Below, piece by piece: positions 1-64,000 of a DNA stretch of 64,000 nucleotides. Under the pieces are notes generated by a model. It searched no databases. It had not been told where the DNA came from and worked only from the letters and a program-made list of their open reading frames with translations. Numbering within the stretch: position 1 is the first letter of the stretch; every line of letters begins with the position of its first letter. Location of the stretch: positions 192,001 to 256,000 of the forward strand of contig JAXDQS010000003.1 in NCBI GenBank assembly GCA_034667725.1, in the 5' to 3' direction. Both the position numbers and the translations under genes were made by a program. The stretch comes from Thermoplasmata archaeon (GTDB lineage Archaea; Thermoplasmatota; E2; JACPAO01; JAHFTW01).

Positions 1-1
1 C

Positions 2-184
2 ATCCTGGCGAACCTCGTGTCGTACTTCGTGGCCGGGCTGCTCGGGCTCATCCTTGCCGTCGTGGTGTGGGCCCTGGTGGCCGCGGCCGCCTACCACACC
101 CGCTGGCTCAAGGGCCTCTTGATCGGCTTCCTGGCCTGGGTGCTGTTCTTCCTGGCCCAGCTGGCCGTGGCCGCGCTGCGCTGA
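2..184 (+). CDS. membrane protein, 5' partial
   Basis: Frame from nt 2 reads ILANLVSYFVAGLLGLILAVVVWALVAAAAYHTRWLKGLLIGFLAWVLFF..LR*; hydrophobic and similar to the C-terminus of the next gene. Confidence 0.7.
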   Translation: MLANLVSYFVAGLLGLILAVVVWALVAAAAYHTRWLKGLLIGFLAWVLFFLAQLAVAALR

Positions 185-232
185 ACCGCGCGAAACCGGA
201 AGCCTGAACTCGCGCCCCGCGGCGTGCGACGC

Positions 233-613
233 ATGGGCCTGGAGTCCTGGGGCCTGCCGTCGCCCAACTACGACATGGCGACCCCGTCCGGCGTGCTGTC
301 GCTCATCCTGTCCATGGCGGTCGTGGGGGCGTCGATGTGGCTGGCCGCGCGCGCCGTCCTGCGGAAGGACGACTTCTTCCGCGCCGTGTGCGCCGGCATG
401 ATCGGCCTCCTGGTCGCCCACCTGGCCTACGTGCTCACGGACGAGTACCCCATCGTCGGCCTGCTGCTGGGCCTCGCGGCGTTCGCCCTGGTGACGGCGG
501 CCATCTACCGCGCCAAGGCCGCGCAGGGCTTCGTCGTCGGCGCCGTCGCGTGGGTGCTGTGGATTCTGGCCACCCTCGCGCTGGCCTACGTCAAGGCCCA
601 CTGGACCCCTTGA
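233..613 (+). CDS. small multi-pass membrane protein
   Basis: About 4 hydrophobic segments; ATG at 233; AIYRAKAAQGFVVGAVAWVL resembles the upstream partial gene. Confidence 0.7.
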   Translation: MGLESWGLPSPNYDMATPSGVLSLILSMAVVGASMWLAARAVLRKDDFFRAVCAGMIGLLVAHLAYVLTDEYPIVGLLLGLAAFALVTAAIYRAKAAQGFVVGAVAWVLWILATLALAYVKAHWTP

Positions 614-616
614 AAG

Positions 617-688
617 AGCCGCTGGCGTGATTCGAACACGCGACCACCTCCTTACCAAGGAGGTGCTCTACCACTGAGCCACAGCGGC
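617..688 (-). tRNA. tRNA-Thr(GGT)
   Basis: Cloverleaf GCCGCTG..CCTCC TT GGT AA GGAGG..TTCGAAT..CAGCGGC T; CCA not encoded. Confidence 0.95.
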
Positions 689-743
689 GGCGAAGCCGGC
701 CACAGGAGGCCCATATTTAGCGGCTTCCAAGCCCGTGCATCCC

Positions 744-763
744 AAAAAGCCGACGAAGGGATT
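744..763. repeat. duplicated tRNA-Thr(TGT) 3' end (att-like)
   Basis: aaaaagccgacgaagggatt at 744-763 equals 827-846. Confidence 0.8.
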
Positions 764-830
764 CAACGCCGGGGGCTGCGCCCCGCGGGCCGCCCGCGCG
801 TCGTGGGGCCTGCGGCCCCACATAGCAAAA

Positions 831-902
831 AGCCGACGAAGGGATTTGAACCCTCGACCTGCGGTTTACAAGACCGCTGCACTACCGCTATGCTACGTCG
901 GC
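831..902 (-). tRNA. tRNA-Thr(TGT)
   Basis: GCCGACG..GCGGT CT TGT AA ACCGC..TTCAAAT..CGTCGGC T. Confidence 0.95.
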
Positions 903-1006
903 GGACGGAGTCGCCGCGCGGCTTGCGGCGTGCAGGCTGCACGGCCGCATGCTGCGTCGGCGTTGGGCAGGCGAGCCGGCCGGTGTTCAAAACGGGCTTG
1001 GCGGGC

Positions 1007-1852
1007 TCAGGGCCACACGAAGTCCACCGTCAGGCCGGGGTCGCCGGCCGCGTACGGGTAGATGTAGAGCCAGGAGGTGAGCTCCGGGACCTCGCCTTGG
1101 CACAGGCCGCTGCCGTTGCTGGCGTCGCCCAGGATGCTGGTCTGGTCCTCGGCCACGAACACGCAGTCGGAGTCGGGGTTGGCCGTCGAGTCCGAGGTGA
1201 ACTCCACGCCCCAGTAGCGGCTGTCCAACGGGACCCAGTGGCCGTCGATGGGCTCGGCGTCGGGGCCTTGGCCGAAGCTGATGCACTTCTCGGGGCCGAT
1301 GACGTCGCCCGCGCAGCCGGCGGAGGGACCGAGCTCGAAATGGAGAGGGTCCGGGGCGGCCGGGGGCGGGGGCGCGATGGCCTTGACCTCCAGGGCCTTG
1401 CCGAGCTTCTGGCCGTCTGCGTAGGTGACGTTGAAGGTGGCGGTGAAGTTGCCGCCGACGCTGTAGACGTAGGTGAACGAGGCGGGGACGCTGCCCTTGC
1501 CGGTCTTGGCCTGGCTGCCGTCGCCGAAGCTGAGGCGCCACTGGGTCTTGGGGTCGGTGCCCGTGGCCGCCGTGCTGAAGGTCACGTTGAGGGGTGTCGA
1601 GCCTTGCAGGACGGGGGCCGTGAAGGTGATGGTGCGGTTGCCGGCCCCGGTCCCGCCGGTGCCCGTGCCTGCCGTCCCGCCGGTGCCGGTGCCGCCCGTG
1701 GCATGGGTGCCGGTCCCGGAGCCGGTCTGGGTGTCGGCGCCGGTGCCGCCGCCCGGGCCCGTGGTGTCCGTGCCGTCAGGCCCCCCGTCGTCCGACGAGC
1801 AGCCCGCAAGCAAAGAGAAAAGCAGCATGGCCGTGGCCAGCACCCAACGCAT
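1007..1852 (-). CDS. PKD-domain lipoprotein
   Basis: Lipobox LLAGC, Gly/Thr linker, PKD signature (PLNVTF..WRLSFGDG..YVYSVGGNFTATFNVT). Confidence 0.8.
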   Translation of the reverse strand: MRWVLATAMLLFSLLAGCSSDDGGPDGTDTTGPGGGTGADTQTGSGTGTHATGGTGTGGTAGTGTGGTGAGNRTITFTAPVLQGSTPLNVTFSTAATGTDPKTQWRLSFGDGSQAKTGKGSVPASFTYVYSVGGNFTATFNVTYADGQKLGKALEVKAIAPPPPAAPDPLHFELGPSAGCAGDVIGPEKCISFGQGPDAEPIDGHWVPLDSRYWGVEFTSDSTANPDSDCVFVAEDQTSILGDASNGSGLCQGEVPELTSWLYIYPYAAGDPGLTVDFVWP

Positions 1853-1942
1853 AAGCCGGCAAGAAAGGGGGCCCTCTTCAGGATGCCGGGTTTGGCCAAG
1901 TCCCCAATGCTTATCCTGGGGCTCCGGGTAGGAGCTTCTGCC

Positions 1943-2320
1943 ATGGTCGCCACGATCAACGACATCCTGGAAATCGTGCGCAGCAACCCCTTCATCGACG
2001 GGGTGGGCTACTTCGTGGAGATCACGACCTCCCAGCCGGTGCCCAAGGGCGACGTCCCCAAGCTGTCCGAGAAGATGCGCGACGCCTTCTGCGAGCACGC
2101 CCAGGTCACCTTGGAGGGCGAGGACGTCCTCGGCCTGGACTTCCATGAGCACATCTTCACCCAGGGCGACGAGGCCGACGAGGACCTCCAGGCCTTGGCC
2201 GACATCCTGCACCACGTCGAGCGCCGCTACGGCGTCGACCACCTGTGCATCGAGTTCCAGTTCGACTTCAGCCGGGCCCGCGAGGCCAAGAAGGAGCTGG
2301 ACGAGCTGCTCAAGCCGTAG
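1943..2320 (+). CDS. hypothetical acidic protein
   Basis: ATG 1943 after GGAG; host-like codon usage; MVATINDILEIVRSNPF.. Confidence 0.7.
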   Translation: MVATINDILEIVRSNPFIDGVGYFVEITTSQPVPKGDVPKLSEKMRDAFCEHAQVTLEGEDVLGLDFHEHIFTQGDEADEDLQALADILHHVERRYGVDHLCIEFQFDFSRAREAKKELDELLKP

Positions 2321-2354
2321 GCCGAGACCCGGGCCTGACGAGCGCCCACCCGCG

Positions 2355-3044
2355 TCAGTCCGCGACGACCAGGTCGTCCCCGTACCGCTCCTCGGCCCCC
2401 GGCGGCAGGAACTTGCTGCTGCACCCGACCAGGTAGCCGTCCACCTGGTAGACCAAGGCCCCGGGGGGCAGCGCGGTCCCGTCGGGCAGCGCCGTCAGCA
2501 GGCGCCCGGTGAACTGGCCCGGCTTGGGCTGGAGGGGATGCTCCGGGGCGGCGTCGTACCAGGCCCAGACCCGGGCCGGCGTCTCCCCGACGCCCGCCAG
2601 CGCCTCCACCGGGAAGACCTGGCCTGCGCGCCCGAGGCGCCAGGCCGTCTCCGTCGGCGGGAGGGCGGGCTCGGGGTCGGCGGGGCTGCGGCGCGTCTCG
2701 TTGCGCAGCGTCCAGGCGACCTCGCCGTTGGTCTCCTCGATCGAGAGGCGGAGGGTGCTGTAGAGGCGGACGCCGTCCTGGGTCCAGCCTTGCGTCCAGG
2801 CGATGGCGTCCGAGAACGCGGGGTTGGGCGCGAGGTAGGTGCCGTTGGGGCCGGTGAGCGGGATTTGGCGGGGCTGGGGGACGCCGAGCATCGTCCAGGA
2901 GCCGGTGGTGTGCGCGGCGGGGTCGGCCAGGATCTCGGGGACTTGGCGGACGGCGGCCTCGGACTGGGAGGCGGCCAGCCAGAAGGTGGCGGCGCCGGCG
3001 GCGAGGATGGCGACCCCGACCAGGAGGCGGCTGCGGGCGTTCAT
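2355..3044 (-). CDS. ccmE: cytochrome c maturation heme chaperone CcmE-like (Cys type)
   Basis: N-terminal TM anchor; C-terminal LVGCSSKF resembling the CxxxY motif; last gene of the ccmABCD run. Confidence 0.65.
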   Translation of the reverse strand: MNARSRLLVGVAILAAGAATFWLAASQSEAAVRQVPEILADPAAHTTGSWTMLGVPQPRQIPLTGPNGTYLAPNPAFSDAIAWTQGWTQDGVRLYSTLRLSIEETNGEVAWTLRNETRRSPADPEPALPPTETAWRLGRAGQVFPVEALAGVGETPARVWAWYDAAPEHPLQPKPGQFTGRLLTALPDGTALPPGALVYQVDGYLVGCSSKFLPPGAEERYGDDLVVAD

Positions 3045-3172
3045 GGACGCCTCCGCAGCTCCTCGACCTGGCGCTGGAGGCGGCGGCTGCGGCGCTCCAG
3101 CAGGGCGAGGTAGGCGCCGACCAGGAGGGCGATGCTGCCGAAGGCGAGGGCGAAGCTTTGGGCGTCGGTCAT
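3041..3172 (-). CDS. ccmD: CcmD-like small membrane protein
   Basis: 43 aa, one TM with Tyr then a basic coiled tail; ATGA overlaps with ccmC and ccmE. Confidence 0.65.
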   Translation of the reverse strand: MTDAQSFALAFGSIALLVGAYLALLERRSRRLQRQVEELRRRP

Positions 3173-3912
3173 GCGAGGGCCTCCTCCAGCTGCGCGAGGC
3201 GGACGCGGGCGAGGATGAGGTGGGCCAGCAGCAGCAGGAAGGCGACGGCGCTCAGGGCCAGCAGGACGTTGACCTCGGTGCTGGTGGCGGCGTCGTTGTT
3301 GGCGCCGGGGCCCAGCACGTCGGGGTGGAGGCTGGTCTGGACGAGGCGGCTCACGAGGAAGCTGGCGGGGACCGCGATGAAGCCGAGGACGCCGAAGGCG
3401 GCGCTGAGGCGGGCGCGGCGCTCGGCCCCGTCCACGAGGCGGCGCAGCAGCAGGTAGGCGGCGAAGGTGAGCCAGAGCACCAGGACGACCAGCACCTTGG
3501 GCTCGGAGTAGACGGTGGCGAGGGCCGACTGGCCGGTGCGCGACCACTCCTGCATCCCCCAGATGGTGCCGGTCGCGAGGGCGATGGTGTTGAACAGGAA
3601 GCCGACGCCGGCGGCGGCGCGGGCGTTGCGGTCGTGGCGCAGGTCGCGCTCGTTGAGGTAGGCGACGCCGTAGGCGAACGTCACCAGGTAGGCGGCGAAC
3701 GAGGCCCACGCGGTGGCGGGGTGGTAGAAGGTGAGCTTGCGGGTCAGCGGCGCCGTCACGTCGGGGGCGTAGGACCAGTCGGGGCCGCCCATGCCGCCGA
3801 GGAGCGGGACCCAGGAGGGCAGCGGCAGCCACGCCGTGTAGCCGAGCAGCAGGAGGGCCGCGACGGCGAGCACCAGGGTCGCCACGCGCCAGGGGCGCAT
3901 CGGGTCCTCCAT
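3169..3912 (-). CDS. ccmC: cytochrome c biogenesis protein CcmC
   Basis: FYHPATAW, TGTIWG..W..EPK and SLHP motifs; about 6 TM. Confidence 0.85.
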   Translation of the reverse strand: MEDPMRPWRVATLVLAVAALLLLGYTAWLPLPSWVPLLGGMGGPDWSYAPDVTAPLTRKLTFYHPATAWASFAAYLVTFAYGVAYLNERDLRHDRNARAAAGVGFLFNTIALATGTIWGMQEWSRTGQSALATVYSEPKVLVVLVLWLTFAAYLLLRRLVDGAERRARLSAAFGVLGFIAVPASFLVSRLVQTSLHPDVLGPGANNDAATSTEVNVLLALSAVAFLLLLAHLILARVRLAQLEEALA

Positions 3913-3984
3913 GGGGGCCGGTCCAGCCGGGGGGGCCGATAGGGCTTGTGGTGGTGGAGCGGAAGCTTGGATCCCCGACAGCGA

Positions 3985-4048
3985 ACCGAGGATTGCACGG
4001 ATCGCACGGAATGGCGTCAGCCTCCTTGAAATCCGTGCAATTCGTGGT
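3985..4048. repeat. palindromic REP-like element (CACGGAT type)
   Basis: gattgcacggat..atccgtgcaatt inverted repeat; related copies at 57289 and 60949. Confidence 0.65.
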
Positions 4049-4070
4049 GGATTCGGGGCGACCAAGCCGC

Positions 4071-4727
4071 TCACTCCCCCTCCAGCACGATTGGCCACAG
4101 CAGCCATGCCGCCCCCGCCGCCAGCAGGTCGTAGCCCGCCATCGCCAGCAGGGGGGCCCGCGCGTCCGCCACGCTGGCGCCCGACAGCAGCGCGGTGGTC
4201 GCGGCCAGCCCCGCCTGCAAGAGCGGGAACGCAGCGGGCACCAGCAGCACCGGCAGGATGGCGTCGCGGGCGCGCGCCTGCACGGCGAGGGCCGCCGCCA
4301 GCGTCGCCAGCACCGCCAGGCCGACGGCCGCCAGCCCCAGGACCACCGCGAGCCCAAGCGGCGCGGGCAGCGCGAACAGCCAGCCGAGCACGAGCCAGGC
4401 GGCGCCGCCCAAGAGCAGGAGCAGGACGAAGTGCAGCAGGGTGCGGCTCCAGCCGTGCAGCCCCACGGACACCGGCGCCGAGCGCAGCAGGTCGAGGGTG
4501 CCTTGGTCGGCCTCGGCGGCGAGGCCCCGGCCGGCCACCGCGCCGGCGCCGAACACCAGCGGCGTCCAGAGCAGCGCGGCGGCGGTGGCGTGCGCGCCGG
4601 CCAGGCTGCGGAACGACAGCAGGTCGACGGCGGCGAACAGCAGCACCAGCACCAGTCCCGCTTGCAGCGCCTCGCGGCCGCGCCACTCGCGGCGCGCGTC
4701 CTTCCACAGCAGCGCGCCCAGGCTCAC
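4071..4727 (-). CDS. ccmB: heme exporter permease CcmB
   Basis: LWKDARREWR, EADQGTLDLL and ILPVLLVP motifs; GTG start overlaps the ccmA stop. Confidence 0.85.
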   Translation of the reverse strand: MSLGALLWKDARREWRGREALQAGLVLVLLFAAVDLLSFRSLAGAHATAAALLWTPLVFGAGAVAGRGLAAEADQGTLDLLRSAPVSVGLHGWSRTLLHFVLLLLLGGAAWLVLGWLFALPAPLGLAVVLGLAAVGLAVLATLAAALAVQARARDAILPVLLVPAAFPLLQAGLAATTALLSGASVADARAPLLAMAGYDLLAAGAAWLLWPIVLEGE

Positions 4728-5332
4728 GCCAGGCGGCCCTCCTGGAGGCGGACGGCGCGGTGCGCGACGCGGGCGGCCTGCGCCTCGTCGTGCAGGGCGA
4801 CCAGGATGGCGCCGCGGTGGCGGGCGAAGCGCCCCTCGAGCCAGGCCGTGCCTTGGGCGTCGAGGCTGGCGAACGGCTCGTCGAGCAGCAGCAGGGGCCG
4901 CTCGGGCAGGAGGGCCATGGCGAGGGCGAGGCGTTGGCGGGTGCCGCGGCTCAGGTCGCGCACCGGGGTCTGGAGGTGGGCGGCGAGCCCCGCCTCTTTC
5001 AGGAGGCCGTCGTCGCCGGGGACCCCTTGGACGCGGGCCCACCAGTGGAGGTGCTCCGCCGGCGTCAGCTCGGGGTAGAGCGGGGCGTCCTGGGTGAGGA
5101 GGGAGAGGCGGCGGCGGGCGGCCTCGGGGTCCTTGGCGGCGTCGACGCCGCCGACGTGGACCGTGCCCGCGGCGGGGCGGCTGAGGGTCGCGGCGATGCG
5201 CAGCAGCGTGGACTTGCCGGCGCCGTTGGGCCCTAGCAGGGCGACCCGTTCGCCGGGGCCGAGCTGGAGGTCGACGCCGCGCAGCACCTCGGCGCCGTCG
5301 AACGACTTGCGGACGCCGGCCAGGCGCAGCAT
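4724..5332 (-). CDS. ccmA: heme exporter ATP-binding protein CcmA
   Basis: Walker A GPNGAGKST, signature LSRG, Walker B LLLDEP. Confidence 0.85.
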   Translation of the reverse strand: MLRLAGVRKSFDGAEVLRGVDLQLGPGERVALLGPNGAGKSTLLRIAATLSRPAAGTVHVGGVDAAKDPEAARRRLSLLTQDAPLYPELTPAEHLHWWARVQGVPGDDGLLKEAGLAAHLQTPVRDLSRGTRQRLALAMALLPERPLLLLDEPFASLDAQGTAWLEGRFARHRGAILVALHDEAQAARVAHRAVRLQEGRLA

Positions 5333-5337
5333 CGCGG

Positions 5338-6039
5338 CTAGGCTCCCTCGAACTGCCGGCGGATCAAGGCGTTCTCGGCGGTCTGGAGGCGCTTGTGGAC
5401 GGCGGCCTTGGAGACCCCGAACGCGGTGGCAAGCTCGTCGAGGGTGCAGGCGCGCGGGTCGGAGTAGTAGCCCATGCTGATCGCCATCTTGACCACCTCG
5501 ACCTGGCGCGGCGTCAAGAGGCGGCCTTTCTGGCGAAGGCGCAGCTCGGGCTGGTACTCGCCGACGTGCAGCAGCTTGAAGTCGTCGGCGGGGACGACGC
5601 GGCGCATGTGGACCGTGAACTCGTTGAAGGCGGCCAGGCCGGCGGGGTTGGGGGACAGCACGGCGATCACGATGTAGCCGCCCTCGACCACCACGGGCTG
5701 GAAGATGGTCTCGGGGCCCAGCATCCGGATGGTCATCTGGATCGGGTCGTGCCGCTGGTAGTAGGTGAGGACCGTCGTCGAGATCTCCACCGAGCCGTAG
5801 TCCTCGCTCTCGGACAGCATCTCGAAGGTGCCGTAGCGCTTGGCGAACTGCCCCGTCAGGAACCGGGTCCGCGTCTGGCGGTCGGCCAGGATGGTCACGA
5901 TGGCGCGCTCCACCGGCGCGTGGGCGCTGGCCCGCATCAGGTTCAGCACGATGCGGGCCTGCGGATGCTCCTGCGTGAACTGGCACAAGAGGTTGTCCTG
6001 GGACCGGATCTTGAAGACGTACTCCGTCAGCCCCTGCAC
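5338..6039 (-). CDS. transcription regulator with C-terminal HTH_10 (bacterio-opsin activator type)
   Basis: LTPRQ..AISMGYYSDPR..TLDELA..GVSKAAV..RL..AE. Confidence 0.85.
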   Translation of the reverse strand: MQGLTEYVFKIRSQDNLLCQFTQEHPQARIVLNLMRASAHAPVERAIVTILADRQTRTRFLTGQFAKRYGTFEMLSESEDYGSVEISTTVLTYYQRHDPIQMTIRMLGPETIFQPVVVEGGYIVIAVLSPNPAGLAAFNEFTVHMRRVVPADDFKLLHVGEYQPELRLRQKGRLLTPRQVEVVKMAISMGYYSDPRACTLDELATAFGVSKAAVHKRLQTAENALIRRQFEGA

Positions 6040-6184
6040 GCCGGGCCCGACCGCCTGGGGGTTGATGAAACGTGGACCTGCGAACCCGCCCGGTTTCTAT
6101 GTCAACCCCGCGGCAAGCCGACCGTTGACTTCTCAAGCCTCGGCACGGCAAAGGTTTAGATGCGACGAAACTGGCCGCGGGCCC

Positions 6185-7099
6185 ATGCGAGGCCTTGCCC
6201 TCCTGGCGACCGCCATGGTCCTGCTGGCCGGCTGCACCGGCGGCGCCGACGACACTTCGTCCCCCGGCCCCGTGCCCGGCGACGACTACCCTGGCAAGCC
6301 CACCGGCAGCGACGCGCTCGCCATCGTCGGCGTCGTGCATTCCGAGGCGCTCGTGCCCCTCGCCCAGGCCGAGCTGGCCATCGACGGCCTCGGCCTCCGC
6401 GCCATCTCCGACGCCCAAGGGCAGTTCTCGTTCCCGCCCGTCGAGCCCGCCATCTACACCGTGCACGCCACGGCGGCAGGCTACCGGTCGGCCACCCTCA
6501 CGGCCCGCCCCGCCGGCGGCGCCCTCGAGTTCATCCTGGCCTCCACGGGCCCCGTCCAGCCCTACAACAACACGCTGCCGTTCCACGGCTACCTGGAATG
6601 CGCCGCCGAGTACCTCATCATCACCGGCCCCTGCGACGCCGTCCTGATCGCGGGGGGCCAGGAGCCGGTCTTCCAGAACCAGAGCGCCTTCCAGTTCGCC
6701 ACCGACCCCAACTGGGCCACCATGGTGTTCGACGTCGACTTCGACCCGGACCAGGCCCAGGCCATCGACGGCCTCCGCCTGACGCTGCGCGGCAAGGACG
6801 ACTCCGACTCCACCGGCACCTACGAGCAGTACGGCCGCTTCCACGACGCCGCCCCCTTCAGCTTCCGCGTCGAGCCCAACGGCAACTACACCGACGGCAC
6901 CAAGCCCGTGCCCGCCAACGCCACCGCGTTCACCGTGGACGTGTACCCGCAAGGCAAGGCCTACCACGAGGTGTGCGACCCGTCCGGCGCGACCTGCTTC
7001 CTCGGCGTCGGCGCCGCCACCAACATCCGGTTCGACGTGTACGTGACGGTGTTCTACCTGGAGCCGGCGCCGGCAGGGTTCACCCTGCTCGGGGCCTAG
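6185..7099 (+). CDS. lipoprotein with carboxypeptidase-regulatory-like domain
   Basis: Lipobox LLAGC; SDAQGQFSF..YTVHATAAGY. Confidence 0.75.
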   Translation: MRGLALLATAMVLLAGCTGGADDTSSPGPVPGDDYPGKPTGSDALAIVGVVHSEALVPLAQAELAIDGLGLRAISDAQGQFSFPPVEPAIYTVHATAAGYRSATLTARPAGGALEFILASTGPVQPYNNTLPFHGYLECAAEYLIITGPCDAVLIAGGQEPVFQNQSAFQFATDPNWATMVFDVDFDPDQAQAIDGLRLTLRGKDDSDSTGTYEQYGRFHDAAPFSFRVEPNGNYTDGTKPVPANATAFTVDVYPQGKAYHEVCDPSGATCFLGVGAATNIRFDVYVTVFYLEPAPAGFTLLGA

Positions 7100-7100
7100 C

Positions 7101-7520
7101 ATGGGGCCGCCGCCCTACTCCACCGCCAGCGCCGCCAGCGAGCTCCTGGTCACGGCCGCCGTCCTCTACGTCGTCGCGCGGGCCTACCGCCGCGGCGACT
7201 TCCGCCGCGCCCTCATCGCCATCGTCCTCGCCTTCGAGGTGTTCGCCAACGTCCTCTACATGGCCTACCGGATGGCCGTCCCGACGCCGCCGCTGGCGCA
7301 AGCCGCGGGCTGGCTGGGCGGGGTCGCCGCGCTGCACGGCATCCTGTCGCTTGCCATGCTGCTGTTCCTGGGCATCCTGGTGGCGCTGGCGTGGCGCGAC
7401 GGCGAGCGCGGCACCAACACCTTCCGCGAGCTCAAGGGCACGACGTGGACGTTCGTCGGGCTCTGGCTCGTCTCGGTGGCAAGCGGGGAGTTCCTGTACG
7501 CGGCGCTGTACCTGGCCTAA
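7101..7520 (+). CDS. DUF420-like membrane protein
   Basis: 4 TM, conserved LHGILS, C-terminal LW..S..SG..LY. Confidence 0.6.
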   Translation: MGPPPYSTASAASELLVTAAVLYVVARAYRRGDFRRALIAIVLAFEVFANVLYMAYRMAVPTPPLAQAAGWLGGVAALHGILSLAMLLFLGILVALAWRDGERGTNTFRELKGTTWTFVGLWLVSVASGEFLYAALYLA

Positions 7521-7891
7521 CGCTTCTTGGCGCCCATCCCAGGCATGGCCGCGGCCTGCCGGAACCACTTGGCGAGCTGCCGCTCGTCCAGCTTGTCCCC
7601 TTCGCGCAGGTCGAGCGAGCGCATCAGTTCGCCCGTGCCTTCCGGCGGAGGCGGCGTCAGCTCCGCGCCGCGGAAGAAGTTGACCTTGACGTGCGCCTTG
7701 AAGCCCGCCAGCGCCGCGAACCAGCCGTTCGCCTCGGTGCCGTAGTTCGGGACGCGCCACTTGATGGCGCGTCGCACGCCGGGCACCTCCCGCGCGACGA
7801 TGGCGTCGATGCGGCGCGCGACCTCGCGCTGCCAGCCGGGCAGGGCCGCGAGGTAGGCGGCGACGGCCGCGTCGTCGCTGGCCGCCGCCAT
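7517..7891 (-). CDS. DUF1801 (YdhG-like) protein
   Basis: AIKWRVPNY, FKAHVKVNFFRGAEL. Confidence 0.85.
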   Translation of the reverse strand: MAAASDDAAVAAYLAALPGWQREVARRIDAIVAREVPGVRRAIKWRVPNYGTEANGWFAALAGFKAHVKVNFFRGAELTPPPPEGTGELMRSLDLREGDKLDERQLAKWFRQAAAMPGMGAKKR

Positions 7892-8943
7892 CAGTGCACG
7901 CCGCCGACCGGGTGATGCACGCCGGTCCCCTTCGCGACGTGCCCGACGACCTTCACGTCGTACTGGACCTGCTTGCGCAGGAAAGCGACGGCCTCCTTGG
8001 CGCTCGCCTCGGGGACGACGACGCAGAAGCCCATGCCCATGTTGAACGTCTTGTACATCTCGGCGTCGGCGACGGCGCCCAGCTCCTGCACGCGGCGGAA
8101 CACGGGCTGGACCGGCAGCGGGTCCACGATGTCGTAGCGGACGCCCTGGTGGATGCGGCGCAGCTTCCGCAGGCCCGAGCCCGTGATGTGCGACAGGCCG
8201 TGCACCGGGATGCCCGACTTCAACAGCGCCAGGATCTCGCGGACGTAGATCCGGGTCGGCTCCAACAGGACGTCGCCGACGCGGGCGCCCTTGGCGTAGC
8301 CGTCCGCCGCCCACGGCCACGGGTCGGTGTACTTGTGGCCGCCGCGCTCGAACGCCTTGCGCGCCAGCGAGTAGCCGTTGGAGTGGATGCCCGTCGAGGC
8401 GAGGCCCACGATGGCGTCGCCGGGCTGGATCTTGCTGCCATCGACGATGGCGTCGCGGCGCACGTGCGCGAGGCAGGTGCCGGCGAGGTCGAAGCCCTTG
8501 ATGATGCCGGGCAGGCTCGCGGTCTCGCCGCCGATCAGGCTGCAGTTGGCCTGGCGGGCGCCCTCGTTGAGGCCGATGCCAACTTGGCGGGTGAGGTCGG
8601 GGTCCGGGTCCTCGACGGCCAGGTAGTCCACGAACGCCAGCGGCTCGGCGCCGACGCAGAGCGCGTCGTTGACGTTCATCGCCATGCAGTCGATGCCGAC
8701 CGTGTCCCACTTCCGCAGGGCGTTGGCGACCTCGACCTTGCTGCCGACGCCGTCGGTGCACAGCACGAGGGCTTGGTCGGGGCCGAACTCGATGAGGCCC
8801 GCGAAGTGGCCGATGCGGCCGAGCGGCTTGCCAAAGCCGGAGCGGGCGAAGCTCACCATGCCCGCGAGCGCGTCGATGGCCTTGTCCTCGCGGTGGATGT
8901 CCACGCCGCTGCCGGCGTAGGTGAGCGCGTCCTTGCCCGTCAC
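7891..8943 (-). CDS. purM: phosphoribosylformylglycinamidine cyclo-ligase (AIR synthetase)
   Basis: YAGSGVDI, TDGVGSK, GGETA, GIHSNGYS, HITG, TFNMGMG. Confidence 0.95.
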   Translation of the reverse strand: MTGKDALTYAGSGVDIHREDKAIDALAGMVSFARSGFGKPLGRIGHFAGLIEFGPDQALVLCTDGVGSKVEVANALRKWDTVGIDCMAMNVNDALCVGAEPLAFVDYLAVEDPDPDLTRQVGIGLNEGARQANCSLIGGETASLPGIIKGFDLAGTCLAHVRRDAIVDGSKIQPGDAIVGLASTGIHSNGYSLARKAFERGGHKYTDPWPWAADGYAKGARVGDVLLEPTRIYVREILALLKSGIPVHGLSHITGSGLRKLRRIHQGVRYDIVDPLPVQPVFRRVQELGAVADAEMYKTFNMGMGFCVVVPEASAKEAVAFLRKQVQYDVKVVGHVAKGTGVHHPVGGVH

Positions 8944-8978
8944 GCCCGCCGCCACAAGGAGGCCGCTTAGAAGCTTGG

Positions 8979-9425
8979 CTACGGCTGGACGGCGTCGGGC
9001 GCGGCGGGCTTGCGCTTGGGTGCCGCGAACGCCAGGATGGCGGCCTGCAGGGCGGTGAGTGCCACGGCGCCGGTGACGAGCAGGATGACGGTGGCCTCCG
9101 GCAGCGGGTACTGGTGCTGCTTGCAGGTCGCTGTGAGGATCACGTCCGCGCAGGTCGGCTCCGCGTCCAGGTCCAGGAAGCCCCGGCCGGCGACCACGAA
9201 GTTGGGGATGGCGAAGATGATGGCGCCGAACAGCCCGACGACGCGGGCGTCCGGATGGCCGCGCGCGTACAGCAGGCCGCACATCAGCGTAAACACGGCC
9301 GACACCAAGGTCGCCGCGGCCCAGACGGGGTCCGGGGCCGTCTTGGCGGCCCCGTCCAGCGGGTAGCGCACGACGTACCAGAGCGCGACCGCCCACCCGA
9401 CGCTGGCCAAGCCCGCCAGCAGCAT
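8979..9425 (-). CDS. hypothetical membrane protein
   Basis: 4 hydrophobic segments, Cys pair in a loop. Confidence 0.6.
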   Translation of the reverse strand: MLLAGLASVGWAVALWYVVRYPLDGAAKTAPDPVWAAATLVSAVFTLMCGLLYARGHPDARVVGLFGAIIFAIPNFVVAGRGFLDLDAEPTCADVILTATCKQHQYPLPEATVILLVTGAVALTALQAAILAFAAPKRKPAAPDAVQP

Positions 9426-9521
9426 CCCGACGGCGCCGGCGCCCCGAGCCTTGAACACGCGCGAGCGACGGGGCTGCGCGCTATTCAAGGGTTGCGAAGG
9501 CCGCGGCCGGCCGCGGGCGGG

Positions 9522-11360
<1,839 letters not shown>

Positions 11361-11429
11361 GCCCCAGGCAACGCGTGGTGCCGTGATAACGGTGATGCAG
11401 GCTAAGAGCGGCCGGGGCTTGCCGCGGCC

Positions 11430-12056
11430 GTGGAACAAGAGGCCGCCGCCTGGGATGCCCGCGAGGCGTACCGGTTCCTCACCGCGGCCGTCGCCCCCCG
11501 CCCGATCGCCTGGGTCACGACCCTGTCGCCCGCCGGCCTCCCCAACGCGGCGCCGTTCAGCTGGTTCAACGCCGTGTGCGCCGACCCCATGATGCTCGCC
11601 ATCTCCATCCAGCGGCGCGCCGACGGCTCCCTCAAGGACACGGTGCGCAACATCCGCGACACCGGCGAGTTCGTCGTCAACGCCGTGACCCGCGGGCTGG
11701 TGGCGCCGATGGTGGCCTCCTCGGTCGACTTCCCGCCCGACGTGTCGGAGCCCGAGCGCCTGGGCTTGCGCCTGGCCCCGTCCAAGGCCGTCCGCCCGCC
11801 CCGCCTCGCCGACAGCCCGATCCACTTCGAATGCCGCCTGCACAGCGAAACGGTGCTGGGCCGCAAGGGCGACCTCAGCCACGTCCTGGGGGAGGTCGTC
11901 CACGTGGGCGCCGACGACGCGGTGCTGGACGCGCACGGCCACCTCGACCCCGCCAAGGCGGTGCTGCTTGCCCGCATGGGCGGCGCGAACTACGTGGCGG
12001 CCGACCGGCCGTTCGAGCACAAGCGCCCGAGCGGCGACGCGCTGCGCGGCGCTTGA
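11430..12056 (+). CDS. flavin reductase family protein
   Basis: PRPIAWVTT..NAAPFSWFN..KDT..NIRDTGEFVVN. Confidence 0.9.
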   Translation: MEQEAAAWDAREAYRFLTAAVAPRPIAWVTTLSPAGLPNAAPFSWFNAVCADPMMLAISIQRRADGSLKDTVRNIRDTGEFVVNAVTRGLVAPMVASSVDFPPDVSEPERLGLRLAPSKAVRPPRLADSPIHFECRLHSETVLGRKGDLSHVLGEVVHVGADDAVLDAHGHLDPAKAVLLARMGGANYVAADRPFEHKRPSGDALRGA

Positions 12057-12062
12057 CGGCCT

Positions 12063-12428
12063 TCAGAACGTCCCGCGCGCCACGACGTCCCGCACGAAGG
12101 CCGGGTCGTGGTCGATGCGGACCTCGCTCACGCGATCGCCTTGGGCCTTGAGGCGCACGACGGCGTAGGGGACCTGCAGGCGCTCGGGGTCGCTCCACTG
12201 CACCAGCATGGGCTCGCCTTCGACCATCAGCACGCGGCCGAGGCCGCCGGCGAACTCCCTGCCAAGGGCCGCAAGGACCGAATCTGGGCCCTCCCCGACC
12301 CATTCACCGTCGCGCACCACGCGGGACGAGGCGGGATAGTGCCCTGCGAGCGCGGCCGTGTCCTGGCCGTTGCAGCAGGCAGCATGATGCCGGAAGAGGG
12401 CTGCGCGAGCGGCGTCCATGGCAACCAC
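12063..12428 (-). CDS. NTF2/SnoaL-like protein
   Basis: Size and pattern (A..N..D..AL..HY......G..G); weak. Confidence 0.5.
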   Translation of the reverse strand: MVAMDAARAALFRHHAACCNGQDTAALAGHYPASSRVVRDGEWVGEGPDSVLAALGREFAGGLGRVLMVEGEPMLVQWSDPERLQVPYAVVRLKAQGDRVSEVRIDHDPAFVRDVVARGTF

Positions 12429-12531
12429 GGAATGATTGCACGGCGACCATAAGAACCCGCGGCCGGCAGCCGAACGGGTTCACGTCCGGCGCAGGGACAA
12501 TCCTCGTAAGCCGGCGGCAACTGGCGGCCAG

Positions 12532-14565
12532 GTGAACGGCGCGGGCGCCTCGCCGGACTTTTACCTGAAGGCGATCGCGGCGGTGGGCGCCCTGCTGTTC
12601 GGCGGCTTCGTGCTGGCGGGCGGCCCCCGGCGCCGGGCGAGCCTGTTCCTGGCCGGCTTCCTGGCGCTGATCGCCGGCAACCAGGCCGTCGAGGCCTACC
12701 GGGCGCTGGTGCCCGGCGCCTACGAGGACCTTGGGCTGTTCCGGCTGGCGACCCTGTTCGCGCTGCTGGACCCGCTGCTGCTCTACGGCTTCGCCGCCTC
12801 GTACCCGCGCCGCAACCGCCTCGCCCAGCCCGCCCGGTGGCTGCCGCTCGCCGCGGCCCCGCTGCTGCTGCTCGGGTGGGCCTTGAGTGTTGCGACCACC
12901 GACGCGGGCGACCCGCGCTTCCTCTGGGGCGAGGTCGGGCTGGCCGCCTACACGGCCGCCGCCTACCTGCAGGTCTGGGCGTGGGCGCTGCGGCGGGCGG
13001 CGGCGCGGCCCGGCTCCCCGACCCGGCTCCTGTTCGCGGGGATGTGCTGCGCCGCCATCCCGGCGTTCGAGCGGGTCAGCGGCGACCTCAGCCGCTTCGC
13101 CGACGGCCCCGCCGCCCAAGACCTCGTCAAGGTGGCCTTGTGGGCCCCGCTGGCGGCAGGCGTGCTGTGGGCCGTCGCGCGCCGGGCCCGCGGCCGCCGC
13201 ACAGGGCCGTTCCTGCTCGGCTGGGCCGGCTTCGGGCTGCTCTTGATGGTGCTGCTCAACCTGTTCTCGGCCATCGCGGTCGTCACCCGCCACGACCCTG
13301 CCCCAGAGCTTGGCGTGATCGGGCGGGCCGCCGCCTCGGTGCGCTGGCTGCTGTTCGCCGGCCTGGTGTCGGTCGCGGTGCTGCGCCACGACCTCCTGGG
13401 CCTGAGCATGGGCGTCCGCCGCGCCGCCGCCCGCGTGATGGTCGCCTTCGCCTTCGTCGTGGCCGCCGTGCTGCTCTTGGTCTCGACCAGCCCGCTTTTG
13501 GGCCCGACGGGGCCGTCGCTGTGGTTCGAGCTGGGCATCCTCGCCGCCGCCGTGCTGCTGTCGCAGGGCTTCCGCGCGGTCGTGGGCCGGGCCGCGCGCA
13601 TCCTCTACGGCGTGCCCGACCGCTCCGACCCCGCCGCCGCGGCCGACGCCTACCGGCTCGGCGTGCTGCAGGCGCTCGAGAGCGGCATGACGCCGCACGA
13701 CGCGCCCGTGCGCCGGCTGCAGGCGGAGCTCGGCCTCGACGACCGCACCGCCGCCGCCATCGCAAGGGCCGCGGGCGACGCCGTCGGCGGGCCGCTCGCG
13801 GCGGGGCAGGTGGTCGGCGGGCGGTTCCGGGTCGAGCGCTTCCTCGGCCGCGGGGGCTCCGGCCGCGCCTTCCTGGCGCACGACGAGCTGCTGCAGCGCA
13901 CCGTGGTGCTGAAGGAGGTCCTCACCGACGGCCCCGACGACGAGGCGGAGGTGCTGCGCGAGGCGCGGCTGGCCGGCGGCCTGCAGCACCCGAACGTCGT
14001 CACGGTCCACGACGTGCTGCGCCGCTCCGGCTCGATCCTGCTGGTGTCGGAGCACGTGGCCGGCGGCTCGCTCCAGCAACGACTGGCGGAGGCGCCGCCA
14101 GAGCCGGAGGAGGCGCTGGACATCGCCGATGGCGTGCTGGCCGGGCTGGAGGCGATCCACGCGCTCGGCATCGTCCACCGCGACCTCACGCCCGGCAACG
14201 TCCTGCTGCGCCCCGACGGCCTGCCGAAGATCGCGGACTTCGGCATCGCGCGCGCCCGCGCCGGCGCGGCGGGGGCCACGGCCCGCTTCGGCGACGAGCC
14301 CGTGCAGGGCACGCTCGGCTACATGGCGCCCGAGCAGCGCCGCGGCGAGCCGGCCACGCCCGCCTCCGACGCCTACCAGGCCGGCCAACTGCTGCGCGCG
14401 CTGTTCGCGGACGCCATGCCGGCCGGGCTGGCGGCGGCGGTCAAGCGGGCGCTGGCGGCCGACCCGGCGGCGCGGCCGGACAGCAAGCAGCTGCGGGCCG
14501 CGGTGCGCCGCGCCCGCGCCGCCCTCAAGCCTGGAACACCAGCGCGCTCCGGCCGACGCCGATGA
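12532..14565 (+). CDS. membrane-anchored Hanks-type Ser/Thr protein kinase
   Basis: Multi-TM N-terminus; LGRGGSG, VVLKE, HRDLTPGN, DFG, APE; start uncertain (ORF opens at 12436). Confidence 0.9.
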   Translation: MNGAGASPDFYLKAIAAVGALLFGGFVLAGGPRRRASLFLAGFLALIAGNQAVEAYRALVPGAYEDLGLFRLATLFALLDPLLLYGFAASYPRRNRLAQPARWLPLAAAPLLLLGWALSVATTDAGDPRFLWGEVGLAAYTAAAYLQVWAWALRRAAARPGSPTRLLFAGMCCAAIPAFERVSGDLSRFADGPAAQDLVKVALWAPLAAGVLWAVARRARGRRTGPFLLGWAGFGLLLMVLLNLFSAIAVVTRHDPAPELGVIGRAAASVRWLLFAGLVSVAVLRHDLLGLSMGVRRAAARVMVAFAFVVAAVLLLVSTSPLLGPTGPSLWFELGILAAAVLLSQGFRAVVGRAARILYGVPDRSDPAAAADAYRLGVLQALESGMTPHDAPVRRLQAELGLDDRTAAAIARAAGDAVGGPLAAGQVVGGRFRVERFLGRGGSGRAFLAHDELLQRTVVLKEVLTDGPDDEAEVLREARLAGGLQHPNVVTVHDVLRRSGSILLVSEHVAGGSLQQRLAEAPPEPEEALDIADGVLAGLEAIHALGIVHRDLTPGNVLLRPDGLPKIADFGIARARAGAAGATARFGDEPVQGTLGYMAPEQRRGEPATPASDAYQAGQLLRALFADAMPAGLAAAVKRALAADPAARPDSKQLRAAVRRARAALKPGTPARSGRRR

Positions 14566-15241
14566 TGTCGCCCTTCTCCAACGGATGCTGCTTGCCCTTG
14601 GCGATGGTCTCGAAGTTGAGCTGGGTGCCGTTGCGGCTGTGCGGCAGGTCCTCGATGCGGTAGCCGACGCCGTCGAACCGGATGCGGGCGTTCTCGGCGC
14701 TCACCGAGGCGTCGAAGTCGAGCGACACCGCCAGCCCGCGGCGCCGCCCGATGAGCCAGGCCGCTTCCCCCGTGGCCGGCGGCTTGAGCCCGAACACCTG
14801 GCCTTCGTCGAGGCCCTTCACCAGGACGAGGCGCGGCCCAGGGGCATGGGCCGGCGAGGGCGCCGGCGCGAACACCTGCGTGAGACCGGCCACGGGCTCC
14901 GCGGGCCGCAGCCGGGCCAGCGCGCGCACCTCCTCGCTCAACGAGAACAGCGCACGGTGGTTCACCACGTACTCCAGCGTCGTGCCACGGCCCCGGTCGG
15001 CGTCGCGCGCCACCACGATGCCCATCTCGACCAGCCGGTCCAGGTGCTGCTTGACGGTCTGGCGCGCCAGGATGCGGCCGCCCGCCTTGGTCTCCGGCCC
15101 GCGCAGCGTGATCTGGGTCACCGTCCGCGGCGTGCGCAGCTCGCGCAGCAGCCGGATGCGCGCCGGGGTCGCAAGCGCCCGCAGCGCGTCCGCGAACGCT
15201 GCCGTCGAATCCGGCGCGCCCAGAGGCTCGTCCTGGTCCAT
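14525..15241 (-). CDS. ArsR-like HTH plus FHA domain protein
   Basis: ALATPARIRLL..TVKQHLDRLVEMGIV (wHTH); IGR..SVSAENARI..SRNGT..GDIIGVG (FHA). Confidence 0.85.
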   Translation of the reverse strand: MDQDEPLGAPDSTAAFADALRALATPARIRLLRELRTPRTVTQITLRGPETKAGGRILARQTVKQHLDRLVEMGIVVARDADRGRGTTLEYVVNHRALFSLSEEVRALARLRPAEPVAGLTQVFAPAPSPAHAPGPRLVLVKGLDEGQVFGLKPPATGEAAWLIGRRRGLAVSLDFDASVSAENARIRFDGVGYRIEDLPHSRNGTQLNFETIAKGKQHPLEKGDIIGVGRSALVFQA

Positions 15242-15282
15242 GGCGTGGCCACCGCATCCCGTGGGTATATGCTGCGCGGCCC

Positions 15283-16182
15283 ATGCCGGGCCGCTTGGAC
15301 GCGACCTTCTTGGCGCACGGCGGCGCGACGGCCGGCAAGGACGCCGCGGACGGCACGCAGCGCGCCTGCGCGGCCGGCCAGCGGGCGTTCCAGGAGGGCG
15401 CCTCGCTGCTGGACGCCGCGGTGCTGGCGTGCCGCGTGCTGGAGGACGACGGCCGCTTCAACGCCGGCCGCGGCAGCCAGCTCCGCCTGGACGGCAAGAC
15501 CGTCGAGATGGACGCCGCCTGCATGACCTCCGACGGCCAGTTCGGCGCCGTCATCTGCGTTGCCGACGTCCGCAACCCGATCCTGGCCGCACGCGCGGTC
15601 CACGACACGCCGCACAACGCGCTCGTCGGCGACGGCGCCACCGCGTTCGCCCGCAGCCTCGGGCTGGCGGGCCGCGAGGCGCCCTCGGAGGCCGCGGTGC
15701 GGCACGCCCTCGCGGCCCGCAAGGCGCTGCAAGAGCACGGCCACGCCCAGGAGACGGGCTGGCGGCTGGACAAGATCCTGGAGCACTGGAACTACCAGGA
15801 GCCGCCGCCCCAGGAGCTGCTCGGCTCGGACACGGTCGGCGTGGTGGCCACCGACGGGCGCGCGTTCGTGGCCGCCGCCAGCACGGGCGGCCTCAGCATC
15901 ACGCTGCGCGGCCGCGCCAGCGACGTCGGCATGCTCGGCGCCGGCATCTACGCCGGGCGGCACGGCGCCGTCGCCTGCACCGGCCGCGGCGAGTTCCTCG
16001 CCCGGTCGCTGTTCAGCCACCGCGTGTACCAAGGGCTGGCCGACGGCCTCGACGCGGGCGCCGCGATCGAGCGCGCCATGCGGGTGGTGCCCGACAAGAC
16101 CGCGGTCGGCGCCATCGCGGTCGGGACGGGCTCGGCGGCGGGGGCGGACAACTGCCGGATGCCGTGGTCGAGGGCCGGGTAG
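15283..16182 (+). CDS. isoaspartyl peptidase/L-asparaginase (Ntn hydrolase)
   Basis: HGGA, LEDD..FNAG.G, EMDAACM, DTVG nucleophile, STGG, TG.GE. Confidence 0.9.
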   Translation: MPGRLDATFLAHGGATAGKDAADGTQRACAAGQRAFQEGASLLDAAVLACRVLEDDGRFNAGRGSQLRLDGKTVEMDAACMTSDGQFGAVICVADVRNPILAARAVHDTPHNALVGDGATAFARSLGLAGREAPSEAAVRHALAARKALQEHGHAQETGWRLDKILEHWNYQEPPPQELLGSDTVGVVATDGRAFVAAASTGGLSITLRGRASDVGMLGAGIYAGRHGAVACTGRGEFLARSLFSHRVYQGLADGLDAGAAIERAMRVVPDKTAVGAIAVGTGSAAGADNCRMPWSRAG

Positions 16183-16287
16183 CAGGCATCGCCAGGTTCA
16201 AGGCCTTGCGGCGACGACACCGAGGCCATGCCGCGTGGGAGCGGACGCCCGGACGTTTCGCAACGCCCTCGCAGGGAAGCCCCTGGA

Positions 16288-16503
16288 ATGCTCACGGGGC
16301 TGGCCATCCTGGAGCGCGAGCTTGGGCTGAACGAATACGCCCGCCACCAGCTCGAAGGCCGGCTGGCGCGCAAGCTGCCGGCCGCCGAGGCCCAGCGGCT
16401 GCGGGCGGAGCTGGAGGAGCTGCGAATCCGGCGGCTGCAGACCATCCGGCTCCTGGACGACCTGCACGCCAAGCTCGAAGGGCTGGCGGCGGGCCCCGAT
16501 TGA
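16288..16503 (+). CDS. small coiled-coil hypothetical protein
   Basis: MLTGLAILERELGLNEYARHQ..; helical heptad pattern. Confidence 0.5.
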   Translation: MLTGLAILERELGLNEYARHQLEGRLARKLPAAEAQRLRAELEELRIRRLQTIRLLDDLHAKLEGLAAGPD

Positions 16504-16525
16504 AGCGTGGCCCGCGCGGCTCAGG

Positions 16526-17131
16526 TCATTCGGTCTTCGGCGCGACGGGCGCCACGTCAAGGCCAGCCAGGCCGGCACGCTGCAGCCGACCAAGGCGGTC
16601 CGCCGTGGCGGGCTCAAGGACGAGCATGGCCCGCGCCGCCCGCTTTGGCTTGGCGGGCCAACGGGACCGCAGCATGGGCAGGCCCGGCGGCCGGTCCTCC
16701 ACCAAGGACTCGATCACGAGCTTGGACCCGATGCGCTCCAACGGGGTGGCCGACAGAAGGGCGGCCAGCTGCTTCAAGTCGTCCACGCGGCCGGTGCGCG
16801 CAAGCACCATGACATTGCAGGGCCCCGTCGTCGCGAAGGCATGCACCACGTTGGGGATGGCCTTGAGCAGGGTGGCGGCTTCCGCAAGCCGGGCGGGCGG
16901 GCAGTAGGCCTCGACGAGTGTAAGCACGGGCAGGCCGACGAGCGCCCAGTCCACGGTCGCCTCGAAGCCCAGAAGGACGCCATGCGCCTCCAGGCGGGCC
17001 ACACGGTCCTGGACCGTGCGCTCGTTGCAGCCGATGGCCTCCGCCACCTCGCGCAACGGGCTGCGGCCATGGGTTGACAGCACTTCCAGGATCCTCCGGT
17101 CTGTGTCGTCCAAGGCCCAGGGGCGTGCCAT
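16526..17131 (-). CDS. Lrp/AsnC family transcription regulator
   Basis: LDDTDRRIL..GR.PL.EVAEAIG..TV..RV.RLE..GV; RAM domain TTG. Confidence 0.88.
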   Translation of the reverse strand: MARPWALDDTDRRILEVLSTHGRSPLREVAEAIGCNERTVQDRVARLEAHGVLLGFEATVDWALVGLPVLTLVEAYCPPARLAEAATLLKAIPNVVHAFATTGPCNVMVLARTGRVDDLKQLAALLSATPLERIGSKLVIESLVEDRPPGLPMLRSRWPAKPKRAARAMLVLEPATADRLGRLQRAGLAGLDVAPVAPKTE

Positions 17132-17486
17132 GGCGTGTGCCATGCGCGCTCCAGCGGTTAGGGAGGCGCCCGTGCGCACATGTTGGGGTCCTGGGTCGGG
17201 TTTGCAGCACGGCGCCCAAGGGGTCGAGCCGGAATTTTGGCCAAAACCCGCAAAGTGCGTTGGGCCCGAGGCCAGCGCAGCAGCCGATGCAACCAAGGCG
17301 GAGTAGGTTTCGCCATGGATTTTGACCTTCACCGAGAATATACCGCGAGCAAATCGCTCTACAGGCGGGGTATGAGGCTCGTCAGACACAAGGTGGCATT
17401 TGGGGAACGGGCTTCGCCACCTGAAAGCCGCCATTCATTCCGCCCCCCTTCCCATATTTAGCCTGCCTCGCCTTCGCATCGCCGCT

Positions 17487-18707
17487 ATGGATCAGACCGA
17501 GCGCGCGGTGTTGAACTGGTTGAAGGCGCACCGGTCCAGCACGCCTTCCCCAGGCACGGCGCATCTGCCCGGCGACAAGGTTGGAATGCGACCCTTCGTT
17601 CTCGCGTCCGTCCCGCTGGCCAAATTGGACTTCCAAGACCACCGCTTCAACCCACGCACGCCAAGTCCGGCCAAAGTGAATGAACTCTCCGCGTCTATCC
17701 GTTATCTTGGTCTCCTCACCCCGCTGACGTGCTGCTACATCGAGGAGGAGGACAAGGTTGTCCTGATTGATGGCCGCCACCGGTATGGCGCATTGAAGTC
17801 GCTAGCCCAGGAAGACGCGGCGTGGGCGAAGGAAGCGGAGGTGGACGTGAAAATCTACTATCGCCTCCTAGTGAGCGACATCTACATTCTCGCCACCTAC
17901 CTTAACCGCACGCGACGCAACCTGAAGAAGGGCGAATACTACCAGGTAATCGTCAACATCTACGAGAATAAGCAGCAAGAATTGGAGAGCGAAACACGGA
18001 AGAAGCACACCGAAAAGGAGATTTTTGGCAAGATTAGCCATCGCGAACTCACTGATCGCAACTTCGACCTTTCCATTGGGCGCCTTGTCGGCATTGCAGC
18101 CTTCGATGAAGAAGAGGACGACGCCTGGTTCCCCTACGTTGGCAATCACCAGAGCGCCCGCGTCCAAAACGATTCGAGCCGCGGCTATTGCCCTTTGACC
18201 GCGGGCAACCTCGCATCGTTCCTACGGTTTCTCTGCAAGGCCCAGCCTTACGACGATGTTGGCCAAGCGCGTGCAATCGAACTCGCAAACGTCATCGAAT
18301 TGGGCCGCATTTTCCACAAAGGACTGTTGGAGCCCGTGGAAAGTTACATGCAAGCGACCGCTACTACTGTTGCCTGCAAGCACTGGCCACTCGTGGCATT
18401 TGGTCACCTACTCCGCGACTCCTCCATCTTTGCGGACCGCGAAGCAAAGTCCGCGCCGTTTGCAACCACGCTCAAGGCGAGCCAGAAGACCATGCTTACC
18501 AAGGCCGTAGCCGCTTACAAACAGGTAATGGCGGAACAGGCCACGCTGATTCAGGAGTTCAAGGAATCAGACAACGACCAAGACATCCTGCGAAAGGCAT
18601 GGAGTTACCAGACGCAAAAGAACTTGATTCTGGGCTATCTCAAGGACGAACTTGAGGCAAGGGTCACCGGGTTCACTGCCAAAATCGCGGAAGATGACCA
18701 AGAATGA
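17487..18707 (+). CDS. ParB/Srx (DGQHR/DndB-like) domain protein
   Basis: FNPR..VNELSASIR..GLLTPL..VLIDGRHRYGAL..LN; long unknown C-terminus. Confidence 0.75.
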   Translation: MDQTERAVLNWLKAHRSSTPSPGTAHLPGDKVGMRPFVLASVPLAKLDFQDHRFNPRTPSPAKVNELSASIRYLGLLTPLTCCYIEEEDKVVLIDGRHRYGALKSLAQEDAAWAKEAEVDVKIYYRLLVSDIYILATYLNRTRRNLKKGEYYQVIVNIYENKQQELESETRKKHTEKEIFGKISHRELTDRNFDLSIGRLVGIAAFDEEEDDAWFPYVGNHQSARVQNDSSRGYCPLTAGNLASFLRFLCKAQPYDDVGQARAIELANVIELGRIFHKGLLEPVESYMQATATTVACKHWPLVAFGHLLRDSSIFADREAKSAPFATTLKASQKTMLTKAVAAYKQVMAEQATLIQEFKESDNDQDILRKAWSYQTQKNLILGYLKDELEARVTGFTAKIAEDDQE

Positions 18708-20041
18708 CTGCCACTGATGCGTTCTTGAAAAACGCGGGCGTTCCGTTCGACGCGGCGACTGCGATGGTCAATGCATGGCCGATTGCACCCGATGCCGGCG
18801 GGGAGTTGAATGCGGCCGCAAAGCGGGTATCCTCGCTTGCACAGTTGGCTGTCGGCGAAGACAGCGACTGGCCCACCAAACAGAACATCCTGGAACGAAG
18901 TAGACTGGGCATCTACTCTCCCGTTCAACTCGTCCTGCTTGAGGCTGCAAACGCGACTCCTGCGAGCACCGACCTTGAGTATCCTTTCGCTTTCAGCAGC
19001 GTCGGGCTTGCAACAGAACTGCTGGTCAAAACACTTCAACGCGAGCCAAATCCTACGGGCACAACGGGATGGCCCCCCACCGATAGCACATCCTACGACA
19101 AGACCCGCCGCCTTCTTCAGTCGATGTTCCAGCAGCGCGAAGTCCGGGAGGAAGGTGAACCGCCGTCAATGGAAATCATCATCCCAATGGCGGAGGACGA
19201 CGCAGCACTTCCTCAAGTGACGTCCAAAAAACTCGGGCAGGTGTTCGGTCGCGGCGTGGCCATGCTTCAAGGAAGTGGATTGGCGACATTGCCCGCATCT
19301 GGCGGCCAGGTCTTCGAAATTTTCCAAACCCACGACACCGCACCCGGCACTAATCTCTACACGTTGGAGGAATCGTTCTCGCACCTTCCGGAGCGCAAAA
19401 TGTCGTTGACCTTGCGCCGAGACGGTCATGTGACTATTGCGATGGACAAGAATCCAATCTTGGAGTTCTACAACGGCGGCTGGCACATCTGCGACCTGAA
19501 GTATTCTAGGATCGCCCTGCAAGCCATTGCTCAGGCCGCATTCGGAACCGCCGTGCGCCCCGAAATCTTGCCCCGCATCCTCACCCTTGCTTACCACATG
19601 GCCACGCACGGTCACGGTGGAATCATCGGAGTAGTTCCGGAGGCCGTCGCGGCAGGCGCCGATTCCACCATCGTTGAGTTTGAACCGCAATCGCCGGAAA
19701 GCATCGGGGTTACGAACGCCATTCGTGCGGTCAAGGACAAGATGAAACTGACGGGCGACCTGACGATTGATCGCCTAGCGCAGATCGGCTTTGGTCGGTT
19801 GCTCCTGGCGGCCAACCTTCAGGATGGTGCGACCTTGTTCTTGCCCGATGGCCATTTCCACTCCTCGGGTAGAATGGTGAAACGGATTGCGGCCGGAGCG
19901 GGTGGCGGTTCTGGAGCCCGCGCGGCAAAGGGGATTGGCGCCGCCGGATTGGCCATCAAGATTAGCGAGGACGGCGCTATCAAGGTCTATTCCAGCATGG
20001 GTGGGGACAAGACCCCCGATGATGGACTGCGCATCCACTGA
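18704..20041 (+). CDS. DisA_N/diadenylate-cyclase-fold protein with N-terminal domain
   Basis: HGGIIGVVP, QDGATLF and LAIKISEDGAIKVY match DAC motifs; RHR position reads GSGARAA; ATGA-coupled to the upstream gene. Confidence 0.7.
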   Translation: MTATDAFLKNAGVPFDAATAMVNAWPIAPDAGGELNAAAKRVSSLAQLAVGEDSDWPTKQNILERSRLGIYSPVQLVLLEAANATPASTDLEYPFAFSSVGLATELLVKTLQREPNPTGTTGWPPTDSTSYDKTRRLLQSMFQQREVREEGEPPSMEIIIPMAEDDAALPQVTSKKLGQVFGRGVAMLQGSGLATLPASGGQVFEIFQTHDTAPGTNLYTLEESFSHLPERKMSLTLRRDGHVTIAMDKNPILEFYNGGWHICDLKYSRIALQAIAQAAFGTAVRPEILPRILTLAYHMATHGHGGIIGVVPEAVAAGADSTIVEFEPQSPESIGVTNAIRAVKDKMKLTGDLTIDRLAQIGFGRLLLAANLQDGATLFLPDGHFHSSGRMVKRIAAGAGGGSGARAAKGIGAAGLAIKISEDGAIKVYSSMGGDKTPDDGLRIH

Positions 20042-20042
20042 A

Positions 20043-20660
20043 CTACGCGGAAACCACGAGATTGGGCACGTCCTTGATTTCCTCCGTGACGTGCGATTTG
20101 AATGCCGCAGCGACTGGACCGAACACTTCACGGTATGGCTTGGGGGGAAGGAAGGCGACCGCCGCAGCGTATTTTCGGCGAATGACGCCAAGGACAGTGG
20201 CTGTCCGAACACGCAAGTCCTGCTTGTGAGCCACGCTCGTCAACTCCGATAAGCGCATGTCGTAACTCACAATCTCGGGCAACGACTCATGGCGCCAATG
20301 CACAGGGTCAAACAACCTGCTGAGCGTAATTCGGTCAAAGTCTCGGCCTTCCGCCGCGCCGTTTGCGTTCAATAAATCGATGGTCCTCTGATGAGGCCTG
20401 GAGGAGCGGTAGGGTCGCTGCTTGGTGCAGCCTAGGATCAGAAGCACCGAGCCTAGGCTTGAATTCGGATACCGGTAATCGGATCGTTTGTTGGCTGGCG
20501 CCCCGCTTGCGGTTAGCCCCGCAGGCACAGTTCTCTTGTAGCGACGAGTTTCGTCCGCCAGTCGGCGTTCTCACGTAGCAAGATTGTGAAGCGCAAGTGC
20601 CGCAAGGACGTCGGACTTGTTGACTTGCTGTTCGCCAAGTCTCAACTTCCTTGGCAATCT
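20043..20660 (-). pseudogene. disrupted TGT/ArcS-like (DUF5591) gene remnant
   Basis: One frame reads DVLAALALHNLAT*ERRLADE..LLILGCTKQRPYRSSRPH..; TGA at 20571-20573; further 5' part missing. Confidence 0.55.
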
Positions 20661-20806
20661 GCGATTTGGTCAGCCCTTGCCTGGCCAGGCCCGCTATGCG
20701 GTGGAGCATCGCTTCATCCAGAAGGGGATGCGAGCCCCGCTTGATGGGCGGCGGTTGGGGCGCTTCCATGCCCGTTTGTGGGGCATGGGAATCCAAAAGC
20801 CTATAG

Positions 20807-20879
20807 TGGTCGAGCCGGGATTTGAACCCGGGTCGGAAGAGTGAGAGTCTTCCATGATTGGCCGCTACACTACTCGACC
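20807..20879 (-). tRNA. tRNA-Glu(CTC)
   Basis: GGTCGAG..GAAGA CT CTC AC TCTTC..TTCAAAT..CTCGACC A. Confidence 0.95.
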
Positions 20880-20940
20880 TGAGGCAGGCCCGTCCAGGGG
20901 CTGCAAGGGCGCGCGACTTGGCGACCTGATTTAACCCCTT

Positions 20941-21408
20941 TCACCAGGTGCGCGGCGGCTCCTCGTGGACTTCGAGGTAGACCTTGGCTTTCTTGCCGGT
21001 GGCGAGGCCGAAGCCGGCGTCGATGCTGGCCCAGTCCCAGGCGAGGCGTTCGCAGAGGCCGGCGAGCGAGCCGGGGCGTTCGGGGAGGATGACTTCGCGG
21101 ACCTCGCGGGCTTGGAAGTGGTAGGCGTTGGCGTCGAGGGCGTGCTTGGCGGCCTTGAGGTCGCGGGTGAGGAGCTGGACGCCGCCTTGGTTGGCGACGA
21201 AGCCTTCGAGGTTGACGCTGGCTTCGGCGAGGGCGCCGGCGAGGCGGGCGAGGGCGCCGCGTTCGTTGGGGAGGTGGACGTGCAGGAGGTGGAAGCCGGT
21301 GGCCTTGGAGCCCTTGGCCTGGACCGTGACGGGCTTGGCAGGCTTGGGGGCGGGCTTGGCGGCCTTCTTGGGCGGCGCGCGCTTGGGGGCGGCCTTGCGG
21401 GTGGGCAC
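20941..21408 (-). CDS. tandem ACT-domain protein with Lys/Pro-rich N-terminus
   Basis: LPNERGALARLAGALAEASVNL and LPERPGSLA ACT repeats. Confidence 0.75.
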   Translation of the reverse strand: MPTRKAAPKRAPPKKAAKPAPKPAKPVTVQAKGSKATGFHLLHVHLPNERGALARLAGALAEASVNLEGFVANQGGVQLLTRDLKAAKHALDANAYHFQAREVREVILPERPGSLAGLCERLAWDWASIDAGFGLATGKKAKVYLEVHEEPPRTW

Positions 21409-21455
21409 GTCCGTTTGGAGCCGGGCTTGCCGCAAGAGGGTTGTGGCCGGGAAGG

Positions 21456-24335
21456 CTACGCCGGCTTCTTCGGGCGCTTCGGCCGTGGCGCGACGGCGCC
21501 TTCCTCCAGCCGCTTCTTGGGGGTCAGCAAGGGCTTGAGGAAGCGGCCGGTGTGGCTGGCCTCGACCTGCGCGATCTCCTCGGGGGTGCCTTCGGCGACG
21601 ATGCGGCCGCCGGCGTCGCCGCCTTCGGGGCCGAGGTCGATGACCCAGTCGCTGCACTTGACGACGTCGAGGTTGTGCTCAATGACCACCACGGAATTGC
21701 CGGCGTCCACCAGGCGTTGCAGGACGCCCAAGAGGTGCTGGATGTCGTGGACGTGCAGGCCGGTGGTGGGCTCGTCGAGGATGTAGAGGGTGCGTCCGGT
21801 GCCGCGCTTGGCGAGCTCGGTGGCCAGCTTGACGCGCTGGGCCTCGCCGCCGGAGAGCTGGGTGGCGGGCTGGCCGAGGCGGATGTAGCCCAATCCCACG
21901 TCGTGGATGGTCTGGAGCTTGTTCCGGATCTGCGGGAGGTTCTCGAAGAACCCGAGCGCCTCCTCGACGCTGAGGTCTAGCACTTCGCGGATGTTCTTGC
22001 CCTTGTAGCGGACCTGGAGGGTCTCCTTGTTGTAGCGGGCGCCCTTGCAGACCTCGCACGGGACGTAGACGTCGGGGAGGAAGTGCATCTCGATCTTGAC
22101 GACGCCGTCGCCTTCGCACGCCTCGCAGCGGCCGCCCTTGACGTTGAAGCTGAAGCGGCCGGTCTTGTAGCCACGGTTCTTGGCGTCGGCCGTCATGGCG
22201 AACAGGTCGCGGATCGGGGTCCAGACGCCGGTGTAGGTGGCGGGGTTCGAGCGCGGGGTGCGGCCGATGGGCGACTGGTCGATGTCGATGACCTTGTCCA
22301 CGTGCTGCAGGCCGAGGATGCCGCCGTGCTTGCCGGGCTTCTCGCCGCCGACGTAGCCGAGCTGCTTGAGCGCGGCCTTGTGCAGCGTCTCGTTGATGAG
22401 GGTGGACTTGCCGGAGCCGGACACGCCGGTCACCGCGACGAACACGCCGAGCGGGATGTCGACGTTGATGGCCTTGAGGTTGTTCTCCTCGGCCTTCAGG
22501 ATCCGGATGGCCCGGCCCGGCGTCGGCTCGCGCCGGCTCGGGGGCACGGCGATGGCGAGCTTGCCCGCGAGGTACTGGCCGGTGAGCGACTTGGTGCTGC
22601 GCGCGACCTCGGCGGGCGTCCCCGCCGCCATCAGCTGCCCGCCGTGCTCGCCGGCGCCGGGGCCGAGGTCGATGAGCCAGTCGGCTTCGCGCATGGTGTC
22701 CTCGTCGTGCTCGACCACCAGCACCGTGTTCTCCAGGTCCCGCAGGCGGCGCAGGGTCGCGAGCAGGCGGTGGTTGTCGCGCTGGTGCAAGCCGATGCTG
22801 GGCTCGTCGAGGACGTAGAGCACGCCTTGCAGGCCGGACCCGATCTGGGAGGCGAGGCGGATGCGCTGCGACTCGCCGCCGGACAGGGTGCCGGAGGCGC
22901 GGTCGAGGTTGAGGTAGCTGAGGCCGACGTCGTCGAGGAAACGGAGGCGCTCGACGATCTCCTTGAGGATCTCCTTGGCGACCTTGTTCTCGCGCTCCGT
23001 GAGGTGGCTGGGCAGATCGCGGAACCAGGCCAGGCTGGCGTTGACCGGGAAGCGGGTGGACTCGATGATGGACTTGCCGTGGACCTTGACGGCAAGCACC
23101 TCGGGCTTGAGGCGCCAGCCTTTGCAGCCGGCGCACGGACGCTCCGACATGAAGGCGGCGATGCGTTCCTTGGCCTTGTCGGACTCGGACTCGCGCATGA
23201 GGCGCTGCATCCGGGTGGACAGGCCTTCCCAGCTGGACTCGTTGCCCCAGCGGGTCGGGATGCCTTCCGGGCTGCCGTAGAGGACGATCTCCTTGTGCGC
23301 GGGCGGCAGCTTGGCCCAGGGAACGTCGACGCTGACGCCGAGGGTGTCGCAGACGTGGGCGAGCCAGCGGCCCATCCAGCTCTTCATGATGAAGACCTCG
23401 GAGTCGAAGCAGCCTTGGCGGATGGTGCGGTTCTTGTCCTTGACGATCTTGTCCTCGTCGGGCTGCATCGAGAAGCCCAGGCCCGAGCAGGTGGCGCAGG
23501 CGCCGTGCGGGGCGTTGAACGAGAACATGCGCGGCGTGAGCTCCGCGAGGATCGAGCCGTGGTCGGGGCAGCCGAACGACTCGGAGTAGAGGTGCTCGCC
23601 GTCCTCGGTCCACACCGTCACGAGGCCTTCGGCGGCCTTGAGCCCCGTTTCCAGGGCGTCGGTGAGGCGCTCCTCGAACGCCTCGCCGTCGGGGCCTTGC
23701 TTCTTGACCGCCAGCCGGTCCACGACGATGTCGATCGAGTGCTTGTAGGTCTTCTCGAGCTTCCAGTTGTCCTCGACCTCGCCGAACTTGCCGTCGACGC
23801 GGACACGGGTGTAGCCCTGCGCCTTGAGGTCGGCCCAGAGCCGCTGGTACTCGCCCTTGCGGTCGCGCACGACGGGGGCGAGGATCTGGAGCTTGGCGCC
23901 CTCGGGCAGGCCCTTGGTCTCGGCGACGATCTGGTCCACCGACATCTTGCCGATGGGGCGGTCGCACTTGGGGCAGTACGGGGTGCCGACGTGGGCCCAC
24001 AGCAGGCGCAGGTAGTCGTAGATCTCCGTGGTGGTGCCGACGGTGGAGCGCGGGTTCTTGGAGGTGGTCTTCTGGTCGATGGAGATGGCGGGCGACAGGC
24101 CCTCGATGTGATCGACCTCGGGCTTCTTCATCTGGCCCAGGAACTGGCGGGCGTAGGCGGACAGCGACTCGACGTAGCGCCGCTGGCCTTCCGCGTAGAT
24201 GGTGTCGAAGGCGAGCGACGACTTGCCGGAGCCGGACAGGCCGGTCACGACGACCAGCTTGCCGCGGGGAATCTCGACGTCGATGCCCTTGAGGTTGTGC
24301 TCGCGCGCGCCGCGGACGATAATGGAACCGGACAT
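21456..24335 (-). CDS. uvrA: excinuclease ABC subunit A
   Basis: GAREHNLK; two Walker A ([16 protein letters not shown]); LSGGE signatures; Zn fingers. Confidence 0.98.
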
Positions 24336-24637
24336 TCTTTCCCTCACGCGATGGAAACTGCGTGCGGAAGCTTTCGCCCCCGAGTGGTTTTTCTCGACGG
24401 GAGGCGTCTCTTTCAGGGTTTGGGACGGGGTAGGTGAAGGTTCGTCGCTCAAGCCTTGCCCTTTGGCCCCTAGTCTCAATAGGCGGCCCGGTTCGGGCAG
24501 AAGCCTCCCCGCTGGCCAGCTTTATCCCTGGTGGGTGGATCGCACGGCATGGCCGTCCCCTTCCCGTCCACCGCGGACCGGACGGCCGCCAGGCGCGCGG
24601 AGGCCCTCCCATGGGACCGCGCCTGACCCTGCCCACG

Positions 24638-25267
24638 ATGACAGGCTGGGAGGTGGCCGTCCTCCACGAGCTCGGCGGCCGCACCAGCCAGCAGGACGCC
24701 TGGGCCTGCCTGCCCGCGACCCCGTTCGCCGGCGCCACCGCCGACGTGTTCGCCGTGTTCGACGGGCTCGGCGGCCTGCCGCGCGGCGCCGACGCGGCCG
24801 ACGCCTGCGCCAAAGGCCTGGCCGCCGTGCTGCAGGCCTGCCCGTCGCTGGAGCGCGCCATGCAGGCGCTCGACGCCGCCGCCCGCGCGACCGGCGGCGC
24901 CACCACCGCGACGCTGCTGGCGGTCGCGCCCGACGGCCGCGGCCAGGTCGCCACCGTCGGCGACTCCTCCGCCTACCACCTGCGCGACGGCCTGCTCGAC
25001 CTGCTGGTGCCCGGCGGCCGGGCGGCCACCGGCGCCGTCACCTCGGCCCTCGGCCGCGGCGGCGCGCCCCGCCTCGCGTCTTTCACTGCGAAGCCCGGCG
25101 ACACGGTGGCGGCCGCGACCGACGGCGTCGGCGACTTCTTCGCGCCGCTGCACCTGGAGCGCCTGCTGGCCCGCGCCCCCGCCGAGGCGGCGCAGGCGGC
25201 GTGGGCCGAGGTGCGGCGCCGCGGCGCGCCCGACAACGCCACCCTGGTGGTCGCGAGGCGGGCATGA
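24638..25267 (+). CDS. PP2C/PPM-family protein phosphatase
   Basis: [23 protein letters not shown]. Confidence 0.8.
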
Positions 25268-25725
25268 AGGTCCGCCGCGCCGGCCCCGCCGACTTCGACG
25301 CGGTGCGCCCGCTGGTGGCGCTGCTGCACGCCCACGAGGAGCTGCCGCCGGCGCCCGAGACCGACCATGCGCTGCGGCGGCTCCTGGCCAACCCGCGGCT
25401 GGGCCGCGTCCTGGTGGGCGAGGACGACACCGGCGCCCTGCTTGGCTACGTCGTGCTGGGCTTCGGCTTCAGCCTGGAGTTCCACGGCACCGACGCCTTC
25501 GTCGACGAGCTGTTCGTGCTGGAGGCGCACCGCGGCCACGGCGTCGGCGCCCTGCTGATGGCGGCGGCGGAGGGCGAGTGCCGCAGCATCGGCATCCACG
25601 CGCTGCACCTGGAGGTCACGCACGCCAACCCGGCCGCGGCGCTGTACGAGCGGCAGGGCTACAAGCGGCACCAGCGGCACCTCATGACGAAGTGGCTGGC
25701 CAAGGACGGGCACGACCCGGACTAG
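25264..25725 (+). CDS. GNAT family N-acetyltransferase
   Basis: [22 protein letters not shown]; ATGA overlap. Confidence 0.88.
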
Positions 25726-26840
25726 GGGCCGGTCGCCGCGTCCCGCGTCCCCGACAGCAGCCGCACCATGCGCGTCTCGTTCCAGCCCGTGACGACCCGG
25801 ATGTGCTTGGGCGCCGAGGCGTCGAGCTCCGCGTCGCCGGTGTCGATGTGCAGCCCCTTGAGGCCGGTGAGCTTCTCCGGTGGCGCGATGACCTGCACGT
25901 TGTCCCAGCCCACGGCCTTGAGCACGTCGGGCCGGAACACTTGCGTGCCGCGGCCGAGCAGCATCCCCTGGCCGCCGATGGTGGACAGCACGATGCGGAC
26001 CTTGCCGTTCTTGGCAAGCTGCGCCTGCGCCATCTCGGCGATGCGGCGGTCGTCGAGGTCGGTGGCGACGATGCGCGAGCCCTGGATGGCGTCCACGCCC
26101 AGGAGAGTGGGCTTGCCCCAGAACTGCGACTTGACGGCGACGCACACCGAGCCGGCGCCGACGAAGTGGAGCGCGTCCGGGTCCCAGTCGCGCAGCACCT
26201 GCTCCACCAGCGGCTCCAGCGGCGTCTCGACCGAGGTGGCCACCTTGCCCTGCTGGATGGCGGGCGACAGCGGGACGCGCAGGCTGCCCTTGAGCTCGAT
26301 GTCCACGCTGCCCTTGCGGTAGGCCACCTCGTCGAGGTCGGTGACGTCGCGCAGGATGGTCTCGAAGCCCGGCGCAAGGTGCGCCACCAGCCACGCCGCC
26401 TCGGCCACGTCGTGGGTGTAGACGGCGCTCGTGATCTTGACGCCGGCGGGCACGCCGAGGCACGGGACGCTGGTGCCGACGGCCCGGCTCACGTCGGTGG
26501 CGGTGCCGTCGCCGCCGAGGAAGCACAGCAGGTCGACCTTGGCGTCCCGGAGCGCGACGGCGGCGCGCTGGGTGTCGAGGTGGGAGGTGGCGCCCAGCTC
26601 CAGCTTGGCGGCCTCCATCACAAGGCGGGCGCCGGGCACGAGGTCGCCGCCCATGGCGCCGGGCACGGTCCACCATTCGACCGCGTCGCCGACCAGGCCG
26701 ACGAAGCGGCGGGCGCGCTCCGGCGCGGTGGGCGCGTAGCCGTGCTCCAAGGCGTCCTTCCAGCCGGTGTCGGAGCCCTTGTAGCCTCCCGGCCCCCCGA
26801 GCCCCGCGACGGGGTTCACCAGGAGGCCGGCCCGGAGCAC
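25722..26840 (-). CDS. ATP-NAD kinase family protein
   Basis: [36 protein letters not shown]. Confidence 0.85.
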
Positions 26841-26896
26841 TTACCGCTCCAGGCGGTCCGTGCCGTGCGCGTCGCGCTGCCAGCAGCCGACCGGAG

Positions 26897-28375
26897 TCAT
26901 GCTGCCTCCAGTCGGCTTAGTGTGTGCCACCGCAGCACGAGCTTGCGGGCGGCGGTGGCCTCGTCGAGGCGCTTGACCGGTGTCGTGTGCGGGGCGGCGT
27001 GGACGAGGGCGGGGTCTTCCTTCGCGATGGCCTGGACGGCGGCGACGAAGCGGTCCAGCTCGCTCCGGCTGGCGGACTCGGTCGGCTCGAACATGATGGC
27101 CTCGGGCACCAGGAGGGGGAAGTAGACGGTGGGCGCGTGCAGGCCGTAGTCCAGGAGGCGCTTGCCGACGTCGCCGGCGGTGATGCCGGTGCGCTTCTTC
27201 AGGCCCGACGCGGAGGCGACGAACTCGTGCATGGAGCGGCCGGGGTGCGGGAAGTCCAGCACGCCCGTGAGCTTGGCCTTGACGTAGTTGGCGTTGAGGC
27301 AGGCGATCTCGGCGGCCCGGGTGATTCCAGGTCCGCCTAGCATGCACATGTAGCTGTAGGCGCGCACAAGCGCGGCGCCTTGGCCGTAGCCGGCCTTGAT
27401 TTTGCCGACCGACTGGGGGTGCCGGTCCATGTCCTCGGCGGCGAAGGTGCCGTCCGACTTCTTGGCGATGCGCGGCACCGGCAGGAACGCCTCCAGCCGC
27501 TTCTTGACGCCGATGGGGCCGGCGCCGGGGCCGCCGCCGCCGTGGGGCACGGCGAAGGTCTTGTGGAGGTTGATGTGGACGATGTCGAAGCCCATGTCGC
27601 CGGGGCGCGCCTGGCCCGTGATGGCGTTGAGGTTGGCGCCGTCGTAGTAGAGCAGGGCGCCGGCGTCGTGCACCATCTTCTGGATCTGCTGGATGTTCTT
27701 CTCGAAGATGCCCACGGTGTTCGGGTTGGTGAGCATGAACGCCGCCGTCCTGGGGCCGATCGCGCCCTGGAGGGCCTGCAGGTCCACCAGCCCGTCCGGG
27801 CCGGAGGCGATCTCGACCACCTTGTAGCCCGCCATCGACGCCGTCGCGGGGTTGGTGCCGTGGGCGGTGTCGGGAAGGATGACCTCGTCGCGGTGACCCT
27901 CGCCGCGCGACTCATGGTAGGCACGGGCGACCAGCAGGCCGAGGAACTCGCCTTGGGCGCCGGCGGCGGGCTGGAGCGACACGGCGTCCATGCCGGTGAC
28001 CTCCGCGAGCCAGCGCTCCAGCTCGAAGAAAATCTCCAGGCTGCCCTGGATGGTGCGCGGGTCCTGGGAGGGATGCACCAGGTTGACGGTGCTGAGGCCG
28101 GCGACCTCGTCGCACGCCTTCGGGTTGTGCTTCATCGTGCACGATCCGAGCGGGTAGAGCGCGGTGTCGTTGCCGAAGTTCTTTTGACTCAGCTTGGTGA
28201 AGTGCGCAACCGCCTGCGGCTCGCTGAGGCCGAAGTCGCGCTCGGTGCCGGGCGCGAACTGCAGCTCTTTCGGGACGCGGGCGGCGAGGCGCTCGTCGGC
28301 GGGGCCTTGGTTGGTGCCGGTCTGGCCGGGACGGGCCTCCTCGACCACGAGCGGGACCTCGTGCGGGATGATCAT
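26897..28375 (-). CDS. gcvPB: glycine dehydrogenase subunit 2
   Basis: PLGSCTMK, AHGTNPA, YDGAN, HINLHKTF..PHGGGGPG, EPTES. Confidence 0.96.
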   Translation of the reverse strand: MIIPHEVPLVVEEARPGQTGTNQGPADERLAARVPKELQFAPGTERDFGLSEPQAVAHFTKLSQKNFGNDTALYPLGSCTMKHNPKACDEVAGLSTVNLVHPSQDPRTIQGSLEIFFELERWLAEVTGMDAVSLQPAAGAQGEFLGLLVARAYHESRGEGHRDEVILPDTAHGTNPATASMAGYKVVEIASGPDGLVDLQALQGAIGPRTAAFMLTNPNTVGIFEKNIQQIQKMVHDAGALLYYDGANLNAITGQARPGDMGFDIVHINLHKTFAVPHGGGGPGAGPIGVKKRLEAFLPVPRIAKKSDGTFAAEDMDRHPQSVGKIKAGYGQGAALVRAYSYMCMLGGPGITRAAEIACLNANYVKAKLTGVLDFPHPGRSMHEFVASASGLKKRTGITAGDVGKRLLDYGLHAPTVYFPLLVPEAIMFEPTESASRSELDRFVAAVQAIAKEDPALVHAAPHTTPVKRLDEATAARKLVLRWHTLSRLEAA

Positions 28376-28407
28376 CAGCGACACGCCGGGAGTAGGCGTC
28401 TTGAGGG

Positions 28408-29760
28408 TCAAGCGAGGACCCCCTTGAGCGACGGCATCACGGCGCGGGTGAGGCGCTGGTAGTCCTCCTCCATGTGGACCGGCGACGCGCCCCACAGCAG
28501 GCAGTTCCGCAGCTTCGGCACGTCGCGCTCCAGGCCCCAGCCGACGTGGACGCCCTCCTTGAGCGCCTTCTCGTGCAGCGCCTTTGGGTCTTGGACATGG
28601 GTGACCAATTCGTTGTAGAACTGCCCGGAGAAGCGGGGGCGCAATCCGGCGGCGGCAAGCGCGGACTCCAGCCGGGCGCCGGCCTCCAGGTTCTGCAAGC
28701 CCATGGTGCGCAATCCGGTGCGGCCGAGCATCGTGAGGTGGATGGCCGCCTGGTTGGCGATCAGCGCCTCGTTGGAGCAGATGTTGGAGGTCGCCTTGCT
28801 GCGCCGGATGTGCTGCTCGCGCGCCTGGAGCGTCATGACGAAGCCGCGCTTGCCGGCCTCGTCCTTGGTGGCGCCGATGATGCGGCCCGGCATCTTCCGC
28901 ACCAGCGCCTCGGTCGCGCAGAACACGCCGAGAAGCGGGCCGCCGAGGGCAGGGGCGCCGCCGAAGCAGGAGCCCTCCGCCACCACGATGTCGGCGCCCA
29001 GCCTGCCGGGCGGGGTCGCAACACCCATGCTCGTGAGGTCCACGCCCATGACGAACAGCGCGCCGGCCGCGTGCGCCAATTCGCCGGCCTTCTTCGCCTC
29101 CGCCTCGAACACGCCGAAGTGGTTCGGGTTCTCCAGGTACACGCCGGCGACGTCGGGGCCGAGCTTGGCCTGGAGGCTCCCGAGGTCGGCGCGGCCGGTC
29201 TTGTCGTCGTAGCCGTAGGACTCCACCGTGATGCCGGGGCCGACGGTGTAGTTCCGGAGGATGCTGCGCTTCTCCCAGCCCATGTGCTCCGGGACCAGGA
29301 ACCTCATGCGGCCGGTGTGGCGGGTGGCCATCAGGGCGGCCTCGCCGAGGGAGGTCGGATGGTCGTACATGCCCGCGTTCGACACCTCCATCCCGGTGAT
29401 GTCGCACATCAGCGACTGGTACTCGAAGATCACTTGCAGCAGGCCCTGCGACACCTCCGGCTGGTACGGCGTGTAGGAGGTGATGAACTCCTGCCGGTGC
29501 GCCACCGCCTTGACGGCCGCGGGGACCATCTGGGGCTTGAGGCCGCCGCCCAGGAACACCGCCATGCGCTCGTAGGACTGGTTCTTCGCCAGCAGGGTCC
29601 GCAGCCGGCGCACCATGTGCCGCTCGGGCTCGGCGACCGGCAGCCGCAGCGGCTTGGCGCGCACCGCGGCGGGGATGTCCGAGAACAGGTCCTGGGCCGT
29701 GGCAACTCCGGCCACGCGGGCCATCTCGGCCTCCAACGCATGGTTGGGGATGAGGTGCAC
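28408..29760 (-). CDS. gcvPA: glycine dehydrogenase subunit 1
   Basis: YTPYQPEVSQG, REQHIRRSKATSNICSN; GTG start chosen (ATG at 29808 is an alternative). Confidence 0.95.
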   Translation of the reverse strand: MHLIPNHALEAEMARVAGVATAQDLFSDIPAAVRAKPLRLPVAEPERHMVRRLRTLLAKNQSYERMAVFLGGGLKPQMVPAAVKAVAHRQEFITSYTPYQPEVSQGLLQVIFEYQSLMCDITGMEVSNAGMYDHPTSLGEAALMATRHTGRMRFLVPEHMGWEKRSILRNYTVGPGITVESYGYDDKTGRADLGSLQAKLGPDVAGVYLENPNHFGVFEAEAKKAGELAHAAGALFVMGVDLTSMGVATPPGRLGADIVVAEGSCFGGAPALGGPLLGVFCATEALVRKMPGRIIGATKDEAGKRGFVMTLQAREQHIRRSKATSNICSNEALIANQAAIHLTMLGRTGLRTMGLQNLEAGARLESALAAAGLRPRFSGQFYNELVTHVQDPKALHEKALKEGVHVGWGLERDVPKLRNCLLWGASPVHMEEDYQRLTRAVMPSLKGVLA

Positions 29761-29869
29761 GCGCGCGCGAGCCAAGGCCGGCTCATAAGGCGTGGCCTGG
29801 GCCGCCATCGGAGGCCAGGGAAGGGCTGCGCTCGCCAGCTTCAAGTGCTTCCTGGCGTGCTCGCCCCGC

Positions 29870-30931
29870 GTGCGTCCCTTGCCCGTCTTCGTCCTGCTCC
29901 TGGCCGCGGCCGCCGCGGGCTGCGTCACGCCGGAGCCCGTGCAAGACCTGCGCCCCGACGTTGCCGTCCTCCTCCCCGCCGACTGCGCCGCCCTCGGCTG
30001 GCGTTGCACCGACGCGCCGGAGGAGATGGTCGTGCAAGGGCTCGACCTCCGCCCGACGGGGCAGGAGACCGTCGGCATCTGGATCGAGGGCCTCACGAAA
30101 CCCCTCCTGCTGCACGACGTCACGGTGGCAGGGTTCGCAAGCGGCGTCCACGTGGGCCCCTCGGCGTGCTCCGCCTGCCCGGTCCGCCTGCGCCAGGTCC
30201 ACCTGCTTGGCCCCGCCCCGGAGGGCCCCCTCGACCTCTCCGACCCCCTCTCCATCGGCGTCCTCGACGAAGGCGGCGCCGGCGACCTCGAGCTTTCGGA
30301 CATGGAGGTGCGAGGCTACCGCATCGGCATCGCCGCCACCCCCTTGCACGAAGGCCCCGTCCGCGGCAAGCTCGGCCTGGAGCGCGTGGACGTCACCTGC
30401 GGGATGCTGGGCGTCTACGCCGCCGCCCAGCGCATCGAGACGGTGGACGTGCAGGTCCGCGGCTGCTCCGAAGGCCTTGGCCTGCAGGCGCTCGGTGCCT
30501 CCACCCTGGCCGGCGGGTCCGCCACCGGCAGCGACGTCGGCGCGCGGCTCTCGGGCGACTGGCGCGTCACCGGCTTCGAGGCCAGCGGCAACCGCCTGGG
30601 CATCGTCCACCACGAGGGGCTCCTGGACGCCGAGGGCCTCACCATCACCGGCAACGGTGCTGCCGACGACCCCTTGTCGGGCGGCCTGGTGTCGACCGGC
30701 TCCGGCTCGGTGCACGGCTCCACCCTCGCGGGCAACCTGGGCGTCGCCCTCCAAGCCAGCGTCACCGACCTGCCCGAGGGCGAGGCGCGCACCTTTGACG
30801 CCACCGGCAACTGGTGGGGCGCCGCCACCGGCCCGACGCCGCATCCCGCGCGGGCGCCCGGGCTCGGCGACTCGTTCTCCGGCCCCGTGGAGGTCGTGCC
30901 GTTCCTGGCCGCGCCGCCCGCTAGTGCCTGA
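29870..30931 (+). CDS. lipoprotein with right-handed beta-helix repeats
   Basis: AAGC lipobox; Gly/Asn ladder; FDATGNWWG cap motif. Confidence 0.65.
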   Translation: MRPLPVFVLLLAAAAAGCVTPEPVQDLRPDVAVLLPADCAALGWRCTDAPEEMVVQGLDLRPTGQETVGIWIEGLTKPLLLHDVTVAGFASGVHVGPSACSACPVRLRQVHLLGPAPEGPLDLSDPLSIGVLDEGGAGDLELSDMEVRGYRIGIAATPLHEGPVRGKLGLERVDVTCGMLGVYAAAQRIETVDVQVRGCSEGLGLQALGASTLAGGSATGSDVGARLSGDWRVTGFEASGNRLGIVHHEGLLDAEGLTITGNGAADDPLSGGLVSTGSGSVHGSTLAGNLGVALQASVTDLPEGEARTFDATGNWWGAATGPTPHPARAPGLGDSFSGPVEVVPFLAAPPASA

Positions 30932-31073
30932 GCCCGAACGGCAGCAGCGCCACCGGGAACAGGAAGAACACCCAGAGGCCGTTCTCGCCTTGCAGGGTCA
31001 GCACCACGGACACGACGGCGGTCAGCACGAGCATGGCCAGCGCCACCAGCGCCCGCCACGTCCCGCGCCGCAT
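30921..31073 (-). CDS. small 2-TM membrane protein
   Basis: MRRGTWRALVALAMLVL..; start overlaps the gcvH stop. Confidence 0.55.
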   Translation of the reverse strand: MRRGTWRALVALAMLVLTAVVSVVLTLQGENGLWVFFLFPVALLPFGLRH

Positions 31074-31453
31074 CACTCGGTCTCGGCCAGGTAGTCCTCG
31101 GCGGACAGCAGGCCCTTCGCCTGGCTGGCGTCCGCCATCTTGATGCGCAGGAGCCAGCCCTTGCCGTAGGGATCCTCGTTGAGGGTCTCGGGGGCGTCGT
31201 CCAACGCCGCGTTGACGGCCAGCACCTTGCCTGCCACGGGCATGTAGAGGTCGGACACCGACTTGACGGACTCCACCACGCCGAACTCCTCGTCGGCCTG
31301 GAACTCGTCGCCGACCTTCGGCAGCTCGACGAACACGATGTCGTTGAGCGCCTCCTGGGCATGGTCGGTGATGCCGATGGTGGCGGTGTCGCCCTCGATG
31401 CGGACCCACTCGTGGGACTTGGTGTACAAGAGGTCCGGGGGGGTCTTGGACAT
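31073..31453 (-). CDS. gcvH: glycine cleavage system H protein
   Basis: HEWV, GITDHAQ, lipoyl site VESVKSVSD, NEDPYGKGW. Confidence 0.97.
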   Translation of the reverse strand: MSKTPPDLLYTKSHEWVRIEGDTATIGITDHAQEALNDIVFVELPKVGDEFQADEEFGVVESVKSVSDLYMPVAGKVLAVNAALDDAPETLNEDPYGKGWLLRIKMADASQAKGLLSAEDYLAETE

Positions 31454-31582
31454 GCACGGGGGACCGTGCCCCTCGCCTTAGGCGTGTCGGGCGATCCGGC
31501 CAGCCCATCCGAAAGGTCAAGAACCGCTCCCTTGTCGCCGCAACCGCGGGCTCGGGCCCGCTGGCGCCCCATCCAACCGGAT

Positions 31583-31656
31583 CGGGACTTAGTCTAGCTC
31601 GGTTAGGCGCCAGACTGTAAATCTGGAGTAGGCCGGTTCAAATCCGGCAGTCCCGA
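31583..31656 (+). tRNA. tRNA-Tyr(GTA)
   Basis: CGGGACT..CCAGA CT GTA AA TCTGG..AGTCCCG A; C1:G72 pair and short variable arm (archaeal type). Confidence 0.95.
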
Positions 31657-31806
31657 CTTCTTTCCCCCCTTCTTCCTTGGTTTCTTCGTCCGTGAAGGGT
31701 GCGCGTCAGCGCCGCCGATGCGCAGCGAGGCGCAGGGGTGGTCGTCGAGCGAATGCGAGGACGACCGCCCAGGGGGTCCTAGGGGCGAAGCCCCTAGCTG
31801 CGGGTG

Positions 31807-31850
31807 AGGCCGGTTCAAATCCGGCAGTCCCGACTTCTTTCCCCCCTTCT
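31807..31850 (+). repeat. perfect 44-bp copy of tRNA-Tyr 3' end plus trailer
   Basis: Identical to 31630-31673. Confidence 0.9.
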
Positions 31851-32141
31851 CCGTCCTTTCTGGCGGCCTGCGGCCCCCCGGCCCGGCGTTGCTTTCCCCT
31901 CGATTCCGGGTCCCTCCCAGCCGGCCCCTCTCCTGGGCCCCTCCAACCCTCTCCTGATGCCCTCCGAAGCCGGTTTCCGCCACCCCCGTTTCCACTGGCC
32001 CAACAGGAGGAAAACCACCCTCCCCGAGCGCTCCGGAAACCCCTCCTGGGCCCCTCCTGGAGCACTTCGGCAAGGTTATCATCCTCCGCCATCTGTTGGC
32101 CTCCTGGAGTTGGCTTCGGCCTCTCTGGAGGATGCCTCAAC

Positions 32142-32372
32142 ATGCCCTACGAACACAAGACGAAGAAGGGGACCTATGTCCTGGCGACGCGCAACGTCGA
32201 GCTGAAGGGTGGCCGCAAGCAGCAGATCTACTTCTTCTGCAAGACCGGCGCCAAGCTCAAGCCCGGCTGCAAGTGGTCCGAGATGCCCGCCGGCAAGAAG
32301 GTCGGCATCAACGCCCGCACCGGCCTCCCCTTCCTGGCCAACGCGGTCGCGACCAAGAAGGCCGCGAAGTAA
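32142..32372 (+). CDS. small basic protein
   Basis: 76 aa Lys-rich MPYEHKTKKG..KGGRKQQIYFF..RTGLPFL; GGAGG SD; pyrimidine-rich trailer. Confidence 0.8.
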   Translation: MPYEHKTKKGTYVLATRNVELKGGRKQQIYFFCKTGAKLKPGCKWSEMPAGKKVGINARTGLPFLANAVATKKAAK

Positions 32373-32424
32373 GGCCCCCAGGCCCGAAGCCCTCTTCCCT
32401 CCTTCTCCCCGTCTCTTTTCGCGC

Positions 32425-32769
32425 TCAAGCCTTCCGCAGCACCAGCAGGCCGCGCACGACCTTGTAGGCCACCGCCGCGCCCGCCAACGCCAGCGGCGCC
32501 AGCAGCAGGTACGGCCAACTGGTCCTCGGCTCCGCCAGCACCACGCGCAGGCTCAGCACCGCCAGCGTGAAGAACAGCAGCAGCACGAACGCCACGCCCC
32601 ACGACGTCAGCAGCCGCAGCACCAGCAGCAGCACCGGCGCGCCCAGCACGAACACGGCCCACCCCAAGTCGCCGCCGTTGAGGATCAGCCGCGCCGCCAG
32701 GATGGCCAACAGCCACAGCCCGGCGCCCAGCAGCACGAAACGGCCGGCGCCGGCACGGGACTCCGCCAC
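32425..32769 (-). CDS. small membrane protein
   Basis: 4 hydrophobic segments; GTG start inferred. Confidence 0.6.
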   Translation of the reverse strand: MAESRAGAGRFVLLGAGLWLLAILAARLILNGGDLGWAVFVLGAPVLLLVLRLLTSWGVAFVLLLFFTLAVLSLRVVLAEPRTSWPYLLLAPLALAGAAVAYKVVRGLLVLRKA

Positions 32770-32823
32770 GGCCGCGCGCAGGCGCCCGGCACCTTCAAGC
32801 CTCCCCGTCCGCCTGCGCAGGCC

Positions 32824-33201
32824 ATGGACCCCGCAAGCCGCGCCGGCGCCTTCGTCGCAGGCGGCGCCCTCATCGGCGTCTGGCTGTTCTTCGTCCTGTT
32901 CAAGGTCCCCGGCATCCACCTGGACGCCGGCCCCTGGCTGTTCTGGGGCGCCATCGGCCTCGTCATGGCCGGCGCCGGCCTCGGCGCCCGTTTCGCCACC
33001 CCCGTCGTCCGCATGGGCCTGTTCGTCGCCCTCGGCATCGCCGCCGGCCTCCTGGCCTCCGCCGCCGTCTTCCTCCAGGTCAGCGAGTCGTTCGCCGCCC
33101 TCCTCACCGCCTGCGGCGGCGCCATCATCGCCAGCGCCATCCCCCTCCAAGCCTGGCCCGACGCCACCCCCGCCGACGCCGAACGCGAGGCACAAGCCTG
33201 A
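32824..33201 (+). CDS. small membrane protein
   Basis: 4 TM, MDPASRAGAF.. Confidence 0.65.
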   Translation: MDPASRAGAFVAGGALIGVWLFFVLFKVPGIHLDAGPWLFWGAIGLVMAGAGLGARFATPVVRMGLFVALGIAAGLLASAAVFLQVSESFAALLTACGGAIIASAIPLQAWPDATPADAEREAQA

Positions 33202-33331
33202 AGGCGCCGCACGGAGCGAAGTGCCCGTGCAGCGAGTGCGGGGACTGGGACCGGGTCTTCCTGGAAGACCTGCGCCCCCCGCGGAAGACAAGGAAGAAGG
33301 GGTTATCTCCGCGACGAGCTAACGAGGAACC

Positions 33332-33638
33332 AACCCCGTCGCTTCAGGACGACTGACGGTAGCCCGCAAGGGCGGCTGAGGAAGGTCTCCGCATCTGCGC
33401 GCAAGCGCAACCTGCCGCCTCAAGGCGGTGTCTGGAGACGGACAGGGCTGGCGCAGAAACGACACAGCCGCGGGGCTGGGATGAAGGGGTCGCCCCGGAC
33501 GTCCCCCACGGACTTGCTGAAACGTGCCATGGCCTCAGGGGATGCAAGTCGCAAGGACGCTTAGTCGGATGTCGTCTGGCCGGCGGTCGTGAGGCCGCCC
33601 GGCGAAACAGAACGGAGCCTACTCGAGGCTGCGGGGTT
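33332..33638 (+). ncRNA. rnpB: RNase P RNA
   Basis: GAGGAAGGTCTCCG pairs with ACAGAACGGAGCCT (P4); P1 and P2 pairings; GCAGAAAC and GAAAC junctions; TATA-like ggttat about 27 nt upstream. Confidence 0.9.
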
Positions 33639-33732
33639 CCCAGTCCTCCCATCCCAAGCACTTGCTGCCAAGGCAGCTGCGCGGGCGGCCGCACGTCGCG
33701 GCGCAAAAGCGCCTCGGCGCTTTGCGCCTGGC

Positions 33733-34569
33733 CTACTCGGGGCTGGGATCGACCGGCATCCAGCGAATCCGCACGTCCGTCGTGCTGACCCGGTGCAGCA
33801 GCCCAGGCAGGGCGGGCGGGCCGCCGTCGGCGTTCGCGGCCGCGAACACGGCTTGGCCGTCGCCGACGTTGGTGGCGTTGCTGTTGTCCCATTCGACGTG
33901 ACCGTCGGCGCGGCCGTCGGCGCCCTTGTGCCAGACGGCGTACGTCATGTCGAAGGCGCCGGCGGCCTCCTGCACGGCGAAGTCGAGGTTGAAGTCGATG
34001 TCGTTGGTGTCGACGGCGACGGTCTCGAGGCGGGTGCCGGGCGGGGCGGGGCTGGCGGTGAAGGCGAAGGCGGCGTCGGTCCAGGTCACGTTGGCGGCGG
34101 CGAGGTAGGCGCGCAGGGCGTCGTCGTCGGTGGCGGACTCCAGCGGGTAGAGGTCGAGGTCGTCGGGGCCTTGGTCGAGCTCGGCCGGCGGCTGCACCAC
34201 GAGGTAGGCGGCGAAGGTGGCGGACTGGGCCTGGTCGCCGCAGCGGCCGGTGTCGACGAAGACGTTGACGGTGGCGCCGGCGGCGTCGGCGGCCCCGAGC
34301 GTGAAGCCTTCCGGCAGCGGGTCGCCGACCAAGCCGCCTTCTTCGAACGCGGACTTGGGGAACGGGAAGAAGGCGTGCCATTGGTCGCATTCCTGCAGGT
34401 CGTAGGCCGGCTGCGCTGGGGGCGTGGTGGCGTTGCCCGCCTGGCCGGCGCCCGTCGTCGTGGCGGTAGGGCCGGTGGTGGCGGACTGGGACGGGGGGTC
34501 GTCGGGGCCGGAGCAGCCGGCCAGCAGGACGAGGGCCAGAAGCGCCGTCGCGAGGGCACGCACGCGCAT
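33733..34569 (-). CDS. lipoprotein, unknown function
   Basis: LLAGC lipobox, Thr-rich linker. Confidence 0.7.
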   Translation of the reverse strand: MRVRALATALLALVLLAGCSGPDDPPSQSATTGPTATTTGAGQAGNATTPPAQPAYDLQECDQWHAFFPFPKSAFEEGGLVGDPLPEGFTLGAADAAGATVNVFVDTGRCGDQAQSATFAAYLVVQPPAELDQGPDDLDLYPLESATDDDALRAYLAAANVTWTDAAFAFTASPAPPGTRLETVAVDTNDIDFNLDFAVQEAAGAFDMTYAVWHKGADGRADGHVEWDNSNATNVGDGQAVFAAANADGGPPALPGLLHRVSTTDVRIRWMPVDPSPE

Positions 34570-34706
34570 GGCCGGCGACCCGTGGCGGGCTTCTTGGGGC
34601 TGTTGGCTGGCGGTGGCGCGGGCACCATCGTTTCTCCTGCCAAGCATTAAGGCCCGCCTCCAATCCGGCCGTGCCTTCCCTTTGGGGAAGGAGGAAACTT
34701 GCCCCC

Positions 34707-35573
34707 ATGAAGAACCTCAGCCTTGCGCTCGCCGGCCTCCTGTTGGCCGTCCTTGCCGCCCCCGCCGTGGCCGCCGATGACGTCTCGGTCGCGCCCCCGA
34801 ACCCGTGCTACTACACGCAATGCCCGCCGCCTTGCCTGGCCTGCCCGCCGCCGGTCTGCCTCAGCTGCATCATCCCCGCGACCTGCGACCTGGAGGACCG
34901 CGAGTGCCACCCTGAGCCGATGGACTGGGCCTGCACCACCGGCCCGTCCGGCCTCGGCGGCGTCATCGGCGCCACCGTCGACTACGCCTTCACCCTGGCC
35001 TTGATCGGCTGCGTCGTGAGCCTCTCCGAGGCCAACGTCGCCCTGGACGCCACCGGCGACACGACCTACTACGCCTACATGCAGGCCCAGGACACCGCGG
35101 ACTTCGTGCTCGGCAGCACCCTGAGCATCCCGACCAACGAGGTCAAGCCCGCCGTCCAGGCCCTCCAGGACACCGTGGGCTACGAGTTCGCCCTGGTCTG
35201 CTCCTTCCTGCTGGGCCCCTCCGCCTGCACCGGCCCCGCGCCGCTGCCCGGCGCCTGCCCCGTCGACCTGCCGGACGCCGGCGGCGTCGTGGGCGCGGCG
35301 CTTGCCACCGCCGAGGCCGGCTGCGCTGCCGCCCAGGGCGGCGCGTCCGCGGCCGCGGGCCACGCCGTCGAGGCGGCCCGCGACGTCGCGTTCGCGGTCA
35401 GCGTCGTGCTGCGCAACTTCGGCGGCCACGCCAACGAGGTCGTCGACGGCGCCGAGGCGCACGCGGCGAACCTCGAGGGCCACGCCAACGACGCGGCCGG
35501 CGTCGCCCTGTGGGGCGCCCAGGCCGGCTACACGGCCACCTGCGGCTACCTGTTCGGCGCCTGCCCCGTCTAG
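34707..35573 (+). CDS. secreted Cys/Ala-rich protein
   Basis: Signal peptide ending AVA; Cys-Pro cluster; GGAGG SD. Confidence 0.7.
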   Translation: MKNLSLALAGLLLAVLAAPAVAADDVSVAPPNPCYYTQCPPPCLACPPPVCLSCIIPATCDLEDRECHPEPMDWACTTGPSGLGGVIGATVDYAFTLALIGCVVSLSEANVALDATGDTTYYAYMQAQDTADFVLGSTLSIPTNEVKPAVQALQDTVGYEFALVCSFLLGPSACTGPAPLPGACPVDLPDAGGVVGAALATAEAGCAAAQGGASAAAGHAVEAARDVAFAVSVVLRNFGGHANEVVDGAEAHAANLEGHANDAAGVALWGAQAGYTATCGYLFGACPV

Positions 35574-35639
35574 GCCGCCTGCGGGTTCCTTTTTCCCCTC
35601 CTCCCAACCTTTTTGCAAGCGGCCCAGGTCGCGCGGCCC

Positions 35640-36380
35640 GTGAAGGACGCGCTCGCGGCATTCTACCACCGGCACCGCGTCCGCCGCCCGCGCACGCCGC
35701 CGGCCGGCCCCCGCGACCCCGTGCGGCTGGTGTGCTTCGACATGGACGGCGTCCTCATCGACGTCGGCTCGTCGTGGGTGATGGTGCACAAGCACTTCGG
35801 CGTCCAGAACGAGGCCAGCCTGCGGGCCTACCTCAACGGCGAGTTCGACGACCGCGAGTTCATCCGGCGCGACGCGGCGCTGTGGCTGCGGCTGCGGCCC
35901 AAGCTGGCGCGGGCCGACTTCGAGGAGATCTTCCGCGTGCCGCCGTTCATGCCGGGCGTGCAGGCGACGGTGGCGGCGCTGCGGGACGCCGGCGTCGAGA
36001 TGGCGATCGTCTCGGGCGGCGTCGACATCATGGCGGAGGAGGTGGCGCGCCGCCTCAGCATCCCGCGCGTGGCCGCCAACGGCTTCGAGTACGACGCCGC
36101 CGGGCACATCACGGGCGAGGGCGTGGTGCGGACGCCGCTCAACGACAAGGCCGCGCCGGTGGTGCGGTTCGCCGAGGAGTCGGGGATCCCGCTGCGCAAC
36201 GTCGCCTGCGTCGGCAACTCGCTGCCGGACGTGTCGATGTTCGAGGTGGCGGGCCGCAGCATCGCGTTCCACCCCGAGGACGACTACACCCGCGAGCACG
36301 CCACTTGGGTCGTCGAGCAGGGGCCGCTCGACCAGGTCGTGCCGCTGCTGCTCACGGCCGCTTCCGCTCGGCCACCTTGA
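35640..36380 (+). CDS. HAD-IB phosphatase (phosphoserine phosphatase-like)
   Basis: FDMDGVL, VSGG, K, GNS..D. Confidence 0.85.
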   Translation: MKDALAAFYHRHRVRRPRTPPAGPRDPVRLVCFDMDGVLIDVGSSWVMVHKHFGVQNEASLRAYLNGEFDDREFIRRDAALWLRLRPKLARADFEEIFRVPPFMPGVQATVAALRDAGVEMAIVSGGVDIMAEEVARRLSIPRVAANGFEYDAAGHITGEGVVRTPLNDKAAPVVRFAEESGIPLRNVACVGNSLPDVSMFEVAGRSIAFHPEDDYTREHATWVVEQGPLDQVVPLLLTAASARPP

Positions 36381-39057
36381 CGGCCGCGTCGTCCTCCTGG
36401 CCGGCGCGCCGCAGCGGCCGGGGCCGTGCGGCCGGGCGGTCGGCGGGGTGGCCGGCGGCGCGGGCGGCGTGCTCCTGCACCAGCTCCAGGCCGGCGCGGA
36501 CGTCGTCCAGCTGAAGGACCACGAGGTCGCCGGGCTGGGCGAGGGCGAGGGCGCGCTCGATGGCGACGCGCTCGGAGTCGGCGGTCTCGAGGCGGGCGGC
36601 GTCGAAGCCCGTGTCGAGGATGCCTTGCCGCAGCACGGCCATGGTCTCGCCCGGGGCGCGGCGGCGCGGGTCCGGGTCGGAGAGCAGGATGTGGTCGTAC
36701 ATGGTGGCGAGCTTGGCGCCGAAGGCGAGGATGTCCTCGTCGCGCCGGTTGCCGGAGGCGTTGGCGGCGGCGATGACGCGGCCGCCGCGGCGCAGGCCGT
36801 CCACGACGCCTTGGAGGGCGGCCAGCGCGGGCGCGTTGTGGCCATAGTCCACCAGCACCTGGACCGGGCCGACCTCGAGGAGGTTCATGCGGCCGGGCAG
36901 CGCGCTTGGCGACGGCGTGAAGCCGCGCAGCGCCGCGTCGATGGTCGCGACCGGGACGCCGAGGGCGCGGCAGGCGGCGACGGCGGCCATCGCGTTCTGG
37001 ACGTTGAAGCTCGCGACCCCGCCCATCGTGACGGGATAGTCGCGCACGTCGCCGACGGTCTCGTCGCCGTTGCGGTCGCGCAGCACGATCTCGGTGCCGA
37101 CGACGGTGACGGCGGTGCCGCTGCGGGCCACATGCTCGGTGAGCTCGCGGCCGGCGGGGTCGAGGCCGAACAGGATGGTGCGGCAGCGCAGCGTGTCGGC
37201 GTAGCGCGCAACCGCCGGGTCGTCGGCGTTCAGCACGGCGGTGCCGCTGCGGGCGACGTTCTCGACCACGACCGCCTTGAGCTCGGCGAGGTCCTGCAAG
37301 GTCTCGATGCCGCCCTCGCCGAGGTGGTCGCTTGCGACGTTGAGGAACACGCCGACGTCGGCGCGGTCGTAGCCGAGGCCGCGGCGGAGGATCCCGCCGC
37401 GGGCGACCTCCAGCACGGCGTGGTCGACCAGCGGGTCGGTCAGCACGGCGCGGGCGCCGTCGGGGCCGGAGTAGTCGCCTTCGAGGGCGGGCTCGCCGTC
37501 GATCTCGACGCCCGTCGTGGTGGCGATGCCGACCCGGCCGCCGGCCGCGGCCAGGATGTGGCTCACCAGGCGGACGGTGGTGGTCTTGCCGTTGGTGCCC
37601 GTGATCGCGACGATGGGGATGCGGCCGTCGGCGCCGTTCGGAAACAGCATGTCCACGATGGGGGAGCCGACGTTGCGCGGCCGGCCGACGGTCGGCTGGG
37701 CGTGCATCCGCAGGCCGGGCGCCGCGTTGACCTCCACGACGCCGCCGCGGGTCTCTGCGAGCGGGCGCGCGAGCGTGGGGGCGACGATGTCGAGGCCCAT
37801 GATGTCGAGGCCGACCATGCGGCTGACGCGCTCGGCCATCCGGCGCACCAAGGGGTGGACCTCGTTGGTGACGTCGGTGGCCGTGCCGCCGGTGCTGAGG
37901 TTGGCGGTGCCCTTCAGGATCACGGCCTGGCCGGCGGCGGGGACCGACTCCAGGCCCATGCCTTGGCGGTTGAGCTGGCGGTGGCTCTCGGCGTCGATCT
38001 CGATGCGGGTGAGCCAGGACTCGTGGCCGTCGGCGCGGCGCGGGTCGGCGTTGGCCTCTTCCACCAGTTGCGCGACGGTGCGGCGGCCGTCGCCGACGAC
38101 CTGCGCGGGGTCGCGGCGGGCGGCGGCGATGAAGCGGTGGCCGACGACAAGGACGCGGAAGTCGGCGCCCTCCAGGTGCTGCTCGACCAGGACGGCGGCG
38201 TCGACCTCGCGGGCGGCGGCGAACCCGATGGCCAGCTCGGCGGGCGTGCGCAGCCCGGTGGAGACGCCGCGGCCGTGGTTGCCGACGCGGGGCTTGACGA
38301 CGACGGGGTAGCCCAGCTCGTCGGCGGCCTCCAGGGCGCCTTCGAGCGAGTGGACCAGCTCGCCGCGCGGGACCGGCACGCCGGCCTCCTCCAGGATGGC
38401 CTTGGTGCGGTCCTTGTCGTCGGCGATCTCGCAGCCGATGCAGCTGGTGTTGCCGGTGAGCGACGCCTGGATGCGCTGCTGCCGGGCGCCGTGGCCGAGC
38501 TGGAGGTAGCTGGAGGCGTTGAGGCGCAGCACCGGGATGCCGCGGCGGCGCGCCTCGCCGACGATGGTGTTGGTGGACGGGCCGAGGCTTTGGCGGCGGT
38601 GCAGCGCCTCCAGGTGCTCGGTGACGGCCTTGACGTCGAAGGGGACGCCTTGCAGCACGGCCGTGACGAGGTCCACGGCGGCAAGCCCTGCCTCCAGGCC
38701 GGCCTCCTCGGTGCGGTAGCGGTAGACCACGGTGTAGACGCCGGGCTCGTGGGTCTCGCGGGTCTTGCCGAAGCCGACCTTGAGGCCGGCCATGCACTGC
38801 AGCTCGATGGCGACGTGCTCGACGACGTGGCCCATGTAGGTGCCTTCGGCGAGGCGCTCGGCGAAGCCGCCGACGTGGCCGCGGCTGCAACGGTGCTCGC
38901 GCAAGGTCGGCAGCAGCTCGAGCAGCCGCTCGTTGAACCCGGGCACCGCGTTGCTGGGCGTGGCGGCGTGCTCCTCCAGGTCCAGGCGCATGAAGACGGT
39001 CGGGTAGGGCGAGTAGTGGTTCGGGCCTGGGATGGCGCGTTGTTCGAGGACCTTCAT
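36352..39057 (-). CDS. cphA: cyanophycin synthetase CphA1
   Basis: N domain GPN..HRCS..HVVEHVAIELQ; ATP-grasp VVKP..GNHGRG and EVNAAPG; Mur-like ITGTNGKTTT, EVARGG, DHLG, VDYGHN; 901 aa. Confidence 0.95.
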   Translation of the reverse strand: MKVLEQRAIPGPNHYSPYPTVFMRLDLEEHAATPSNAVPGFNERLLELLPTLREHRCSRGHVGGFAERLAEGTYMGHVVEHVAIELQCMAGLKVGFGKTRETHEPGVYTVVYRYRTEEAGLEAGLAAVDLVTAVLQGVPFDVKAVTEHLEALHRRQSLGPSTNTIVGEARRRGIPVLRLNASSYLQLGHGARQQRIQASLTGNTSCIGCEIADDKDRTKAILEEAGVPVPRGELVHSLEGALEAADELGYPVVVKPRVGNHGRGVSTGLRTPAELAIGFAAAREVDAAVLVEQHLEGADFRVLVVGHRFIAAARRDPAQVVGDGRRTVAQLVEEANADPRRADGHESWLTRIEIDAESHRQLNRQGMGLESVPAAGQAVILKGTANLSTGGTATDVTNEVHPLVRRMAERVSRMVGLDIMGLDIVAPTLARPLAETRGGVVEVNAAPGLRMHAQPTVGRPRNVGSPIVDMLFPNGADGRIPIVAITGTNGKTTTVRLVSHILAAAGGRVGIATTTGVEIDGEPALEGDYSGPDGARAVLTDPLVDHAVLEVARGGILRRGLGYDRADVGVFLNVASDHLGEGGIETLQDLAELKAVVVENVARSGTAVLNADDPAVARYADTLRCRTILFGLDPAGRELTEHVARSGTAVTVVGTEIVLRDRNGDETVGDVRDYPVTMGGVASFNVQNAMAAVAACRALGVPVATIDAALRGFTPSPSALPGRMNLLEVGPVQVLVDYGHNAPALAALQGVVDGLRRGGRVIAAANASGNRRDEDILAFGAKLATMYDHILLSDPDPRRRAPGETMAVLRQGILDTGFDAARLETADSERVAIERALALAQPGDLVVLQLDDVRAGLELVQEHAARAAGHPADRPAARPRPLRRAGQEDDAAVKVAERKRP

Positions 39058-39998
39058 GCGTTCGACGGCTCCTTCCGGATCGAGGGGGCGGGCTTGGGGA
39101 GGACGGCGTGCGCGCCGTTGGGCGGGAGGGCGCCGTTGGTGGCGCCTTCCGGGGGGACGAGGGGCACCGGCTGGGGCGGCGGCCTGAGGTAGCGGCGCTC
39201 GCCGAGGTGGAAGCCGTGGCCGGCGACAAGGGTATGGACCGTGATGTTCTCGACCGCGATGGGCTCGTGCAGCGCGATGTCGGTGAGGTTGGTGTAGCGC
39301 AGGTCGTGGCCGTCCACCAGCACCACGACGCCCTTGCCGAACACCTCCAGCTCCTCGCCGTGGCGGACGATGATGCCGGTGTCCTCGCCGAGGCCGACGC
39401 CCATGAGGCCGGGGTTCGAGGCGACGACCTCCAAGAGGCGGCTCAGGCGGCCCCGGTCGAGGAAGTGGGTGTCGAGGACGGCCTTGCTGATGAGGCCCAG
39501 GCCCGGCGTCATCTGGACGGAGCCCTTGCGCATGCCGCGGTTGGGCTCGCCCTCGAAGATCATGGTGGCGCTCATGGCGGCCGCCCCCGCCGAGGTGCCG
39601 GCCACGACGCCGCCGTTGCGGTGGTGGTGCCGGATGGCCGCGGCGACCGCGGTGCCGCCCAAGAGCGTCGTGAGGCGGAGCTGGTCGCCGCCGGTGAAGA
39701 ACACGACGTCGCAGTCGCGCACCCGGTCCACGTACTCCTGCAGGTCCGCGGCGCGGCGGTCCCGGATGTCCATGACCTCGACCTTGGGGATGCCGAGGGC
39801 GCCGAACGCCTTGCGGTACTCGACGGCCATCTGGTCGGGGAACTGGCTGGCGGTCGGGATGACCTCGACGTGGCGCGTGCCGCCGGCCGGCAGCTCGCAC
39901 ATCTGCTTGAGGACGGCCTTGCCGAACTCCTTGTCCTCGTTGCCGCCGATGGCCACCAGGAAGCCGAGCGGCGGCGACCGCAACGGGCCCTCGGTCAC
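39054..39998 (-). CDS. cphB: cyanophycinase
   Basis: IGGNEDK, FTGGDQLRL, GTSAGA, DTHF..RGR..RL, GLGEDT. Confidence 0.93.
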   Translation of the reverse strand: MTEGPLRSPPLGFLVAIGGNEDKEFGKAVLKQMCELPAGGTRHVEVIPTASQFPDQMAVEYRKAFGALGIPKVEVMDIRDRRAADLQEYVDRVRDCDVVFFTGGDQLRLTTLLGGTAVAAAIRHHHRNGGVVAGTSAGAAAMSATMIFEGEPNRGMRKGSVQMTPGLGLISKAVLDTHFLDRGRLSRLLEVVASNPGLMGVGLGEDTGIIVRHGEELEVFGKGVVVLVDGHDLRYTNLTDIALHEPIAVENITVHTLVAGHGFHLGERRYLRPPPQPVPLVPPEGATNGALPPNGAHAVLPKPAPSIRKEPSNA

Positions 39999-40954
39999 TT
40001 GGCGGCCTCCGTGAGGGCGGCCCACGCCATGTCGCGGTTCGAGCCGCCGGCGTAGCGCTTGCCCCAGAGCAGGATGACGCCGACGTCCACCAGGTCGGGG
40101 AACATCTTGAGGGCGTTCTCGACCGCCTTCTTCGGGCTGGTGCCGGACTCCAGGTCCTGGTGGATGCGGAACGAGAGGATCTTGCGGGCGAGGAAGTCGC
40201 CGTCGCCGGTCACGGCCACGGCGCCGCGCTCGCTGGCGTAGATGCCGCAGCCGATGAGCGGCACGTCGCCGACGCGGCCCAGGAGCGTGCTGATGGTGCC
40301 GCCCGTCGAGCTGGCGGCGGCGTAGGTCTTGCCGTCGGTGCACACACAGCCCACCGTGTCCGAGCCGCCGCCCATGGCCTCCTTGAGGTCGCGGGCGTAG
40401 TTCCAGTGCGACGCCAGGCTGGGCAGGTCCCACGCGTACTCCTGCGCCTGCGCCTTGGCGAGCCGCAGCACCTTGAGCACCTGGGTGTACTTCTGGCGCG
40501 CCAGTTCGGTGGTCGGGTCGTACTCCTCGAAGCCGCGGGCGCGGGCGTAGACGATGGCGCCGTCCCCCGCCAGCAGGTTGTGCGGCGTCTCGTGCAGCAG
40601 GCGCGCGACCCGGACCGGGTTCTTGACGCCCCGGATGTTGGTGACGCCGCCGAACTTGCCGTCGGAGGTCATGCAGGCGGCGTCCATCTCGATGGTCTTG
40701 CCGTCGAGGCGCAGGTTGGAGCCGGTGCCGGCGTTGAAGCGCGGGTCGTCCTCCAGGTGCGCGCAGCCGGCCACGGCCGCGTCCAACGGCGTCCCGCCCT
40801 TCCGGAGGACCTCCATGCCTGCGCGGCACGCCGCCTCCGGCCCGTCGACCTCGGTGCGGCTCGAGCCCGCGCCGCCGTGGGCCAGGATGGCGCGCCGGAG
40901 CTTGGGGGCCTTCGCCACCGTGGGCGGCGAGACGTACCTGCGGGTGGGGCTCAT
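39995..40954 (-). CDS. iaaA: isoaspartyl dipeptidase (Ntn/asparaginase_2)
   Basis: HGGAG, FNAGTG, DTVG, STGG, GRVGD, TGDG; first gene of the cph operon. Confidence 0.9.
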   Translation of the reverse strand: MSPTRRYVSPPTVAKAPKLRRAILAHGGAGSSRTEVDGPEAACRAGMEVLRKGGTPLDAAVAGCAHLEDDPRFNAGTGSNLRLDGKTIEMDAACMTSDGKFGGVTNIRGVKNPVRVARLLHETPHNLLAGDGAIVYARARGFEEYDPTTELARQKYTQVLKVLRLAKAQAQEYAWDLPSLASHWNYARDLKEAMGGGSDTVGCVCTDGKTYAAASSTGGTISTLLGRVGDVPLIGCGIYASERGAVAVTGDGDFLARKILSFRIHQDLESGTSPKKAVENALKMFPDLVDVGVILLWGKRYAGGSNRDMAWAALTEAAK

Positions 40955-41158
40955 GCGCCGCCGGGCACCGGGCCGCTTGCGGTTGAGGGTTGCGCCCGCG
41001 GCTCCCGATTGCCCACGCCAACCCGTTGCCGGCATCGCAAGCAAGGTCGTTGGGGCCCGGCGAGCCACGATTAGCCAGAATCTACAAATGGTTGCATGCA
41101 AAGCGGGCCAGGATTGTCCAAAAACGAGACAAAGGCCCTGTTCCCTGCCGCCCCTCGG

Positions 41159-41734
41159 ATGACCGAGCCGCCGCCGACCCGCCTCCACCCGCTGCGCGTC
41201 CTGGAAAGCCCCATGCGCGCCGCCATGGTCGCCGCCGTCCTCGACACCCCAGGATTGTTCCTGGGCGAGCTGGCCGCCCGCGTCGGCTGCTCGCGCGCCA
41301 CCGCCCGCCACCACCTCAAGGTGCTGCGCCGCGCCGGCCTCCTGAGCATCGTCTCCTGGGGCCGCCGCACCGCCGTGTTCCCCGCCACCATGCAGACGGC
41401 CGAGCAGGACGCCTGGGCCGCCTTGCAGCGCGGCCGCACCATGGACCTCGCCCGCCTGGTGCGCGCCGAGCCCGGCCTCGTGCAGAAGGAGATCACCGCC
41501 CGCCTCGGCCTCACCCGCAAGATGCTGCGCCGCTACGTCGACGCCCTGGTGCTCGGCGGCCTGCTGCAAGAGCTCGAGGACCCGCCGTTCCGCACCTACC
41601 ACCCCACTCCGCTCCTAGGCCTCCTGCTCGACCTGGGGACGCCGGCAGGGATGATGGTGCCCGAGGCCGTCTGGATCGAGGAGAAACCCGACGACGAGGA
41701 GCTCGTGAAGGCGGCCACGGCCGGTCGCGTCTAA
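41159..41734 (+). CDS. double winged-HTH transcription regulator
   Basis: PG..LGELA..ATARHHL..L and PG..QKEI..LG..L..YV..L; divergent from the cph operon. Confidence 0.8.
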   Translation: MTEPPPTRLHPLRVLESPMRAAMVAAVLDTPGLFLGELAARVGCSRATARHHLKVLRRAGLLSIVSWGRRTAVFPATMQTAEQDAWAALQRGRTMDLARLVRAEPGLVQKEITARLGLTRKMLRRYVDALVLGGLLQELEDPPFRTYHPTPLLGLLLDLGTPAGMMVPEAVWIEEKPDDEELVKAATAGRV

Positions 41735-41759
41735 ACGCCCCCCACGCATCCGCAGGGCG

Positions 41760-42389
41760 ATGGCGCGAACGACCGGGACGGCCGTCCTGATGGCGCTCGC
41801 GGGAGCGGCCATCCTGGCGGGCGGCGTGCTGCATCCGCAGGTGCCGCCGGAGCCCGGCGACCAACAGGCCGCCATCGCGGCGTCCACCCTGTGGGCGCCG
41901 GCGCATTGGCTGCTGACCCTCGGCCAGGCCGCGGCCGTGGCCTGCGTGGCCATGGTCGCCGTCGTCGCCGCCCGTTCCGCGCTGGCCGTCGCGGGCGGCG
42001 CGGCCTTGGCGCTTGGCTTGGCGTTCGGCGTGCTCGGCACCCTGCTTGCGGCCACGGGGCTCCGGGCCGCCGCCGTCAGCGGCGACACGGCGGCGTTCGC
42101 GGCCTGGGGCGACGCCGCCATGGGCGTCGGCTGGCTGTGCCTGCTGCTGTCGGCGGCGGGTGCCGCCGCATGGGGCTGGGACATGATGCGCGCTCCCTGG
42201 CTGCTGCCAAAGCTGGGCGCCTTGGTGCTGCTGGCCGGAAGCCTGCTGTTGCTGGTTGCCGCCGCAGCGGTCCCCTACGACCACTGGTGGACGCACCAAT
42301 ACGTCCTGCGGGCCGGCGCCCTGGGGCTGGGCGTGGGGCTGCTGGGGCTTGCGGCCGCCTGGCGGGCTAGGCCTTCGGCAGCGGCTTGA
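41760..42389 (+). CDS. membrane protein
   Basis: About 6 TM, LHP and W..AH motifs. Confidence 0.6.
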   Translation: MARTTGTAVLMALAGAAILAGGVLHPQVPPEPGDQQAAIAASTLWAPAHWLLTLGQAAAVACVAMVAVVAARSALAVAGGAALALGLAFGVLGTLLAATGLRAAAVSGDTAAFAAWGDAAMGVGWLCLLLSAAGAAAWGWDMMRAPWLLPKLGALVLLAGSLLLLVAAAAVPYDHWWTHQYVLRAGALGLGVGLLGLAAAWRARPSAAA

Positions 42390-43839
42390 CCGCCGGCCCG
42401 CGCAGCACGGCGCCGTCGGGGCCGAAGCGCGACCCATGGCAAGGACAGTCCCAGCTCTGCTCCAGCGCGTTCCAGGCCACGATGCAGCCCTTGTGCGTGC
42501 ACGCCGCCTGGACCGTGTGCTCCGCGTCGTCCATCGTCCGGCAGACGGCGACCTTGTGCAGGCCCCGGTCCTCGATGTGGCCCTCGCCGGGCCCAAGCGG
42601 GGCGTGGGAGCCACGCTGCAAGCGGTCGCCGACGAGCCCGCGCGCGATGGTGGCGCCGGAGGCCAGCATCCGCGGGTTGAGGATGCCCTTCGCGAGCCGG
42701 TCGGCGCTGTAGGGATCGTACAGGGCCGCAAGCGGGTTCTCCTTGCCCAGCACGAGGTCCGTCAGCAACTGGGCGGCCACCGTGCCTTGGGTCATGCCCC
42801 AGGCACGGAACCCGGTCGCGGCGTAGGTGCCCTTGGCCTTCGGGGTGTAGCGCCCGACCAGCGGCAGGTCGTCCAACGGATAGTAGTCCTGGCTCGACCA
42901 ATGGTAGCGCGCGGCCCCGGCGCCGAGCTGGCGCGAGAACTCCGCGAGCGCCTCGTAATGGGGATGCGGCTTCTTCTCGCCCACCGCATGCGTCTCGCCC
43001 ACGAACACCAGCATCGGGCCGTCGGGCCCCTCGAACGGCCGCACGCTGCGGCGCGGCTCGTCCGCGCTCACGTGCATCCCCCGAACCTGGCTCGACCCCG
43101 CGTCCGCCGCCAACCCGTACTCGCGCTTGGCGTGCATCCGCGTCACGAAGAACCAGTCGTCCAAGACCGGGACGTTGGTGGCCACCAAGACCTGCTGCGC
43201 CGTCACCGCGCCGCCCGCCGTCGTGACCTTGCAGCGCTCCCCGTCCTCGATGCCCGTGACGCGCGAACCCTCGAAGACCACGACGTCGCGGGCCAGGCCG
43301 AGCAGATACTTGCGGGGATGGAAGTGGCCTTGCCCGTCGAACCGGACGGCCGCCGCGACCTGGAACGGCAGATCGGTGTCCACCACCAACGACGCCGGCA
43401 GCCCCAGCTCCTGCGACGCCTCCGCCTCCTGCGCGAACTCCTTGGCGCGGGCATCGTGCGTTGTGTAGACATGGTTGGGCGCGTCCACCCACTGCGCACC
43501 CTCCGACCGCGACCGCATGAAGCCGACCGCACGCTCATTGGCCTGCGCATGGACTCGAACCCGCTCCACCCCGAAGCGGGTGGTGAGGCGATGATAGCCG
43601 ATGCCATGCTGCGACGTCACCTTGGCCGTCGTCTGGCCCGACACGCCCGCCCCGACGGCGCCCGCCTCGACCACGACGACCCTCTTGCCGGCTTGACGCA
43701 GCAAATGGGCCGCGGTCAGGCCGACGATGCCCGCACCCACGATGGCGACGTCCGCGTCCACTTCACCCTGTAAGGCAGGCCTCGCCTCCGACGGCGCAGT
43801 GGCGATCCAGACCGATTCATGGCGCCCGGCGACGGTCAT
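42367..43839 (-). CDS. FAD-dependent oxidoreductase with C-terminal Rieske domain (YhfW-like)
   Basis: GAGIVG, TTAK, GF..WGMT, CTHKGC..WDCPCHGS. Confidence 0.9.
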   Translation of the reverse strand: MTVAGRHESVWIATAPSEARPALQGEVDADVAIVGAGIVGLTAAHLLRQAGKRVVVVEAGAVGAGVSGQTTAKVTSQHGIGYHRLTTRFGVERVRVHAQANERAVGFMRSRSEGAQWVDAPNHVYTTHDARAKEFAQEAEASQELGLPASLVVDTDLPFQVAAAVRFDGQGHFHPRKYLLGLARDVVVFEGSRVTGIEDGERCKVTTAGGAVTAQQVLVATNVPVLDDWFFVTRMHAKREYGLAADAGSSQVRGMHVSADEPRRSVRPFEGPDGPMLVFVGETHAVGEKKPHPHYEALAEFSRQLGAGAARYHWSSQDYYPLDDLPLVGRYTPKAKGTYAATGFRAWGMTQGTVAAQLLTDLVLGKENPLAALYDPYSADRLAKGILNPRMLASGATIARGLVGDRLQRGSHAPLGPGEGHIEDRGLHKVAVCRTMDDAEHTVQAACTHKGCIVAWNALEQSWDCPCHGSRFGPDGAVLRGPAVKPLPKA

Positions 43840-44018
43840 CGCGACGGCATGCGGGCGGTGGCGATAAACCACCGGGAGGCGGCACTGCGGGGCGACGTCG
43901 CGAACCCTTGAAGGCGACGACTTCCAACATGGGGTTGATTGACGACGCACGCGCCAACAGGAGGGCAGCAAAAGGGGTGTCCAAAACCCCCTTGCTGCTC
44001 CGTCCCTCCTGTTCTCGA

Positions 44019-44037
44019 AAGTGGGCCCGTCCAGATT
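44019..44037. repeat. duplicated tRNA-Pro 3' end (att-like)
   Basis: aagtgggcccgtccagatt equals 44153-44171. Confidence 0.8.
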
Positions 44038-44155
44038 CGAGGCCAAGGCCACTGCGTGGCCTCGGCCATGACCTCGCGCCTGACGGCGCTTGGCAAATCT
44101 GGACAGCCTCTGCCGAGGCGCACCGGCGCGCCAAGAGCCGCCGTGCTGCACGAAG

Positions 44156-44228
44156 TGGGCCCGTCCAGATTTGAACTGGAGGCTACTGCACCCCAAGCAG
44201 CAAGGTTACCAAACTACCCCACGGGCCC
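44156..44228 (-). tRNA. tRNA-Pro(GGG)
   Basis: GGGCCCG..GCTGC TT GGG GT GCAGT..TTCAAAT..CGGGCCC A. Confidence 0.93.
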
Positions 44229-44358
44229 CGCGTGCCTGGGGCGCTGCGGGCCTCCGTCATCGCCGAAGCTTGGAGGCCTGGGGTCTCCCCGGGCACGTGC
44301 CAAGGGCCCGAGGGCCCCTGGTGCAGGCGCGCCACAAACCGGCGGTATAAGGCCCCTT

Positions 44359-46053
44359 CTACCGGCGGCGGGGGCGCGCCATGCCGGCGGCCGCGAGCAG
44401 GGCGACGACGGCGAGCCCGGCCCATGGCGCGGGGATGTCGAAGCTGTCGTCGCTGCTGGAGCTGCTGGCGGGCGTCGTGGTGGCGGGCGGGATGCCGACC
44501 TCGATGGTGTAGTCGAACTCGACGATGTTGTTGGCTTCGTCCTTTTCGGGGACGAGGTTGTCGGGGTCGATGGCGAGGACGTAGTGGTTGGTGGTGGGCT
44601 GCTCGTCGACGGTGCGTTCGAGGCGGGTCTCGGCGCCGGGCTGGAGGGCGGGGATGTCGAGGCTGAGCCAGGGTTGGCCGTCGCGGGTGTAGGTGAGCTT
44701 GGTGGGCGCGGACGCGGCTTCGCCTGAGTTGCGGACGTTGAGCCAGAGCAGGGTGGTGGTGAGCTTGCCGTCGGCGGGGTGGAGGTCGGCCTGCTTGGGC
44801 CGCACGGGCCCGAAGGCGTAGAGGGTGCCGTCGGTGGCGGCGACGAACGCCATGCTGCCGTCGATGGCGGGGCTGGTGCTGACGGCGGCGGGGGTCTCGA
44901 CGGTGCGCAGGATGGTGCCGTTGCTGGCGGCGATCCAGTAGACGCGCTTGTCTTCGGAGCCGACGGTGACGATGCCGTTGGCGATGGCGGGGCTGGAGGT
45001 GACGGGCTCGAGGTTGCTGCCTGCGACGGTTTCCCAGACCTTGGTGCCGTCGCCGGTGTTGAGGGCGTAGACGCGGCCGGTGTTGGTGCCGACAAAGACG
45101 CGGTCGCCGGAGTTGGCGGGGCTGGAGTGGACCTTGGCGCCGCGGGCGGTGCTGTCGCCGACGGGGTCGGGGGCCTGGAAGCTCCAGTCGGGGGTGTGGA
45201 AGGCGCCGTTGCAGGGGTTGTTGCCTTCGCCCGAGGCGGTGGCGAGGTAGCCGCGGACGTAGCCGTCGTAGCTGCCGACGACGACGCGGGTGGTGCCTTG
45301 GTGGGTGGCGATGGTGGGGGCGCCCACGACGATGTCGTCGGTCTTGTGAATCCAGCGGATGTTGGTCTTGCCGTCGCCGTTGCCGTCCTCGGCGAGGGCG
45401 ACGACGTAGTGGTTGAGGGCGCCGAAGAACACCTTGCCGCCGAAGACGGCGGGGGCGCCGCGGATGGGCATGGCGGCCACAGGGTTGGTGCAGGTCCAGC
45501 CGGTGGCGGTCGCGAACGTGGCGGTGAGGCGGATCTCGGTGAGCTTGAAGGTCCAGAGGAGGGTGAGCGTGCTGGCGAGGTAGGCGCGCAGCTCGCCGGC
45601 TTCGTTGCCGACGAACAGCTTGCCTTCGTGCTCGGTGATGGAGCCGAGGGTGGCGCCGACGCTGGCGGTGTGCTCGACGCGGCCGTCGCGCAGGTTGAGC
45701 GCCTTGAGGTTGCCGGCCTTGTCGACGACGTAGGCGCGTTCGCCCGCGATGGCGCCGGTGCCTTCGACGCCGGCGTCCATCTGGTGGCGCCACAGCTCCT
45801 TGCCGGTGCGGCTGTCGAGCGCCTGGACGAGACCGGCGGCCGACGCGGTGAGCAGGAGGTGGTCCTTCAGGATGGGGCTGGCCTTGGCCTGGGCGTCGCC
45901 TTCGGCCTTGACGGTCCACCAGGTCTCGGCGGGGACGCCGTAGGCGGTGCCGCTGGCGAAGCCGGTGTTGCGGTCGTCGCCGTGGAACGAGGCCCAGTCG
46001 CCGGCGGCGGCCGGCGCCAGGAGCAAGCAGGCCAGCAACGGGGCGAGACGCAC
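44359..46053 (-). CDS. PQQ-like beta-propeller surface protein with CARDB domain and C-terminal sorting signal
   Basis: W..FHGD..NTG; repeated SSPA/G..LW; IDPDNLVPEKDEANN; IPAP-TM-RRR tail. Confidence 0.85.
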   Translation of the reverse strand: MRLAPLLACLLLAPAAAGDWASFHGDDRNTGFASGTAYGVPAETWWTVKAEGDAQAKASPILKDHLLLTASAAGLVQALDSRTGKELWRHQMDAGVEGTGAIAGERAYVVDKAGNLKALNLRDGRVEHTASVGATLGSITEHEGKLFVGNEAGELRAYLASTLTLLWTFKLTEIRLTATFATATGWTCTNPVAAMPIRGAPAVFGGKVFFGALNHYVVALAEDGNGDGKTNIRWIHKTDDIVVGAPTIATHQGTTRVVVGSYDGYVRGYLATASGEGNNPCNGAFHTPDWSFQAPDPVGDSTARGAKVHSSPANSGDRVFVGTNTGRVYALNTGDGTKVWETVAGSNLEPVTSSPAIANGIVTVGSEDKRVYWIAASNGTILRTVETPAAVSTSPAIDGSMAFVAATDGTLYAFGPVRPKQADLHPADGKLTTTLLWLNVRNSGEAASAPTKLTYTRDGQPWLSLDIPALQPGAETRLERTVDEQPTTNHYVLAIDPDNLVPEKDEANNIVEFDYTIEVGIPPATTTPASSSSSDDSFDIPAPWAGLAVVALLAAAGMARPRRR

Positions 46054-46154
46054 GCGGGTGGACCTGGGTCCTGCATAAAGAACACGTGCGCTGGCCGGCG
46101 AGGCCTGGGGCGGGGGGTGGCGGCCCCTATAAGCCGGGGAAGCTTGGGCGGCGC

Positions 46155-46382
46155 GTGAAGGTCGAGGTGAGCCACGGCCGCTGCATCAGTTGCGCCGGCT
46201 GCGTGGGCGTCTGCCCCGTGGACACGATCACGCTCAACGAGCTGCATCTGGTCGTCGACCAAGCCCCTTGCATCAGTTGCGGGCTGTGCATCCAGTTCTG
46301 CCCCGTGGGCGCCCTGACGCAGGGCGCGGACTACGGCGCGCCGGCGGAGCGCAAGCGCGACCGGGTGCTGGTGGTGCGCTGA
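46155..46382 (+). CDS. 2x[4Fe-4S] ferredoxin
   Basis: CISCAGCVGVCP and CISCGLCIQFCP. Confidence 0.92.
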   Translation: MKVEVSHGRCISCAGCVGVCPVDTITLNELHLVVDQAPCISCGLCIQFCPVGALTQGADYGAPAERKRDRVLVVR

Positions 46383-47761
46383 TGGCCGGGATCGCGGGCA
46401 CGCCGGACATGACGGTCACGGGCAAGCCGCTCGTCGGCCTCCGGCCCGGCACCATCCCCCGCGCCGTCGACCTGCAGGTCGACGTGCTGGTGGTGGGGCT
46501 CGGGCCGGGCGGGCTCATCGCGTGCCGCGACTTCGCGCGCCAAGGCTTCACGGTGCTGGGCATCGACCGCAAGCAGGAACTGGGCTGGCCGAAGCGGTGC
46601 GCCGAGGGCGTGTCCGACGAGGGCCTGGCGCATTGCGGCGTCAAGGCGGACCCGGCGTGGGCGTACGGGCGCATCGAGGGCGCGGCGTTGTACGCGCCGA
46701 GCGGCAAGCGCGTCATCCTGGAAGGCTCCGACACCTACGGCTGGGTGGTGGAGCGCAAGATCTTCGAGAAGCACCTCGCGCGCGACGCCATCCAGGCGGG
46801 CGCGAAGCTCATGGTCAAGACGCAGGCGACGGCGCTCCTGAAGGACGCGGCCGGCGCGGTGGTGGGCGTCGAGGCGGAGTTCATGGGCAAGCGCTTCCAA
46901 GTCCGGGCGCGGCTGACCATTGGCGCGGACGGCATCGACTCGTTCATCGGCAAGTGGGCGGGCCTGCGGACCCTCAACCGGGTGCGCGACTACCACGCCG
47001 GCTTCCAGTACGAGATGGTGGGCGTGCAGGGCTACGAGCAGAACTGGCTGCACCTCTACTTCGGCGAGGACGTGGCGCCCAAGGGCTACGTCTGGATCTT
47101 CCCCAAGGGCGACGGCGTGTCGAACGTCGGCATCGGCATCCTGGCGAAGGAGTCGGAGTGGGGCAACCGGGCGCAGGACTACCTCGACCGGTGGATCGAG
47201 CGCAACCCCCAGATGTTCGCGCACGCCTCGGTCACGGAGATCAACGGCAGCGGCATCCCCGTCTCGTCCCGCGTGCCCGAGCCGGTCGCGGACGGCGTCA
47301 TGCTGGTGGGCGACGCGGCCCAGCTCGTGAACCCCATCCACGGCGGCGGCATCATCATCGCGATGCGGGCGGCCATGATCGCGGCCCGCGTCGGCGGCGA
47401 GGCCATCCGGAAGGGCGACGTCTCCAAGGCGGCCCTCCAGCCCTACGTGGTCGAGTACCAGACCAAGGACGAGGGCGCCGTCACCGAGAAGCTGCTGAAG
47501 ATGCGCTACTTCATGGAGAACCTGACCGACAAGGACTTCGAGCGCCTGGCCGGCATCCTCGACGGCAAGGTCATCATGGAGGTCGCGAACGCCCAGTTCC
47601 CGACCTTCGTCAAGCTGCTGCTGAAGCACTTCCCCAAGATGGCGCCGCTGGTGCGCAAATACATCCTCGCAGTCAAGCAGATGGAGCAGGAGAAGGCCAA
47701 ACGCGACTGGGACGAAGTGGACGAGCTCTTGGCCGAGGCCGAGGCGAAGGTCGCGGCTTGA
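46382..47761 (+). CDS. digeranylgeranylglycerophospholipid reductase (GGR)
   Basis: GLGPGG, CAEG, GADG, YVWIFP, GDAA..PIHGGGI. Confidence 0.9.
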   Translation: MAGIAGTPDMTVTGKPLVGLRPGTIPRAVDLQVDVLVVGLGPGGLIACRDFARQGFTVLGIDRKQELGWPKRCAEGVSDEGLAHCGVKADPAWAYGRIEGAALYAPSGKRVILEGSDTYGWVVERKIFEKHLARDAIQAGAKLMVKTQATALLKDAAGAVVGVEAEFMGKRFQVRARLTIGADGIDSFIGKWAGLRTLNRVRDYHAGFQYEMVGVQGYEQNWLHLYFGEDVAPKGYVWIFPKGDGVSNVGIGILAKESEWGNRAQDYLDRWIERNPQMFAHASVTEINGSGIPVSSRVPEPVADGVMLVGDAAQLVNPIHGGGIIIAMRAAMIAARVGGEAIRKGDVSKAALQPYVVEYQTKDEGAVTEKLLKMRYFMENLTDKDFERLAGILDGKVIMEVANAQFPTFVKLLLKHFPKMAPLVRKYILAVKQMEQEKAKRDWDEVDELLAEAEAKVAA

Positions 47762-48564
47762 CGGCGCTCGGCCTCCTCGCCTTGGCGCGCCCCGTCAACT
47801 GCGCCATCGCCGCCCTCGCCACCGTCGCCGGCTACCTGCTCGCCCAAGGCCACGACCCGTTGGCCGCCACCCTCGCCGCCCTTGCCACCGCCACCATCGC
47901 CGCCGCCGGCAACGCCCTCAACGACGCCCAGGACGCCGAGCTCGACCGGGCCGCGCACCCGCGCCGCCCCATCCCCGCGGGCCGCGCCACCCCCGCCGAG
48001 GCGCGCGGCTTCGCCGGCGCGCTCGTGGCGGTGGGGCTCGCGGCCGCGGCGGGGGCCGCAGGCTTCGCGCTGGCGGGCTTCGCGGCCGGCACCGTCGCGC
48101 TGCTGCTGCTCTACGAGTGGCGCCTGAAGCGGTGGGGCCTGGCCGGGAACGTCGCGGTCGCGGCCCTGACGGCGGCGACCCTGCTGTTCGGCGCCGCCGC
48201 GGCCGGCGCGTGGCCGCGCATCGTGGGGGTGGCCGCCGCCATGGCGTTCCTGGCGAACCTGGCGCGCGAGGTCGCCAAGGACGCCGAGGACATGGCGGCC
48301 GACGCCGGCCACCGCCGCACCTTCCCGATGCAGGTCGGCCCGCGCGCCGCCGGCGCCACGGCCTGCGGCCTGGCGCTCGCGGCGGCGGCGGTGCCGCTTG
48401 CCGCCGGGCTGCTGGATTGGGCCGTGCTGGCGGCCGCCGCCGTCGTGCTGGCGGGCGGCGCGTTGGCGGTCGCGCGGCCGGGCCTCGGGCAGCGGGTGTT
48501 GCGCGTCGGCATGGCGCTCGCGGTGGCGGGGTTCCTTGCCCTGGGCGTTTGGAATCCTTCATAG
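47758..48564 (+). CDS. DGGGP synthase (UbiA prenyltransferase)
   Basis: RPVN, NDAQDAELD..RPIPAG, REVAKDAED; TTG start overlapping the GGR stop. Confidence 0.85.
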   Translation: MTALGLLALARPVNCAIAALATVAGYLLAQGHDPLAATLAALATATIAAAGNALNDAQDAELDRAAHPRRPIPAGRATPAEARGFAGALVAVGLAAAAGAAGFALAGFAAGTVALLLLYEWRLKRWGLAGNVAVAALTAATLLFGAAAAGAWPRIVGVAAAMAFLANLAREVAKDAEDMAADAGHRRTFPMQVGPRAAGATACGLALAAAAVPLAAGLLDWAVLAAAAVVLAGGALAVARPGLGQRVLRVGMALAVAGFLALGVWNPS

Positions 48565-48587
48565 GCACGCCTGGGGTCCGACGAAGC

Positions 48588-49427
48588 GTGCTCTTCCAGC
48601 GCGGACCCAAGCCCCGCTTCGTGGAGGAGTACCTGATGCGGCACCTTCGGCATGGGCCGCTGCATATCACGCTCATCGACCCGGACAAGCAGGGGCCGGA
48701 GGAGGCGGGCGCGATGGCGAAGTCGGCGGCGGACGCGGGCAGCCACGCCATCATGGTGGGCGGCTCCACGCCGGAGCGGCGGCGCGTGCTGGACGAGGCG
48801 GTGAAGCTCATCAAGAAGGAGTCGGGGCTGCCGGTCATCCTGTTCCCGGGGGCCGCCACCCAGGTGTCCGCGCACGCCGACGCCATCTGGTTCATGTCGC
48901 TTTTGAACAGCCGCAGCCGCGAGTTCCTGGTCGGCGAGCAGGTGCGCGGCGCCCCCATCATCGAGAAGCTCGGCATCGAGCCGATCCCCATGGGCTACAT
49001 CGTGGTCGAGCCCGGCGGCACCGTCGGCCGCGTCGGCCAGGCGGACCTTCTCCGGCGCGACGACCTCGACGGCGCCATCGCCTACGCCTTGGCCGCCCAA
49101 TCGTTCGGGATGCGCTTCGTCTACCTCGAGGCCGGCTCCGGCGCCGACACGCCCGTGCCGCCCGAGATGGTGCGCGCCGTCAAGCGGGCCGTGCGCGTCC
49201 CGGTCATCGTCGGCGGCGGGCTGCGCACCGCCCAGGCGGCGCACGACGCCATCGAGGCCGGCGCCGACATCATCGTGACCGGCACCTTGGTCGAAGGGGT
49301 CACCGACGTCCGCAAGACCTTGGGCGACTACCTGTTCAGCCTGTCCGAGAAGCTCCGGCGCGAAGTCCGACGGCACCTCATCCCCGACGACGAGGGGGCG
49401 CCGCGCAAGGAGGTCGAGCCGCAATGA
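48588..49427 (+). CDS. geranylgeranylglyceryl phosphate synthase
   Basis: LIDPDK, MVGGS, FMSLLNS, YLEAGSG, VGGG, VTGT. Confidence 0.93.
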   Translation: MLFQRGPKPRFVEEYLMRHLRHGPLHITLIDPDKQGPEEAGAMAKSAADAGSHAIMVGGSTPERRRVLDEAVKLIKKESGLPVILFPGAATQVSAHADAIWFMSLLNSRSREFLVGEQVRGAPIIEKLGIEPIPMGYIVVEPGGTVGRVGQADLLRRDDLDGAIAYALAAQSFGMRFVYLEAGSGADTPVPPEMVRAVKRAVRVPVIVGGGLRTAQAAHDAIEAGADIIVTGTLVEGVTDVRKTLGDYLFSLSEKLRREVRRHLIPDDEGAPRKEVEPQ

Positions 49428-50398
49428 CCGCCGGCAAGGCGAGCGCCATCGCCTACCCGATCCAGGGCCTCGTCAAGTACCACGGCCTCAAGGACCCGGT
49501 GCGGCGCATCCCCTACCACGACTCGATCAGCCTCTGCACGGGGCCCATCCACACCCACACCACGCTGGAGGTGCTCGACCAGGGCCCGTCGCAGGTCGAG
49601 ATCGACGGCAAGCCCGTCACGGGCCGGCCGCTGGAGCGCGTCCGTGTCGTGGTGGACGCCGTGCGGGAGAAGGCCGGCGACGACCGCTCCTTCCGCCTGG
49701 TGTCCCGCAACGACTTCCCGCAGTACGTCGGCCTCGGCAGCAGCAGCAGCGGCTTTGCCGCGCTGGCGCTGGCCGCGGCGGCCGCGTACGGCTGGAAGGC
49801 GGGCGCCGAGGAACTGTCGGAGGTCGCCCGGCTCGGGGCGGGCTCGGCGTCGCGCGCCGTCACGGGCGGCGTGTCCGAGTGGGTCAACCGTGGCGCGCGC
49901 AGCTTTGCCCGGATGCTGGCCGCGCCGGAGGACCTGGCCGACTGGCGCATCGTGGTGCCGCTGGTGCAGCACGAGGAGCCGACCGAGAACGTCCACGCCG
50001 AGGTCGTGTCGAGCCCGTTCTTCGCGCCGCGCAACCAGTACGTCGAGGGCGCCTTGTCCGAGATGCGGCGCGCCGTGGCCGCCCACGACCTGGCGGGCAT
50101 CCACGCCATCGCCGAGCGCGACACCCTCAACCTGCACGCCGTCACGATGACCGCCCAGTCCGGGCACATCACCTGGATGCCGGCGACCTTGGAGGCCATG
50201 CACCGCGTCCGCCGGCTGCGGCGCGACGGCGTCCCCGTCTGGTTCAGCATCGACACGGGCGCCACCGCCTACCTCAACACCACGGCCGCCCACGAGGAGC
50301 GGGTCGCCGCCGCCATGGAAGGCATCCCCGGGGTCGCCCGGCTGCTGCGGCTGCGCCCCGCCGGCCCGGCGCGGCTGGTGCCGGACCACTTGTTCTGA
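49424..50398 (+). CDS. mvaD: phosphomevalonate decarboxylase (haloarchaeal type)
   Basis: PIQGLVKYHG..PYHDSIS, GLGSSSSGFAAL, DTGA. Confidence 0.88.
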   Translation: MTAGKASAIAYPIQGLVKYHGLKDPVRRIPYHDSISLCTGPIHTHTTLEVLDQGPSQVEIDGKPVTGRPLERVRVVVDAVREKAGDDRSFRLVSRNDFPQYVGLGSSSSGFAALALAAAAAYGWKAGAEELSEVARLGAGSASRAVTGGVSEWVNRGARSFARMLAAPEDLADWRIVVPLVQHEEPTENVHAEVVSSPFFAPRNQYVEGALSEMRRAVAAHDLAGIHAIAERDTLNLHAVTMTAQSGHITWMPATLEAMHRVRRLRRDGVPVWFSIDTGATAYLNTTAAHEERVAAAMEGIPGVARLLRLRPAGPARLVPDHLF

Positions 50399-50437
50399 AA
50401 CGCAAGCTTTTCCCATCGGCCGGCGCGTCGCGGGGCA

Positions 50438-51061
50438 ATGGCCAGTTCCCTGACGCGCGCCACCATCGCCGGTTTGATCGTCGCGGGCGCCTTGGCGGCC
50501 GCCGAGCTGGTCGCGGTCGTGATCCTCAAGCTCCGCGAGCCCGGCATGGGCGACTTCTTCTCCGGCAGCTTCGGGCTGTACGCCTCGTTCGCGAGCATGT
50601 TCAGCATCCTGTCGATGGGCAACCCGCTGGCAAGCGCTGCCATCGGCCTCGCGGCGGGGCGGGGCTCCAACTCGATGGGGACGGCGGCCGCCGCCGGCGC
50701 CATCGCGGGCGCGGCCGGCTACATCGGCATGGTCCTCGTTAGCTTCCTCTCCATCACCGTGTTCTTCGACGGCGGCAGCGCCATCTGGGACTCCTACGGC
50801 GACACCTTCTGGAACCTGCCCGTCGCCGCCGTCGCCGCCTGCCTCGCCGCCGTCGGCATGGCCTACGCCCGCTCCCCGTCCGCGCCAGCCCCCGCCCCGG
50901 CCTTCGCCAGCTACGGGCAGCCGGCCGCCTCCACCGCGGCCCCCGCCATCACCACCGGCCCCGTGTCGTCGCGCCGCGTCAAGTGCCCCCGCTGCGCCAA
51001 CATCATCACGGTCGCCCCCGGCCAGCGCCCCTCCTGCGACAAGTGCGGCCTGACGTCGTAG
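50438..51061 (+). CDS. membrane protein with C-terminal zinc ribbon
   Basis: 4 TM then CPRC..CDKC. Confidence 0.75.
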   Translation: MASSLTRATIAGLIVAGALAAAELVAVVILKLREPGMGDFFSGSFGLYASFASMFSILSMGNPLASAAIGLAAGRGSNSMGTAAAAGAIAGAAGYIGMVLVSFLSITVFFDGGSAIWDSYGDTFWNLPVAAVAACLAAVGMAYARSPSAPAPAPAFASYGQPAASTAAPAITTGPVSSRRVKCPRCANIITVAPGQRPSCDKCGLTS

Positions 51062-51103
51062 CGGCTCACAACCTCTTTGAAGCGCCCCAGGAGTGTTCCG
51101 GCC

Positions 51104-51958
51104 GTGGCGGACACCCAGCGCTACGTCGCCATCGGTCTCCTGGCCGCCGCCCTCGTGGCCGGCGCCGTCGTGCTCTTCATCCCCGAGGACGGCACCAGCC
51201 TGCTCGACCAGGCCGGGCACTTCGGCGACCTGTTCGAGCCGAACGCCGTCCCCGGCATCCTGGTGCTCACCTCCTTGCTGGCCCCGCTGTTCGCGCTCGG
51301 CGGCCTCGGGCTTGCCTTCCTGCGCAAAGGCCTCGGCTTCGTGCTCGGCCTGCTGGCCGGCCTCGCCCACGCCAACGTCGTCGCCTTGATCCTGGTCAAC
51401 GACGGCGGCAAGCTGTTCCTCACGAGCGCCGGCACCCCGTTCTACCTGCTGTGCGCCGCCTCGGTGCTCGGGGTCGGCGCCGGCATCGTCGGCATGCTCG
51501 CCCCGCCCGCCGCCCCCGTCAAGAAGCGCTCCGACGTCGTGCTGCCCCCCTCCCCGGTGCTGTCGGCGGAGAACCCGAACGCCTTCAACCCGCTCGCCAG
51601 CCGCGAGCCCCGCCCCTTCAAGCCCGACCCGCCGCGCGAGTTCCGCGAGTTCCAGGTCACGACCCGCCCGCCCGGCGCCCCCGACGCCCCGCCCGCCCAG
51701 GAGATGAGCAGCTGGGACGAGATTCCCGACGAGCCCGCCAAGCCGGCCGCCGCCCCGGCGCCCCCGGCGAAGCCGGCCGGGCTGCCGGTCGCGAAGCCGG
51801 CACCCAAGCCGGCGGCGGCCCCGGCTGCGAAGCCCGCTGCGGCCGCGCCGCTCGCCAAGCAGGCGGCGGCGCCCGCCGCAAAGCCGGCGGCGTCCAAACC
51901 GGCGGCTCCGGCCGGCCCGGCGAAGCCGGCCGCCAAGCCCCCGGCGAAGCAGGCCTAG
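51104..51958 (+). CDS. membrane protein with Pro/Ala/Lys-rich tail
   Basis: 4 TM; AKPAA repeats. Confidence 0.7.
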   Translation: MADTQRYVAIGLLAAALVAGAVVLFIPEDGTSLLDQAGHFGDLFEPNAVPGILVLTSLLAPLFALGGLGLAFLRKGLGFVLGLLAGLAHANVVALILVNDGGKLFLTSAGTPFYLLCAASVLGVGAGIVGMLAPPAAPVKKRSDVVLPPSPVLSAENPNAFNPLASREPRPFKPDPPREFREFQVTTRPPGAPDAPPAQEMSSWDEIPDEPAKPAAAPAPPAKPAGLPVAKPAPKPAAAPAAKPAAAAPLAKQAAAPAAKPAASKPAAPAGPAKPAAKPPAKQA

Positions 51959-51974
51959 GTCAAAGGCCGAGCCG

Positions 51975-52012
51975 GGCAGGGTTCGACTTCGAGAGGAGGC
52001 GCTTCGGGGCCG
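51975..52012 (-). pseudogene. remnant of the CoA-binding protein 5' end
   Basis: gggttcgacttcgagaggaggcgcttc versus gggttcgacttcgacaggaggcgcttc near 54312-54338. Confidence 0.6.
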
Positions 52013-52159
52013 CGGCCAGCCTGTTTTGTCTTTCATGCCGTCGAGGGGGGAACATAACGACACCATGGTCGCCATTAGCCAAAGGGTCTATCCAAGGCCA
52101 GGGGGTTTGCGCGCGTTCCTGGCCATCGACGCCGGGAAAGGACCCAGGAGAAAACCCCA

Positions 52160-53785
52160 ATGGAACGACACGAACCCTTGGCCGGCGACACAAGCCGGCC
52201 CCGACCCCTCTTCCTGGCGCTGGCCGTGATGCTGGCGCTCGCGCCCTTCGTGGTCGCGGACCCCATCACCATCACGCTGGCGCCGACCCAGTGCAGCGAC
52301 CAGGTGGACAACGACGGCGACCGCAACACGGACTTCCCGCTCGACCTCGGCTGCACCGACCCGCTCGACAACGACGAGTCCAGCGAAGGCACGCCGCCCA
52401 CGCCCGAGTGTTCCGACGGCAAGGACAACGACGGCAACTACGTTGCCGACTGGCCCAACGACGCTGGCTGCCGCACCCCGCTTGACCAGGACGAGTCCTT
52501 CGACCCGATCCTGCCCTGCGGCGTCCAGATCGCCCTCACTTTCAACGGCGCCGGCGACAGCCCCGACAGCGAGCAGACGCCCCCGGCGACCTCGCCCCTT
52601 TGCATCCTGCCCACGCAGGGCCAGTGCTCGGACGGCGCCGACAACGACGAGGACGGGCGCGCCGACTGGCCCAGCGACCCCATGTGCACGGGCCCCGCCG
52701 ACGACTACGAAGGCGGCGAGCCCCAGTGCTCCGACAACAAGGACAACGACGCGGACTACATGAAGGACATGTCCGACCCCGACTGCGACTCCCCGGAGGA
52801 CGACTCCGAGGATCCCGTCCCGCAGTGCCGCGACGGCCTCGACAACGATGCCGACGGCGACTTCGACTACCCGATGGACGGTGGCTGCGAGCACCCCGAC
52901 GACGGCAGCGAGGACCCGCAGTTCGAGTGCAGCGACCGCAAGGACAACGACGGCGACGGCAAGGTCGACGGCGCCGACACCGGCTGCGACGGCCCCGAGG
53001 ACAACACCGAGAACCCCAACCCGCGCTGCTCCGACGGCCTCGACAACGACCGCGACGGCCGCACGGACTACCCGGCCGACCCCGAGTGCTCCGACGAGCG
53101 CACCGACGACGAGGGCCCCTCGCCCGAGTGCGTCGATGGCATGGACAACGACGTCAACGGCAAGTTCGACTACCCGGACGACGCGGGCTGCAGCGGCCCG
53201 ACGGACGACGACGAGAGCGGGCCCGCCTGCTCCGACGGCACGGACAACGACCGCGACGGCAAGACCGACTACCCGGCCGACCCCGGCTGCGACTCGGCGC
53301 TGGACGACGCGGAGAACCCAGACCCGCAGTGCGGCGACGGCATCGACAACGACGGCGACCGCCGCGTCGACTACCCGGACGACCCCGGCTGCGACGACGC
53401 CCACGACGAGACCGAAGACCCCGACAGCGACGTGGTCCCGGCCGGCGGCAGCTTCAGCAAGAGCAGCCCCAGCGGCCCGATCTCGTTCACGCCCGACTCG
53501 GGCGCGCGCTGCGACGTGACGTCCACCTCGACGGACATCTACATCACGTGCCACGCGGCTGGCTCGGCCATCTGCGCGAACCCTGGGTTCGTGGCATACT
53601 CCTCCAACGGAGGCGGCATGTCCGTGACGGGCAAGTGCGATACCTCGCGGACCCTCACGGCCACGAGCCCATCGGGCAGCAACTATGACTACCAGGGCGG
53701 GAACTTCCGGTTCCCCTTCACCTGCCACGGGCACTACGACGCGGGCGCCACCGGTTACGGCACCTGCCACGCCCCGGACCCGTAA
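52160..53785 (+). CDS. secreted Cys/Asp-rich repeat protein (putative Ca-binding), copy 1
   Basis: Signal peptide; 10 repeats of CxDxxDNDxDxxxD..DxxC; 6-Cys C-terminal domain. Confidence 0.85.
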   Translation: MERHEPLAGDTSRPRPLFLALAVMLALAPFVVADPITITLAPTQCSDQVDNDGDRNTDFPLDLGCTDPLDNDESSEGTPPTPECSDGKDNDGNYVADWPNDAGCRTPLDQDESFDPILPCGVQIALTFNGAGDSPDSEQTPPATSPLCILPTQGQCSDGADNDEDGRADWPSDPMCTGPADDYEGGEPQCSDNKDNDADYMKDMSDPDCDSPEDDSEDPVPQCRDGLDNDADGDFDYPMDGGCEHPDDGSEDPQFECSDRKDNDGDGKVDGADTGCDGPEDNTENPNPRCSDGLDNDRDGRTDYPADPECSDERTDDEGPSPECVDGMDNDVNGKFDYPDDAGCSGPTDDDESGPACSDGTDNDRDGKTDYPADPGCDSALDDAENPDPQCGDGIDNDGDRRVDYPDDPGCDDAHDETEDPDSDVVPAGGSFSKSSPSGPISFTPDSGARCDVTSTSTDIYITCHAAGSAICANPGFVAYSSNGGGMSVTGKCDTSRTLTATSPSGSNYDYQGGNFRFPFTCHGHYDAGATGYGTCHAPDP

Positions 53786-53947
53786 AGCCCAGACAAGCGC
53801 CTCTTCCCCTCTTTCCCTCTTTTCCGTGACGGCCTCCAAGCCGGCGGCTCCGGCCGGCCCGGCGAAGCAGGCCTAGAGCCCTAGCCGCGCGATCTCGCGC
53901 GCACGGGCCGCTGCGCGACCCGCGGCGACAAGCTTGCGCACTGGGCG

Positions 53948-54370
53948 CTAGAGGCCCAGGCGCGCAATCTCGATCTTGATGCACCGGTCCACGACCACGT
54001 CGAGGCCGGCCTTGAGGGCGCGGTCGATGGCGGCCGGGTTGACGACGCCGAGCTGGAACCAGACGGCCTTGGCGCCGACGGCGATGGCCTCCTCAACGAC
54101 GGGGCCGACCTGGTCGGGGGCGCGGAACACGTCCACGGTGTGCACGGGGCCTTTCTGGGCGGCGGCCTTGAGGTCGGGCACCGTCGGGATGCCTTGGACC
54201 GACGGGGTCACCGGGTTCACGGGCAGCACCTGGTAGCCGCGCCGCTGCAGGTCCTGGAAGACCCGGTTGGAGTCGCGCGCCGGGTTGTCCGAGGCGCCCA
54301 CCATGGCGATGGGGTTCGACTTCGACAGGAGGCGCTTCATGGCCGCGTCGTCGTGGGTGAGGTCGGGCAC
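53948..54370 (-). CDS. CoA-binding protein (YccU-like)
   Basis: IAMVGAS..R.S, PVNP, VDVFR, VWFQLG, DRC. Confidence 0.9.
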   Translation of the reverse strand: MPDLTHDDAAMKRLLSKSNPIAMVGASDNPARDSNRVFQDLQRRGYQVLPVNPVTPSVQGIPTVPDLKAAAQKGPVHTVDVFRAPDQVGPVVEEAIAVGAKAVWFQLGVVNPAAIDRALKAGLDVVVDRCIKIEIARLGL

Positions 54371-54503
54371 GGCTGCGCCCAGCCGGGATTCGTCTTTAAT
54401 GCCGTCGTGGGGGGAACAAAGCGACGCCATGGTCTATGGGGGGCGGTTCGGTTCCCGCGCGTTCCTGGCCCTGGCGCCAGGAAAGGACCCAGGAGAAAAC
54501 CCG

Positions 54504-56120
54504 ATGCAACGACACGAACCCTTGGCCGGCGACGCAAGCCGGCCCCGCCCCCTCTTCCTGGCGCTGGCCGTGATGCTGGCGCTCGCGCCCTTCGTGATGG
54601 CCGACCCGATCGGGGTCCCCACCGTGCGCGTCCCGACCCAATGTAGCGACCTCGCCGACAACGACGGCGACGGGAACATGGACTTCCCGCTCGACCTCGG
54701 CTGCACCGACCCGCTCGACGACGACGAGTCCAGCGAAGGCACGCCGCCCACGCCCGAGTGTTCCGACGGCGTCGACAACGACGGCAACGGCGCCCGCGAC
54801 TTCCCCGACGACAACGGCTGCCGCACCCCGCTCGACCAGGACGAGTCGTTCGACCCCGTCCTGCCCTGCGGCGGCCAGGAAGGCCAGGCCATCAACCTGC
54901 AGAACTTCGAATTCATCCTGACGCTGCCCAACTTGTCTTGCCTGCAGCCCAGCGAAGGCCAGTGCTCCGACCACGCCGACAACGACGGCGACGGCCGCAC
55001 CGACTTCCCCGAGGACCCGAGCTGCACCGGCCCCGCCGACGACGACGAGGGCGGCGACCGCCAGTGCGACGACGGCAAGGACAACGACGGCGACGGCCGC
55101 AAGGACATGGCGGACCCGAAGTGCGACGGCCCGTCCGACGATTCGGAGGACTACGTGCCCGAGTGCAGCGACGGCTTCGACAACGACTTCGACGGCAAGC
55201 CCGACTTCCCGCACGACGGCGGCTGCCGCAGCCCCGACGACGGCAGCGAGGGCCCCGACACCGAGTGCAACGACCGCATGGACAACGACGGCGACGGCCG
55301 CTTCGACTTCCCTGACGACCCCGCCTGCGACTCGCCCGAGGACCGCGCCGAGGACGACGACCCCCGCTGCGGCGACCGCGTGGATAACGACGGCGACGGC
55401 AAGGCCGACTACCCCGCCGACCCCGACTGCACCAGCGAGTGGGACGACGACGAGGGCATGCCGATGGAGTGCTCCGACGGCTTCGACAACGACGGCAACG
55501 GCCCCGCGGACTTCCCGTCCGACCCCGGCTGCGACAGCCCCTCGGACGACAGCGAGAGCTCGGGCGCCTGCAGCGACGGCACCGACAACGACCGCGACGG
55601 CCGCACCGACGCGGCCGACCCCGGCTGCGACTCGCCCACCGACGACACCGAGAACGGCGATCCGCAGTGCGGCGACGGCTACGACAACGACGGCGACGGC
55701 CGCACCGACTACCCGTCGGACCCCGGCTGCGACGACGCCCACGACGAGACCGAGGACCCGGACAGCGACGTGGTCCCCGCCGGCGGCAGCTTCAGCAAGA
55801 GCTCCGCCAGCGGGCCGATCACCTTCACGGAGGACTATGGCGCCCGCTGCGACTGGAGCGCCACCGCCACCGACCTGACGGTGACCTGCTACGCCTCGTC
55901 GTCCGCCATCTGCGAGAACCCCGGCTTCGTGGTCTGGAGCGACTCGTCCGCGGTCGTCTCGACCCAGGGCCAGTGCACCAGCTCGCGCCTGCTGTCGGCC
56001 TCCAGCGCCGGCATGTCGTACGACTACCAGGCGGGGAACTTCGGGTTCCCCTTCACCTGCACGGCGCACTTCGACGCCGCGGCCACCGGCGGCGGCATCT
56101 GCCACGCGCCGGACCCGTAG
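54504..56120 (+). CDS. secreted Cys/Asp-rich repeat protein, copy 2
   Basis: Paralog of 52160-53785 with the same 10-repeat architecture. Confidence 0.85.
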   Translation: MQRHEPLAGDASRPRPLFLALAVMLALAPFVMADPIGVPTVRVPTQCSDLADNDGDGNMDFPLDLGCTDPLDDDESSEGTPPTPECSDGVDNDGNGARDFPDDNGCRTPLDQDESFDPVLPCGGQEGQAINLQNFEFILTLPNLSCLQPSEGQCSDHADNDGDGRTDFPEDPSCTGPADDDEGGDRQCDDGKDNDGDGRKDMADPKCDGPSDDSEDYVPECSDGFDNDFDGKPDFPHDGGCRSPDDGSEGPDTECNDRMDNDGDGRFDFPDDPACDSPEDRAEDDDPRCGDRVDNDGDGKADYPADPDCTSEWDDDEGMPMECSDGFDNDGNGPADFPSDPGCDSPSDDSESSGACSDGTDNDRDGRTDAADPGCDSPTDDTENGDPQCGDGYDNDGDGRTDYPSDPGCDDAHDETEDPDSDVVPAGGSFSKSSASGPITFTEDYGARCDWSATATDLTVTCYASSSAICENPGFVVWSDSSAVVSTQGQCTSSRLLSASSAGMSYDYQAGNFGFPFTCTAHFDAAATGGGICHAPDP

Positions 56121-56212
56121 TCCCTCGGACGGCTCCTTCCCCCCTCTTTCCCTCCTCCCGCGCTTCTGCCGGGCACCGCCGTGCTTTCAAACAGGGAGCC
56201 CGTCGCCTTGCC

Positions 56213-57271
56213 GTGGACCCCGGCGAGAAGCTCAAGCACATGGTGTTCCCGCGCCACGTGCTGGTGGGCACGCGCGCGCTCGACCGCCTGGGCGACACCG
56301 TCTCCGACCTGGAGCTGGACCCGACCGGCGTCGTCGTGGTCGACGCCAACACCCGTCGCCTGGTGGGCGACCGCGTGCTGCGGAGCCTGGAAGGGTCGGG
56401 CTTCGTGCCGCACTTCTACGAGTCCACCGGCGCCACCATGAAGTCGGTGCAGGCCTGCATGAGGCTCGGCAAGAAGGTGGGCGCATCGTGGTACATCGGC
56501 GCCGGCGGCGGCTCGGTCATCGACGTCGCCAAGCTCGCGGCCCACCAGCACGGCCCAGCGTTCGTGTCGGCGCCCACCTCCGCCTCGCACGACGGCATCT
56601 GCTCCGGCCGCGCCAGCATCAAGGAGAACCGCGGCAGCGTCAGCCTGGAGGCCAAGCCGCCCGCGGCCATCGTCGCCGACACCGAGATCATCGCCAAGGC
56701 GCCCTACCGGATGCTCGCAGCCGGCTGCGCCGACGTCATCTCCAACCTCACCGCCGTCCTGGACTGGAAGCTGGCGCACCGCCTCAAGGCCGAGGAGTAC
56801 TCCTCGTTCGCCGCCGTCCTTGCCCGCACCGCCGCCGAGCAGGTCGTCGAGAACACCGCCATCATCCGCCCCGGCATCGAGGAGGCCTGCTGGCTCGTCG
56901 TCAAGTCGCTGGTGGTCTCGGGCGTCAGCATGGCCGTCGCGGGCAGCAGCCGCCCCGCCTCCGGCGCCGAGCACCTCTTTGGCCACGCCATCGACCGCCT
57001 CAGCCCCGGCCCCATGCACGGCGAGGTCGTCGGCGTCGGCAGCATCCTCACCATGAACCTGCACGGCGGCGACTGGGAGTCCATCCGCAACGCCTTGCGC
57101 GAGGTCGGCGCCCCCACCACGGCCAAGGAGCTCGGCGTGCCGCCCAAGAAGGTCATCGAGGCGCTCATGACCTGCCACAAGATCCGGCCGGAGCGCTACA
57201 CCATCCTGGGCGAGTCGGGCCTCACCAAGGAAGCCGCGACCCGGGTGTGCAAGGTCACGGGCGTCTGCTAG
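56213..57271 (+). CDS. egsA: glycerol-1-phosphate dehydrogenase
   Basis: GGGSVID, SHDGI, SRPASGAEH..H, HGE, RYTILG. Confidence 0.93.
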   Translation: MDPGEKLKHMVFPRHVLVGTRALDRLGDTVSDLELDPTGVVVVDANTRRLVGDRVLRSLEGSGFVPHFYESTGATMKSVQACMRLGKKVGASWYIGAGGGSVIDVAKLAAHQHGPAFVSAPTSASHDGICSGRASIKENRGSVSLEAKPPAAIVADTEIIAKAPYRMLAAGCADVISNLTAVLDWKLAHRLKAEEYSSFAAVLARTAAEQVVENTAIIRPGIEEACWLVVKSLVVSGVSMAVAGSSRPASGAEHLFGHAIDRLSPGPMHGEVVGVGSILTMNLHGGDWESIRNALREVGAPTTAKELGVPPKKVIEALMTCHKIRPERYTILGESGLTKEAATRVCKVTGVC

Positions 57272-57288
57272 CGCTCCTCCTCAACTGG

Positions 57289-57339
57289 ACACAGATTCCA
57301 CAGAACCTGCCCAAAAAAGACGGTCTGTGGAATCTGGGT
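57289..57339. repeat. palindromic REP-like element / possible bidirectional terminator
   Basis: cagattccacaga..tctgtggaatctg between convergent genes. Confidence 0.6.
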
Positions 57340-57349
57340 CCCGTGAGTG

Positions 57350-58270
57350 TCAGGGGGTCGCGTGGTTGCCGCAGCCGGGGCAGTAGGCCGCACCCGTCGG
57401 GGTCGCCGCTCCGCAGGCCGTGCAGTGGCCGGCCTTGAGCTCGGCGAGGCCGCCGGCGTAGAGCGTCGGCAGCGTGTCGGCGGCGACCCGGATGGCGCAG
57501 CCGATGCCGAGGACGACGGCCGCGAGCACGGTCGTCCACGCCAAGGCGCGGACACCGGTCTCGACGGCCGCGTCGGCGGGGATGGCGCCGAGGTCGTTCC
57601 ACGGTGTCGCGCCGAGGACCTCGAGGCCTTGGCTGGCGGCGGCGACGGCGGCCACCATGACGGCGACCGAGGCCACCAGGCGGGCCAGGCCGTGGCCGCG
57701 GGCACCCAACAGGAGGGCGTGGGCCAGCAGGGCCGCGGAGGCCAGCAGCAGCGCAAGCGGGTGCGGGGGGAGGGTCCAGGCGGCGAGGCTGGCGGCGTCG
57801 TCGAGGGTGGCGACGGTGTGCGCCAGGATGGCGAGGGTGGCCCAGAGCCAGACGCGGGCCTCGCGGCCGAGGTGGCCGGTGAGCCAGGTGCCGGCGGCAA
57901 GCAGGCCGAACAGCGCGGCGGCCAACTCCAGGAGGCCGGTCCATTGGCCGGCGAGGAGCATGCGCAGGCCGAGCCCGCCCACCAGCAGGGCGCCGACCTG
58001 GGCGGCGCGGGCGGTGGCGTCGCCGGAGCCGGTGCGGCCGAGGATGCCGGCGGCCTGGAGCAGGCGGACGGCCAAGAGGACGGCGAGGACCGCGAGGGCG
58101 GCGTCAAGCACGAAGGCGCGAACCCCCGTCGAGGGGTCGGTGCCGAAGGCGGCAAGGTCGCGGCTGATCTGCGGGACCAAGGCGATGCCGAACAGGGCGG
58201 TCGCGCCGCCGAAGCCCCAGAGGCCCCAGCGGCCCCAGGCGAAGGCCGGGTTTCCTTGCGGGGAGTGCAT
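57350..58270 (-). CDS. membrane protein with C-terminal double zinc ribbon
   Basis: Multi-TM; CTAC..CPGC. Confidence 0.7.
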   Translation of the reverse strand: MHSPQGNPAFAWGRWGLWGFGGATALFGIALVPQISRDLAAFGTDPSTGVRAFVLDAALAVLAVLLAVRLLQAAGILGRTGSGDATARAAQVGALLVGGLGLRMLLAGQWTGLLELAAALFGLLAAGTWLTGHLGREARVWLWATLAILAHTVATLDDAASLAAWTLPPHPLALLLASAALLAHALLLGARGHGLARLVASVAVMVAAVAAASQGLEVLGATPWNDLGAIPADAAVETGVRALAWTTVLAAVVLGIGCAIRVAADTLPTLYAGGLAELKAGHCTACGAATPTGAAYCPGCGNHATP

Positions 58271-58304
58271 GCCGTTTGGACGCCGGGCGGGGTCTTGGAC
58301 CTTG

Positions 58305-59327
58305 TTACGCGAGAGGCGCCAGCCATCCCTGGGCCAGCCAGAAGAACGCGGCCAGCCCGACGGGGTTCAGCAGGTTGTCCGAGACCGGCACCCAGGCGGG
58401 GGCCACGAGGTCGATGGCGACGAACAGCAACGCGGCCGCGACGGCGAGCGGGACGCCCGTGAACGGCAGGGCGACGACGAAGGCGACGGCAAGGCCGGCC
58501 GCGGTGCCGGCGACCGACTTGCCGGGGCTGTGCGGCCACTTGGCGCGGCCCCAACGGGTGCCGACGAGGGCGCTGGCGGTGTCGGCGAACACCGACACGG
58601 CGATGGTCGCCATGGCGGCGTGCACCAGCGGCTCCCAGCGCTCCGGATCGTGGCCGAGCCACAGCACGGCAAGCGCGGCGCCGACCGCCATGTGCATGTG
58701 CGCCATCACCAGCCCGTGCTCGCGCGGCCGCATCCGCGACTCGAGGATGCGCTTCCACGGATACGGCAAGTCGGGGCGCCACAGGCGGACGACTTCGACG
58801 GGCGCCAGCACCAGCACCAGCACCAGGAACCAGGCGACCACGAGCTGCTGGCCCGCGTGCGCCCACGGCAGCGCGGCCGACGCCGCCAGCTCCGGCTGCA
58901 AGCCCCGCAGCAGCACCGCGACGCCGTGGCCGACGCCGAGGTAGCCCGCCAACGACAACCCCATCGCCAAGTGGGGCAGCTTGCGGCGCTCCTCCTGTCC
59001 CGCCTCGTGGGGCGGATGCAGCCACGCCGGCAAACGGTCGAGCAGCCGCTGGCCGCCGCCGACCGTGAAGACGACCGTTGCGACGGGGGCCACCACGGCC
59101 GCCGCGGCCACGGCCCCGAGGTACGGCAACGGCATGGCGGCGGCACCGTAGGCCCAGACGACGCCGGCGAGCGCCATCAACGCGATCGTGCAGGCCAGGG
59201 TGGACCAACGGTCCGCGAGGCCGCGCCGGAAACCCCGCACCGCGAACGGCGCCAGCAAGAACGCGTGCGCCAACAACGCCGCCACCGCCACGCTCGCGGC
59301 CAACTCGGCGTCAGGGCTTGGGCTCAC
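58305..59327 (-). CDS. polyprenol/dolichol kinase family (CTP-dependent) membrane protein
   Basis: RRKLPH, DTASALVG, KSVAG, DNL. Confidence 0.75.
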   Translation of the reverse strand: MSPSPDAELAASVAVAALLAHAFLLAPFAVRGFRRGLADRWSTLACTIALMALAGVVWAYGAAAMPLPYLGAVAAAAVVAPVATVVFTVGGGQRLLDRLPAWLHPPHEAGQEERRKLPHLAMGLSLAGYLGVGHGVAVLLRGLQPELAASAALPWAHAGQQLVVAWFLVLVLVLAPVEVVRLWRPDLPYPWKRILESRMRPREHGLVMAHMHMAVGAALAVLWLGHDPERWEPLVHAAMATIAVSVFADTASALVGTRWGRAKWPHSPGKSVAGTAAGLAVAFVVALPFTGVPLAVAAALLFVAIDLVAPAWVPVSDNLLNPVGLAAFFWLAQGWLAPLA

Positions 59328-59339
59328 GGCTTGCCGCCC

Positions 59340-59549
59340 TCAGATGTTCTTGTCGCAATAGCCGTTGGTGCCGCCCTCCGGCGTCACCCGCGTGGCCAGC
59401 CAGACCCCGAACGGCGTCACCGCGACCAGCCCAAGTCCCCAGGGCTGCCCCTCGGTGGTGAACATCAGGCCCACGATGCCGACCGTGACCGAGGACAGAA
59501 CGAGGAGCACGGCGCCCAGCTTCCGGAGCCAGTCAAGGGCGGCGCGCAT
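59340..59549 (-). CDS. small 2-TM protein
   Basis: MRAALDWLRKLG..; directly 3' of tRNA-His. Confidence 0.55.
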   Translation of the reverse strand: MRAALDWLRKLGAVLLVLSSVTVGIVGLMFTTEGQPWGLGLVAVTPFGVWLATRVTPEGGTNGYCDKNI

Positions 59550-59553
59550 GAGG

Positions 59554-59628
59554 GGCCCGGGGAGGGATTCGAACCCTCCACAAGGGAGCCACAATCCCAT
59601 ATGTTAACCAGGCTACACTACCCGGGCC
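59554..59628 (-). tRNA. tRNA-His(GTG)
   Basis: G-1 encoded, GCCCGGG..GGGA TT GTG GC TCCC..TTCGAAT..CCCGGGC C73. Confidence 0.93.
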
Positions 59629-59821
59629 ATGCAGTTCGGACGCGCGGCCGAGGGAGGCCGCAGCGCAAGGGTGGCGGCGCGGAACCCCGTTCCATGCCTC
59701 TTGCGCAGGGGCGCCCGACTCGGGCGGGCTTAAAAAAGACGCGCCGGCGCCTTCGGGTCCTGCCGCTTGGAAGCCTGCCCCCTGCGAAGCTTGAAGCCCA
59801 CGACATGCTGGACGGCTTGCA

Positions 59822-60937
59822 ATGGCCGTGGACCCCGCCGTCATCGTGATCAGCCTGGTGGCCGCCATCCTCCTGATGCTGCTGCTTGCCGCCTCGATCC
59901 GTGTCGTCCAGCCCTATGAGCAGGGCCTCTACATCTTCCTCGGCAAGTACCGGGGCAAGCGCAACACCGGCGTGAACCTCATCATCCCGATGGGCAGCCG
60001 TCTCATCAAGCTCGACATGCGCACCCAGGTCCTCGACGTCCCGCGCCAGGAGGTCATCACCAAGGACAACTCGCCCACCAACGTGGACGCCGTCATCTAC
60101 ACCAAGGTCATCGACGCCGAGCGCGCCACCTTCGAGGTGTCCGACTACCGCTTCGCCACCATCGCCCTTGCCCAGACCACGCTGCGCTCGGTGATCGGCG
60201 ACATGGAGCTGGACGAGGTGCTCAACTCGCGCGAGCGCATCAACACCCGCCTGCGGGACATGCTCGACCAGGCCACCGACGCCTGGGGCGTCAAGGTCGA
60301 GGCCGTCGAGATCCGCGAGGTCGACCCCGTCGAGCGCGTCAAGCGCGCCATGGAGGAGCAGACCTCGGCGGAGCGCGAGCGCCGCGCCGCCATCCTGAAG
60401 GCCGACGGCGCCAAGCGCGCGGCCGTCCTGGAGGCGGAGGGCCTCAAGCGCGCCCGCATCCTGCAGGCGGAGGGCATCCGCCAGTCCAAGATCCTGGAGG
60501 CCGAGGGCGACCGCACCGCCCAGATCCTGACCAGCCAGGGCCGTTCGCAGGCGCTGCGCATCCTGGCGCTCGGCACCGTGCCGCTCGACGCCAAGGCGAT
60601 GTCGGTGCTGTCGCTGGACGCGCTCGGCAAGCTCGGCGAGGGCCAGGCCACCAAGATCATCCTGCCCTTCGAGGTCACGAAGGCGCTCCAGGGCGTCAGC
60701 AACTTCCTGGGGGTCGCGCCCGACGCGCCGGCCGGCCGCGCCACCGACGCCAAGGAGCTCGAGAAGATCATCGGCAAGAGCGAGGACGTGCTGGGCGACA
60801 TCCCGAACCACGCCCGCATCAAGGCCGAGCTCGACAGCCTCTCGAAGGAGCTCGAGGCGGAGCAGCAGGAGGCCGAGGCCATCGCGGAGCCGCGGGCGCT
60901 CACCAAGAAGGGCAAGCAGTCGCACTCGACGGCGTAG
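59822..60937 (+). CDS. SPFH/band 7 (QmcA/stomatin-like) protein
   Basis: QEVITKDN, QTTLRSVIG, WGVKV, AERERRA coiled coil. Confidence 0.93.
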   Translation: MAVDPAVIVISLVAAILLMLLLAASIRVVQPYEQGLYIFLGKYRGKRNTGVNLIIPMGSRLIKLDMRTQVLDVPRQEVITKDNSPTNVDAVIYTKVIDAERATFEVSDYRFATIALAQTTLRSVIGDMELDEVLNSRERINTRLRDMLDQATDAWGVKVEAVEIREVDPVERVKRAMEEQTSAERERRAAILKADGAKRAAVLEAEGLKRARILQAEGIRQSKILEAEGDRTAQILTSQGRSQALRILALGTVPLDAKAMSVLSLDALGKLGEGQATKIILPFEVTKALQGVSNFLGVAPDAPAGRATDAKELEKIIGKSEDVLGDIPNHARIKAELDSLSKELEAEQQEAEAIAEPRALTKKGKQSHSTA

Positions 60938-60948
60938 CCGCGAGTCCG

Positions 60949-61009
60949 ACCACGGATTCCACGGATCGCACGGAACGATCGTCGCCGTGGAATCCGTGCG
61001 ATTCGTGGT
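60949..61009. repeat. palindromic REP-like element (CACGGAT type)
   Basis: cacggattccacggatcgcacggaa..ccgtggaatccgtgcgattcgtggt. Confidence 0.65.
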
Positions 61010-61544
61010 GCCTGGAGGGCCCGCGAAGCAGCCCGAACAGGCTTTCCCCGCCCCCTCGCTCGACCCTTCGATGGCCAAGGCCTGGTACAAGGCGGCCTGG
61101 AGCGTGGCCGACAACGCCATGCGCACCTGGTCGGAGCGGCTGCAGAAGGTGGTGCGCCTGCTGCGCCTCGCGCGCGCCCTGCTGGTGGTGGGCATCCTCT
61201 TGGTGCTGGCCTCCGCCGTCGTCGGCCTGGCCTGGCCGCAGTACTTCGCCTACGCCTACGCCGTCGCGGTGCTGGTCCTCGTCGTCCCGCTCGTGATGCT
61301 GGTGTTCCTGGTCGGGCTGCCGCTGCGGGCCCGCTCGGTGGTGCGCCTCATCGACATGGGCTACCCGGCCAACGCCCGCGAGCTGGCCATCCGGGTCCTG
61401 GCCCGCAAGCTGCACGACGAGTCCATCGCCAGCGAGGAACTGCTGTGGGACACCGCCGTCAACGAGGGCCGCAAGTGGATGCGCAAGATGGAGGAGGAGC
61501 GCGGCAAGCGCAACGGCCCCGACGGCCCCGACCCTCAGCCTTGA
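61008..61544 (+). CDS. 2-TM hypothetical protein
   Basis: Host codon usage; start uncertain (GTG 61008 or ATG 61071). Confidence 0.65.
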   Translation: MPGGPAKQPEQAFPAPSLDPSMAKAWYKAAWSVADNAMRTWSERLQKVVRLLRLARALLVVGILLVLASAVVGLAWPQYFAYAYAVAVLVLVVPLVMLVFLVGLPLRARSVVRLIDMGYPANARELAIRVLARKLHDESIASEELLWDTAVNEGRKWMRKMEEERGKRNGPDGPDPQP

Positions 61545-61679
61545 AGACGCGGCCGGACCAACCTGAAGGCTGAAGGGACCCGTGCCGGAGCCCGGTGGGC
61601 ACGGCGCGGAGGCCCGTCCTCCAATGGGCCGCGCCCTCGGGTGCCCCTTCCTTTTCATTTCGCCCGTGTTCCCCCGGCC

Positions 61680-62438
61680 GTGCCCGAGCTGGCCGGCCTC
61701 GACCTGGGCACCCTCCTGGGCCTGCTCGCCACCGGGGCTGCCGCCGGCTTCCTCTCGACCACCTTCGGCATCGGCGGCGGCATCCTGATGGTCCCGGTGC
61801 TGCACTATGGCTTCGGCGTCTCGTTCCCGGAGGCCACCGCGCTCTCGCTGCTGGCGATGTGCCTGCCGGCCAGCCTCGGTGTCTACCAGCACGCCCGGCG
61901 CGGCGCCGTCGACTGGCGCATCGGCGGCACCCTCGCCGGCGCGGGCCTGGCCGGCGTCGCCCTCGGCATCTGGCTCCAGCCGCGCGTGCCGACGACCGGC
62001 CTCAAGCTGCTGTTCGCCGTCGTCCTTGTGACCGCGGCCTGGCGCCTGGCCCTGCCCGTCCCGGTGCGGGAAGGGCGGGCCGGCCCGGTCCTCCTGGGCC
62101 TCCTCGGCGCGGGCGCCGGGGTCGCCTCCAAGCTGCTCGGCATCGGCGGCGGCCTGGTCACCGTCCCGGTCCTCACGCTCTCCGGCGTCCCGGTCCACAC
62201 CGCCGTCGGCTCCAGCCTGGTGCCGGTGTTCACCAACGCCGCCGTCGCCGGCACCGCCGCCGTGGCGGCGGGCCTCGACGGGCGGCTGGCGGTGCCTTTG
62301 GCGTTGGCGTCGGCGGTGGCGGGGCCGCTCGGGACCCGGCTGGCGCATGGCATGGCGCCGCTGGGGCTGCGCCGCGCGTTCGCCGGCCTGCTGGTGTTCA
62401 CGGCCGCCTACGTGGCGGCCACTAGCGGGGCGTTCTAG
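61680..62438 (+). CDS. TauE/SafE family exporter
   Basis: Two GIGGG..VP repeats, about 8 TM. Confidence 0.88.
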   Translation: MPELAGLDLGTLLGLLATGAAAGFLSTTFGIGGGILMVPVLHYGFGVSFPEATALSLLAMCLPASLGVYQHARRGAVDWRIGGTLAGAGLAGVALGIWLQPRVPTTGLKLLFAVVLVTAAWRLALPVPVREGRAGPVLLGLLGAGAGVASKLLGIGGGLVTVPVLTLSGVPVHTAVGSSLVPVFTNAAVAGTAAVAAGLDGRLAVPLALASAVAGPLGTRLAHGMAPLGLRRAFAGLLVFTAAYVAATSGAF

Positions 62439-62449
62439 CCGGCCCGCGC

Positions 62450-62689
62450 TTACTCGTGGGCGCCCTGGGGGCGCAACAGCAGGCCGACGAGGCCCATCAG
62501 GATGAACACGCCGGCGGTGGAGAGGATGCCGACGTCGGCGGGCGGGGTGGCGGGCCACAGGAGGCCGGCGACCGCGGCGACGTAGAACAGGACCCCGAAG
62601 GCGAGGCTCGCCAGCGACAGGACCTTCGACAGTTGCATGACGGGCGGGTTGCGCCAGGGATTCTTGACCCTTTTGGGTCGTTCGGCCAC
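62450..62689 (-). CDS. small 2-TM protein
   Basis: FGVLFY..DVGILSTAGVF. Confidence 0.6.
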   Translation of the reverse strand: MAERPKRVKNPWRNPPVMQLSKVLSLASLAFGVLFYVAAVAGLLWPATPPADVGILSTAGVFILMGLVGLLLRPQGAHE

Positions 62690-62691
62690 CC

Positions 62692-63129
62692 TTAGGCGGT
62701 CGTCGGCTGCGCCGTGGCGGCCTGGACGGGCACCTGGCGGCGGCGGACCATCGCGACCCCGGCCATGGCCAGGCAGGCCACGACGGTCACGGAGACGATG
62801 ACGGCCGGCTTGAAGCCGCCCGGGACGATGGCGGTCGCGAGCGCAAGCAGCCCGACGAGGGCCGGGCTCAGGCCCAACGCGAACACCAGGTGCAGCGGGC
62901 GCCGCTCGGCGGGGCCGGGTCGGATGGCAGCCTGGAGGGCGAGGTAGCCGGGGGCCAGGAGGACGGCGGGGGCGCCGATCAGCAGCCGCAGGAGGTTGCC
63001 GGAGGGAAGGACGAGCGCGACCACGCCAGCCAGGAGCACGAGGCCAGCGGCGACCAGCAGGTCGGCAGGCCCGACGCGGCGGACGGTCGGGGTGGTGGGG
63101 TCAGCCGTGAAGCTGGGCGTGCGAGACAC
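62692..63129 (-). CDS. DUF1616-like membrane protein
   Basis: LR..IG.P.VLLAPGY..GLS; start uncertain. Confidence 0.6.
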   Translation of the reverse strand: MSRTPSFTADPTTPTVRRVGPADLLVAAGLVLLAGVVALVLPSGNLLRLLIGAPAVLLAPGYLALQAAIRPGPAERRPLHLVFALGLSPALVGLLALATAIVPGGFKPAVIVSVTVVACLAMAGVAMVRRRQVPVQAATAQPTTA

Positions 63130-63256
63130 GCCGGAGCATCTGCGCCCCAGGGCACAAGGGCCTTCCGCCAGCATTGTCCGCCACCCGTCCGTCCACTTCC
63201 AACGATGTTCCATGGGACGTTTAAGGCCCAATCTGCGACCTGGGGCTTGAATCGCC

Positions 63257-64000
63257 ATGTCGGCTCAACGTGTCAATCTGTGGCTTTGGTCGGTCGCCAT
63301 CCTGGCCGCCGTCTTCGTCGGTCTCCAGGCCCGCCTGGACGACCCGATGTCCTCCCCTGTCATCCCGGCAGAGGACCCCTACACGCACATGGCGCTCGTC
63401 CGCGAGCACTTGCGTGACGGGAGCCTCGACCCCCTCAACGAGCCTGGAAGCCTGTACCCGCCAGGCCTTCACGCCTTCCTTGCAGGCATCGTGGTCTTCA
63501 CCGGCTACGACCTCTACGACCTGGTCCGCTTCGGCCCCGTGCTGTTCGGCGCCATCGCCATCGTCGGCATGGCCGTCCTGTTGTGGCGCTTCGACTCCAA
63601 GGTCGCCGCCTTCGTGGGCGCGGTGGCCATCGCGATCATGCCCGAGGTCGTGTTCCGCAGCACCATGATGAGCCCGACGGCGCTCGACATCGCGATGCTG
63701 CCGTTCCTGTTCTACAGCCTGCTGGAGCTGATGCGCGGCCGCCTCGCCTGGCTGGCCGCAGCCATCCCGATCACGGCGTTCCTGCTGTTCGCGCACCCGT
63801 GGCTCATGGTCATCGTCGGCCTCACCGGCCTCGCCTTCATGGTCCTGACCTGGATCATGCCGTGGCGCTCCCGCGGCGCCGCCTTCGCGCCCGCCGGGTT
63901 CGCCGCCAGCCTCGCCATCGTCGGCAGCGCCCTCGCCCTTGCCCTCGTCGGCTGCGGCGGCGCCTGCGGCCCCGGCTTCCGCGACGTGCTGTCGCCGTCG
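63257..64000 (+). CDS. multi-TM glycosyltransferase-like (GT-C) protein, 3' partial
   Basis: MSAQRVNLW..EDPYTH..YPPGLH..; runs off the window, so absent from the ORF track. Confidence 0.65.
   Translation, partial: MSAQRVNLWLWSVAILAAVFVGLQARLDDPMSSPVIPAEDPYTHMALVREHLRDGSLDPLNEPGSLYPPGLHAFLAGIVVFTGYDLYDLVRFGPVLFGAIAIVGMAVLLWRFDSKVAAFVGAVAIAIMPEVVFRSTMMSPTALDIAMLPFLFYSLLELMRGRLAWLAAAIPITAFLLFAHPWLMVIVGLTGLAFMVLTWIMPWRSRGAAFAPAGFAASLAIVGSALALALVGCGGACGPGFRDVLSPS

Follow-up and report, generated by a model that had tools for sequence, protein, structure and literature searches.

Cyanophycin is treated as a bacterial polymer, and we asked whether a soil archaeon makes and reuses it as well. The question arises from a window of 64,000 nucleotides (the whole stretch of DNA analyzed here, G000:C3:192001-256000), in which three consecutive minus-strand ORFs within 36352-40954 had been predicted to form a complete cyanophycin operon, iaaA-cphB-cphA1 (Table 1). 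Judging from sequence comparison and from analogy with characterized enzymes, we consider it very likely that these genes allow a Thermoplasmatota archaeon from soil to run a functional cyanophycin cycle inside its cells, which would place this nitrogen-storage polymer in soil and sediment archaea.

Table 1. Features of the window, numbered from its first nucleotide (residue numbers for the protein domains)
Feature	Position	Strand	Remarks
Second stand-alone IaaA paralogue	15283..16182	+	46% identical; GRASDV in place of GRVGDV; 24 kb from the operon
Archaeal RNase P RNA (rnpB)	33337..33633	+	RF00373
HAD phosphatase (PSP-like)	35613..36380	+	Convergent flank, 29-nt overlap with the cphA 3' end; outside the module
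cphA1	36352..39057	-	Cyanophycin synthetase 1, 901 aa
CphA1 Pfam domains	residues 22-134; about 211-341; 484-695; 721-847		Cyanophycin_syn; ATP-grasp; Mur_ligase_M; Mur_ligase_C
cphB	39054..39998	-	Cyanophycinase, GTG start, 314 aa
iaaA	39995..40954	-	319 aa, Ntn-hydrolase of the plant-type asparaginase / isoaspartyl aminopeptidase kind
Double winged-HTH gene	41159..41734	+	Divergent from the operon
Ether-lipid genes	about 46-49.4 kb		GGGP synthase (TIGR01769 over cut-off), GGR-family reductase (TIGR02032 over cut-off)
UbiA-type DGGGP-synthase-like gene	about 46-49.4 kb		Under cut-off
egsA-family gene (PF13685)	about 56267-56704		Some 15 kb from the operon

The ORF list reproduces the predicted three-gene layout and its coordinates, with a 4-nt GTGA overlap at the iaaA/cphB junction (...GCCAAGTGACC) and a 4-nt ATGA overlap at the cphB/cphA junction (...GAACGCATGAAG), and the profile scores given below agree with the predicted motifs. 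The operon is a predicted single co-translated unit, and it is intact and probably functional. Its codon usage is host-like, as had been proposed: GC3 is 0.97-0.99 across iaaA, cphB, and cphA, and the CAI-like index of the operon genes (0.84-0.86) lies within the range of host housekeeping genes (0.72-0.90) and far from that of a foreign island at 17-20 kb (0.26-0.31). A recent foreign island as the origin of the operon was rejected on GC content and codon usage. A promoter and terminator scan, which models sigma-70 promoters while the host is archaeal, found nothing beyond chance. The divergent double winged-HTH gene is unsupported as a regulator, since it has many paralogues in the genome and is absent next to the operon in relatives. 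As a separate observation, the low-GC island of the window (17000-21000; 57-59% versus about 72%, with foreign codon usage) ends near a tRNA (20807-20879) and contains, by eye, a ParB/DGQHR-like ORF (17400-18707) followed by one whose C-terminal part resembles DisA/diadenylate cyclases (18704-20041); it is possibly a defence or mobile cassette.

CphA1 scores 1100.7 bits against TIGR02068 (cut-off 850), covering model positions 1-861 of 862, and 1088 bits against NF010623 (cut-off 877); together with the Pfam layout, this confirms the ATP-grasp plus Mur-ligase identity originally read from its motifs. The chain unites an N domain, a G (ATP-grasp) domain, and an M (MurE-like) domain, followed by a disordered tail (871-901). 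Unlike in CphA2, the P-loop of the M domain is intact (GTNGKTT at 487), and the alignment also shows intact EVARGG, DHLG, DYGHN, and GNRRD motifs. The zinc site of the N domain, Cx19HxxEH, is complete (C57, H77, E80, and H81, plus H55 and R68), and this is the motif that confers primer independence on SuCphA1 (PMC9262961). R100 of the Su enzyme corresponds to K98 in the archaeal protein, and mutation of R100 in SuCphA1 did not cut primer-independent activity (PMC9262961). In the G domain, E215 and R309, both shown to matter in bacterial CphA1 (PMC9427784), align with E210 and R301. The AlphaFold model (pLDDT 91.5) matches TeCphA1 (7wae) with a TM score of 0.90, whereas CphA2 reaches no more than about 0.55.

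A different arrangement of the synthetase is seen in sister genera, which carry a tandem second copy (L104, L105, L107, L109-L114, and L328, in G014, G016, G017, G018, G022, G024, G028, and G354). In the first copy, the N and G sites are retained and the M-domain motifs are altered (mostly DFGHN; GNRLxx, GNRRTE, or SGERLAK where GNRRDE would be expected). The second copy lacks the N-domain zinc motif, keeps all M-domain motifs and, except in G016, has lost G-domain residues of about 315-393 together with the EVN motif. From their motifs, sister genera seem to split Asp and Arg ligation between tandem paralogues, and such pairs would allow the two ligase steps to be studied in naturally occurring single-activity enzymes. 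The tandem pair of Ralstonia (L190) parallels this arrangement, yet it has a separate origin on the tree. In a relative of family f15 (L135:12836-16230), iaaA-cphB-cphA precedes one further copy each of cphB and cphA, and this additional cphA is divergent and lacks the N-domain zinc motif.

CphB scores 245.5 bits against TIGR02069 (cut-off 126.6) and contains GTSAG at 134, DTHF at 176, and GEDT at 204, giving a Ser-His-Glu triad of S136, H178, and E205, in agreement with the predicted cyanophycinase. By alignment, its catalytic domain begins at about residue 11, too close to the N terminus to accommodate a signal peptide, and no signal sequence was seen, whereas CphE has one; the C-terminal tail is of low complexity. 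The genome also encodes a second, stand-alone cyanophycinase (L119:8526-9398, which is C10 368525-369397; TIGR02069, 252.5 bits), directly upstream of 2-oxoacid:ferredoxin oxidoreductase-like genes and with orthologues in G002 and G009.

The third gene was less straightforward. IaaA matches Pfam Asparaginase_2 with 207 bits (cut-off 27) and the E. coli-type equivalog NF007589 with 99 bits, below its cut-off of 567, so that the Ntn isoaspartyl dipeptidase originally proposed has the Ntn/type III asparaginase fold and motifs and falls outside the E. coli type. The protein has HGGAG at 26, a D199-T200 junction, and T217, R227, D230, T249, and G250; its start may lie a few codons later, as relatives' proteins begin near residue 20. 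An Asp precedes the nucleophile, versus the Gly-Thr cleavage junction of the E. coli type. The Asp-Thr junction also occurs in glycosylasparaginase and taspase 1, and we rejected both assignments because these families rank below type III asparaginases and isoaspartyl peptidases in sequence as well as in the fold of the predicted model. Relative to the Asp-binding or catalytic set of E. coli IaaA (T179, T197, R207, D210, S211, T230, and G231; PMC10206079), six of the seven residues are kept, and the S211 position is Val. Because of this exchange, the identity of only about 30% to characterized enzymes, and the score against NF007589, we infer the substrate, beta-Asp-Arg, from gene context; the enzyme would work like IaaA even though it lies outside the E. 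coli-type equivalog. On the tree, it falls into a clade of its own, marked by the Asp-Thr junction, whose members travel with cph genes. The stand-alone paralogue in the window lies divergent from a putative regulator gene with winged-HTH and FHA-like domains by eye (14525-15241), which adjoins a gene for a membrane protein with, again by eye, a C-terminal Ser/Thr kinase-like domain (12436-14565).

We then considered the age of the operon, which had been predicted to be an old acquisition. The CphA1 and CphB trees, suggested as a check in the original prediction, as well as the IaaA tree, place the copy of this genome (G000) as sister to those of its own genus. In G001, G002, G009, and a contig from JGI, the operon lies downstream of SPP-PRC genes and is followed by an aminotransferase gene where the contig extends far enough. 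This site is empty and rearranged in G000 (C10, 57-60 kb), where a search for an operon remnant on C10 returned only short chance matches, and the position beside the HAD-rnpB-gcv block is not used by the operon in any other genus member. The present site is new in this genome. In a contig of a congener (L134:1-7937), an HNH/NUMOD4 endonuclease gene and genes without annotation surround the operon, suggesting an inserted element at the ancestral site.

The history is also not simply vertical. On the EF-2 tree, G000 is nested within species that lack the operon (99/98), and the operon proteins are 62-67% identical to those of congeners, whereas flanking genes reach 66-84% and EF-2 92%. CphA1 of the host genus groups with family f15 (100/98) and not with other genera of its own family, and monophyly of the CphA1s of this family is rejected (AU p 0.003, LG+G4, for a group tested after the tree was seen); this suggests hidden paralogy or a transfer from one archaeal lineage to another. 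Together with the empty site on C10, these observations speak for a loss in the G000 lineage followed by regain from another Thermoplasmatota, a scenario compatible with our main explanation that we regard as possible but somewhat doubtful: G000 is still sister to its own genus in three gene trees, the codon usage of the operon is fully host-like, and relocation with several losses, whose number gaps in the MAGs may inflate, fits the same data. We therefore keep the predicted old acquisition with a restriction; as far as trees and gene order tell, the operon is old in Thermoplasmatota but patchy, and it has moved in this genome. Among relatives, pN is smaller than pS in all pairs, with pN/pS of 0.16-0.43 among unsaturated close pairs; selection on the branch of G000 itself is unmeasurable because synonymous sites are saturated, with GC3 near 0.97.

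At greater depth, most Thermoplasmatota CphA1s fall into one clade (100/98) that includes an Obscuribacterales-labelled group and long-branched halophilic bacteria, with an Elusimicrobiota-labelled pair as its sister. Archaeal monophyly is neither shown nor rejected (49/27), and the position of the halophilic bacteria beside the other genera of the host family has support of 93/91 in a mixture model and 80 in a quick tree, without resolution when fewer rows are used. These trees were built without cyanobacterial sequences and from homologues chosen by closeness to the query, which biases the sampling. The halophilic or marine CphA1s (L022-L091, from Roseivivax, Roseovarius, Halovibrio, Desulfobacteraceae, and Trueperaceae, plus P0064 and P0114) come from several phyla and form one long-branched group inside the Thermoplasmatota-dominated clade; transfer of CphA1 from archaea to these halophiles is possible. 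In two genomes of family f28 (L167 and L171, in G284 and G273), CphA1 lies outside the main clade, so that Thermoplasmatota gained CphA1 at least twice; in a further locus (L184, in G265), cphB-cphA precedes a more distantly related Ntn gene (32%). The nearest bacterial cph clusters carry IaaA of the Asp-Thr clade (51% identity for L331; clade support 98/98), and the three genes therefore probably travelled together as a unit. Bacteria are the most likely source of this unit, which would have reached Thermoplasmatota at an early time and would then have undergone losses, moves, and probable exchange between archaeal lineages.

To what extent iaaA belongs to the cph genes can be seen from their distribution. 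cphA, cphB, and iaaA occur together in the same 11 of 41 genomes (this genome and 40 relatives), while 29 of the 30 genomes without cph gave no iaaA match at 1e-10 and the remaining one gave a weak partial match. The stand-alone second copies of cphB (G000, G002, and G009) and iaaA (G000, G001, and G009) are likewise found in cph-bearing genomes only. On the EF-2 tree, the cph trait needs five changes, three of them forced by well-supported branches; the co-occurrence thus amounts to 3 to 5 independent changes, to which gaps in the MAGs may add false losses, and significance is unreachable for an independent-pairs test with three pairs. The view that iaaA is a general isoaspartyl-repair or asparaginase gene merely sitting beside cphBA draws on the promiscuity that IaaA and IadA from bacterial cph clusters have retained (PMC10206079) and on members of the wider subfamily outside cph clusters. 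We consider it unlikely, since in the host family iaaA is gained and lost with cphA and cphB, its stand-alone paralogues too are confined to cph-bearing genomes, and the Asp-Thr clade is also represented in cph clusters elsewhere, namely, in family f15 and in the nearest bacteria.

Extending the search with the CphA profile to 401 Thermoplasmatota genomes, as the original prediction had proposed for archaea, we found CphA1 over cut-off in 35 and matches at 1e-100 in 41. CphA1 thus occurs in about 9-10% of the sampled genomes of an under-reported host group; in a published survey, cphA1 was present in 6% of complete bacterial genomes (PMC10206079). The three-gene form was found in families f1, f3, and f15, and the loci examined in f4, f13, f23, and f30 have cphB-cphA without a nearby iaaA. 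No correlation of cph with argG was evident, argG being present in most of the host family.

By analogy with the bacterial enzymes, the cycle would run as follows. The ATP-grasp domain of CphA1 would add Asp to the backbone and the MurE-like domain Arg to the new side chain, each using ATP, and the zinc site of the N domain would cut short primers, making an outside primer unneeded. In the cytoplasm, CphB would release dipeptides of beta-Asp-Arg, from which the Ntn enzyme, once self-cleaved (Thr200), would free Asp and Arg. Arg could be supplied by the host argC/argF/argG/argH genes or by peptides and broken down by arginase (rocF), with the polymer buffering an uneven supply of nitrogen and arginine. 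At 545-555 kb of C3, the host has a cluster of argC, argG, argH, and an ornithine carbamoyltransferase-family gene, and an arginase gene is located on C10, suggesting that the store can be both filled and drained; the operon of G002 has an arginase-family gene about 6 kb downstream. In cyanobacteria, PII is the control point for arginine supply. Neither a PII gene nor arginine deiminase was found in the 90%-complete MAG. Because the genes for synthesis and breakdown are predicted to be co-translated, the switch between the two is probably located at the level of substrates or enzyme activity. The same enzymes could also serve another end, with Lys or another amino acid replacing Arg or with the polymer acting as a nitrogen sink or stress protectant, and the soil habitat, the missing PII match, and the ability of bacterial CphA1s to incorporate Lys, Orn, and Glu in heterologous hosts (PMC8050183) would agree with this. 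We find it quite improbable, given that the synthesis gene is joined to both degradation genes, which fits reuse, that the residues tied to recognition of the Arg side chain (the E215 equivalent) are retained, and that the host has de novo arginine genes.

All of this presupposes that the operon is archaeal. The window is part of a 666-kb contig of a 2.3-Mb MAG (90% complete, 0.7% contaminated), for which the best sequencing run is a soil metagenome. No 16S rRNA was found in the MAG; the same contig encodes an archaeal EF-2, and related contigs of the same genus or family are labelled "Thermoplasmatota archaeon" in NCBI, labels on which the taxonomic placement is based. The archaeal neighbours named in the original prediction (rnpB, ether-lipid genes, and egsA) were recovered by matches to RF00373, TIGR01769, TIGR02032, and PF13685, with the DGGGP-synthase-like gene remaining under cut-off. 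The HAD gene adjoins rnpB and gcv genes throughout the genus, and between rnpB and gcvH lies a 76-aa gene (32143-32372) that is 74-99% conserved across the genus and has no Pfam match. The proposed check of coverage and linkage revealed no chimeric junction. A 146-kb JGI contig, possibly from the same sample, matches the operon and its surroundings with 100% identity across 22,706 nt, and zero-mismatch Logan unitigs, probably from the source run, bridge HAD-cphA (36186-37245), cphA-cphB (38402-39959), and iaaA-HTH (40663-42208) at a depth of 9.4-11.4, against 8.7-13.7 in the flanks; as both may share the source sample, they are a check on the assembly and not on the biology. Independent proof of archaeal residence comes from genus members that carry the operon among eIF-1A, RIO1, and STT3 genes. 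A bacterial fragment mis-assembled or mis-binned into the MAG is extremely improbable even though the soil sample is complex, the operon adjoins the HAD gene in none of the relatives, and no single unitig spans the whole stretch, because the second assembly and the evenly covered unitigs agree, the cphA stop falls inside the archaeal HAD gene, and the closest homologues of CphA1, CphB, and IaaA all come from the host genus. The operon belongs to its archaeal host and is not a chimera.

The original prediction further held that cyanophycin metabolism had not been described for archaea, and this has to be corrected. NCBI annotation names Thermoplasmatota homologues "cyanophycin synthetase," a 2018 preprint states in one line that Heimdallarchaeia LC_2/LC_3 encode cyanophycin synthesis and degradation genes (bioRxiv 10.1101/385732), and a study on Culexarchaeia reports a cyanophycinase, stating that there is no experimental evidence in archaea (PMC9723716). 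In contrast, CphA was specific to bacteria in the sample of a 2025 survey (PMC11915815), and another survey covered bacterial genomes only (PMC10206079). Our literature search found nothing joining "cyanophycin synthetase" with Thermoplasmatota and no biochemical work on an archaeal CphA1 or other archaeal cyanophycin enzyme, in line with the original prediction, which a prior characterization of archaeal CphA1 would have refuted. What is known, then, is that archaeal cph genes are annotated; what is new, from sequence comparison, is an IaaA in a distinct clade with an Asp-Thr junction that accompanies them. The enzymes themselves look ordinary. Members of this clade are candidates for "missing" isoaspartyl dipeptidases, which surveys using E. 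coli-like queries could miss. A broader picture would combine Thermoplasmatota as an old, major cyanophycin reservoir (about one genome in ten), an Asp-Thr peptidase clade dedicated to, and possibly specific for, beta-Asp-Arg, a split synthetase independent of that in Betaproteobacteria, and passage of cphBA to halophilic bacteria (Roseivivax, Halomonas, and Chromohalobacter, with CphA1s inside the archaea-dominated clade); that all of these hold jointly is speculative, and we rate it as doubtful.

Compared with known systems, CphA1 most resembles the characterized cyanobacterial enzymes of Synechocystis sp. UTEX2470 (7LG5 and 7TXV) and Trichodesmium erythraeum (7WAE), with which it shares the N-G-M architecture (42-44% identity, TM 0.85-0.90), the full Cx19HxxEH primer site, and the G and M motifs. 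It differs from them in its host, in the exchanges of R100 to Lys and H308 to Phe (DFR for DHR), and in its extra disordered C-terminal tail. CphB gives full-length matches to 7UQV and Synechocystis 3EN0 (E values of 2e-59 and 2e-49) with the triad common to all, and differs in its longer low-complexity tail and in having a second stand-alone paralogue in the genome, on contig C10. The archaeal reports on Heimdallarchaeia and Culexarchaeia likewise concern cyanophycin genes in MAGs, but from other phyla and, for the latter, degradation only; operon anatomy, a tree, and an isoaspartyl peptidase are absent from the parts of these sources that were available.

The closest parallels to the whole operon are bacterial. 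The cphA1-cphB-iaaA cluster of Roseivivax halodurans (RhIaaA, 8DQM; PMC10206079) unites the same three functions, with a CphA1 of about 50% identity that falls into the same large clade. Its iaaA, in contrast, is divergently oriented and encodes a protein with a Gly-Thr junction that is about 36% identical and outside the clade of the archaeal IaaA, suggesting that the third gene was recruited separately. Clusters of uncultured bacteria, namely, iaaA-cphA in an Obscuribacterales-labelled MAG (whose contig begins just upstream), cphB-iaaA-cphA in the Tad-pilus-bearing L331, and that of an Elusimicrobiota-labelled MAG, are closer in this respect: their CphA1s lie in or beside the same clade and they have the Asp-Thr IaaA in common with the archaeal operon, while gene order or orientation differs.
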